Positions 1-64,000 of a stretch of DNA of 64,000 bases are shown piece by piece. This stretch comes from Escherichia coli. Lineage in GTDB: Bacteria > Pseudomonadota > Gammaproteobacteria > Enterobacterales > Enterobacteriaceae. Made by a program: the position numbers and the translations under genes. Position 1 is the first letter of the stretch, and the number at the start of each line of letters is the position of its first letter. The stretch is taken from NCBI RefSeq assembly GCF_001677475.2, contig NZ_CP015229.1; one strand, given 5' to 3'. Below the pieces are notes generated by a model. That model worked only from the letters and a program-made list of their open reading frames with translations, was not told where the DNA came from and made no database searches.

Positions 1-8609: not shown

Positions 8610-8962
8610 AGAGATTCTTTTTGTTTTTCTTTTTGTCGGGATGCACTGTTGGTGATTATGTTCGCCCATTGTTACCCGGTAGTGTATATTTGCAAGACGG
8701 ACAGATTTGTTCAAAACCAGACGATGGGAATATTATTTCAAATTATGTTTTATATGAAGGTAAATATGGCAATGCAATAAAGTTGAAAAGAGTGACAGGT
8801 CAGTTCGAACCCGTATGTATTGATATAAGTGAGCTATCTTCAGATGTTATGTATATCGGGAAATATATGCTCTCTTCCGGAAGTAAAAAAGAATACTATG
8901 GTTTTAGCATAATTAGAACCGGAGAACGTATTTTAAGACTTGATGATAATCATATCAAATAA
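8606..8962 (+). CDS. Small lipoprotein (candidate periplasmic immunity/inhibitor protein)
   Basis: 118 aa; N-terminus MKRFFLFFFLSGC has signal peptide plus lipobox (LSGC); ATGA overlap with upstream HExxH gene. Confidence 0.55.
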   Translation: MKRFFLFFFLSGCTVGDYVRPLLPGSVYLQDGQICSKPDDGNIISNYVLYEGKYGNAIKLKRVTGQFEPVCIDISELSSDVMYIGKYMLSSGSKKEYYGFSIIRTGERILRLDDNHIK

Positions 8963-9183
8963 CAGATTAAATAATTTTATTAGTTTTATTAATGTACTTT
9001 AGGTGAATGTTTCCACCAGGTTAACATGACGGTGCATTCTTCAAGGCATATATGGTTGATAGTATCTTCAGTAGCATGCATAAGTATTGAGATGTTTTAT
9101 GCCAGCTACGAATATATTGCATGTTTTATTCTCTGTAAGATTTCTTATTAGCACTTATCCATTTCTAGTTAAAAGGATTAATT

Positions 9184-11178
9184 ATGAGTTTTGCAGCTAC
9201 AGATTATCCATCCGGCGCACTAACTGGATCGGGTACACATAACGTGACTTTGAGCGGCAGCGCAGTTCCTGATGGAATGTTACTGTTTGCAAGCTTAGGG
9301 GGTACAGAAACAGTAGGGGAACTATTTACTTATTCTATTAAATTAAAAACTCCTGACATCCTGAACCTGGGCTATGTTTCCCCCGCAGCCAACCTACAGC
9401 TCAAACCGATGGTGGGCAAAGATCTGTGCGTCAATATCGAATTGGATGGCGGCGGAAAACGTTACATCAGCGGGCTGGTGACGGCGGCACGCGTGGCTGG
9501 TCATCAAGGACGTTCGGTGGTGTATGAACTGCGGCTCGAACCGTGGTTAAAAATACTGACCCACACTAGTGACTACAAAGCGTTTCAAAATAAAAACGTG
9601 GTGGAGATCCTGGATGAGGTACTGGATGAGTACCCCTGGCCAGTGGAAAAACGACTGGTGGAAAATTATCCGACTCGCGCCTGGCAGGTGCAGTACGGTG
9701 AAACAGATTTCGATTTTATTCAGCGCCTGATGCAGGAGTGGGGTATCTACTGGTGGTTTGAGCACAGCGAGAACAGTCACACGTTAGTGCTGGCTGATGC
9801 CATTAATGTCCACAAGGCATGCGCAGATTCGCCGCTGGTGTGTTATTACCAGAAAGGGCTGAAACTGGACAAGGAGTTTATCCATACCATCACAGCAAAT
9901 GAAAGTCTGCGCAGCGGACAGTGGGTGCTGAATGATTTCGACTTTATGAAGCCGCGTTCACTGCTGAAGAGCACCGTGGCTAATCCGCGTGAAACCGGCC
10001 TTGCTGAATATGAGCACTACGAATGGCCGGGAGATTACTTCACAAAGAGTGAAGGTGAAATGCTGACACGCATTCGCATGGAAGAACAGCGTAGCCCCGG
10101 TAGTCGGGTACAGGGCAGCGGCAATATTCGTACCCTGATAACGGGTTTTACCTTCACCCTGGAAAACTATCCGACAGCCGAAGTGAACCGGGAATATCTG
10201 CTGGTACAGACCACGCTATTTATACAGGACAATGCGCAACACAGCGGCCAGGAGCAGCATTTCTCTTACTCAACCAGCTTTGAACTGCATCCCACCAGCG
10301 AAGTTTACCGCCCACAACGAACCCTGTGCAAACCCCACACTAAAGGCCCGCAGAGCGCAATCGTCACCGGCCCGGCAGGGCAGGAAATCTGGACAGATAA
10401 ATATGGACGGGTGAAAGTTCAGTTTGGCTGGGATCGTTACGGTAAGAATGACGAAAATAGTTCCTGCTGGGTCCGTGTCAGTTATCCGTGGGCGGGTAAA
10501 GGATTCGGTGGCATTCAGATCCCGCGCATTGGTCAGGAAGTACTGGTGGATTTCAAAAACGGTGATCCGGATTTACCGATAATTGTTGGGCGTACCTACA
10601 ACCAGGACACCATGCCACCGTGGGGACTACCGGGCGCAGCGACGCAAAGCGGATTTTACAGTCACACTATCGGCGGCGGCCCAACCAATGCCAACGCACT
10701 ACGTTTTGAGGATAAACCTGGCGGTGAAGAGGTCTGGCTACATGCCGAAAAAGATCAGCGGATTGAAGTAAATAATAATGAAAGCCACTGGGTGGGCAAT
10801 AATCGCCTTAAAGTCATTGATAAAACAGAAACAGCGATAATTGGTGAGGAACGTTCTCTTACAGTTCAGATGGATGATACCTCCCTTGCCGGACAAAACA
10901 AAACGATTCAGGCCGTACAGAATTTACGCCTTGCTGCGGGAGATTCCATAATTCTTAGTTGTGGGAACACTATCCTGCAAATGACCAGTGACGGAATATT
11001 TAATATAACCTGTAAGAATTTTAATATTACTGCAACAGAAAATGGAAAGATAAATACACAATCAGGTCAGCTTGATTTAAATATGAATAACAGGGCGGCA
11101 GATATACTTCCGCCTGGAACATCGGAAAAAACAGCCCTTCAATTGGCGATAGACGTCGCCTTCATGACTAAAAAATAA
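9184..11178 (+). CDS. vgrG: Type VI secretion spike protein VgrG
   Basis: 664 aa; N-terminal gp27-like and gp5-like OB/beta-helix sequence (e.g. [60 protein letters not shown]). Confidence 0.9.
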
Positions 11179-11228
11179 ACAAAAACCATCATTAAATAAT
11201 TTATTAATTTAAAAGGACTCATATCATT

Positions 11229-11681
11229 ATGACGGAGTATTATCTCAATGAAACTGTTGTAAGTTTTTCCGGGAATATTATTCAGGACAGTACTATTAAT
11301 ATGCTTCGCCTCAGCGATCCCGACGCTGCACTCATTATCAGCCGGGGCCAGATGCAGGAAGGAGACGAATTAGCCTCCCAGATTGAACAGCAAATGAAAA
11401 AACTGGAGAAACAGGTAAAGGATCTTCACTACACGCCCGTTCAGGTAACACGGGTGGGGATTAATGACGGTGAAGAAGGACTGGAAATACAGAGCCAGTT
11501 TCTCCGGGGTAACGAGCAGGTGTACCAGTGTCAGGTGGCATTTGTATTGCCGGGTGAGCGGGTCATGATGGCCTTCACCTACGCCCGAACCACACCGCTG
11601 ACCCCGGCAGATATGACGCGCTGGGCTGAAATTAAAAAGAATCTGCGCTTCAGGATGCGGCAGGAAGCCGGGACGAATTAA
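11229..11681 (+). CDS. DUF1795/Eag-family chaperone for prePAAR effectors
   Basis: 150-aa ORF between vgrG and the prePAAR Rhs gene; size and position typical of Eag/EagR chaperones; sequence-level family call not verified. Confidence 0.6.
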   Translation: MTEYYLNETVVSFSGNIIQDSTINMLRLSDPDAALIISRGQMQEGDELASQIEQQMKKLEKQVKDLHYTPVQVTRVGINDGEEGLEIQSQFLRGNEQVYQCQVAFVLPGERVMMAFTYARTTPLTPADMTRWAEIKKNLRFRMRQEAGTN

Positions 11682-11699
11682 TCACACAGGGAACGGGAC

Positions 11700-14600
11700 A
11701 TGGAAGAGGCATTCTGGGCGGCAAGGCAGGGTGATGCCCTGCTGCATACGTCGTTTATGGCAGATGTGCTGGGGGCAGTTGTAGAGGTTGCCGCCACAGC
11801 CCTGGTGGATGTTCTGGTTGTCGGAACCATGGCGGCGCTGGGCGGAGTTGAAGTGGCAACGCTGGGCTGCTCAACCATTTTAGCGATCGGTATAGCAACA
11901 GCGGTATTTATGTCGTATCAGGGCTGGAATGACCGAATCAGTAGGGAAAGTGAGCAACTGGCGAACTGGCTTTTCCCGCCTCAGATTGAAGGTTACATCC
12001 TCACCGGCTCTGGCGACACATGGATCAACAGCAAACCTGCCGCGCGGGCCGCGGCGACTGCGGCATCGCGGCAGGACATTGAGGCGCAGGAGGCGCAGGC
12101 GAAGGCGGAACAGGAAGAAGCGCAGCGTCAGGAGGATGCCAGAACGTTCCTGGATGTGGCCGGGGAATATCTGGAAATGGCGGGGGCCATAGCCCTGGCG
12201 GTTAACCCGGTGACAGGGCCTGTGCTGATGTCCCGGGCGCTGCACGACCAGCTCAGTACGGAAGAAGGGCGTTCTGAAATGGTGGATGGCGTGACACATT
12301 TTGTGTCGGAACTATGGCAGCCCACCGTGGCCAGTGCGGCCCCGGGCTCCACCCCGACCCCTGACGATAAAATCGACTGCCATAAACATCCCTCCTCACT
12401 GACGCAGTTTCTCGCACAAAAAAAAGCCGCCTTTCTGGATGACCCCCTGGGAACGGCCCTTAACCTGCTGAGTCCGGGCGGTATGCTGGAAACCGCCTTT
12501 CAGGGAGTGAATGCGGTTATTGGCAGCATCAGTAATCTGTTCAAAGGCGATGATGAACCGCCCGCAGCGGAATATATCGCGGAAGGCGCGCGGGATGTGC
12601 GTATCAACAGCCAGCCGGCGGCACGCAGCGGGGCACGCTGCACCTGCGAGGCCAGGGTGGTGAATGAGCCGGGGAACGGGGCGTTTGTGTCACCGGATGT
12701 CCGCATTGGCGGTCCGTTACTGGTGGTCAGGGATATCAGAAGCGGCAGGTCGCAGATAACCCTGGTGGCAACCGTGGCGCTGATGTTTCTTCGCCCGGGC
12801 AAAATGCTTTCTAAAATCGCCTGTTTTGCTGCCAGTGTCGGGATGGGGGTGATGACGCAGAAGGCCATCAGTGCCCTTCCGCATCCGGTCAATGCCGCCA
12901 CCGGAGCCAAATATCTGGCCGATGACGATGATTTTGACTTCAGTCTGCCGGGCCACTTTCCGCTGGACTGGCAGCGCGTGTACAGCAGTCGTGACGACCG
13001 CACGGAAGGGATGTTCGGGCAGGGCTGGAGTGTAATGTATGAAGTCAGCCTCGAGCGCACGCCGGGTACTGCTGACGAAAACTGTATGACCTTTGTGTCG
13101 GGCATGGGACGACGTCTGGATATGGAGGCCGTGCTGCCGGGGAGCGGGTTTTACAGCCCCGGCGAAGGACTGGCAGTACGGCGGGGTGAGCAGGGGCACT
13201 GGCTTATCAGCAGCGATGACGGGCAGTTTTTTCTGTTTGAGGCCGACCCGCGTCACCCGCAGCGCCAGCGGCTGAAAATGCTGGGCGACCGCAACAGCAA
13301 CTGTCTGAATCTGTACTACGACGAGCTGGGGCGCATCACGCAAATCAGCGGTGAACAGCAGCGTCCGTGCATCCGTCTGCATTATGAACTGGCGGCGCAT
13401 CCCCGGCGGGTGACACAGATTTATCAGCATTTCCCTGAGATGGCTCCTTTACTGCTGCGTCGTTACCGCTATGACGAGGCCGGCGACCTGAACGGCGTGT
13501 ACGACAGCACGGGGCACCTGCTGCGCGAGTTTGCTTACGACGAAAACCACTGCATGACCCTGCACCGCCAGCCGGGCGGCGAAGGGTATTATTACCAGTG
13601 GGGCTGGTATGAAGGCCCGGATGACGCAGCGTGGCGGGTGACGGGGCACCACACGGACAGCGGTGAACAGTACCGGCTGGCGTGGAGCCTGGCGGCACGC
13701 AGGCTGTGCGTGACGGACGGGCTGGGGCGCACGCGTTATCATCAGTGGGACGCGCAAAATCAGGTGACGGCGTACCAGGACGAAGCCGGGCAGGTGACGA
13801 CGTTCCGCTGGAGCGACGAAGAACGGCTGTTACTGGGAATGACCGATGCGCAGGGCGGCAAATGGCGCTATGTGTATGACCGGCAGGGGCATATCACGGA
13901 GACGCACGACCCGCTGGGGCGGGTGGCACAGACACAGTGGCACCCGGTGTGGCACCAGCCGGAAACGGAGGTGGACGCGGCGGGGAACAGCTGGTGCTGT
14001 GAGTACGATGAACGCGGCAATCTTCTTGCGGTGACCGACCCGCTGCAGCAGAACACCCGGTATCAGTATGACCGCCACGGCCAGGTGGTGCAGATAACGG
14101 ATGCGCGCGGGGGGAATAAATACCTTCAGTGGAACGAAGACGGGCAGCTCATGCGGCACACGGACTGTTCCGGCTCGCAGACGGCCTGGTTCTACGACGA
14201 ACGCACGCGGCTGATACGGATGACAGACGCGCAGAGCCACAGCACGCGCTACGGGTATGACGACAGCGGCCACCTGACGGAGGTGATACTGGCGGACGGC
14301 CGCACGGTGAATTACCAGTCGGACGCGGCGGGCAGGCTGGTGAAGTACACCAGCCCGATGGGGAGGATAACGCGCTGGCAGCGGGACGGGCAGGGCCGGG
14401 TGCGCAGCCGGACAGACGCGACGGGGCGCAGGACGGCGTTCGGGTACGATGCCTACGGGCGTCTGGTCACGCTCACGAACGAGAACGGAGAAAGCTACCG
14501 GTTCCGCCATGACGTGCTGGACCGTCTGGCGGAGCAGATAAATCCGGACGGCTGCCGCCAGACGTACCGCTACAACGCGCTGAACGCGGTCACGGAAGTG

Positions 14601-16415
14601 GTGTTCACCGGGGACCGGGGCGGTGAAATCCGCCACCGGCTGGCACGTGATGCGGCGGGCCGGCTCACGGCAAAGGAGACAGCCGATGGCCATACGGAAT
14701 ACGTCCATGATGCGGCAGACCAGCTACTGGAAATCCGCCGCCGACGGTCGGATGCCGGGGAAACAGACGCACCGGAGATTATCCGTTTCAGTTACGACAG
14801 ACTGGGGCGGATGCTGACCGAGGAGACGGCGCAGGGCGTCCTGACCCATCAGTACGATGAACTCAGCAACCGGACAGCCACCACCTTTCCGGATGGCAGA
14901 ACGCAGCGTCATCTGTACTACGGCAGCGGCCATCTCCAGCAGATAAATCTGGACCGGGAGGTCATCAGCGAGTTCACACGTGACGCCCTGCACCGGGAAG
15001 TGCTCAGAAGTCAGGGGCGACTGAGCACGCGGCAGCTTTATGACCCCGCCGGGCGGCTGAAGCGCAGGGAGACATACAGCGGGATGCGCGGGGTGGTACC
15101 GGAGACGTTCACGGACCGGCAGTACAGCTACAGCGGCGAGGATGAATTGCTGAAGACGCGGCACAGCCGGCGGGGGGAAACGGATTACGTCTACGACCCC
15201 ACGGGGCGCATCACGGCGTGCCGCTCGGAGGATGAGGGGTATCTGGCGAGCTGGCAGTACGACGCGGCGGGAAACCTGCTGGGGAGGCGCGCGGGGGAAA
15301 GGGCCACGGCAGAAAACAGCGTGGTGCCGTTCAACCGGCTGATGTCTTACCGTGGTGTGCACTACCGTTATGACGAATTTGGCCGGACGGTGGAAAAGGA
15401 GGGCCGGAGCGGCACGCAGAGTTACCGTTATGATGCGGAACACCGGATGGTGGAAGTGACGACAGCGCGGGGGACATACCGGTATGTGTACGATGCGCTG
15501 GGGAGGCGGACGGAAAAACAGCACATCAGCCCTGACGGTAAAGCGTACAACCGGACGACATTTTTATGGGACGGAATGCGGCTGGCGCAGGAGAGCAGGC
15601 CGGAGGGAATAAGCAGCCTGTATATCTACAGCGACCCGGGGAGTTATGAACCGCTGGCGCGGGTGGATAAGGCGGGCAAAGAGGGCCCGAACCGGATACT
15701 GTATTTTCACACGGATGTGAACGGTGCGCCGGAAGAGATGACGGACAGTGACGGGAAAATCGTGTGGGAGACGGGGTATCAGGTCTGGGGTAACACGATA
15801 CAGGAGAAGGACCACGGCGGGGTGGAGCAGAACCTGCGCTACCAGGGACAGTACCTCGACAGGGAAACGGGGCTGCACTACAATCTGCACAGGTACTATG
15901 ATCCGGATGTCGGGCGGTTCATGGTAACGGACCCGATAGGGCTGGCGGGGGGGCTGAATCTTTATACTTATGCGCCTAATCCAGTAAGCTGGATAGATCC
16001 CCTTGGTTTAAGTTGTTACTTTAATTCTAAGTCTAATCGCTGGCATGACAGGCAGACAGGTCGTTTTACAAAACGACCAACAGATCCTTCAGAATTAGTT
16101 CATAATGGCCGAATTGACAAGGCTGATATAGATGTTTGGGCTAGTCAAGGAGGGATTCCAAATACATGGGGGCATGATCCGTTAAAATTCCCCAGTGGTG
16201 GTTTTAAATATGATGCTGGTAATTATACTGTTCATGGTCATGGTGCTAATCCATCTGCGGCAGCTAAATTTCCTAATTCTAATGCGGCAAATGGGCCGAC
16301 AGCGAGCATGAAAAATACTTCAACAGGTGAAGTGTTTAGAACCGATGGAACTTGGGGGACATTCAAATCAGATGCCAATGGTGCTCATATCCCCCTTGAT
16401 GGCTCACCTTATTGA
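11700..16415 (+). CDS. Rhs-family T6SS effector with N-terminal prePAAR motif, transmembrane segments, PAAR region, YD-repeat shell and variable C-terminal toxin domain
   Basis: 1571 aa; AARQGDALLH matches the prePAAR AARxxDxxxH motif; hydrophobic stretches follow; two ...PAAR... segments; numerous YD repeats; DPIGL...DPLGLS demarcation then low-GC 134-aa tail. Confidence 0.9.
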   Translation: MEEAFWAARQGDALLHTSFMADVLGAVVEVAATALVDVLVVGTMAALGGVEVATLGCSTILAIGIATAVFMSYQGWNDRISRESEQLANWLFPPQIEGYILTGSGDTWINSKPAARAAATAASRQDIEAQEAQAKAEQEEAQRQEDARTFLDVAGEYLEMAGAIALAVNPVTGPVLMSRALHDQLSTEEGRSEMVDGVTHFVSELWQPTVASAAPGSTPTPDDKIDCHKHPSSLTQFLAQKKAAFLDDPLGTALNLLSPGGMLETAFQGVNAVIGSISNLFKGDDEPPAAEYIAEGARDVRINSQPAARSGARCTCEARVVNEPGNGAFVSPDVRIGGPLLVVRDIRSGRSQITLVATVALMFLRPGKMLSKIACFAASVGMGVMTQKAISALPHPVNAATGAKYLADDDDFDFSLPGHFPLDWQRVYSSRDDRTEGMFGQGWSVMYEVSLERTPGTADENCMTFVSGMGRRLDMEAVLPGSGFYSPGEGLAVRRGEQGHWLISSDDGQFFLFEADPRHPQRQRLKMLGDRNSNCLNLYYDELGRITQISGEQQRPCIRLHYELAAHPRRVTQIYQHFPEMAPLLLRRYRYDEAGDLNGVYDSTGHLLREFAYDENHCMTLHRQPGGEGYYYQWGWYEGPDDAAWRVTGHHTDSGEQYRLAWSLAARRLCVTDGLGRTRYHQWDAQNQVTAYQDEAGQVTTFRWSDEERLLLGMTDAQGGKWRYVYDRQGHITETHDPLGRVAQTQWHPVWHQPETEVDAAGNSWCCEYDERGNLLAVTDPLQQNTRYQYDRHGQVVQITDARGGNKYLQWNEDGQLMRHTDCSGSQTAWFYDERTRLIRMTDAQSHSTRYGYDDSGHLTEVILADGRTVNYQSDAAGRLVKYTSPMGRITRWQRDGQGRVRSRTDATGRRTAFGYDAYGRLVTLTNENGESYRFRHDVLDRLAEQINPDGCRQTYRYNALNAVTEVVFTGDRGGEIRHRLARDAAGRLTAKETADGHTEYVHDAADQLLEIRRRRSDAGETDAPEIIRFSYDRLGRMLTEETAQGVLTHQYDELSNRTATTFPDGRTQRHLYYGSGHLQQINLDREVISEFTRDALHREVLRSQGRLSTRQLYDPAGRLKRRETYSGMRGVVPETFTDRQYSYSGEDELLKTRHSRRGETDYVYDPTGRITACRSEDEGYLASWQYDAAGNLLGRRAGERATAENSVVPFNRLMSYRGVHYRYDEFGRTVEKEGRSGTQSYRYDAEHRMVEVTTARGTYRYVYDALGRRTEKQHISPDGKAYNRTTFLWDGMRLAQESRPEGISSLYIYSDPGSYEPLARVDKAGKEGPNRILYFHTDVNGAPEEMTDSDGKIVWETGYQVWGNTIQEKDHGGVEQNLRYQGQYLDRETGLHYNLHRYYDPDVGRFMVTDPIGLAGGLNLYTYAPNPVSWIDPLGLSCYFNSKSNRWHDRQTGRFTKRPTDPSELVHNGRIDKADIDVWASQGGIPNTWGHDPLKFPSGGFKYDAGNYTVHGHGANPSAAAKFPNSNAANGPTASMKNTSTGEVFRTDGTWGTFKSDANGAHIPLDGSPY

Positions 16416-16425
16416 GATTATTAAT

Positions 16426-16755
16426 ATGAATTTGCAAGAAATAAAAAATAAAGTCTTATCTCTTCCTACAATAATGAATTTAGCGGATGAGCTATTAATA
16501 ATTGACGAGTTGATGACTATTGATGTTAATGATTTGATTGAAAATCAAGATATCTTTAAATCTATTATAGATGCATTAGAATTATCACATATTGATTCTG
16601 GGTTTATGGAGTTAACAGAAGAAAATGAGAGTTCATTTATAAACTTCTACAAATGGCTTAATAAAACAAATAATAAATTTAACTTGGGAATAAATGCTAA
16701 CACTATAGATAGTTTTAGTTTGACTGTTGAAGATGTGAAAAAAATGATGTTATAG
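16426..16755 (+). CDS. Candidate Rhs immunity protein
   Basis: Track ORF 16327..16755 overlaps the rhs 3' end; first ATG after the rhs stop is 16426 (109 aa); AT-rich like the Rhs C-terminal domain; position immediately after toxin domain. Confidence 0.5.
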   Translation: MNLQEIKNKVLSLPTIMNLADELLIIDELMTIDVNDLIENQDIFKSIIDALELSHIDSGFMELTEENESSFINFYKWLNKTNNKFNLGINANTIDSFSLTVEDVKKMML

Positions 16756-16766
16756 ATAAAATATAA

Positions 16767-16800
16767 AGCCGGGAATATGATCTCCCGGCTTTTTTATTAT
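16767..16800. terminator. Bidirectional rho-independent terminator between immunity gene and symE-like gene
   Basis: AGCCGGGA-loop-TCCCGGCT hairpin followed by TTTTTTATTATT. Confidence 0.6.
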
Positions 16801-17130
16801 TCAACTCTCGTTCAGTACACTAAACATCCCGTTCCGCATCCCCTTAACCACCTGTTTAACCTGATAAAGCTCCTCCCGCAGTTCCTGCATCTCGTCACTG
16901 TCAGCGATGATGGTCAGGCACCCATCCGAGATCTTTACAGTCACGCCTGTCCCGGTATCAAATCCCGCCTCTTTCAGCCAGTCGCCCTTAAGGTGCAGGC
17001 TGGGGTGTTGTGAATAATACCGGGCTATACCGGTTGTGCGATCTTCGTGGCGGGCTCTGACATAGCCGACTTTATAGCGGCGCTGTGTTTTGGAAATGGT
17101 GACTTCTGGCGTAATATCGTGTTCAGCCAT
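16801..17130 (-). CDS. SymE-family toxin homolog (AbrB-fold, type I toxin family), copy 1
   Basis: 109 aa; LHLKGDWLKEAGFDTGTGVTVKISDGCLTI resembles the K-12 SymE core (LKGQWLEAAGFATGT...EGCIVLT) as I recall it; GAGGTAG RBS. Confidence 0.8.
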   Translation of the reverse strand: MAEHDITPEVTISKTQRRYKVGYVRARHEDRTTGIARYYSQHPSLHLKGDWLKEAGFDTGTGVTVKISDGCLTIIADSDEMQELREELYQVKQVVKGMRNGMFSVLNES

Positions 17131-17195
17131 GATTAACTACCTCGATTAGTTGCTTGTGGTGAGCGGCTGTTACAGGCGGCAACCTGTAGCAGTCG
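17124..17195 (+). ncRNA. Predicted cis-antisense sRNA overlapping the symE-like start (SymR-like antitoxin RNA candidate), copy 1
   Basis: Plus-strand sigma70-like promoter inside the symE 5' coding region (TTGGAA, 16-nt spacer, TAATAT at about 17090-17117) and a downstream hairpin (about 17166-17192) whose non-Watson-Crick positions are G-U wobbles only in the plus-strand transcript. Confidence 0.35.
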
Positions 17196-17202
17196 CGTTA
17201 AA

Positions 17203-17432
17203 TATCAACGCATTACCTTCATTACCTGCTTCATCTTCTCCTGCGTGATCGCCATATCCAGAATGCGGCAGATCACTTCCTGATCGTCTGCTTTAAGCTC
17301 ATCAACCTGCTTACACAGTTCCTTTAACCGCTTGTTTTTAATATCGAAAACAGGAGCGGTGGAACCTTCTTCACCCAACAGCAGGTGGTCAATACTGACT
17401 TCCAGAAGCTGGGCCAGCTTAATGATGTAATC
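17203..17432 (-). pseudogene. 3' remnant of an XRE-family HTH regulator gene truncated by the H-repeat element
   Basis: Minus-strand frame reads ...DYIIKLAQLLEVSIDHLLLGEEGSTAPVFDIKNKRLKELCKQVDELKADDQEVICRILDMAITQEKMKQVMKVMR-stop with no start codon; frame closes just inside the IS end. Confidence 0.45.
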
Positions 17433-18722
17433 AGGGAAAGATCACGTAATGCTGCTTTTTTGTACTAAACAATTCGCATTTTATGTTTAAAAATTGAGAT
17501 ATTCCTCATTACATAAAGCTGTTTTTTATTGCTTATACATGATCAAATACTCCTTACATAATTAAGGAGAACAAAATGGAACTTAAAAAATTGATGGAAC
17601 ATATTTCTATTATCCCCGATTACAGACAAGCCTGGAAAGTGGAACATAAATTATCGGATATTCTACTGTTGACTATTTGTGCCGTTATTTCGGGTGCAGA
17701 AGGCTGGGAAGATATAGAGGATTTTGGGGAAACACATCTCGATTTTTTGAAGCAATATGGTGATTTTGATAATGGTATTCCTGTTCACGATACCATTGCC
17801 AGAGTTGTATCCTGTATCAGTCCTGCAAAATTTCACGAGTGCTTTATTAACTGGATGCGTGACTGCCATTCTTCAGATGATAAAGACGTCATCGCAATTG
17901 ATGGAAAAACGCTCCGGCATTCTTATGACAAGAGTCGCCGCAGGGGAGCGATTCATGTCATTAGTGCGTTCTCAACAATGCACAGTCTGGTCATCGGACA
18001 GATCAGGACGGATGAGAAATCAAATGAAATTACAGCTATCCCTGAACTTCTTAACATGCTGGATATTAAAGGAAAAATCATCACAACTGATGCGATGGGT
18101 TGCCAGAAAGATATTGCAGAGAAGATACAAAAACAGGGAGGTGATTATTTATTCGCTGTAAAAGGAAACCAGGGGCGGCTAAATAAAGCCTTTGAGGAAA
18201 AATTCCCACTGAAAGAATTAAATAATCCAGAGCATGACAGTTACGCAATTAGTGAAAAGAGTCACGGCAGAGAAGAAATCCGTCTTCACATTGTTTGCGA
18301 TGTCCCTGATGAACTTATTGATTTCACGTTTGAATGGAAAGGACTGAAGAAATTATGCGTGGCAGTCTCCTTTCGGTCAATAATAGCAGAACAAAAGAAA
18401 GAGCCAGAAATGACGGTCAGATATTATATCAGTTCTGCTGATTTAACCGCAGAGAAGTTCGCCACAGCAATCCGAAACCACTGGCACGTGGAGAATAAGC
18501 TGCACTGGCGTCTGGACGTGGTAATGAATGAAGACGACTGCAAAATAAGAAGAGGAAACGCCGCAGAATTATTTTCAGGGATACGGCACATCGCTATTAA
18601 TATTTTAACGAATGATAAGGTATTCAAGGCAGGGTTAAGACGTAAGATGCGAAAAGCAGCCATGGACAGAAACTATCTCGCGTCAGTCCTTGCGGGGAGC
18701 GGGCTTTCGTAATCTTGCCCTG
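17432..18722 (+). mobile_element. ISAs1-family (H-repeat type) insertion sequence, intact copy
   Basis: About 1.29 kb; imperfect terminal inverted repeats CAGGGAAAGATCAC / (rc) CAGGGCAAGATTAC; single 378-aa transposase ORF. Confidence 0.75.
17576..18712 (+). CDS. ISAs1-family transposase (H-repeat-associated protein)
   Basis: 378 aa; sequence strongly resembles E. coli H-rpt proteins (YdcC/YhhI type) from memory. Confidence 0.85.
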
Positions 18723-18736
18723 ACCATCTGACGGAT

Positions 18737-18922
18737 GTGGCTGGTAATCCATCAAACATTGCTAATAGATTTTCAAAGGTCATTGATGGAAAAGATGTTC
18801 AGTTTGTTACTAAGGACTCTTTATTTGCCGGGCCGAGCGGTAAGTTTGCGCAATTTGAATCTACTTGGCAGGTTTTGGATAATGGTTCATTACGATTAAC
18901 AACAGTGATCCCGAAATTATGA
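18737..18922 (+). CDS. Possible orphan toxin C-terminal fragment downstream of the IS
   Basis: 61-codon GTG-initiated ORF whose frame opens exactly at the IS right end; AT-rich; ATGA overlap with next ORF. Confidence 0.3.
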   Translation: MAGNPSNIANRFSKVIDGKDVQFVTKDSLFAGPSGKFAQFESTWQVLDNGSLRLTTVIPKL

Positions 18923-19239
18923 TTAGAGAATTTGAAGAGAAAATGTCTGATTTGTTTGGTGTTGATGCAACATCATTCGATCCTGAATATGCGCAGTGGA
19001 CATATTTATTTAAGAAGGGTTTATTTTCACTTGAATTTGTTTATGCTCTGGATAAAACAATATCTACGGCTTTATATTATAATGAAAATTTATTGTCTTT
19101 TTATTTTGCCAATGGTCTGGAACACCTTAGCATAGAAGACAATAAAATTCATGGTGTTATTGTTAAAGGTAATACAACCAGAAAACTAGAGATAGATCCA
19201 TTAAATTTAATTATAAAATGGGAAGATTCATTAATATAA
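18919..19239 (+). CDS. Possible orphan immunity protein
   Basis: 106 aa, AT-rich, translationally coupled to the upstream fragment; same position relative to terminator/symE as the rhs immunity gene. Confidence 0.35.
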   Translation: MIREFEEKMSDLFGVDATSFDPEYAQWTYLFKKGLFSLEFVYALDKTISTALYYNENLLSFYFANGLEHLSIEDNKIHGVIVKGNTTRKLEIDPLNLIIKWEDSLI

Positions 19240-19280
19240 TGATTGCAATATTCCATTTCAATAAGAAATAACCAATAAAA

Positions 19281-19320
19281 AGCCGGAGTGCTATTAAATC
19301 TTCCGGCTTTTTTATTATTT
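19281..19320. terminator. Bidirectional rho-independent terminator (copy 2)
   Basis: AGCCGGAG-loop-CTTCCGGCT hairpin followed by TTTTTTATTATTT. Confidence 0.55.
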
Positions 19321-19648
19321 AATTCTCGTTCAGCACACTAAACATCCCGTTCCGCATCCCCTTAACCACCTGTTTAACCTGATAAAGTTCCTTCCTCAGT
19401 TCCTGCACCTCGTCGCGCTCCGCAATCAGGATCAGGCACCCCTCCGAGATTTTCACAGTCACGCCCGTCCCGGTATCAAATCCCGCCTCAGCGAGCCAGT
19501 CGCCTTTAAGGTGCAGGCTGGGGTGCCGTGAATAATACGTGGTCATGCCTGTTTTACTGTTCTGATGGCGGGCGCTGACATAGCCCACCTGATACTGGCG
19601 CTGTGTTTTGGAAATGGCGACTTCTGGCGTAATATCGTGTTCAGCCAT
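19319..19648 (-). CDS. SymE-family toxin homolog, copy 2
   Basis: 109 aa, about 80 percent identical to copy 1 by eye; same RBS and flanks. Confidence 0.8.
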   Translation of the reverse strand: MAEHDITPEVAISKTQRQYQVGYVSARHQNSKTGMTTYYSRHPSLHLKGDWLAEAGFDTGTGVTVKISEGCLILIAERDEVQELRKELYQVKQVVKGMRNGMFSVLNEN

Positions 19649-19716
19649 GATTAACTACCTCTGTTAGTTGCTTGTGGTGAGCAGATTGTCAGTGTTGGTA
19701 GCACTGGCAATCTGCG
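19642..19716 (+). ncRNA. Predicted cis-antisense sRNA overlapping symE-like start, copy 2
   Basis: Same promoter-like hexamers (about 19608-19635) and a 13-bp-arm hairpin (about 19682-19714) with a single T-G position that pairs only in the plus-strand RNA. Confidence 0.35.
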
Positions 19717-19889
19717 TTAAAAATCAGTGTATTACTCTCTTTTCCATGGAAAGATCACGTAACGCTGCTTTTTTGTACTAAATAATTCGCATTTTATGTT
19801 TAAAAATTGAGATATTCCTCATTACCTAAAGCTGTTTTTTTATTGCTTATACATGATCAAATACTCCTTACATAATTAAGGAGAACAAA

Positions 19890-20372
19890 ATGGAACTTAA
19901 AAAATTGATGGAACATATTTCTATTATCCCCGATTACAGACAAGCCTGGAAAGTGGAACATAAATTATCGGATATTCTACTGTTGACTATTTGTGCCGTT
20001 ATTTCGGGTGCAGAAGGCTGGGAAGATATAGAGGATTTTGGGGAAACACATCTCGATTTTTTGAAGCAATGTGGTGATTTTGATAATGGTATTCCTGTTC
20101 ACGATACCATTGCCAGAGTTGTATCCTGTATCAGTCCTGAAAAATTTCATGAGTGCTTTATTAACTGGATGCTTGACTGCCATTCTTCAGATGATAAAGA
20201 CGTCATTGCAATTGATGGAAAAACGCTCCGGTACTCTTATGACAAGAGTCGTCGCAAGGGAGCGATTCACGTTATTAGTGTGTTCTCAATAATGCACAGT
20301 CAGATTCCTTGGAAGATCAAGACGAATAAAAAAACAATGAGATTACAGCTGTTTCTGAATTTCTTAACATAA
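19890..20372 (+). pseudogene. Degraded second ISAs1/H-repeat transposase gene (N-terminal 130 aa conserved, then divergent and truncated)
   Basis: 160-aa ORF identical in its first part to the intact copy, then diverging into ...[31 protein letters not shown]; element upstream sequence conserved from about 19745. Confidence 0.7.
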
Positions 20373-20513
20373 TGGGTATTAAAGGAAAAATAATTGCACC
20401 GATCCAATGTGATACCAGAAAGACATCGCTAAGAAGATAGCTATAGACAATTATTACCCTCCGTCAGCCCTTGTTAAGCGAGGAGAGACGTAATCTGTCC
20501 AGTCCCCTAATGC

Positions 20514-21611
20514 TTATAAAGCCCATCGATTTCGCCCACTTTCTTTCGCCCGGTATAACGCAGCGTCGGCATCTGAAATAATTTGTTCAGCCGTTTTTGC
20601 GGGAGCAGAACAGGTAATCCCCTGACTAACCGTAACGAATGCATTAACAGCAGATGCCTGATGTGGGATAGCTGCCAGTTTAAGTTCTTGCTTCACTCTG
20701 GCTGCTACCGTCTCTGCTTCCGGCAATGTTGCATTAAAAAGTATGATGGCAAACTCTTCGCCACCATAACGGACAACAACATCCTCCGACTGGCGAGTTG
20801 AACGCTGTAGAGCGTCGGCAACTTGTATTAGACAACGATCCCCAGCAGGATGCCCGTAAGTGTCGTTGTAACGTTTAAAAAAATCGACATCCAGCATAAT
20901 AAGAGCAAATGACCCGCCGTTATCTATCGCGTCGTGTAAGATACTGTTCATTGCACGTCGGTTTGCTATCCCAGTTAAAGGATCACGATGTGCTAATGCA
21001 TCAAGGCGATTAATTAACTGGTTGTTATAACTGTTTTGTACCCATGCTTCTTCAAACCAACGTAACAAAATGAGTCGCCCACCATATAGCGCCAGTGAAA
21101 AAATACACCATACAACAGCAAAATGAATATTGATCTGTTGATTAAGCATAAGACTCGCTATTGGAGTGGTGAACCATAAGGGAATGACAAATGCGAGCAA
21201 TGATGGGGTATGGAAATAAAGTGCGACAACGCCACTAAGCATTAATAATACACATAGTGGATAAGCAAACTGCAGCGTCCAGTACGCAATAAAGTGATAA
21301 CTACACCATGACCATAGCAGGCTCAGGGCAACTAATAGCACCTGGATAGGTAATGTTTTTTGCCGAGGGATGAGTAGTAAACCACTGCAAATCAGCAGAA
21401 TACCCGTTGCAGATATATCAATAGAATGTATAAGGCTTTTTTCATTTAACCAGGGTGGAGTAAGGTCATTAAACAGAACACGGCGCAGCAAAATTATCAA
21501 TGCAAAACTGACATTGATAAAAGCAAACCATGGCAAACTAATCGTCATGCCGCGAATAACCATATCGCGGCGGGTTTTCCATGAGTGATGCGTTTTTCTT
21601 CGTTCAGCCAT
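20514..21611 (-). CDS. Membrane-anchored diguanylate cyclase (GGDEF domain)
   Basis: 365 aa; N-terminal hydrophobic helices; RYGGEEF active-site motif. Confidence 0.8.
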   Translation of the reverse strand: MAERRKTHHSWKTRRDMVIRGMTISLPWFAFINVSFALIILLRRVLFNDLTPPWLNEKSLIHSIDISATGILLICSGLLLIPRQKTLPIQVLLVALSLLWSWCSYHFIAYWTLQFAYPLCVLLMLSGVVALYFHTPSLLAFVIPLWFTTPIASLMLNQQINIHFAVVWCIFSLALYGGRLILLRWFEEAWVQNSYNNQLINRLDALAHRDPLTGIANRRAMNSILHDAIDNGGSFALIMLDVDFFKRYNDTYGHPAGDRCLIQVADALQRSTRQSEDVVVRYGGEEFAIILFNATLPEAETVAARVKQELKLAAIPHQASAVNAFVTVSQGITCSAPAKTAEQIISDADAALYRAKESGRNRWAL

Positions 21612-21657
21612 TTTTTAACCAAAAAAGGGCAGGATACCTGCCCGGTATGCAGTAAAT

Positions 21658-23634
21658 TTATGGTGTCACTATATTGAACCAAAATTCAAAATTATCCATA
21701 TAACCTAACAGCTCGTTGAGTTTTTCCGCATTGCCAGTAATTTTGACATCTCCTTTGGCCGTGGCTTCTTTCAGCGTCTCTTCTTTCAGTACAATTTTGT
21801 TCAATACATCACGAGACAGAGTGATAGTGGCATCAGCATCCGAAGCCTCTACACCAGCGGTATGATTGAGAACACCATTTTCAAGCTCCACTTTATAGGT
21901 GCCGCCATCTTCACCAAAATCGAAATTCAACACGGTTTTGGCATCTGCCGCTTTCTCACCATTAATATGGACGGCAAGATAATCAAAGAACATCTCCGGC
22001 GTCATCGCACGCACGGTGTCTGGGCTGGCAGTATTTGGTGTTGGTAATTTTTGTACGCCATTACGCAATTCCTGTGCGCCAGTGAGATAGAAATTACGCC
22101 ACGGCCCAGATTCAGCCTGATAGCCTAACTGCTCAAGCGCATCAGCTTCCAGATCTCTCGCTGCCTGGTTGTTTGGATCGGCAAACACCACCTTACTAAC
22201 AACTTGGGCAACCCAGCGGAAATTACCCTGGTCATAATCCTGTTTGGCTTTCTGTAAAATGGTATCAGCACCGCCCATATACTCGACGAATTTTTTTGCG
22301 CCTTCTTCTGGCGGCAGTTCATCAAGCGTCGCGGGGTTACCATCAAACCAGCCGAGATAAAGCACGTAAGTTGCTTTCACGTCATGACTTACCGAACCGT
22401 AATAGCCGCGATTCGCCCAGGTGTTAGCCAGTGAAGAGGGCAGTTTAAAGTTTGCGGCAATTTCATCACGGGTCTTCCCTTGATTAGCCATGCGCAGAGT
22501 TTGATCATTGATGTAACGATACAAATCACGCTGGCTTTTAAGCAGTTTGACCACGTTATCGTTGCCCCAGGTTGGCCAGTGATGTTGAGCGAGAATAATC
22601 TCGGCTTTATCACCCCACAAATTGAGAGCTTCATTAATATATTTTGACCACGGCAGCGGTTGGCGAATTTTAGCCCCACGCAGCGAATAGGTGTTATGAA
22701 GGGTGTGCGTGACATCTTCAGCGGTTTCGATCAGTTTCTTTTCTTCAATAAACCACAGCATTTCAGAAGGCGCTTCAGAACCTGGCGCCATCAGGAAATC
22801 ATAAGTCAACCCGTCAATAGTTTCTTTTTGTCCGGTTTTGGTGATGTAGTTAGTAGGAGCAATCAACGTGACTGTTCCTGCTGAAGTAGTCGTTCCCAGT
22901 CCAGCCCCCACCTGGCCTTTAACATCAGGTTTCAATAAGTTGCCATACATATAACTGGCTCGTCGGCTCATAACATTGCCAGCCATGATGTTTTCGGAAA
23001 CGGCTTCCTCCAAAAATCCGGCTGGCGCATAGATTTTAACTTTGCCTGATTTAACGTCAGCTTCATCAATTACGCCACGAACACCACCGTAGTGATCGAC
23101 ATGACTGTGTGTATAGATAACCGCCACTACCGGTTTTTTGCCGCGATTTTTGTAATAGAGATCCATACCCACTTTGGCTGTTTCTGCTGAAACAAGGGGA
23201 TCAACGACGGTAATACCCTCTTTGCCTTCAATGATGGTCATATTTGATAGATCGAGATTGCGAATCTGATAGACACCTTCAGTTACTTCGAATAACCCGC
23301 TGATATTTATCAGTTGCGCCTGACGCCATAAACTCGGATTCACCGTATCAGGGGCTTTATCGCCTTCTTTGATAAAAGCGTATTGTTGTGGATCCCAGAT
23401 AACATTCCCTTGTTCGCCCTTAATCACGTCTTGAGGAATAGGGGCAATAAAACCTTTATGGGCATCAGTAAAGTCAGTGTTATCGGCAAACGGCAACTGG
23501 TTGTAGAGTAAATTGTTTGCTTGTTGCGTGGCTGCGGTGGCGTCTTTAGGAGCTTCCGCCGCGAGGAGAGGTAAAGAACTGGTGGTGAATAATCCCGTTA
23601 TTAGCAGACTTTTAACGATATGATTAAGCTGCAT
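21658..23634 (-). CDS. Secreted alkyl/aryl-sulfatase-like metallo-beta-lactamase-fold enzyme (SdsA1/YjcS type)
   Basis: 658 aa; signal peptide; THSHVDHYGG metallo-beta-lactamase motif; overall resemblance to alkyl sulfatases (from memory). Confidence 0.75.
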   Translation of the reverse strand: MQLNHIVKSLLITGLFTTSSLPLLAAEAPKDATAATQQANNLLYNQLPFADNTDFTDAHKGFIAPIPQDVIKGEQGNVIWDPQQYAFIKEGDKAPDTVNPSLWRQAQLINISGLFEVTEGVYQIRNLDLSNMTIIEGKEGITVVDPLVSAETAKVGMDLYYKNRGKKPVVAVIYTHSHVDHYGGVRGVIDEADVKSGKVKIYAPAGFLEEAVSENIMAGNVMSRRASYMYGNLLKPDVKGQVGAGLGTTTSAGTVTLIAPTNYITKTGQKETIDGLTYDFLMAPGSEAPSEMLWFIEEKKLIETAEDVTHTLHNTYSLRGAKIRQPLPWSKYINEALNLWGDKAEIILAQHHWPTWGNDNVVKLLKSQRDLYRYINDQTLRMANQGKTRDEIAANFKLPSSLANTWANRGYYGSVSHDVKATYVLYLGWFDGNPATLDELPPEEGAKKFVEYMGGADTILQKAKQDYDQGNFRWVAQVVSKVVFADPNNQAARDLEADALEQLGYQAESGPWRNFYLTGAQELRNGVQKLPTPNTASPDTVRAMTPEMFFDYLAVHINGEKAADAKTVLNFDFGEDGGTYKVELENGVLNHTAGVEASDADATITLSRDVLNKIVLKEETLKEATAKGDVKITGNAEKLNELLGYMDNFEFWFNIVTP

Positions 23635-23939
23635 CTTAAGCGTCTCCAGAATGGATTTTTATTGGAGGTAATTACGGATGAAAATTTTTAGTGAGGGCAA
23701 GAATAACTATAATGGGCGTTAACAAATTGGCAAGCCGGGAACTTGATGTTTTCTTAATGGCATGTTGGCGAAGAATATATTCTGCAAGTTAACGTTTTCA
23801 TTGGCGCTTTATTTAAAAGTGTGTAGTACAAATATGTACAATTTCAAGTAGGCATTATTGCCGTAAAAACGCATTACCGGACACACGACATTCACAACGT
23901 GTGTTAATTTTACTGACATCTTTCAAAAGGAGCACAATC

Positions 23940-24167
23940 ATGCCGCACATAGACATTAAATGTTTTCCGCGTGAACTGGACGAACAACAAAAAGCAGCAC
24001 TTGCTGCAGATATTACCGACGTTATTATTCGCCATCTGAACAGTAAAGATAGCTCGATAAGCATTTCTCTACAGCAGATTCAACCAGAATCTTGGCAAGC
24101 TATCTGGGATGCCGAAATCGAGCCCCAAATGGAGGCTTTGATAAAGAAACCCGGTTACAGCATGTAA
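23940..24167 (+). CDS. pptA: Tautomerase PptA
   Basis: [33 protein letters not shown]... start at internal Met of track ORF 23901..24167. Confidence 0.8.
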
Positions 24168-24170
24168 TGC

Positions 24171-24740
24171 TTAACCTGCCGTAACACGCTTGCCGCTGGT
24201 AACAAATGTGCCAGCACCTAAATGATGCAACGTATTGAGTTTATCATCATCAAACTGCCAGCGGCCTTCGACAAATACCCGTGCGTCTGCCGCTGCTGAT
24301 ACTACCTCGCCAAACAGAGTGTCGTATTTTTCTTGCGCAGAAGTCGCAGGTAGCAGGCGACACTCCATCCACGCCAGACATTTTTCCTCGACCAGCGGCA
24401 AACCAAGCACCGGACCTTTCACAACTGGAATACCATAGCAATTAAACTTATCTTCATCACGCCCCGACACACTTCCCACCGCCCACGTCCAGTTAGTTGC
24501 TGCAACACCCGGGATAACGATGCCAAACTTACCATTACGTTCAATCAACTCCCTGGTCCATGTCGATTTATCTACCACAATCGCCACGCGTGGCGGTTCA
24601 AACTCCACCGGCATCGACCAGGCTGCTGCCATAATGTTACGCCGCTGGGATTGCTCATCGAAACTGGTGATCAAGACAGTAGGTCCATGATTTAACAGAC
24701 GGCTGGCATGGTGTAATTCGACGGGAATGAATTGGCTCAC
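24171..24740 (-). CDS. yddH: Flavin reductase-like protein YddH
   Basis: 189-aa ORF; matches E. coli YddH from memory; synteny. Confidence 0.75.
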   Translation of the reverse strand: MSQFIPVELHHASRLLNHGPTVLITSFDEQSQRRNIMAAAWSMPVEFEPPRVAIVVDKSTWTRELIERNGKFGIVIPGVAATNWTWAVGSVSGRDEDKFNCYGIPVVKGPVLGLPLVEEKCLAWMECRLLPATSAQEKYDTLFGEVVSAAADARVFVEGRWQFDDDKLNTLHHLGAGTFVTSGKRVTAG

Positions 24741-24914
24741 GATAACGCCTCGCTATGAAGGGTGTTTTAAAAGCGTAGCTCGTAACGCAATAAGTAACGA
24801 AATTAACGGGATTGGCGATTTGCGAACGTGATGCATGTCCGCGATCGCACAAAATAGCCGGTGCGGCGTCTATTCCAGGTTATAAGTTGAGAAAACCACT
24901 AAGGGAAACGCCTG

Positions 24915-25760
24915 ATGACGCCCATTCTGAATCATTATTTTGCCCGTATTAACTGGTCGGGAGCTGCTGCGGCCAATATTGATACGCTGCGTGCATTGCA
25001 CCTGAAACACAATTACACCATTCCGTTTGAAAATCTCGACGTTTTGCTGCCGAGGGAAATACAGCTTGATGATCAATCGCTGGAAGAGAAACTGGTGATA
25101 GCCCGTCGTGGCGGTTACTGTTTTGAGCAGAATGGCGTGTTTGAGCGGGTGTTACGCGAGCTGGGGTTTAACGTTCGCAGCTTGTTAGGGCGCGTAGTGT
25201 TATCAAATCCGACAGCATTACCGCCGCGCACCCATCGTTTGCTGTTGGTGGAACTGGAAGGGGAAAAATGGATTGCTGATGTCGGTTTCGGTGGGCAGAC
25301 GCTAACCGCGCCGATTCGTTTAGTTTCCGATCTCGTGCAGACCACGCCACACGGAGAGTATCGGTTGTTGCAGGAGGGTGATGATTGGGTGTTGCAGTTT
25401 AATCATCATCAGCATTGGCAGTCGATGTACCGTTTTGATCTCTGCGAGCAGCAACAAAGCGATTATGTGATGGGCAATTTCTGGTCGGCGCACTGGCCGC
25501 AGTCGCATTTTCGCCATCATTTGCTGATGTGCCGCCATTTGCCGGACGGTGGCAAGCTGACACTGACCAATTTTCATTTTACCCATTATGAAAATGGGCA
25601 CGCGGTGGAGCAGCGAAATCTACCGGATGTGGCGTCGTTATATGCTGTGATGCAAGAACAGTTTGGTCTGGGCGTAGATGATGCGAAACATGGCTTTACT
25701 GTGGATGAGTTAGCGCTGGTGATGGCGGCGTTTGATACGCACCCGGAGGCGGGAAAATAA
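24915..25760 (+). CDS. nhoA: Arylamine N-acetyltransferase NhoA
   Basis: 281 aa; catalytic Cys context RGGYCFEQN; synteny. Confidence 0.85.
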   Translation: MTPILNHYFARINWSGAAAANIDTLRALHLKHNYTIPFENLDVLLPREIQLDDQSLEEKLVIARRGGYCFEQNGVFERVLRELGFNVRSLLGRVVLSNPTALPPRTHRLLLVELEGEKWIADVGFGGQTLTAPIRLVSDLVQTTPHGEYRLLQEGDDWVLQFNHHQHWQSMYRFDLCEQQQSDYVMGNFWSAHWPQSHFRHHLLMCRHLPDGGKLTLTNFHFTHYENGHAVEQRNLPDVASLYAVMQEQFGLGVDDAKHGFTVDELALVMAAFDTHPEAGK

Positions 25761-25769
25761 TTTATGTCA

Positions 25770-25850
25770 GGTTGCCGGATGTGGCGTAAACGCCTTATCC
25801 GGCATACATTAGCCCGGTTGTAGACCTGATAAGCGAAGCGCATCAGGCAA
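25770..25850. repeat. REP/BIME palindromic repeats
   Basis: GCCGGATGTGGCGTAAACGCCTTATCCGGC and TGTAGACCTGATAAGCGAAGCGCATCAGGCA units. Confidence 0.6.
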
Positions 25851-25855
25851 CGGTT

Positions 25856-26749
25856 TCAGAGATCAATGGCCCATTCGGCATGAAACAAAATCACCGCCGC
25901 GCCAGAAATGGTGACTTTCTCCGGTTGGTTGTCCCGAATAGTCACCGTCACATCAATCACGCCGTCACGCCCCAGAGCTCGTCCCTGATGGCCTTTAACA
26001 CGCAACACGTTGCCATCGTGGGGCAATACGTTGTGATGCACTAACCATGCGCCCATCGGGCCATTGGCATTGCCGGTCACCGGATCTTCCACAATACCAA
26101 TCGCAGGCGAGAACATGCGACCATCGGTTTCGTTTTTGCATGGGCGGATCTGGAAAGGGAAGAAACCATTGCAGCCAATCTGTTTGCTGATAGCGGTCAG
26201 CGCAGCAAGATCAGGCGAAAGGGCATCGATATCCACTTCTGGTTTCAACGGGATCATCACTTTTGAGTGTCCTGTTGTTGCCACCTGAATTGGCAAGCCT
26301 GGCAGAATATCGTCCTCAGTGAGATGAAGCGCGTTGATAATCGCTGCACGTGTTTCATCTTCCAGCGGTGGCTCAAAGCCCGGCGTACCTTGTTCCAGCG
26401 AAATACGATAATCATCGTTATGCTTTTCGATAGTCACGCGGTGCTTTCCTGCCAGCGATGTTTGCCAGACCGTGCAATTTCCTAAACCTAACACCTTTGC
26501 ACGTACATAGTGCGCAGCTACTGTCGCGTGACCACAAATCGGAACTTCAACCGTTGGCGTAAAGTAGCGGATGCGCACATCGCTGTCGTCGCTGTGCAGC
26601 AGAAAAGCAGTTTCCGAATGACCTAATTCGCGGGCGATAAGCTGCATTTGCGCTTCGCTAAGATTATCGGCGGGGAAAACAACACCGGCAGAATTGCCGC
26701 GAAATGGTTGAGAGGTAAAAGCATCGACGTGGTAAACCTGCGGTTTCAT
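25856..26749 (-). CDS. yddE: PhzF-family isomerase YddE
   Basis: 297 aa; synteny and sequence. Confidence 0.8.
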   Translation of the reverse strand: MKPQVYHVDAFTSQPFRGNSAGVVFPADNLSEAQMQLIARELGHSETAFLLHSDDSDVRIRYFTPTVEVPICGHATVAAHYVRAKVLGLGNCTVWQTSLAGKHRVTIEKHNDDYRISLEQGTPGFEPPLEDETRAAIINALHLTEDDILPGLPIQVATTGHSKVMIPLKPEVDIDALSPDLAALTAISKQIGCNGFFPFQIRPCKNETDGRMFSPAIGIVEDPVTGNANGPMGAWLVHHNVLPHDGNVLRVKGHQGRALGRDGVIDVTVTIRDNQPEKVTISGAAVILFHAEWAIDL

Positions 26750-26827
26750 TAATGTTCTCCTGTGGCTGGAGAACTATCATAGCCTGCAAGTGGCCGGAGA
26801 GCGAAGAGCTATCCGGCCAGGGTGAAA

Positions 26828-27508
26828 TTATCGCCGCGAACGTACAATCTGATACCGACGGGTAAAGTACTCAAACGGCGCGCTCCACACATGCACCAGT
26901 CTAGTGAACGGGAAGAGCAGGAAGATGGTCATTCCCAACACCAGATGCAGGCGGAAGACGAACGCTACGCCGTTGAGCATTTCTGACGATCCGCCACGGA
27001 AAGTGACAATGCTTTGCGCCCAACCCACCAGCTTCATCATTTCGCTACCATCAGGATACTGTGCTGAAAACGGTATGGTACTTAGCCCCAACAGACACTG
27101 GATCAGCAAAATGCTCATGATGATAATATCCGGTGTAGTTGAAGTGGCACGCACGCGCTGATTTGTCAGCCTGCGCCACAGCAGTCCTGCGCCGCCAATC
27201 AACGTCAACACACCGCAAATACCACCTAGCACCATCGCCATCAGCTGTTTTGCCGCCACTGGCAAAAACCACGCGTACATCCAGTGTGGCGTTAACATGC
27301 CGAACAGGTGCCCGAAGAAAATCCCCAAAATGCCGATATGGAACAGATTCGACCATATCACCATCCCGCGTTTATCGAGCATCTGACTTGAGGAGGCGCG
27401 CCAGGTGTACTGCCCGTAGTCGTAGCGCAGCCAGCTGCCGAGGAAAAACACCGTCGCACAAATGTATGGGTAGATATCGTAAAAAAAAACGTTCAGATAC
27501 TGAATCAT
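26828..27508 (-). CDS. narV: Nitrate reductase Z gamma subunit
   Basis: 226 aa membrane protein; operon narZYWV. Confidence 0.9.
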
Positions 27509-39344: not shown

Positions 39345-39363
39345 CCGGGCCGTAGACCCGGCA
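39345..39363. terminator. Hairpin downstream of yddG (possible terminator)
   Basis: GCCGGG-CCGTAGA-CCCGGC stem-loop next to the yddG stop. Confidence 0.35.
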
Positions 39364-39369
39364 ATTATT

Positions 39370-40251
39370 TTAACCACGACGTGTCGCCAGCCAGCAGAGC
39401 AGGGAACCGCCGCAGACCATCAGTGCGCCTTGCCAGAACGAGAACGACAGCGGGGCGCTGAGCAGCACGGCTGCAAGCGCTGAGGAAAGTACGGGCGTAA
39501 AATACGAACCTACCGCCATAATGGTGACGTTGCCATGTAATATACCGACATTCCATGCAGCATAAGCAAATCCTAAGGTAAATGCCGCAGAGATGAGTTT
39601 AATCATGACTGGCGTGCTAAATACCATTTCTGGTTGTGGCGTGAGAAAATAGTAAATCCACAGACTTGCTCCCGTTACCAGGACAAAAACGGTAATTCCG
39701 TTAAATCCGCGTGCGTATTTATTCGTTACTGTGCAATAGGCTGCCCAGATAAAAGCACCAATAAACGCCAGGAAATAACTCAATGGACTGGTGGTAATAT
39801 TATTGATGATTTCATCATATTGTAGCCCGTTGTCGCCGCCTAATACCCAACAGACTCCGACCAGGGCTAATAATAATCCTGGTACAATCAGCCAGTTGGT
39901 TTTCTGACCATTAAACAGAATGGCAAAGAGAATTGTCAGGCTGGGCCACAGATAGTTCACCATACCCACTTCAATCGCCTGATGACGGGTCGCCGCATAC
40001 CCTAAGGAAAGCGCCAGACAGATTTCATAGCTGACGAATAACAGACTCCCAGCGAGCAAATAGCCTTTCGGGATTTGCCGAATACGCGGAAATCCAACCG
40101 TGAAGATTAACAGCAGCCCGCTTAATGAATAGATAGCAGCTGCGCCGCCGACCGGGCCGAGCCCCTCACTGACACCGCGAATCAATCCTACCATCGTGCT
40201 CCACAGGACGATCGCGATTAGCCCTATGAGCGTTGCTTTTTGTCGTGTCAT
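39370..40251 (-). CDS. yddG: Aromatic amino acid exporter YddG (DMT family)
   Basis: 293 aa, 10-TM-like; synteny. Confidence 0.85.
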   Translation of the reverse strand: MTRQKATLIGLIAIVLWSTMVGLIRGVSEGLGPVGGAAAIYSLSGLLLIFTVGFPRIRQIPKGYLLAGSLLFVSYEICLALSLGYAATRHQAIEVGMVNYLWPSLTILFAILFNGQKTNWLIVPGLLLALVGVCWVLGGDNGLQYDEIINNITTSPLSYFLAFIGAFIWAAYCTVTNKYARGFNGITVFVLVTGASLWIYYFLTPQPEMVFSTPVMIKLISAAFTLGFAYAAWNVGILHGNVTIMAVGSYFTPVLSSALAAVLLSAPLSFSFWQGALMVCGGSLLCWLATRRG

Positions 40252-40404
40252 GCTCGCTGTTTTGTCTCTCTTGCCGTTAAAAATTAAGCTGAATTTTATA
40301 GCATTTTTTTAACTGGCCTGTCAGGCAGTGGTGCGTTTTTCTACCGCTATTGAGGTAGGTCAATTTGCGCAGGCGGATTATTTTGTGGCAAACACGTGTT
40401 CTTT

Positions 40405-40418
40405 TTGATTTCGCGCAA
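40405..40418 (+). promoter_or_regulatory. FNR-like half-site in fdnG promoter region
   Basis: TTGAT-N4-CGCAA about 70 bp upstream of fdnG ATG; fdnGHI is anaerobically induced in E. coli. Confidence 0.3.
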
Positions 40419-40482
40419 AAAGATTCAGAATTTTACTGTTAGTTTCCTCGCGCAGTAATACCCCTGAAAAAAGAGGAAAGCA

Positions 40483-43400
40483 ATGGACGTCAGTCGCAGA
40501 CAATTTTTTAAAATCTGCGCGGGCGGTATGGCTGGAACAACGGTAGCGGCATTGGGCTTTGCCCCGAAGCAAGCACTGGCTCAGGCGCGAAACTACAAAT
40601 TATTACGCGCTAAAGAGATCCGTAACACCTGCACATACTGTTCCGTAGGTTGCGGGCTATTGATGTATAGCCTGGGTGATGGCGCGAAAAACGCCAGAGA
40701 AGCGATTTATCACATTGAAGGTGACCCGGATCATCCGGTAAGCCGTGGTGCGCTGTGCCCAAAAGGGGCAGGTTTGCTGGATTACGTCAACAGCGAAAAC
40801 CGTCTGCGCTACCCGGAATATCGTGCGCCAGGTTCTGACAAATGGCAGCGCATTAGCTGGGAAGAAGCATTCTCCCGTATTGCGAAGCTGATGAAAGCTG
40901 ACCGTGACGCTAACTTTATTGAAAAGAACGAGCAGGGCGTAACGGTAAACCGTTGGCTTTCTACCGGTATGCTGTGTGCTTCCGGTGCCAGCAACGAAAC
41001 CGGGATGCTGACCCAGAAATTTGCCCGCTCCCTCGGGATGCTGGCGGTAGACAACCAGGCGCGCGTCTGACACGGACCAACGGTAGCAAGTCTTGCTCCA
41101 ACATTTGGTCGCGGTGCGATGACCAACCACTGGGTGGATATCAAAAACGCTAATGTCGTAATGGTGATGGGCGGTAACGCTGCTGAAGCGCATCCCGTCG
41201 GTTTCCGCTGGGCGATGGAAGCGAAAAACAACAACGATGCAACCTTGATCGTTGTCGATCCCCGTTTTACGCGTACCGCTTCTGTGGCGGATATTTACGC
41301 ACCTATTCGTTCCGGTACGGACATTACGTTCCTGTCTGGCGTTTTGCGCTACCTGATCGAAAACAACAAAATCAACGCCGAATACGTTAAGCATTACACC
41401 AACGCCAGCCTGCTGGTGCGTGATGATTTTACTTTCGAAGACGGCCTGTTCAGCGGTTATGACGCTGAAAAACGCCAGTACGATAAGTCGTCCTGGAACT
41501 ATCAGTTCGATGAAAACGGCTATGCGAAACGCGATGACACGCTGACTCATCCGCGCTGTGTGTGGAACCTGCTGAAAGCGCACGTTTCCCGCTACACGCC
41601 AGACGTCGTTGAAAACATCTGCGGTACGCCAAAAGCCGACTTCCTGAAAGTGTGTGAAGTGCTGGCCTCCACCAGCGCACCGGATCGCACAACCACCTTC
41701 CTGTACGCGCTGGGCTGGACGCAGCACACCGTGGGTGCGCAGAACATCCGTACTATGGCGATGATCCAGTTACTGCTCGGTAACATGGGTATGGCCGGTG
41801 GTGGCGTGAACGCATTGCGTGGTCACTCCAATATTCAGGGCCTGACTGACTTAGGCCTGCTCTCTACCAGCCTGCCAGGTTATCTGACGCTGCCGTCAGA
41901 AAAACAGGTTGATTTGCAGTCGTATCTGGAAGCGAACACGCCGAAAGCGACGTTGGCTGATCAGGTGAACTACTGGAGCAACTATCCGAAGTTTTTCGTT
42001 AGCCTGATGAAATCTTTCTACGGCGATGCCGCGCAGAAAGAGAATAACTGGGGTTACGACTGGCTGCCGAAGTGGGACCAGACCTACGACGTCATCAAGT
42101 ATTTCAACATGATGGACGAAGGCAAAGTCACCGGTTATTTCTGCCAGGGCTTTAACCCGGTTGCGTCCTTCCCGGACAAAAACAAAGTGGTGAGCTGCCT
42201 GAGCAAGCTGAAGTACATGGTGGTTATCGATCCGCTGGTGACTGAAACCTCTACCTTCTGGCAGAACCACGGCGAGTCGAACGATGTCGATCCTGCGTCT
42301 ATTCAGACTGAAGTATTCCGTCTGCCTTCGACCTGCTTTGCTGAAGAAGATGGTTCTATCGCTAACTCCGGTCGCTGGTTGCAGTGGCACTGGAAAGGTC
42401 AGGATGCGCCGGGCGAAGCGCGTAACGACGGCGAAATTCTGGCGGGTATCTACCATCATCTGCGCGAGCTGTACCACGCCGAAGGTGGTAAAGGCGTAGA
42501 ACCGCTGATGAAGATGAGCTGGAACTACAAGCAGCCGCACGAACCGCAGTCTGACGAAGTGGCGAAAGAGAATAACGGCTATGCGCTGGAAGATCTCTAT
42601 GATGCTAATGGCGTGCTGATTGCGAAGAAAGGTCAGTTGCTGAGTAGCTTTGCGCATCTGCGTGATGACGGTACAACCGCATCGTCTTGCTGGATCTACA
42701 CCGGTAGCTGGACAGAGCAGGGCAACCAGATGGCTAACCGCGATAACTCCGACCCATCCGGTCTGGGGAATACGCTGGGATGGGCCTGGGCGTGGCCGCT
42801 CAACCGTCGCGTACTCTATAACCGTGCTTCGGCGGATATCAACGGTAAACCGTGGGATCCGAAACGGATGCTGATCCAGTGGAATGGCAGCAAGTGGACG
42901 GGTAACGATATTCCGGACTTCGGCAATGCCGCACCAGGTACGCTAACCGGGCCGTTTATCATGCAACCGGAAGGGATGGGACGCCTGTTTGCCATCAACA
43001 AAATGGCGGAAGGTCCGTTCCCGGAACACTACGAGCCAATTGAAACGCCGCTGGGCACTAACCCGCTGCATCCGAACGTGGTGTCTAACCCGGTGGTTCG
43101 TCTGTATGAACAAGACGCGCTGCGGATGGGTAAAAAAGAGCAGTTCCCGTATGTGGGTACGACCTATCGTCTGACCGAGCACTTCCACACCTGGACCAAG
43201 CACGCATTGCTCAACGCAATCGCCCAGCCGGAACAGTTTGTGGAGATCAGCGAAACGCTGGCGGCGGCGAAAGGCATTGCCAATGGTGACCGTGTCACTG
43301 TCTCCAGCAAGCGTGGCTTTATCCGCGCGGTGGCTGTGGTAACGCGCCGTCTGAAACCGCTGAATGTAAACGGTCAGCAGGTTGAAACGGTGGGTATTCC

Positions 43401-43530
43401 AATCCACTGGGGCTTTGAGGGTGTCGCGCGTAAAGGTTATATCGCTAACACTCTGACGCCAAATGTCGGTGATGCAAACTCGCAAACGCCGGAATATAAA
43501 GCGTTCTTAGTAAACATCGAGAAGGCGTAA
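40483..43530 (+). CDS. fdnG: Formate dehydrogenase-N alpha subunit with in-frame TGA (selenocysteine) at 41068-41070
   Basis: Track ORFs 40483..41070 and 41119..43530 are in the same frame separated by a single TGA; Tat signal (RRQFFK) and Mo-bisPGD sequence. Confidence 0.9.
41071..41110 (+). promoter_or_regulatory. SECIS element directing selenocysteine insertion at the fdnG UGA
   Basis: Location immediately 3' of the in-frame TGA; exact stem-loop not folded here. Confidence 0.45.
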
Positions 43531-43542
43531 GGGGGCGAACAG

Positions 43543-44427
43543 ATGGCTATGGAAACGCAGGACATTATCAAAAGGTCCGCAACTAACTCCATCACGCCGC
43601 CTTCTCAGGTGCGTGATTACAAAGCAGAAGTCGCGAAACTTATCGACGTTTCCACCTGTATCGGCTGTAAAGCCTGTCAGGTGGCGTGTTCGGAGTGGAA
43701 CGACATCCGTGATGAAGTGGGGCACTGCGTCGGGGTTTATGATAACCCCGCCGATCTGAGCGCCAAGTCCTGGACGGTGATGCGCTTTAGCGAAACCGAA
43801 CAGAACGGCAAACTGGAGTGGCTGATCCGTAAAGATGGCTGTATGCACTGTGAAGATCCGGGCTGCCTGAAGGCGTGCCCGTCTGCTGGTGCAATCATTC
43901 AGTACGCTAACGGGATTGTCGATTTCCAGTCGGAAAACTGCATCGGCTGTGGTTACTGCATTGCCGGGTGTCCGTTTAATATTCCGCGCCTCAACAAAGA
44001 GGATAACCGGGTATATAAATGCACGCTCTGCGTCGATCGCGTCAGCGTCGGCCAGGAACCGGCTTGTGTGAAAACCTGTCCGACCGGGGCTATCCACTTC
44101 GGCACCAAGAAGGAGATGCTGGAGCTGGCGGAACAGCGCGTGGCGAAACTGAAAGCGCGTGGTTACGAACATGCTGGCGTCTACAACCCGGAAGGGGTCG
44201 GTGGTACGCACGTTATGTACGTGCTGCATCACGCCGATCAGCCGGAGCTGTATCATGGTCTGCCGAAAGATCCGAAGATCGATACCTCTGTAAGCCTGTG
44301 GAAAGGCGCGTTGAAACCGCTGGCAGCGGCTGGCTTTATTGCCACTTTTGCCGGGTTGATTTTCCACTACATCGGTATTGGCCCGAATAAGGAAGTGGAC
44401 GATGACGAGGAGGATCATCATGAGTAA
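43543..44427 (+). CDS. fdnH: Formate dehydrogenase-N beta subunit (4Fe-4S)
   Basis: 294 aa with four CxxCxxCxxxCP ferredoxin motifs. Confidence 0.9.
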
Positions 44428-45073
44428 GTCGAAAATGATTGTGCGCACCAAATTTATTGATCGCGCCTGTCACTGGACCGTGGTGATTTGCTTCTTCCTG
44501 GTGGCGCTGTCCGGGATTTCGTTCTTCTTCCCGACGCTGCAATGGCTGACGCAAACCTTCGGTACGCCGCAGATGGGACGCATTTTGCACCCGTTCTTCG
44601 GCATTGCGATTTTCGTCGCGCTGATGTTTATGTTTGTGCGTTTTGTGCATCACAACATCCCGGATAAGAAAGATATTCCGTGGCTGTTGAACATTGTCGA
44701 AGTATTAAAAGGCAATGAGCACAAAGTGGCGGATGTTGGTAAGTACAACGCCGGGCAAAAGATGATGTTCTGGTCGATCATGAGCATGATTTTCGTGCTG
44801 CTGGTGACCGGGGTGATTATCTGGCGTCCGTACTTTGCGCAGTACTTCCCGATGCAGGTTGTTCGCTACAGCCTGCTGATCCACGCGGCTGCCGGTATCA
44901 TCCTGATCCACGCCATCCTGATCCATATGTATATGGCATTTTGGGTGAAAGGATCGATTAAAGGGATGATCGAAGGGAAGGTGAGCCGTCGCTGGGCGAA
45001 GAAACACCATCCGCGCTGGTATCGTGAAATCGAGAAGGCAGAAGCGAAAAAAGAGAGTGAAGAAGGGATATAA
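44420..45073 (+). CDS. fdnI: Formate dehydrogenase-N gamma subunit (cytochrome b556)
   Basis: Start [12 protein letters not shown] overlapping fdnH stop; 217 aa. Confidence 0.9.
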
Positions 45074-45124
45074 TCTCTTTTGAACTTTAAGCTGAAAATG
45101 GCGCTGTAAAAGGCGTCATTTTCA

Positions 45125-45250
45125 TATTGTAGACAACGTAGGCTTTGTTCATGCCGGATGCGGCGTGAACGCCTTATCCGGCCTACAAACCCTTCAAATC
45201 CAATAGATTGCAGTGAACTTGTAGACCTGATAAGCGTAGCGCATCAGGCA
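45125..45250. repeat. REP/BIME palindromic repeat cluster
   Basis: GCCGGATGCGGCGTGAACGCCTTATCCGGCCTACA and TGTAGACCTGATAAGCGTAGCGCATCAGGCA. Confidence 0.65.
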
Positions 45251-45301
45251 ATGTTGCGTTTGTCATCAGTTTCAAATGGCTCTTTATAAGGTGCCATTTT
45301 T

Positions 45302-45586
45302 TTATTGCGTAACCTGACGGCGTAATCGCGACACATCCACCGTTTTTTCAGCCTCTGCCAGACTCCAGGCGTTTTGCAGATTCAGCCACATTTGCGGCGA
45401 ACTGCCGATCACCACGGAAAGTTTAATTGCCATTTCTGGCGTCAAAGCTGCTTTTCCGGTCAGCAATCGGCTTGCCGTTGAGGGAGCAATTTCCATTGCT
45501 CTGGCAAACTCGCGCAGGCTGACATTAAGTTCGTCCAGTGATTCCTGAATAATGCCCCCCGGACGGGGATGATTGGCCATTTTCAT
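45302..45586 (-). CDS. yddM: HigA-like HTH antitoxin-type protein YddM
   Basis: Start [31 protein letters not shown] (internal Met of track ORF). Confidence 0.75.
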
Positions 45587-45730
45587 CAGTGTCTTTACTC
45601 TCAGTAGTGTTCCTTCACTGGGAACACCATCATTGTTGTTCCTTCTTGCGCAACAATAATCCATTTAGCCATTTCATGTTGGAGAGAGTGCGATGCTGCG
45701 ACCCGATCATGGCAGTCGCAGCAAAGCCTC

Positions 45731-46741
45731 TTAGCGGCGGAAATCAATCACCATACGGCCACGGATTTTGCCTTCTTCCATCTCGGTAAAGATGGTGTTG
45801 ATGTCCGCTAACGGACGCAGGGCGACTTTCGGCACCACTTTACCTTCGGCGGCAAACTGGAAGGCTTCAGTTAAATCCTGGCGCGTGCCGACCAGCGAAC
45901 CGACCACTTCAATACCATCCAGCACAAGGCGTGGGATATCCAGGCTCATAGACTCCGGCGGCAGACCGACTGCCACAACACGCCCGCCTGCACGGACAGC
46001 ATCAACTGCCGAGTTAAACGCAGCTTTAGCTACCGCTGTCACCACCGCAGCGTGAGCGCCACCGGTTTTTTCCTGCACAATTTTGGCGGCGTCTTCAGTG
46101 CGTGAGTTAATCGCTAAATCAGCGCCCATTTCGGTTGCCAGTTTTAACTGCTCATCGTTGACATCAATGGCGATCACTTTGGCGTTAAAGACATTCTTCG
46201 CGTATTGCAGGGCGAGGTTACCCAGACCGCCAAGACCGTAGATAGCAATCCACTGCCCTGGACGAATTTTTGACAGCTTAACGGCTTTGTAGGTGGTGAC
46301 CCCCGCACAGGTAATGCTGCTGGCCGCCGCCGAGTCCAGACCATCTGGCACTTTTACCGCGTAATCGGCGACCACGATGCACTCTTCCGCCATCCCGCCA
46401 TCAACGCTGTATCCGGCATTTTTAACTGAACGGCAGAGCGTTTCGTTACCACTGTTACAGTATTCGCAATGACCGCATCCTTCGTAAAACCACGCCACGC
46501 TGGCACGATCGCCTGGTTTTAATGAGGTGACACCTGGGCCAACTTCTGCCACCACACCGATGCCTTCATGGCCCAGAATTACGCCGGTTTTGTCACCAAA
46601 ATCGCCATTCTTAACATGAAGATCGGTATGACATACACCACAACACTCCATTTTCAGCAGGGCTTCGCCATGTTTCAGTGAGCGCAGTGTTTTATCCGTA
46701 ACGTCAACATGATGATCCTTCGTAACAACTGCAGCCTTCAT
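45731..46741 (-). CDS. adhP: Alcohol dehydrogenase, propanol-preferring
   Basis: Start [11 protein letters not shown]; Zn-ADH motifs GHEGIG, GLGGLG. Confidence 0.9.
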
Positions 46742-46874
46742 AGTTCCTCCTTTTCGGATGATGTTCTGCATAGCAGGTGAGGCAAATGAGATTTATTCGC
46801 CACTACCCAGTATGGATGAGATCTGAAAAAGGAAGAGGAAAATTGCCCGGTAGCCTTCACTACCGGGCGCAGGC

Positions 46875-48572
46875 TTAGATGGAGGTACGGCGGTAGTCGC
46901 GGTATTCGGCTTGCCAGAAATTATCGTCAATGGCTTGTTGCAAAGCTTCGGCAGACGTTTTCACCGCCACGCCTTGCTGCTGCGCCATTTTGCCAACCGC
47001 AAACGCAATTGCGCGGGAGACTTTCTGAATATCTTTTAGTTCCGGTAGTACCAGACCTTCGCCGTTCAGGACCAGCGGCGAATACTGGGCAAGCGTTTCA
47101 CTTGCCGACATCAGCATCTCATCGGTGATACGTGACGCGCCGGAAGCAATAACACCCAGCCCAATGCCCGGGAAAATAAAGGCGTTGTTACACTGGGCGA
47201 TAGGGTAGATTTTATCTTTCCATACCACTGGATTAAACGGACTGCCAGTGGCGACCAGCGCGTTACCTTCAGTCCAGGCGATAATGTCCTGAGGTGTGGC
47301 TTCCACGCGTGAAGTCGGGTTAGACAGCGGCATCACGATCGGACGCGGACAGTGTTTGTGCATCTCACGGATGATCTCTTCCGTAAACAGCCCGGTCTGT
47401 CCTGAGACGCCAATCAGAATATCTGGTTTTACATTGCGCACCACGTCCAGCAGTGACAGCACATCGCTGTCGGTATCCCAGTCACTGAGATTTTCGCGTT
47501 TCTGCACCAGTTTGGTCTGGAAAGGCAGCAGGTTCGGCATCTTGTCGGTCAGCAGGCCAAAGCGATCGACCATAAAGACTTTCTGCCGCGCCGTTTCCTC
47601 GCTTAATCCTTCACGCTGAGTCTGGGCAATGATCATTTCGGCAATGCCGCATCCCGCTGAACCTGCGCCAAGGAAGACGATTTTTTTCTCGCTTAACTGA
47701 CCACCTGCCGCGCGGCTGGCTGCGATCAGTGTGCCGACCGTTACCGCCGCGGTGCCCTGAATGTCATCGTTAAAAGAACAAATTTCATTGCGATAGCGGT
47801 TAAGTAACGGCATCGCATTTTTTTGTGCGAAGTCTTCAAACTGCAACAGCACGTCCGGCCAGCGTTGTTTCACAGCCTGGATAAATTCATCAACGAATTC
47901 ATAGTATTCGTCGTCAGTGATACGCGGATTACGCCAGCCCATATACAGCGGATCGTTAAGCAGCTGTTGGTTGTTCGTCCCGACATCCAGCACCACCGGA
48001 AGGGTATACGCCGGGCTGATGCCGCCACAGGCGGTATAGAGTGACAGTTTACCGATCGGAATGCCCATCCCGCCGATGCCCTGGTCACCAAGCCCCAGAA
48101 TACGTTCACCGTCAGTCACCACAATCACTTTAATATTATGGTTCGGCACGTTTTGCAGAATATCGTCCATATTGTGGCGGTTCTGGTAAGAGATAAACAC
48201 GCCGCGTGAACGGCGGTAGATCTCAGAAAAACGCTCACAGGCTGCGCCGACGGTTGGGGTATAAATAACAGGCATCATCTCATCAAGATGATTGTTTACC
48301 AGACGGTAGAAGAGGGTTTCGTTAGTGTCCTGGATGTTACGCAGGTAGATGTGTTTGTCGATTTCGGTTTTGAATCCCTGATACTGGATCCATGCTCGTT
48401 CCGCTTGTTCTTCGATGGTTTCGACCACTTCCGGCAGTAACCCCAGCAGGTTGAAGTTACGGCGTTCTTCCATGCTGAAGGCACTGCCTTTATTCAACAA
48501 CGGAAATTCCAGCAGTACAGGGCCAGCGTAAGGGATATAAAGCGAACGCTGTTTTTTTGTTTTTGGTTCCAT
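46875..48572 (-). CDS. maeA: NAD-dependent malic enzyme
   Basis: Start [18 protein letters not shown] (M13 of track ORF); 565 aa. Confidence 0.9.
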
Positions 48573-48728
48573 GTCACTCACTCTTTTTTGAATATCCATC
48601 CCTGGCACGCTTTTATCGTCTTTGCTTTACCGCCAGGGCGTCGGCCCCAAGTATAAAGCAGATAAAAACAAAAACACCATTGCGCAGGCAATGGTGTTTA
48701 ATCGTCATTGAGGACTGATGGTTATGAA

Positions 48729-48866
48729 TTACTTTTCAGCGGGGCGTTTTCTGCCGGTTGGGTTATTTACCACGCTGGATTTGTCACCTTCGGTAACTAT
48801 TTTGCGCTGGTTAGAAATTTTATGGTCCAGTCCAAGAATATGACGTGCCTGACGGTTCGATTTCAT
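48729..48866 (-). CDS. sra: Stationary-phase ribosome-associated protein Sra (RpsV)
   Basis: Hand-translated minus strand gives [45 protein letters not shown] (45 aa) with AGGAG RBS; below the ORF-track length cutoff; coordinates +/- 1. Confidence 0.75.
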
Positions 48867-48967
48867 TTTAACTCCTCAATCCTGTTGCTAGTTTTAAGGA
48901 CAACATCGCCGTAGCGAAGAAACACGTGCTAAACCCCTAAATTAGGTTGCCGATCAAGCATAGCACC

Positions 48968-49183
48968 TTAAAGCGTAGGGTGCTGGCCACTGACCACATA
49001 ATTGATCGTTTGCTGGTAGATATCACTGAGGATGTCGTTATCAGAAGCTTCCACCCATTTGGTCAGCTCCATGAGAATGTCATCTTCAGTGACAACACCG
49101 TGCTCTGCCCGAAGGCCTTGCTCAATGGCATTAACCAGAGCGGGTTCTGCTGTTGAATTTTCTGCCTGATAATAAGTAAACAT
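48968..49183 (-). CDS. bdm: Biofilm-dependent modulation protein Bdm
   Basis: Start MFTYYQAENSTAEPALVNAIEQG (M22 of track ORF 48968..49246). Confidence 0.8.
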   Translation of the reverse strand: MFTYYQAENSTAEPALVNAIEQGLRAEHGVVTEDDILMELTKWVEASDNDILSDIYQQTINYVVSGQHPTL

Positions 49184-49469
49184 AGTGATTCTCCGTGTCT
49201 GTGTATTTATGGTGTCTGCTACGGATCGCAGATTTATAAAGCACATTCAGCATGGCAAATATTTGCCGCTTCGTTGTTAAGATTAGTCCTGGTTGATGAG
49301 TTTTATATTTTAACACTATGATATTGATAGGGATTGTTATTGGTGTGAATCGATTAATATTGATACAATATCTTTTGAGTCATATATTTCCTGTTATCTA
49401 TTGTGGGAATTTAATTTAAGTACAGAGATAATGTTTTCGCCGGATTTCATTCGGAATATCCTGCTTATC

Positions 49470-49500
49470 CTCGTGCTGTTTCTCACGTAGTCTATAATTT
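49470..49500 (+). promoter_or_regulatory. Candidate osmC promoter -10 region
   Basis: Perfect TATAAT hexamer about 30 bp upstream of osmC ATG; no convincing -35 (consistent with sigma-S type promoters). Confidence 0.3.
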
Positions 49501-49527
49501 CCTTTTTAAGCCCACAGGAGAGCAACA

Positions 49528-49956
49528 ATGACAATCCATAAGAAAGGTCAGGCACACTGGGAAGGCGATATCAAACGCGGGAAGGGAACAGTATCCACCG
49601 AGAGCGGCGTGCTGAACCAACAGCCGTATGGATTTAACACGCGTTTTGAAGGCGAAAAAGGAACCAACCCTGAAGAACTGATTGGCGCAGCGCATGCCGC
49701 ATGTTTCTCAATGGCGCTTTCATTAATGCTGGGGGAAGCGGGATTCACGCCAACATCGATTGATACCACCGCCGATGTGTCGCTGGATAAAGTGGATGCC
49801 GGTTTTGCGATTACGAAAATCGCACTGAAGAGTGAAGTTGCGGTGCCGGGTATTGATGCCTCTACCTTTGACGGCATCATCCAGAAAGCAAAAGCAGGAT
49901 GTCCGGTTTCACAGGTACTGAAAGCGGAAATTACGCTGGTATTAGACGTCAACTAG
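49528..49956 (+). CDS. osmC: Osmotically inducible peroxiredoxin OsmC
   Basis: 142 aa; OsmC/Ohr family sequence. Confidence 0.9.
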   Translation: MTIHKKGQAHWEGDIKRGKGTVSTESGVLNQQPYGFNTRFEGEKGTNPEELIGAAHAACFSMALSLMLGEAGFTPTSIDTTADVSLDKVDAGFAITKIALKSEVAVPGIDASTFDGIIQKAKAGCPVSQVLKAEITLVLDVN

Positions 49957-50004
49957 TTTTGCCGACTCGCGCCAACTATACTGGCCGCACCCTTCAGGGC
50001 GACA

Positions 50005-50760
50005 TCAAGTCGCGCTTGTTACTGCCTTCGCTGTCTTTTTCCTGTAGCTTTCCCCTTTCAGTTCGAACATATATCCGTGATGGATCAGCCTGTCTGCCGC
50101 AGCCACCGCCATAGTCTCATCCACGAAGATGCTGCCCCACATGCTGAACGGATGGTTACTGGTTATCACCAGGCTCCCACGTTCATAGCGATGCGCTATT
50201 AACTCGAACAGCACACCCGTTTCGGCACTATCGCGTTTGACATAGCCAAGATCATCCACCACTATCACCCGGTAGCGATCCAGTTTCAGTAGCAGCTCAT
50301 TCAGTTTCAACTGAGCTCTGGCTTTACGTAGTTCCTGCAACAGCTCTCCTGCGCTGTAGAACCGGGCCCGGTAGCCCTGACCTACTACGCCATCCACGAT
50401 CGCTGCCGCCAGATGGCTTTTCCCCAACCCGCTGGCTCCGAACAGCAGAACGTTTTCTCCTGCATCAACCCAGTCTGTCGTTTCACAGAGTTGCCGGAAC
50501 TGAGCTCCATTCAGTTCCGGCACCTGACTGAAGTCGTATTCGCTCAGCGTTTTGGCAACTGGCAACCGGGCCTCCTTTTTATAACGACGCAGTTTTTCAC
50601 TCTCGCGCCACAGGAGTTCTTCATTGCATAGCGTCAGAAGATAGCGCGATGGTGTCCAGCCTTCTGCCAGCGCTCGTTTTTCCAGAGCGTGCCATTCAGC
50701 TCCAACTCGTGTCAGGCGTAGTTTACGCAGGCTATGTTCAAGGTGATGGATATTGCTCAC
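50005..50760 (-). CDS. istB: IS21-family helper ATPase IstB
   Basis: 251 aa; Walker A GASGLGKSHLA and Walker B VIVVDDLGY. Confidence 0.85.
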   Translation of the reverse strand: MSNIHHLEHSLRKLRLTRVGAEWHALEKRALAEGWTPSRYLLTLCNEELLWRESEKLRRYKKEARLPVAKTLSEYDFSQVPELNGAQFRQLCETTDWVDAGENVLLFGASGLGKSHLAAAIVDGVVGQGYRARFYSAGELLQELRKARAQLKLNELLLKLDRYRVIVVDDLGYVKRDSAETGVLFELIAHRYERGSLVITSNHPFSMWGSIFVDETMAVAAADRLIHHGYMFELKGESYRKKTAKAVTSAT

Positions 50761-52256
50761 TGCGAACCTCCCTTGCCACGCAGTAGTTGCTCATAACTGC
50801 TCAGGTTATGCTGTATCACATTGACTACCGGCAACGCCTTTTCTTTTATACCCAGGAAGCGCATCAGCCGGTGCAGATCCACGTTTCCCGGGGTATTCAG
50901 CATCTGCTCCATACCTTTTGCCACGACTGAGATATCGTCGTATCCTGCAGCCAGTTTCAGGGCATGTACCATCAGCCTTCCTGCCATATCGGGCTCCAGA
51001 TGATTACATAAGCGACGCCACAGCCTCCGCCATTCATCGTCCGGCAGGATGTCATTTCTCAGCGTTGCATGGCAGAACGCACCGGGCTTTTTTGCCAGAC
51101 TGTCGATCACATGTCGGAAGTCGATACGACGGGCCCGCGTCTTCCCTTTTTCTGGTCTGACGCGAGGGCAGCTCATGACCTCGCTGCTGCCAACGTAACA
51201 GCTCAGACGATCGTCCCATAACCTGACCCGTAACAGTTGACCTACAAGCCGGGAAGGTACGCTGTAGACGACGTGCTTCACATTGATGGTACTGCTGCGA
51301 CTAACCCTCACAGTCAGCTCATCATAGTCAGCACTGCGACGAAGCGGCAGCGGTTTCAGATGAAGACGTTCTTCCTTGACCAGATCCTGATTGTTACGGT
51401 TGTGCCGCATAACCTGCTGAGTGATGAAGGCCTGATATTCTTCTATGGTGCTGAAGTCGTTACTGCCCCGCAGTATCAGCGCCTGACAGATACGCCTTTT
51501 CAGATGTCCGTGGGCACTTTCAACCGAGCCATTTTCGTGGCCCCGACCGGCATTATTGTGTACGCCCTGCATTCCGTAGTGCTGACAGAGAGTAGCATAA
51601 CGCTCAGTCAGCTCGCGGCGTCCATCTTCGCCCTGTTGTTTCCATGCTGCCCTCAGGCTGTCCGTTTTATGTTCTACCGGCACTCCGCCCAGTTGTCCGA
51701 GGGCTTCCTGCAGGCCTTCAGCCAGAGCAGAGAAGCTCTCACCACCCAGAACAACCCGCATCCAGCTCCAGTGGCTCCATTCCAGACGGAAGTGATACAA
51801 CTTATGCGCCAACAACTTACCGGCGATGGTGACAACTACACCTTTCAGTTCAGTAAAGTCCGACAGGCCTCGCAGGCCGGGCTGATGTTGCTGGCGGAAC
51901 ATGACCTCCTGCTCTGTACCATACTGTAGTTTCCATTCGCGAACCCGCCGTTGCATTGTTCTTCGAAGGCTGTTGGGGTACTGGCCGGGATATTTATCCT
52001 GTAGCATCTCCAGTAGAGTTGTTGGTGTCAGAGCCGGCCTCTCTTTCAACAGAGGAACAAGCATGCTGTCCCACACAGCTTCCAGAGGATCTTTGCGTGT
52101 GCGCCAGTGCCGAACACTGTTTTTTGCCCACTCTCCTTTTTCGATCCGACGACCAGAACGGACTGAGATACCAGCCTTCATGGCCGAGATATGCTGAGTT
52201 ATACCTTTCTTACGCTGAGTCATATAGTAACTGACCTGAGAAGTATTGAGCGTCAC
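50757..52256 (-). CDS. istA: IS21-family transposase IstA
   Basis: 499 aa; N-terminal HTH, DDE-type core; 4-bp overlap with istB. Confidence 0.85.
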   Translation of the reverse strand: MTLNTSQVSYYMTQRKKGITQHISAMKAGISVRSGRRIEKGEWAKNSVRHWRTRKDPLEAVWDSMLVPLLKERPALTPTTLLEMLQDKYPGQYPNSLRRTMQRRVREWKLQYGTEQEVMFRQQHQPGLRGLSDFTELKGVVVTIAGKLLAHKLYHFRLEWSHWSWMRVVLGGESFSALAEGLQEALGQLGGVPVEHKTDSLRAAWKQQGEDGRRELTERYATLCQHYGMQGVHNNAGRGHENGSVESAHGHLKRRICQALILRGSNDFSTIEEYQAFITQQVMRHNRNNQDLVKEERLHLKPLPLRRSADYDELTVRVSRSSTINVKHVVYSVPSRLVGQLLRVRLWDDRLSCYVGSSEVMSCPRVRPEKGKTRARRIDFRHVIDSLAKKPGAFCHATLRNDILPDDEWRRLWRRLCNHLEPDMAGRLMVHALKLAAGYDDISVVAKGMEQMLNTPGNVDLHRLMRFLGIKEKALPVVNVIQHNLSSYEQLLRGKGGSQ

Positions 52257-52380
52257 GCCATTTCCTGTTGGATCATGTAAATGACACTCAGGTTACAAAA
52301 CCGGCCAGAATAATCGGCGCCAGGCGGACTGAGTTATTGTCGTCTCATACGCTGGATTACCAGTTGAAATCGTAAAGCGT

Positions 52381-52404
52381 TGCCGGATGACGCGTCATCC
52401 GGCG
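52381..52404. repeat. Perfect palindrome GCCGGATGACGCGTCATCCGGC (REP-like / terminator hairpin)
   Basis: Read directly; lies just 3' of the dehydrogenase gene on the minus strand. Confidence 0.4.
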
Positions 52405-52409
52405 AACAC

Positions 52410-53180
52410 TTACTGCGCTACCCAACCGCCATCCATATTCCACGCCACCCCACGCACTTGTGCTGCCGCATCCGAACAGAGAAACAGCGCCAGTTCACCC
52501 AGTTGTTGCGGAGTCACAAATTCACGAGAAGGCTGTTTTTCTGCCAGTAAGGCGTCACGCGCGCTTTCCGCATCTTCGCCTTGCGCAATGCGCTTATCAA
52601 TCTGCTGTTGTACCAGCGGCGTCAGCACCCAGCCAGGGCAGAGCGCGTTGCAGGTAATACCCGTCTGCGCAGTTTCCAGAGCAATGGTCTTTGTGAGTCC
52701 CACCACGCCATGTTTTGCCGCAACATAAGCTGATTTGTCTTTCGACGCTACCAGCCCATGCACAGAGGCAATGTTAATGATCCGACCCCAGTTACGAGTG
52801 CGCATTTCTGGCAGTGCCAGACGCGTGGTGTGAAAGACAGAAGAGAGATTGATGGCGATAATGGCGTTCCATTTTTCTACAGGGAAAGATTCAACCGGGG
52901 AGACATACTGGATCCCGGCGTTATTCACCAGAATGTCCACACCGCCAAATTCCCGCCGTGCGTAGGCCATCATGTTGATAATTTGCGATTCATCGCTGAG
53001 GTCTGCCTCATGATAGCCAGGCGTTTTACCCATACGAGAAACCGCATTGATTGCCGCGTCAACATCACCGAAGCCGTTGAGGATCACTTGCGCGCCAGCG
53101 TTTGCCAGTGTCTGAGCAATACCGAGTCCGATACCGCTGGTGGACCCCGTCACCAGCGCAGTTTTACCTTGTAAATTCAT
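52410..53180 (-). CDS. Short-chain dehydrogenase/reductase, 3-hydroxybutyrate dehydrogenase-like
   Basis: 256 aa; TGSTSGIG cofactor motif and YxxxK catalytic motif. Confidence 0.75.
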   Translation of the reverse strand: MNLQGKTALVTGSTSGIGLGIAQTLANAGAQVILNGFGDVDAAINAVSRMGKTPGYHEADLSDESQIINMMAYARREFGGVDILVNNAGIQYVSPVESFPVEKWNAIIAINLSSVFHTTRLALPEMRTRNWGRIINIASVHGLVASKDKSAYVAAKHGVVGLTKTIALETAQTGITCNALCPGWVLTPLVQQQIDKRIAQGEDAESARDALLAEKQPSREFVTPQQLGELALFLCSDAAAQVRGVAWNMDGGWVAQ

Positions 53181-53191
53181 GATGATTTTCC

Positions 53192-54583
53192 TTAGACAAT
53201 GCCGGTGGTGTAGTACACGCCGATGATAAACAGCACGGCCAGACTTTTAATGATCGTAATTGCGAAGATGCCGCCGTAAGCCTGACGGTGACTCAGCCCA
53301 GTAATTGCCAGCAGGGTGATCACAGCGCCGTTATGGGGCAATGTATCCATGCCGCCACTGGCCATAGATGCCACGCGGTGAAAAACTTCCAGTGGAATAT
53401 TGGCAGCGTGCGCAGCGGCAATAAAAGTGTCGGACATAGCCGCAAGAGCAATACTCATCCCGCCGGACGCTGAACCGGTAATTCCGGCAAGTGTGGTGAT
53501 GCTGATGGCTTCGTTGAGTAATGGATCAGGAATGGCGGCCAGCGCCTTTGAGAGCACCAGAAAACCGGGTAGGGCGGCGATAACCGCACCGAAGCCATAT
53601 TCTGAGGCGGTGTTCATCGCAGCCAGAATTGCGCCGCCTACCGCTGTACGGCTTCCTTCTGCCAGTCTTCCATGAATATTGCGATATCCAAAAATCACTA
53701 CCAGCAAAATTCCGGCAATGAGCGCAGCTTCGACGGCCCAGATTGCGGTGATTTTGGCGACATCTGTGGTAATCGGGGCGGTAAGTCCCGGCAACTCCAG
53801 TTGGTGGCTCGCACCGTACCAAACAGGGATCCACCAGGTAAACAACAAGTTCAACAGCCCCACCAGAATCAATGGTGAAATCGCAATGAGTGGGTTCGGT
53901 AAATTGATGTTATCTGGTGTTTCAGGTTCATTAAGTAACTCTGTGCCGTAACCTTCATTTTTTGCCTGCGCTTTACGACGCTGCCGCTCCAGATAGATAA
54001 GCCCGACGGCAATGATAAACAGTGAACCAATAAGCCCCAGCCACGGCGCGGCCCAGGCGTTGGTGCCAAAGAAACTGGTAGGAATAATGTTCTGAATTTG
54101 TGGCGTGCCGGGCAGAGCGTCCATAGTAAAAGAGAATGCTCCCAGGGCCACCGTTGCCGGTATAAGTCGTTTTGGGATGTTACTCTGGCGGAACAGTTCA
54201 GCCGCGAACGGATAAACGGCAAATGCCACCACAAACAGCGACACTCCGCCATAGGTGAGTAATGCACATACCAGCACAATCACCGGAATCGCATGCCGCC
54301 GGCCGAGAATGTTGATTGCAGCAGCGACAATCGAACGAGAAAATCCTGAAAGTTCAATCAGTTTTCCGAACACGGCCCCGAGCAGAAACACCGGGAAGTA
54401 CAATTTCACGAAGCCGACCATTTTTTCCATGAACAGGCCGGTAAATGCTGGGCCAACGGCCCCCGGATCGGTGACAAGAACAGCGCCTAATGCTGCGATG
54501 GGGGCAAAAAGGATAACGCTGTATCCGCGATAGGCTGCCAGCATTAGCAGCCCAAGCGCGGCAAGGGCGATTAATACACTCAT
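53192..54583 (-). CDS. GntP-family permease (hydroxy-acid/H+ symporter type)
   Basis: 463 aa polytopic membrane protein with GntP-like sequence. Confidence 0.75.
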   Translation of the reverse strand: MSVLIALAALGLLMLAAYRGYSVILFAPIAALGAVLVTDPGAVGPAFTGLFMEKMVGFVKLYFPVFLLGAVFGKLIELSGFSRSIVAAAINILGRRHAIPVIVLVCALLTYGGVSLFVVAFAVYPFAAELFRQSNIPKRLIPATVALGAFSFTMDALPGTPQIQNIIPTSFFGTNAWAAPWLGLIGSLFIIAVGLIYLERQRRKAQAKNEGYGTELLNEPETPDNINLPNPLIAISPLILVGLLNLLFTWWIPVWYGASHQLELPGLTAPITTDVAKITAIWAVEAALIAGILLVVIFGYRNIHGRLAEGSRTAVGGAILAAMNTASEYGFGAVIAALPGFLVLSKALAAIPDPLLNEAISITTLAGITGSASGGMSIALAAMSDTFIAAAHAANIPLEVFHRVASMASGGMDTLPHNGAVITLLAITGLSHRQAYGGIFAITIIKSLAVLFIIGVYYTTGIV

Positions 54584-54628
54584 CGGGACTCCTCAATATC
54601 GTTGTTATAGTGGGTACAGCGAGAGAAG

Positions 54629-55552
54629 TTATGGTTTAAGGGCGAAGCGAAGTTGATGTTCCCGACGCTGCTGGATGTACTGCTTCCGCGATTCATCCCA
54701 GCAGTAAAATCCCTGACCGCTACGTACGCCGATGTCTCCACGTTCCACTTTTTCGGCAACTAATGACATCATGTCGCTGCCAGTCGCTAGTTCAGGGAGC
54801 AGATGGCGACAAATATCCTGCACCGTCGAAAGTCCGGTCATGTCGGCGGCCTCCAGCGGGCCGACCATGGCATAACGTCGCCCAAGCGAGGCGCGCATCA
54901 CCTGATCCACCACTTCTGCACTGGCGATGCCGCTTTTTACGATATGCAGGGCTTCACGCAACAGTGCAAATTGCAGACGGTTGCCGACAAATCCTGGCGC
55001 AGCGCGATCCAGCAACACTGCTTCCAGTTGCAGTGACACAAGCAAGTGTTGCAGCCAGTGCAAATGCTTTGGCTCGGTAACGCTGCCGGGGATAATCTCC
55101 ACAAGTGGAATGAAGTGCGGCGGATGCCAGAAATGGGCGATCAGCAGTCGTTGCGGGTAGCGCATCTTCGCGGCCAGATCATCGGGCGGCAGACCGCTGG
55201 TATTGCTGGCGACAATGGCCTCAGGAGAAATAAGCGTTTCAAGCTCGGTATATAATGCGTGTTTTAGTTCAAGTCGCTCCGGGATCGCCTCAATCAGTAG
55301 TTGCGAGTCGGCGATGTCTGCAAGAGAAGTCGTGCCGTGCAGACGTTTAAGCACATTCTCTTTTTCCGGGGCAGTAAACTGTTCGCAGCTAATCAGCTCA
55401 TCAAGAATTCCGCCTGCAACTACGTGGATTTCTGCAATCCGGCTCTGCTCGGTATCGTACAGCCAGATATCATGACCAAAGCGGGCGAAATGAGTGGCAA
55501 TCCCCACGCCCATCAATCCGGCGCCCAGTACCGCAAATTGTTCAGTTTGCAT
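54629..55552 (-). CDS. 3-hydroxyacyl-CoA dehydrogenase family protein
   Basis: 307 aa; N-terminal Rossmann motif [13 protein letters not shown]. Confidence 0.7.
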
Positions 55553-56746
55553 GGTGTTCTCCTGTGGTTCTTTCCAGTGTCAGCGCCACGCCCTGACCGC
55601 CACCGACGCACAGCGTCGCCAGCCCTTTTTGCGCATTACGTCGCGCCATTTCATAAATGAGAGTGACCAGAATGCGGCAACCGGAAGCGCCAATAGGATG
55701 CCCAAGTGCGATTGCGCCGCCGTTAACATTCACTTTGTCGCAATCCCAGTTCAGTTCGTCGCCAACGGCCAGCGCCTGCGCTGCGAAAGCCTCGTTGGCT
55801 TCAATAAGATCAATATCTTCCAGCGTCCATCCGCAACGCTTAAGACATTCGCGGGAGCGGCGACCGGACCAATGCCCATAAAGGCAGGATCGACGCCAGA
55901 AACGGCATAACCAGCCACCCGAGCCAGCACAGGGAGACCAAGTTCGGCAGCTTTGCTGGCGCGCATTAACATGACTGCGGCGGCACCATCATTGATGGAA
56001 GAAGCATTTCCTGCGGTGACGCTTCCCGCCCCCGGAAGAAAGGCCGGTTTCAGTTGTGCTAGTTTTTCCAGTTGCGTCCCGGAACGTGGTTGTTCGTCGG
56101 TATTTACCCTGCGTGGTGGTTTTTTACCTTGTGGTACGCTGACCGGAGTAATTTCGTCTGCAAAGCGCCCGGCTTCCATTGCGGCAGCGGCTTTTTGCTG
56201 AGAACGTAGCGCGAATGTGTCCTGTCGCTCGCGACTGATGGCATATTTTTGCGCCAGGTTTTCTGCAGTAATGCCCATGTGGTAATCATTGAAAGCGTCC
56301 CATAGTCCGTCATGCACCACGCTGTCTTTCATGCTGGTATGCCCGAGGCGTAAACCTGCCCGTGCGCCATCAATAAAATAGGGCGCGTTACTCATGCTTT
56401 CCTGGCCACCTGCGATAATTATCTGTGCATCACCGCAACGGATCGCCTGTACGGCCTGGTGTACTGCTTTCAGACCGGAACCACATACCAGGTTGATGGT
56501 AACGGCGGGTGTATCGTGGCTTAACCCGGCTTTGAGCGCCGATTGCCGTGCCGGATTTTGTCCGCTTCCGGCAGTCAGGACCTGACCAAAAATCACTTCG
56601 TCGATCTGTTCTGCTGCAAGTGCTGTTTTCTCCAGCAATGAACGGATGGTGGCAGCGCCGAGATCAACCGCAGAAAGTGGGGCGAGAGCGCCATGAAAAC
56701 AGCCAATCGGTGTGCGCGTAGCGGCAACAATAACAACGTCCTGCAT
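55542..56746 (-). pseudogene. Acetyl-CoA acetyltransferase (thiolase) with apparent 1-nt frameshift near 55850
   Basis: Track shows N-terminal 331-codon ORF (55751..56746) and the conserved C-terminal thiolase segment [24 protein letters not shown] in a different frame (55542..55733). Confidence 0.65.
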
Positions 56747-56755
56747 GGTGATTCC

Positions 56756-57412
56756 TCAGTTGAATTGCATTTCCGGGACATGTTCCGGCACAAACAACTT
56801 ACCGGCGGTTTTGGCGATGATTTCCGCAACGCTGATTCCCGGCGCGCGCTCGCGCAGAATGAAAGCTCCGTCAGCAATTTCCAGCAGAGCAAGGTCGGTT
56901 AAGACGCGTTTGATGCATCCGGCGCCGGTCAACGGAAGGGTACAGTCAGGAAGCAGTTTGGATTCGCCGGATTTGGAGGCGTGGGTCATTACCACAATAA
57001 TATTCTCGGCACCGGCAACCAGATCCATGGCACCGCCCATGCCTTTAACCATCTTGCCGGGGATCATCCATGAGGCAATGTTGCCATTCACATCCACTTC
57101 AAATACGCCAAGTACAGTCAGATCCACATGACCGCCACGGATCATGGCGAATGATTGCGCCGAATCGAAAATTGCCGCGCCTTTCCGCGCGGTAACGGTT
57201 TGTTTACCGGCATTAATCATGTCGGCGTCCAGTTCGTCTTCCGTAGGAAATGCGCCCATTCCCAGCAAACCGTTTTCTGACTGCAACATCACATCCATCC
57301 CGTCAGGAATGTAGTTTGCCACCAGGGTCGGGATACCAATGCCGAGATTGACGTAATAGCCATCGCGCAATTCGCGGGCGACTCGCATCGCCATTTGTTC
57401 ACGGGTTAACAT
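56756..57412 (-). CDS. 3-oxoacid CoA-transferase subunit B (AtoA-like)
   Basis: 218 aa; AtoA/ScoB-like sequence. Confidence 0.8.
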   Translation of the reverse strand: MLTREQMAMRVARELRDGYYVNLGIGIPTLVANYIPDGMDVMLQSENGLLGMGAFPTEDELDADMINAGKQTVTARKGAAIFDSAQSFAMIRGGHVDLTVLGVFEVDVNGNIASWMIPGKMVKGMGGAMDLVAGAENIIVVMTHASKSGESKLLPDCTLPLTGAGCIKRVLTDLALLEIADGAFILRERAPGISVAEIIAKTAGKLFVPEHVPEMQFN

Positions 57413-57414
57413 GG

Positions 57415-58122
57415 TCAGGCTCCTTTGCGGCTAAGGGTGCGTTGTTCAATGCGTTTTTCAAATTGCCCCTGAATGACGCGATTAACAAAAATCCCCGGGG
57501 TATGGATAGCGGCAGGATCAAGTTCACCAGGTGGCACTATTTCTTCCACTTCCACCACGGTGATTTTTCCGGCAGCCGCCATCAGTGGGTTGAAGTTTTG
57601 CGCGGTATGACGATAAATCACGTTGCCGTACCAGTCGGCTTTCCAGCCTTTGACCAGGGCAAAATCACCGGTGATAGCCTGTTCCATGATGTACGGGCGA
57701 CCGTTGAATTCGCGGACTTCTTTCCCTTCGGCAACGGGAGTACCGTAACCGGTGGCAGTAAAGAACGCCGGGATACCCGCGCCGCCTGCGCGCAGTTGTT
57801 CTGCCAGGGTTCCTTGTGGTGTGAGAATCGCCTCCAGTTCGCCGTTAAGCACCTGTTTTTCAAACAAAGCATTCTCGCCAACATAAGAAGCGACGACTTT
57901 ACGGATCTGTCGGCTTTCCAGTAGTACATCCAGTCCAAAACCATCTACGCCACAGTTATTGGAAACCACCGTTAATCCGGTTACTCCACGGTGGCGAACT
58001 TCAGCAATCAGATTCTCCGGGATGCCGCACAGGCCAAAACCTCCTGCCAGAATCGTCATCTCATTGGTAAGTCCTTCAAGCGCCTCGTGATACGTAGCGA
58101 CCCGTTTATCCAACCCAGCCAT
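57415..58122 (-). CDS. 3-oxoacid CoA-transferase subunit A (AtoD-like)
   Basis: 235 aa; AtoD/ScoA-like sequence. Confidence 0.8.
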
Positions 58123-58263
58123 ACAGTTGCCCTCCAGTTGTCCTTTTCAACATCATTAAGGGCAAAAAATGATTTGTTAATTTTAAATTTGTGACTCATT
58201 CATTTGTATTATTTATCAATACAATGTTAATTAAATGTATTCAGTAGGTTAACGGGGTGCCAG

Positions 58264-59154
58264 ATGAAAATGAGCATCAAACAGTTACGCGCGTTTTTAG
58301 CGGTAGCTCACACTCTGAACTTTGCCCATGCCAGTGAACGGCTGAATATGTCGCAGCCTGCGCTAAGTCTTGCCATTAAAGGACTGGAAGATGCCTTAGG
58401 GGGCGCTTTACTGCTGCGTACTACGCGAAAAGTGACATTAACCCAGGAGGGGGAAACGCTATTGTCGATGGCACGGCCTTTGCTGGCTGACTGGGATAAC
58501 ACTGAGGAGGCCATGCGTCAGCGATTCACGCTCAGGCGGGGCAAAGTCTCGGTGGCAGCGATGCCGTCATTTGCAGCCAACGTTCTGCCTCCGGTGCTGA
58601 AAACCTTCCGCGATTGTTATTCAGGGATTAATGTCACCGTGCACGATGTGGTGAATGAGCAGGTGATCGAAATGGTGAGCGAAGGGCGTGTGGAGATGGG
58701 TATTGCCTTTGAACCTGACTATTGCGGCCATGTGCATTTTACCCCACTGGGCGTGGATCGGTTTGTCGCTATTGTTCCAGCCGATTCACGACTGGCAAAT
58801 CGGCAACGCGTGAGTTGGCGGGATTTGCTGACGCTCGATTTTATCACCCTCCAGCGACCGTCAGCCGTCAGGTTGATGCTGGAGGAGCAGTTGGCACAAA
58901 GTGGAACGCAACTGGAAGTGTCGCTGGAAAGCCATCAACTGGTTACGGTTGGGCGGCTGGTGGCAAACGGTTTGGGAGGAAGCGCTGTGCCTGCGCTGTG
59001 CCGCAGGCAGATGAGCGAACTGGGCGCAGTGTGTCTGGAACTGGATAATCCAGTGATTGAGCGACGAGTAGGCGTACTGCGTTCGTCACACCATAAGCTT
59101 TCTACTGCGGCGCAGGCGTTGATGGAAACGTTAAAAAAAACCTATGACGCATAA
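58264..59154 (+). CDS. LysR-family transcriptional regulator, divergent from the catabolic operon
   Basis: 296 aa; N-terminal HTH LRAFLAVAHTLNFAHASERLNMSQPALSLAIKGLE. Confidence 0.8.
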   Translation: MKMSIKQLRAFLAVAHTLNFAHASERLNMSQPALSLAIKGLEDALGGALLLRTTRKVTLTQEGETLLSMARPLLADWDNTEEAMRQRFTLRRGKVSVAAMPSFAANVLPPVLKTFRDCYSGINVTVHDVVNEQVIEMVSEGRVEMGIAFEPDYCGHVHFTPLGVDRFVAIVPADSRLANRQRVSWRDLLTLDFITLQRPSAVRLMLEEQLAQSGTQLEVSLESHQLVTVGRLVANGLGGSAVPALCRRQMSELGAVCLELDNPVIERRVGVLRSSHHKLSTAAQALMETLKKTYDA

Positions 59155-59190
59155 CGTTTCCGCAGACATGCAATAGCCGGATGCCGCGTC

Positions 59191-60117
59191 CTACAGCGCC
59201 CGCCAGCAACGGATCTCACGTCCGTCAGCCCGCGTCGTTAATGATTGCCGGACTTCGCATCCGCTGGTTGCAAGGGGGCAACGTTCGCGGAAAAAACAGC
59301 CTTGTGGCAACGTGCGGTTTCCTGGTAGATCCGTTTTACGTAATGCCCATTCTTCCTCCAGCGGTTTATCAATGGCGGGGAGGGAATCCAGCAATAATCG
59401 GGTGTAGGGATGTGCCGGAGCTGTCAGCACCTGTTGCGCGTCTCCTAGTTCCACAATCTGTCCGAGATACATCACCGCCACCCGATCGCTCATATGACGT
59501 ATCACCGAGACATTGTGTGAAATCAGCACATAAGTCAGCTCGCGATTTTCCTGTAGCGTTACCAGTAAATTGAGGATCTGCGCCTGCACGGAGATATCCA
59601 GCGCCGAGGTTGGTTCATCAAGCACAATCACGTCAGGCTGCGAAGAGAGTGCTCTGGCAATGGCGATACGTTGCCGCTGCCCGCCTGAGAACGCATGAGG
59701 CAAGCGGTCGAGATACTCCGGACGAATACCCACCTGCACAGCCAGCTCCTCTGCCAACGCTCGCCGCTGTTGTTCACTACTACGCTTAGCAATCCAGAGC
59801 GGTTCCGTGATGATGCGCCACACCGGTAAGCGCGGATTAAGCGAAGAGAGCGGGTCCTGAAACACCATCTGCATAATGCGTTGTGATCCTGAACGGATGT
59901 ACTGCCCGTGGCTTGGTTGCAGCATACCCATTAAAAGCTGTGCGAGGGTGCTTTTGCCGCAGCCTGACTCACCTACGATCCCTAAGGTTTCACCACGACG
60001 GATCTGTAAATCAATACCATTGATGGCATGAACATGTTCCGTAGTTTTACCAAGCCAGTTTTTTCGGGCCGGGAAATTGATATGGACGTCGCGTAACGTT
60101 AATAACGTGTCAGACAC
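59191..60117 (-). CDS. ddpF: Dipeptide ABC transporter ATP-binding protein DdpF
   Basis: GTG start after AGGAGG RBS (track ORF extends to 60171); Walker motifs. Confidence 0.85.
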   Translation of the reverse strand: MSDTLLTLRDVHINFPARKNWLGKTTEHVHAINGIDLQIRRGETLGIVGESGCGKSTLAQLLMGMLQPSHGQYIRSGSQRIMQMVFQDPLSSLNPRLPVWRIITEPLWIAKRSSEQQRRALAEELAVQVGIRPEYLDRLPHAFSGGQRQRIAIARALSSQPDVIVLDEPTSALDISVQAQILNLLVTLQENRELTYVLISHNVSVIRHMSDRVAVMYLGQIVELGDAQQVLTAPAHPYTRLLLDSLPAIDKPLEEEWALRKTDLPGNRTLPQGCFFRERCPLATSGCEVRQSLTTRADGREIRCWRAL

Positions 60118-61096
60118 TAATGACCTCCTGCTGAGGATACCAACAGGCGCAGCTGTGGTTGTTGTCACCACACGCTGTCAGCGCCGGGACGTTTTCACAC
60201 TGTGCACCTGCCGCATAGCAACGATCGCGAAAAGCGCAGCCGTCAGGCAAATGGGTGAGGTTTGGTACCGTCCCTGGAATGGCGGGTAATGGCTGGCGCG
60301 GTATTCCATGTTCCGGTGCGCATTGCAGCAAACCAATGGTATACGGATGCCGGGGATGATGGATAACGTCTGCCGTCACGCCGCTCTCAATCACGCTTCC
60401 GGCATACATCACGTAAACGCTATCGCACAGTTGCGACACCACGGCCATATCATGGCTGATGAACAGTACCGCAGTTCCACTGGCGCGGGCTTTATGTTTA
60501 AGCAGACGCAGTACCTGCAACTGTACCGTGACGTCCAGCGCCGTAGTCGGTTCGTCGGCAATAATCAATTGCGGCTCGCAGGAGAATGCCAGCGCAATCA
60601 TTACCCGCTGTCGCATACCACCTGAAAGCTCAAACGGATAGCGCGACATAACTTCCACGGCATCCGGGATTTGCATTTCTTCCAGCAGGGCAATCGCTTT
60701 AGCTCTGGCTTCCCGACGACTTATTGGTTGATGATGGCGGATCACGTCCATCATCTGAAGACCTATTCGACGTGTCGGATTAAGGGCGGTCATCGGTTCC
60801 TGAAAGATCATCGCCACTCGTGCGCCGCGCCACTGACGAAGCTGCTTTTCCCGAGCGTTAAGAGCATCTTCTCCCAGCAGTGAAATATGTCCCCGATCTA
60901 CGCAATAACTGCCCGTCGGTAGCAGACGCATAATCAACATTGCAGTGACTGATTTACCCGAGCCGGATTCTCCCACCAGACCGACAATTTCACCGCGGTT
61001 GATTTTCAATGACACATTGTTGAGCGCGTGAACGTCGCCGTTAAAACCGGGGAAACTCAAATGCAGCTGTTGAATGTCCAGAACGGGTTGGGTCAT
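60110..61096 (-). CDS. ddpD: Dipeptide ABC transporter ATP-binding protein DdpD
   Basis: 328 aa ABC ATPase. Confidence 0.85.
   Translation of the reverse strand: MTQPVLDIQQLHLSFPGFNGDVHALNNVSLKINRGEIVGLVGESGSGKSVTAMLIMRLLPTGSYCVDRGHISLLGEDALNAREKQLRQWRGARVAMIFQEPMTALNPTRRIGLQMMDVIRHHQPISRREARAKAIALLEEMQIPDAVEVMSRYPFELSGGMRQRVMIALAFSCEPQLIIADEPTTALDVTVQLQVLRLLKHKARASGTAVLFISHDMAVVSQLCDSVYVMYAGSVIESGVTADVIHHPRHPYTIGLLQCAPEHGIPRQPLPAIPGTVPNLTHLPDGCAFRDRCYAAGAQCENVPALTACGDNNHSCACWYPQQEVISV

Positions 61097-64000: not shown

Follow-up and report, generated by a model that had tools for sequence, protein, structure and literature searches.

A predicted 3-hydroxybutyrate/acetoacetate operon at the ddpF-osmC junction of Escherichia coli and an independent ISEc10 insertion in osmC

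We analysed a 64,000-nucleotide stretch of an Escherichia coli genome (the window; contig NZ_CP015229.1, assembly GCF_001677475.2), in which a model-made initial annotation had placed one insertion of about 9.2 kb between osmC and ddpF. As that annotation had stated, the two genes are neighbours in K-12: in strain MG1655 they adjoin with a 55-bp spacer, and comparison with this strain bears out that K-12 is without the extra DNA. Open reading frames and translations confirm that all the genes it named are present between osmC and ddpF, and its interpretation is partly supported: the placement of the genes stands, but the single insertion starting at 49957 does not. The extra DNA begins at 49940, within osmC, and consists of two separate blocks, ISEc10 with a 6-bp duplication (49940-52355) and a cluster of 6,794 bp (52397-59190), which by junction comparison stands where K-12 has 33 bp. 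The cluster comprises seven genes in the order lysR / scoA-scoB-thiolase-3HCDH-permease-bdh, with lysR divergent (Table 1). The first 15 nt of the palindrome at 52382-52403, a predicted bidirectional terminator, form the left copy of a direct repeat (14/15) that brackets the cluster.

Table 1. Features at the osmC-ddpF junction of the window and the evidence for each
Feature	Position	Strand	Evidence
osmC, altered 3' end, 142 aa, C-terminus ...EITLVLDVN (vs ...EITLDYQLKS)	49528..49956	+	ORF, K-12 OsmC translation, junction sequence
Target-site duplication CGCTGG (6 bp), left copy	49934..49939		Comparison with uninterrupted osmC and two other ISEc10 copies
ISEc10, IS21 family, 2,410 bp, ends TATTAGACG...CGTCTCATA	49940..52349	-	Ends same as in L004 and L005
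istB, 251 aa, intact	50005-50760	-	IstB NF038214, 267 bits (cutoff 200)
istA, 499 aa, intact	50757-52256	-	IstA NF033546, 226 bits (cutoff 160)
Right duplication copy (52350-52355) with the displaced osmC end (last codons, stop)	52350..52375	+	Matches L001 and L002 osmC 3' end exactly
Perfect 22-nt palindrome GCCGGATGACGCGTCATCCGGC between convergent osmC and bdh	52382..52403		Repeat search, junction comparison
bdh, D-3-hydroxybutyrate dehydrogenase, SDR, 256 aa	52410..53180	-	NCBIfam NF009093, TIGR01963
Permease, 463 aa	53192..54583	-	RefSeq name 'GntP family permease'; gene context
3HCDH-family dehydrogenase, 307 aa, candidate for free L-3-hydroxy acids	54629..55552	-	Structure matches, core-region ranking
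Acetyl-CoA C-acetyltransferase (thiolase) pseudogene	55542..56746	-	Alignment to intact 401-aa gene of L001
scoB, 3-oxoacid CoA-transferase subunit B, 218 aa, QSENG motif	56756..57412	-	TIGR02428, 325 bits (cutoff 244)
scoA, 3-oxoacid CoA-transferase subunit A, 235 aa	57415..58122	-	TIGR02429, 244.5 bits (cutoff 128.5)
Divergent control region	58123..58263		13-sequence alignment, consensus scan
LysR-type transcriptional regulator, 296 aa, divergent from scoA	58264..59154	+	Many LysR models matched, none above its own cutoff
Bracketing repeat, right copy GCCGGATGCCGCGTC, abutting ddpF stop codon	59176..59190		Junction comparison, pattern positions
ddpF, right-hand flank	59191..60117	-	Alignment to RefSeq-annotated L001, L002 and L003

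The first block is an istAB element of the IS21 family, as had been proposed, with IstA and IstB both above their NCBIfam cutoffs; the name ISEc10 comes from RefSeq. Its two genes overlap by 4 nt, its 49-nt terminal inverted repeat is imperfect, and the best-matching copy in E. coli is 99.9% identical. ISEc10 elsewhere in E. coli likewise has istA and istB, with these ends and a duplication of 6 bp (the three copies compared have identical ends, each with its own duplication), and the sole difference here is the insertion site at the 3' end of osmC. The IS occupies this site in none of the 5,426 complete E. coli genomes, and at least 80% of the combined IS and cluster region is likewise found in none of them. 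The insertion point is osmC codon 138, where the last six residues of OsmC (203 bits against NCBIfam TIGR03562, cutoff 86), DYQLKS, are changed to VLDVN through the IS. The jump of ISEc10 into the end of osmC is recent and unrelated to the cluster; because 230 E. coli genomes have the cluster without the IS, the two are independent events. An ISEc10 copy would thus have transposed later into codon 138, a point shortly past the final gene of the operon, generating the duplication and leaving the operon itself uninterrupted by the IS, and it would have altered the OsmC C-terminus and parted osmC from its terminator.

Within the cluster, Bdh, ScoA, ScoB and the intact thiolase orthologue (502 bits against TIGR01930, cutoff 240) all score above curated cutoffs. 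The short-chain dehydrogenase announced by the initial annotation is indeed an SDR, Bdh (371 bits against NF009093, cutoff 258; 343.5 against TIGR01963, cutoff 307), and the PDB entries that match it best are D-3-hydroxybutyrate dehydrogenases that have been characterised, named as hydroxybutyrate dehydrogenase (5yss, E 1.4e-146, about 87% identity; P. putida 2q2q, E 3.8e-116, about 72%; identities read by eye off the alignments). The two CoA-transferase genes were correctly recognised, as was the thiolase gene, which is however a frameshifted pseudogene here. One base is missing between 55855 and 55856, at a site that is not a homopolymer, the open frame closing at 55751 after 331 of 401 codons. 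The truncated thiolase thereby lacks the catalytic His and Cys of its C-terminus, and the operon is damaged in the source genome. All of the other E. coli copies (230/230) have an intact thiolase sequence, so the frameshift is private to this genome; it could be an assembly error.

The permease matches neither Pfam-A nor NCBIfam, and the GntP label given to it is without backing from either. Its likeness to GntT and GntU is weak and colinear. It is 81% identical to a Pseudomonas protein encoded beside bdh. Identity is 67% to a metagenomic protein, with the start of its gene overlapping the stop of a gene for a 3HCDH homologue; one source calls a homologue (P0239) 'D-beta-hydroxybutyrate permease'. 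Its family and substrate class are predicted from gene context rather than from a profile match. The divergent regulator is as had been described, lysR (+) lying opposite scoA (-), and its Citrobacter orthologue has the HTH_1 and LysR_substrate Pfam domains. Between them, the region 58123-58263 contains blocks conserved from Escherichia to Serratia and Pluralibacter in a 13-sequence alignment, and a consensus scan places a promoter-like site toward scoA (-35 TTAACA at 58180-58175, -10 AATGAT at 58157-58152); operator and promoter roles for this region are predicted from these features.

Breakdown of 3-hydroxybutyrate and acetoacetate to acetyl-CoA, separate from ato, is well supported as the function of the cluster at the level of protein families, as had been suggested from the gene set; family cutoffs, Bdh structures and a Pseudomonas locus agree with it. 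In the predicted direction of flux, the permease would import 3-hydroxybutyrate, Bdh would convert its D-enantiomer to acetoacetate, and the 3HCDH-family enzyme would probably oxidise the L-enantiomer likewise; ScoAB would then yield acetoacetyl-CoA, which an intact thiolase would split into two acetyl-CoA, the LysR protein presumably turning the operon on upon a pathway metabolite. E. coli atoDAEB with AtoSC also combines a CoA-transferase and a thiolase to convert acetoacetate to acetyl-CoA. The ato operon has no hydroxybutyrate dehydrogenase, and it relies on the AtoE transporter and on two-component control. ScoA of the cluster passes the ScoA/PcaI model but reaches only 195 bits against the AtoD-type acetate CoA-transferase model (cutoff 315). 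We found no growth, enzyme or expression data on the cluster in E. coli in the literature. Its genes are already annotated, and the locus is ordinary biology of modest interest.

Closer parallels are found in Pseudomonas. Locus L045 of this genus has the same six functions together with a sigma-54 activator (identities: 3HCDH 59%, permease 81%, bdh 75%, scoA 62%, scoB 64%, thiolase 69%); the regulator beside its bdh is a sigma-54 enhancer-binding protein, whereas that of the E. coli cluster is LysR-type. P. aeruginosa PA1998-PA2001 encode a regulator of the LysR type together with AtoB and a CoA-transferase of two subunits. The Pseudomonas 3-hydroxybutyrate/acetoacetate genes (P. aeruginosa bdhA-PA2004; P. 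putida PP_3073-3075 and atoAB PP_3122-3) form the same enzyme set as the cluster, with D-3-hydroxybutyrate dehydrogenase, a permease of the same unclassified subfamily, two-subunit 3-oxoacid CoA-transferase and thiolase in common, the sequence comparison itself having been made with L045. Gene order differs in Pseudomonas, and the enterobacterial version is one compact operon. A P. aeruginosa preprint assigns PA2004/BdhA to 3-hydroxybutyrate uptake and oxidation, and the activator of bdhA-PA2004 has been named HcbR. Transposon fitness data in P. putida implicate bdh PP_3073, permease PP_3074 and CoA-transferase PP_3122-3 in the use of 3-hydroxybutyrate derived from 1,3-butanediol (bioRxiv 10.1101/2020.07.04.188060).

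The initial annotation had called the 3HCDH-family protein a hydroxyacyl-CoA dehydrogenase, and it might be a true (S)-3-hydroxybutyryl-CoA dehydrogenase oxidising the CoA ester after activation of L-3-hydroxybutyrate or another 3-hydroxy acid by ScoAB. This is a serious possibility, to which we give somewhat less than even odds. The RefSeq name (3-hydroxyacyl-CoA dehydrogenase family protein) and a full-length match to Hbd structures (E about 1e-39) favour it, and the start of the gene overlaps the thiolase stop by 11 nt, suggesting coupling to CoA-level chemistry. Yet the protein stays below every NCBIfam equivalog cutoff, and it groups with dehydrogenases of free acids. Its nearest structure is 4om8 (FHMPC dehydrogenase), whose substrate is not a CoA ester, and in the core, catalytic region it scores 77 bits against 4om8 and 68 bits against lambda-crystallin/L-gulonate 3-dehydrogenase, but at most 49 bits against the CoA-ester enzyme Hbd. 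These free-acid enzymes (PDB 3ado, 3f3s, 4om8) form a 3HCDH-fold subgroup with substrates other than CoA esters; they share with the cluster protein the PPHxIPLVE and LGxRYAxxGPLE motifs and the catalytic Ser, His, Glu and Asn, although overall it is only distantly like them, at roughly one-third identity in alignments read by eye. S116, H140, E152, N191, R225 and R226 are invariant among its relatives, and an Arg aligns with position 231 of rabbit L-gulonate 3-dehydrogenase, a residue that presumably binds the substrate carboxylate. Two further points count against CoA-ester oxidation: the gene of a homologue with 49% identity overlaps, at its stop, the start of the permease gene, and activation of 3-hydroxy acids is not known from class I 3-oxoacid CoA-transferases. 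The protein may thus be an L-3-hydroxybutyrate dehydrogenase. To our knowledge, its context of CoA-transferase, thiolase and bdh is unlike the pathways of L-gulonate 3-dehydrogenase and FHMPC dehydrogenase. The operon is unlikely to serve a different small acid of the hydroxy or keto type, whether acetoacetate alone, 3-hydroxyvalerate or, via the GntP-like permease, a sugar acid like L-gulonate. Such a reading could draw on the resemblance of the 3HCDH-family enzyme to L-gulonate 3-dehydrogenase and on the permease substrate and LysR effector being predictions, the permease itself lacking profile matches. Against it, Bdh scores above the curated cutoffs for 3-hydroxybutyrate dehydrogenase and matches enzymes that have been characterised, the permease-bdh pair is conserved in Pseudomonas, with the P. 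putida fitness data tying genes named for both to 3-hydroxybutyrate, and the cluster contains no sugar-acid kinase, dehydratase or aldolase.

The cluster is present at this location in 231 of the 5,426 complete E. coli genomes (4.3%), 230 of them without the IS. In about 22 Citrobacter species the same seven genes stand in the same order between ddpF and osmC, as they also do in two divergent Escherichia lineages. Compared with C. youngae, nucleotide identity is 78% for the cluster, 74.6% for lysR and 74-83% for the flanks; since the cluster is syntenic and as diverged as its flanks in Citrobacter, the K-12 state points to a deletion. Between Escherichia genomes, divergence is much lower in the cluster than in its flanks, a pattern indicating spread by homologous recombination: in E. 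coli-like genomes it is 98.8-99.9% identical (lysR 99.7-100%) against 95.1-98.8% for the flanks, and in Escherichia sp. E1V33 98.0-98.7% against 90-93%. We consider it likely, at roughly three chances in four, that two histories meet here: an ancestral 3-hydroxybutyrate operon, native to the Escherichia/Citrobacter lineage at this junction, would have been lost from most E. coli including K-12, leaving the 33-bp filler, its surviving allele having moved recently among Escherichia lineages by homologous recombination via the conserved flanks, and ISEc10 would have inserted later and independently. The genome scan for the cluster found none in the representatives of E. albertii, E. fergusonii and other species, so an ancestral origin needs several losses. 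The filler is REP-like and differs from the product expected of a simple crossover between the 15-bp repeats on either side.

One composite 9.2-kb mobile insertion of an IS21 element with a cargo operon into a K-12-like backbone, the initial proposal, would agree with the adjacency of osmC and ddpF in K-12 and with the IS abutting the cluster. It is ruled out, to all intents, by the position of the IS within osmC, where a 6-bp duplication of its own flanks it, and by the IS-free cluster alleles of E. coli and Citrobacter; moreover, a single IS copy makes a composite transposon impossible. Horizontal acquisition of the cluster as an Escherichia island from a Citrobacter-, Klebsiella- or plasmid-borne source, landing at the same intergenic site by chance on an ancestral K-12 state, is very improbable, if less so than the composite insertion. 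Such acquisition would suit the low proportion of carriers, the evident mobility of the cluster among Escherichia lineages and the 15-bp direct repeats on both sides, and two Klebsiella pneumoniae plasmids of 120 kb carry the entire cluster, so cross-genus transfer is possible in principle. Against it stand the equal Escherichia-Citrobacter divergence of cluster and flanks, the finding of neither a tRNA nor an integrase gene at the cluster, the similar GC content of cluster (53.5%) and ddp flank (53.3%), and the improbability of two landings at an identical junction. The copy in the deep Escherichia lineage SCPM-O-B-8794, 92.4% identical with flanks at about 88-93%, looks vertically inherited.

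The initial annotation had described a single insertion of about 9.2 kb between osmC and ddpF, made up of an IS21-family element and a LysR-regulated catabolic cluster. ORF listing and translation place the named genes where they had been put (see the table), and in K-12 MG1655 osmC does adjoin ddpF, with a spacer of 55 bp. The extra DNA, however, consists of two separate blocks, whose breakpoints we set by aligning the window (BLAST) with K-12 and with an O145:H28 genome that carries the cluster. The left flank aligns to 49939 and resumes at 52350, leaving in between a 2,410-bp element, ISEc10. The second block, the cluster proper (52397-59190; 6,794 bp), stands in place of 33 bp of K-12 sequence, AGGCGCGTGAATGCCTGATGCGTTGTTAGCATCT, which are the same in strain 97-3250. 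It is bracketed by a direct repeat matching at 14 of 15 positions (GCCGGATGACGCGTC at 52382-52396 and GCCGGATGCCGCGTC at 59176-59190), and the left copy of this repeat makes up one half of a perfect 22-nt palindrome in the gap where osmC and bdh converge.

Genes from osmC to ddpF in the window
Feature	Position	Strand	Basis
osmC	49528-49956	+	ORF listing, translation
istB	50005-50760	-	ORF listing, translation
istA	50757-52256	-	ORF listing, translation
bdh, SDR (short-chain dehydrogenase/reductase) gene	52410-53180	-	ORF listing, translation
permease, 463 aa	53192-54583	-	ORF listing, translation
3HCDH-family dehydrogenase	54629-55552	-	ORF listing, translation
thiolase	to 56746	-	ORF listing, translation
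CoA-transferase subunit B (scoB)	56756-57412	-	ORF listing, translation
CoA-transferase subunit A (scoA)	57415-58122	-	ORF listing, translation
LysR gene, divergent	58264-59154	+	ORF listing, translation
ddpF	from 59191	-	ORF listing, translation

ISEc10 starts with TATTAGACG and finishes with CGTCTCATA, has an imperfect terminal inverted repeat of 49 nt, and is flanked on both sides by a duplicated CGCTGG; the copies of E. coli RM8082 and E600003 have identical ends and 6-bp duplications of their own (GCTGTG and TCCCGG). The transposase IstA, an intact ORF of 499 aa, scores 226 bits against the NCBIfam NF033546 cutoff of 160, and the helper ATPase IstB, encoded directly downstream with a 4-nt overlap (50757-50760), 267 bits against the NF038214 cutoff of 200. 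Together with the inverted repeats and the duplication, these scores bear out the IS21-family identity. The target lies inside osmC: intact OsmC ends in ...EITLDYQLKS and the window OsmC in ...EITLVLDVN, and what was displaced, the tail of osmC with its stop codon, follows the element at 52350-52375. The insertion changes the final OsmC residues and parts osmC from its putative terminator; it lies downstream of bdh, the final gene of the operon, past the palindrome, and should not alter operon expression. A composite transposon is ruled out, as there is just one IS copy. ISEc10 copies covering at least 80% of the element occur in 525 of the 5,426 complete E. coli genomes (the best 99.9% identical), and none of the 5,426 has one at the osmC site, since none covers at least 80% of the combined region. 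It is thus a common IS at a new site.

The cluster itself is present in 231 of these 5,426 genomes, chromosomal in all, among them IAI1, E24377A, B7A, O145:H28 strains and PCN033, and it lies between osmC and ddpF in all five copies inspected. The closest relatives of the 3HCDH-family protein outside E. coli are from Citrobacter (80-82% identity), whose contigs show this same junction, ddpXABCDF - lysR - scoA - scoB - thiolase - 3HCDH - permease - bdh - osmC - sra - maeA. Scanning a single genome from each species gave 33 loci; when the window proteins were mapped onto these and two Citrobacter loci, the ddpF-cluster-osmC arrangement was recovered in about 22 Citrobacter species, as well as in Escherichia sp. 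E1V33 and "E. coli" SCPM-O-B-8794, both of them divergent Escherichia lineages. The seven genes keep this order in Raoultella, Serratia, Enterobacter and Pluralibacter, where they lie at another genomic location. Between E. coli and C. youngae, the operon is 78% and lysR 74.6% identical in nucleotide sequence, against 74-75% for ddpF, 77% for ddpDC, 81% for osmC and 83% for maeA; because cluster and flanks have diverged to a similar extent, the cluster appears as old at this junction as its neighbours. ARAGORN found no tRNA in 45000-64000, Rfam gave no match in 48500-59500, no integrase ORF was found among the window ORFs, and the GC content of the cluster (53.5%) is that of the ddp flank (53.3%). 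A horizontally acquired genomic island is unlikely given this lack of integrase, tRNA and GC shift and the shared Citrobacter junction with its flank-like divergence. The simplest reading is that the arrangement was in place before Escherichia and Citrobacter split, and that genomes of the K-12 type have undergone a deletion. The polarity of the K-12-centred description is therefore reversed: the apparent island is native DNA of long standing, lost from the laboratory strain.

The same junction has a third allele in E. coli PMV-1 (positions 6129-9149 of its locus), where dosP comes directly after osmC, the ddp operon is lacking in its entirety, and the REP-like sequence after osmC is the same as in K-12; the junction is evidently prone to rearrangement. 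A complete seven-gene cluster, at 73% nucleotide identity, is also found on two 120-kb K. pneumoniae plasmids (NZ_CP074582.1 and NZ_CP084170.1, about 9768-16383).

Within the genus, we compared the window with O145:H28, PCN033, IAI1 and 23CRST011. Identity among the five genomes is 98.8-99.9% for the operon and 99.7-100% for lysR, against 97.3-98.3% for maeA, 95.1-98.1% for ddpF and 96.4-98.8% for ddpDC. The contrast is sharpest for Escherichia sp. E1V33, which is 90-93% identical to E. coli in osmC and ddpDC and 98.0-98.7% in the operon; it is absent in SCPM-O-B-8794 (operon 92.4%, flanks about 88-93%). The operon is not inherently slow-evolving, as maeA is the better conserved of the two against Citrobacter, and the low diversity of the operon within the genus then points to one cluster allele spreading in Escherichia by homologous recombination via the conserved flanks. 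The cluster would in this way circulate among Escherichia lineages with no mobile element involved. In E. coli BEC1-S17-ESBL-07, we observed a second decayed copy, whose match begins at query position 1664 and which therefore lacks bdh and part of the permease gene.

Catabolism of 3-hydroxybutyrate or acetoacetate, the function first proposed for the cluster, is supported at the family level by curated models, PDB matches and a Pseudomonas module. Bdh exceeds the cutoffs of NF009093 (371 vs 258) and TIGR01963 (343.5 vs 307), and its best PDB matches are 3-hydroxybutyrate dehydrogenases (5yss, E 1.4e-146; P. putida 2q2q, E 3.8e-116). We predict, from family membership, an NAD-dependent D-3-hydroxybutyrate dehydrogenase of the SDR type (EC 1.1.1.30), converting D-3-hydroxybutyrate to acetoacetate. 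ScoA and ScoB exceed the cutoffs of TIGR02429 (244.5 vs 128.5) and TIGR02428 (325.4 vs 243.55), whereas ScoA falls below that of the AtoD-type CoA-transferase model. ScoB contains '...MLQSENGLLG...'; in class I 3-oxoacid CoA-transferases, the SENG motif of subunit B carries the catalytic Glu.

The thiolase gene is present as annotated but frameshifted. One base has been lost between 55855 and 55856, outside any homopolymer (GCT-ACC-CGC to GCT-CCC-GC on the coding strand), the frame shifts after about residue 297, and the open frame ends after 331 codons. The C-terminal segments '...GHPIGASG...' (His) and '...CVGGGQG...' (Cys) are missing, and the window copy does not have the complete thiolase II set of N-terminal nucleophilic Cys and C-terminal His and Cys. 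The intact 401-aa orthologue of another cluster-bearing E. coli locus is an acetyl-CoA C-acetyltransferase (TIGR01930, 502 vs 240.55). Since the site is intact in all 230 other E. coli copies, the lesion is either private to the window genome or an assembly error.

A Pseudomonas contig has all six functions (3HCDH 59% identical, permease 81%, bdh 75%, scoA 62%, scoB 64%, thiolase 69%), so the module is conserved across orders, but its regulator is a sigma-54 activator instead of LysR. Published transposon data for P. putida grown on 1,3-butanediol, a substrate that is degraded through 3-hydroxybutyrate, show fitness defects in bdh (PP_3073; -2.5), in the permease gene next to it (PP_3074; -0.9) and in both CoA-transferase subunit genes (-2.9 and -3.0) (bioRxiv 10.1101/2020.07.04.188060). 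A P. aeruginosa preprint describes PA2004/BdhA as an uptake and oxidation route. In the pathway that we infer for the cluster, 3-hydroxybutyrate would be imported and oxidised to acetoacetate, CoA would be transferred onto the latter, and thiolysis would yield two acetyl-CoA, with induction of the operon presumably dependent on LysR.

The "hydroxyacyl-CoA dehydrogenase" of the initial annotation has the expected fold, as PF02737 and PF00725 (3HCDH_N and 3HCDH) are precomputed on its close homologues and the catalytic residues S116, H140, E152 and N191 are invariant in its relatives, but its substrate class is less certain. All 19 NCBIfam matches are below cutoff, with no equivalog-level match to a CoA-ester dehydrogenase: the best is the FHMPC dehydrogenase model (220 bits vs a cutoff of 500), and the Hbd models give 151-181 bits vs cutoffs of 319-427. 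The best PDB match is likewise FHMPC dehydrogenase (4om8), whose substrate is not a CoA ester. For the catalytic core (residues about 127-248), the scores are 77 bits with 4om8, 68 bits with lambda-crystallin/L-gulonate 3-dehydrogenase and at most 49 bits with any CoA-ester Hbd, and the protein shares with the FHMPC dehydrogenase/lambda-crystallin group the motifs PPHxIPLVE, GFVxNRLQ(F/Y)A and LGxRYAxxGPLE. R225 and R226 are conserved without exception in relatives as distant as 38% identity, and one of the two lines up with residue 231 of rabbit L-gulonate 3-dehydrogenase, which we take to bind the substrate carboxylate; L-gulonate 3-dehydrogenase oxidises L-3-hydroxy acids too. For one homologue, of 49% identity, the stop codon runs into the start of a permease gene that is itself 67% identical; the context of a more distant homologue (P0249) is uninformative.

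A CoA-ester substrate is a live rival, but the protein more probably acts on a free acid. Because of the cutoffs, core scores, shared motifs, R225/R226 and permease overlap, we put at a little short of even odds the more specific proposal that it is a free L-(S)-3-hydroxybutyrate dehydrogenase, the partner of the D-specific Bdh. A (S)-3-hydroxybutyrate dehydrogenase has reportedly been described in Desulfotomaculum, and carries no weight as evidence here. A carnitine/dehydrocarnitine pathway is ruled out, as the carnitine dehydrogenase models give 112-142 bits vs cutoffs of 414-592 and no beta-keto-acid cleavage enzyme is encoded. Were the L-(S)-3-hydroxybutyrate proposal true, the operon, whose permease is unclassified and highly conserved, would allow Citrobacter and a recombining E. 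coli minority to use both enantiomers of 3-hydroxybutyrate, a ketone body. Such a trait would be out of reach in K-12 and could be of importance in the gut or inflamed tissue.

The "GntP" label of the permease lacks profile support. Pfam-A gave only a spurious DUF3169 match (E 0.03) and no match to the GntP profile (PF02447, TC 2.A.8), NCBIfam nothing at E up to 10, and the PDB sequences no match. There is weak colinear N-terminal similarity to GntT and GntU (pairwise E 0.004 and 7e-4); by hhalign, with a shallow alignment, the probability is 6.7%, and an AlphaFold model from a 9-sequence alignment has a mean pLDDT of 52. Sources use GntP/COG-style labels, one calling a homologue "D-beta-hydroxybutyrate permease". 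The protein is 81% identical between E. coli and Pseudomonas, and is best described, from sequence comparison, as a putative distinct subfamily.

The divergent LysR regulator was correctly recognised: 45 LysR models match the protein, none above an equivalog cutoff, and its Citrobacter orthologue has the Pfam HTH_1 and LysR_substrate domains. The 141-bp spacer between lysR and scoA contains blocks whose conservation extends from Escherichia as far as Serratia and Pluralibacter, and one of these blocks coincides with a putative promoter (-35 TTAACA, -10 AATGAT) facing scoA. The promoter/terminator scan gave counts not above those of shuffled sequence, and from it we retained just the site matching the conserved block. 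In PCN033 (positions 8861-9772 of its locus), the annotated LysR gene exceeds that of the other strains by 21 nt (912 vs 891 nt), which indicates an indel near its 3' end.

The cluster beside the IS is a textbook type of catabolic operon, native and partly decayed. The finding is real but ordinary, as RefSeq annotation already covers it and a specialist would find nothing surprising, and our literature search turned up no publication on the cluster in E. coli. Growth on 3-hydroxybutyrate, which is a host ketone body as well as the polyhydroxybutyrate monomer, is predicted for about 4% of complete E. coli genomes and for most of the recovered Citrobacter species representatives; this metabolic difference is cheap to test. 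The modest interest lies in K-12 as a deletion, in the recombinational spread in Escherichia, and in two loosely annotated, bench-testable proteins that merit biochemistry, the profile-less permease and the "3-hydroxyacyl-CoA dehydrogenase".

Elsewhere in the window, the core at 25001-49939 (narZ ... fdnG ... maeA ... osmC) is at most 97.2% identical to any of the 5,426 complete E. coli genomes, so the source lineage is not represented among them; over the shorter segments of the cluster and flank comparison, the window resembles ordinary E. coli. We reject a Shigella origin on this identity of just 97.2%, as a Shigella genome would be expected to match E. coli more closely. None of the complete genomes covers at least 80% of 1-25000, and the best E. 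coli matches to this segment start only at 8203. Positions 1-8100 are the right end of a Mu-like prophage (PHROGs), with baseplate wedge genes at 894-2981, tail-fibre and tail-fibre-assembly genes at 2985-7135 and a Mom-like DNA modification gene at 7352-8089; at 9184-16415 there follow a type VI secretion vgrG (664 aa) and, after it, a 1,571-aa Rhs core protein.

Follow-up and report, generated by a model that had tools for sequence, protein, structure and literature searches.

The thiolase gene of an accessory operon with a predicted role in 3-hydroxybutyrate/acetoacetate catabolism in this Escherichia coli genome very probably carries a true and recently derived loss-of-function mutation, the deletion of a single A at nucleotide 892 of the gene (dA892), found in one sublineage of a divergent clone. 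The gene lies on the minus strand at positions 55542-56746 of the window, i.e., the whole 64,000-nt stretch of contig NZ_CP015229.1 that was analysed, and is 1205 nt long compared with 1206 nt in the intact E. coli orthologue. The alignment was made to the intact thiolase gene of E. coli PCN033 (L001:6155-7360, 1206 nt, 401 aa, WP_001154415.1), in which the missing base belongs to codon 298. It is absent between window positions 55856 and 55855 (GCCGCT^CCCGCG), where the reference thiolase reads GCCGCTACCCGCG and the window GCCGCTCCCGCG; the frameshift allele is spelled GCTCCCGCG and the allele retaining the A GCTACCCGCG, also written GCTACCCGC. The two genes further differ by two synonymous SNPs, at window positions 55937 and 55931, and residues 1-297 are the same.

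An open reading frame scan of the minus strand recovers two ORFs in different frames, at 55751..56746 (331 aa) and 55542..55733 (63 aa). An earlier note on this DNA had claimed that the conserved C-terminal segment of the thiolase is out of frame with its N-terminal part, and both the ORF scan and the alignment to PCN033 agree with it. The single-base indel that it proposed as the cause corresponds to the 1-nt gap in the alignment to the intact gene, and its placement near 55850 was accurate to about 5 nt. The 300 codons that it assigned to the native frame have to be corrected to 297. The parts of the gene are as follows.

55542..56746, minus strand: acetyl-CoA C-acetyltransferase (thiolase) pseudogene, with 2 SNPs and a 1-nt deletion in the PCN033 alignment
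55855..56746, minus strand: native-frame part up to the deletion junction, codons 1-297, including the nucleophile Cys88 (VCGSG)
55751..55855, minus strand: out-of-frame tail of 34 aberrant codons, with a premature TGA at 55751-55753
55542..55733, minus strand: C-terminal remnant ORF of 63 aa with a GTG start, equal to intact residues 339-401, with His350 of GHP and Cys380 of CVGGG

The identity of the gene is well supported by its intact orthologue, which scores 501.1 bits against TIGR01930 (cut-off 240.55) and hence belongs to the thiolase family. Its score against NF004206 (677 bits) is slightly under the cut-off of 688, and it matches solved thiolases over residues 1-399, the best being 8gqj_A (612 bits). 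Thiolases act through four catalytic loops, VCGSG, NEAF, GHP and CxGGG, whose role in catalysis is established for the family. In the intact protein these motifs occupy residues 87-91 (VCGSG), 318-321 (NEAF), 349-351 (GHP) and 380-384 (CVGGG). The window product departs from the intact thiolase at residue 298, such that the four loops are not united in one polypeptide: the frame with the start codon encodes VCGSG, with Cys88, only, while NEAF, GHP and CVGGG are coded beyond the deletion, in the -1 frame. Residues 298-338, including Asn318 of NEAF, are in the frame of the remnant, upstream of its GTG and inside no ORF with a start codon. In keeping with this division, Pfam recognizes Thiolase_N alone in the 331-aa product and Thiolase_C alone in the 63-aa product. 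Judged from these matches, the locus is a thiolase gene by descent which no longer encodes a complete thiolase. The frameshift product is predicted to keep the acyl-accepting Cys88 but to lack the NEAF Asn, the GHP His and the second catalytic Cys, and as such should be unable to catalyse thiolysis; it is not expected to be a working thiolase because the NEAF, GHP and CxGGG motifs sit in another frame. The gene is thus a pseudogene in the usual sense, with a reading frame that is broken relative to intact orthologues and a broken state that is derived.

Single-base indels are the commonest assembly artefact, and the earlier note had considered an assembly error in a homopolymer or GC-rich run, in which case the real genome would be intact and the missing base an artefact of base calling or consensus. 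With a 101-nt probe over the site, the allele was also not detected in any of the 230 complete RefSeq E. coli genomes that have the gene: the top hit reached 99.0%, the difference being the gap itself. However, the missing A is a lone base between T and CCC, outside any homopolymer, and the same deletion recurs in independent read sets and in NCBI assemblies. At least 18 Logan contigs, assembled independently from public read sets with both ERR and SRR prefixes, code for exactly the same 331-aa frameshift product; one of these contigs is common to 13 samples (ERR10434813 and 12 more), possibly one clone or outbreak, and other carriers include ERR3309126 and SRR11608754. Three of the 18 contigs were read directly against the window and all bear the deletion: that from ERR10434813 (L003) is 100% identical to window 52348-62746, that from ERR3309126 (L004) has 1 SNP in 10.4 kb (99.99%) and that from SRR11608754 (L005) has 2 SNPs in 8.7 kb (99.98%).

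A look-up of the exact DdpF protein of the window led to three NCBI assemblies. Two of them, GCA_019141245.1 (3 SNPs compared with the window) and GCA_018682815.1 (1 SNP), carry the same deletion (L099 and L101), while the third, GCA_036438655.1 (L100), is the closest relative that retains the A and differs from the window by 11 SNPs in 9.8 kb. Altogether, the frameshift copies match the window at 99.97-100%, i.e., 0-3 SNPs per ~10 kb, and the lesion is reproduced in independent data by the 18 Logan contigs and the 2 NCBI assemblies. Because some carriers are 1-3 SNPs away from the window, they represent different isolates, and because ~13 kb of the window match L003 perfectly outside a strain-specific IS insertion, the window assembly is accurate here. 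An error of sequencing or assembly is therefore very improbable, and this alternative can be regarded as effectively refuted. Since the closest relative in which the gene is intact is separated from the window by 11 SNPs in addition to that base, the deletion is both derived and recent. Hence, the mutation is genuine and derived, and it has become fixed in one young sublineage of the divergent clone.

The insertion mentioned above is an IS21-family element at window 49940-52340, with istB at 50005-50760 and istA at 50757-52256, both on the minus strand (transposase NF033546, 226 bits; helper ATPase IstB NF038214, 267 bits). It is inserted in the last codons of osmC (49528-49956) with a 7-bp duplication, ACGCTGG, and changes the OsmC tail from EITLDYQLKS to EITLVLDVN. 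Because L003 has the same thiolase deletion and lacks the insertion, the latter is strain-specific and younger than the frameshift. A 1-nt gap relative to L003 near window 49940 was dismissed as an alignment artefact at the junction of this insertion.

The core stretch at 26000-49900 (narZYWV, narU, fdnGHI, adhP, maeA) is at most 97.2% identical to any of the 5426 complete RefSeq E. coli genomes, and because this is the best core match, the strain belongs to a divergent lineage that has no close complete genome among them. Within this stretch, an in-frame TGA at 41068-41070 splits fdnG (40483-43530, plus strand) into two ORFs (...ARV*HGPT...), which we take to be the expected selenocysteine codon of formate dehydrogenase-N and not a lesion. 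Among the mobile or variable genes in the left part of the window are those for a prophage tail fibre (4254-6545), for VgrG (9184-11178), for a PAAR-Rhs toxin of 1571 aa (11700-16415) and for an ISAs1/H-repeat-type transposase (17576-18712). Two leucine-rich-repeat proteins are encoded side by side at 35266-37847.

The thiolase gene is the third of six closely packed minus-strand genes, with gaps of 2-45 nt, which face a divergent regulator. The genes that accompany it are listed below.

58264..59154, plus strand: divergent LysR-family regulator, 296 aa, the common E. coli form (the 891-nt form is also annotated in other genomes)
57415..58122, minus strand: 3-oxoacid CoA-transferase subunit A, first operon gene, intact (TIGR02429, 244.5 bits, cut-off 128.5; 1 aa different from PCN033, no indel)
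56756..57412, minus strand: 3-oxoacid CoA-transferase subunit B, intact (TIGR02428, 325.4 bits, cut-off 243.55)
54629..55552, minus strand: 3-hydroxyacyl-CoA dehydrogenase family protein, intact, starting with an ATG inside the thiolase ORF, whose natural end it overlaps by 11 nt
53192..54583, minus strand: permease, intact, presumed to import 3-hydroxybutyrate and assigned by PGAP to the 'GntP family'
52410..53180, minus strand: 3-hydroxybutyrate dehydrogenase, last operon gene, intact (NF009093, 371 bits, cut-off 258; TIGR01963, 343.5 bits, cut-off 307.05)

The remaining operon genes show no indels or stops in comparison with PCN033. The curated family matches support a predicted route from 3-hydroxybutyrate to acetoacetate, acetoacetyl-CoA and finally two acetyl-CoA. 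The assignment of the permease to a family and to a substrate is soft, as the 463-aa protein has no Pfam or NCBIfam match at E<=0.001 except a sub-threshold one to DUF3169. In a promoter and terminator scan of the operon, counts did not exceed the shuffled expectation and gave no evidence of an internal terminator; the promoter scan placed a weak promoter-like site in the intergenic region between LysR and the CoA-transferase. A second frameshift, in the LysR gene, was considered and rejected: the 1-nt gap at window 59141, after a run of eight A, is a peculiarity of PCN033. At the 3′ end of this gene (window 59133-59154), the window and most E. coli end in ...METLKKTYDA (296 aa), while PCN033, which is without one C after the A8 run, ends in ...METLKKTMTHNVSADMQ (303 aa).

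In a megablast search, the operon was found between ddpF and osmC in 231 of the 5426 complete E. coli genomes (~4%). Among the matches listed, the gene is annotated as a single 'acetyl-CoA C-acetyltransferase', with 1502 bases aligned to the 1501-base query. Citrobacter youngae, C. werkmanii and Citrobacter sp. FP75 have these seven genes at the corresponding ddp/osmC site, with ~78% nucleotide identity, and the seven-gene cluster also occurs in a genome labelled E. coli SCPM-O-B-8794, where it is 91% identical to the window (loci L006-L009, compared with window 52348-63724). The accessory island may therefore be an old enterobacterial locus that was lost from most E. coli. The island (52410-59154) differs from PCN033 by ~10 SNPs in 6.7 kb, and the flanking core genes (59191-63000) by ~2%, with 22/897, 13/987 and 22/927 differences in ddpC, ddpD and ddpF, respectively. 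Judging from these figures, the island was evidently exchanged between lineages far more recently than its flanks diverged. Relatives with an identical DdpF protein have an intact island, a frameshifted island or none.

The operon seems to be undescribed for E. coli in the searchable literature, and its closest parallel is the dhcR/dhcAB-atoB operon of Pseudomonas aeruginosa (PA1998-PA2001), which was described together with its regulator (PMC6235884). The window has the gene order of this system, i.e., a divergent LysR followed by CoA-transferase A, CoA-transferase B and thiolase, and the same order occurs in species representatives of Pseudomonas (31), Citrobacter (3), Pluralibacter and Serratia. 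In the 31 Pseudomonas representatives, the regulator is on the minus strand and the two CoA-transferase subunits and the thiolase on the plus strand. The proteins of one Pseudomonas locus (L010) share 62, 81, 84 and 72% amino-acid identity with the LysR, CoA-transferase A, CoA-transferase B and thiolase of the window, respectively. In P. aeruginosa the neighbours are the transporter PA2002 and bdhA, whereas in enterobacteria a single tight operon also includes a 3-hydroxyacyl-CoA dehydrogenase, a permease and a 3-hydroxybutyrate dehydrogenase. A further difference is that the thiolase is broken in the window, unlike in the Pseudomonas operon, for which a role in dehydrocarnitine catabolism has been reported. 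For the window operon, the matches give the family-level names 3-oxoacid CoA-transferase and 3-hydroxybutyrate dehydrogenase, and acetoacetate and dehydrocarnitine are both candidate substrates.

The atoDAEB system of E. coli performs the same chemistry, with the conversion of acetoacetate into acetoacetyl-CoA by a two-subunit CoA-transferase followed by thiolysis to acetyl-CoA. The protein chains 5f0v/5f38, which we take to be E. coli AtoB, align with the intact island thiolase from one end to the other (438 bits). The island differs from atoDAEB by its LysR-type regulator in place of the AtoSC two-component system and by its transporter, and it bears a 3-hydroxybutyrate dehydrogenase and a 3-hydroxyacyl-CoA dehydrogenase, which atoDAEB does not. 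The ato system has been described as induced by acetoacetate through AtoSC (PMC3118216).

A frameshifted gene could in principle still yield its product, and the two frames of the thiolase overlap by 238 nt (gene nucleotides 759-996, window 55988-55751), such that a programmed -1 ribosomal frameshift or transcriptional slippage inside the overlap might join them into a full-length thiolase. There is next to no chance that this is the case. Slippery heptamers of the form X XXY YYZ are absent from all frames of the overlap, which also has no homopolymer of four bases or longer; this is in line with the earlier note, which had seen no obvious programmed frameshift signal. A shift away from the exact deletion site would moreover garble conserved residues. 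Nor is the two-frame organisation conserved: in the comparison with orthologous clusters that the earlier note had called for, all orthologues examined are single-frame, with 401-aa proteins in 230 E. coli genomes, in Citrobacter and in the 91%-identical Escherichia; the shift thus arose by recent mutation and is not a conserved recoding site. Restoration of function from two pieces deserves equally little confidence as an assembly error. A GTG at 55733, 18 nt past the premature stop, opens exactly the native C-terminal frame, with the His and the second Cys, and could permit re-initiation to give a 63-aa peptide, which would have to form an active two-piece thiolase with the 331-aa N-terminal fragment. 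However, native residues 298-338, including NEAF, would be missing from both fragments, the N-terminal fragment bears 34 unrelated residues and the Shine-Dalgarno-like signal of the 63-aa ORF (GGGA, 10 nt upstream) is weak. To our knowledge, no thiolase functions as such a split.

The remaining question is whether the loss was neutral or favoured by selection. Six further independent inactivating thiolase alleles are present in public E. coli data (L086, L088-L091 and L093). A search with the 63-aa remnant returned nonsense mutations at codons 306 and 324, a 194-bp deletion, dG1001 and a copy without the first ~900 nt, and the dG714 allele of strain 23-AB02114 (NZ_CP172871.1) is labelled 'frameshifted' by PGAP. 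Some of the six alleles come from lightly corrected read assemblies, and both single-G deletions lie in G runs. Lesions also occur in the rest of the operon: of 60 genomes taken as a spread sample from the 231 complete ones, 4 have operon lesions, with the thiolase affected in one, the permease in two and the dehydrogenase in one. O145 RM12275-C1 has a GntP permease gene annotated as 'frameshifted', a deletion from the permease to adhP truncates the permease in BEC1-S17-ESBL-07, and in one sampled genome the dehydrogenase gene has lost 14 nt at its start. The annotated operon pseudogenes of 23-AB02114, O145 RM12275-C1 and BEC1-S17-ESBL-07 are events of the same kind as that of the window, at other positions and in other lineages.

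Positive selection for thiolase inactivation, e.g., to avoid a costly or harmful flux, would explain such recurrent lesions, and it can be argued for from the number of distinct inactivating alleles, at least seven, in public E. coli sequences and from the presence of the window allele in at least 20 sequenced isolates. Nevertheless, the other alleles come from a search with the remnant that can recover broken genes only, the intact protein is encoded on at least 1000 contigs, and in the 60-genome sample the lesions are not concentrated in the thiolase, a pattern that resembles neutral decay. Adaptive loss is thus improbable, though somewhat less so than the readings rejected above. The same small likelihood attaches to the more specific proposal that losing the thiolase while keeping the transporter, the dehydrogenases and the CoA-transferase is advantageous, that the gene is a recurrent target of loss and that the mutation spread through the clone. 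If this were true, the benefit might lie, e.g., in redirecting acetoacetyl-CoA or in preventing the reverse, acetyl-CoA-draining reaction, and the pseudogene would be a sign that gut E. coli has adaptively rewired its use of ketone bodies, and not a sign of neutral decay. As it stands, the mutation resembles the ordinary, sporadic decay of an accessory operon that is dispensable.

Under the favoured explanation, the recent loss of function by dA892, translation of the native frame would end after 297 correct and 34 wrong residues. In the pathway as predicted from the gene content, the permease would import 3-hydroxybutyrate and 3-hydroxybutyrate dehydrogenase would oxidise it to acetoacetate, which CoA-transferase A/B would activate to acetoacetyl-CoA for cleavage by the thiolase into two acetyl-CoA. 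This last step would be either lost in the lineage or carried out by another thiolase. In addition, 199 nt separate the premature stop from the downstream start codon, whereas in the intact operon the following gene overlaps the end of the thiolase gene. Translational coupling may therefore be weakened, and with it the translation and expression of the three genes that follow.

The earlier note had suggested, as one of two alternatives, that the pathway is inactivated at its last step in this strain, which is plausible. E. coli normally has other thiolases, namely AtoB, YqeF, FadA and FadI, and a block of the pathway is uncertain for that reason; AtoB is the most likely candidate to back up the lost enzyme in this strain. 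The intact state of the rest of the operon fits a very recent event, and it also fits a retained function that has no need of this thiolase.

The finding is of little importance beyond annotation, the gene being an ordinary, real, lineage-specific pseudogene of a kind already flagged by annotation pipelines. The locus should be labelled as a frameshifted thiolase pseudogene, and neither as two hypothetical ORFs nor as an assembly problem. As a clonal marker, the deletion cleanly sets off one sublineage of the divergent clone, and metabolic predictions for this lineage should leave out this enzyme.
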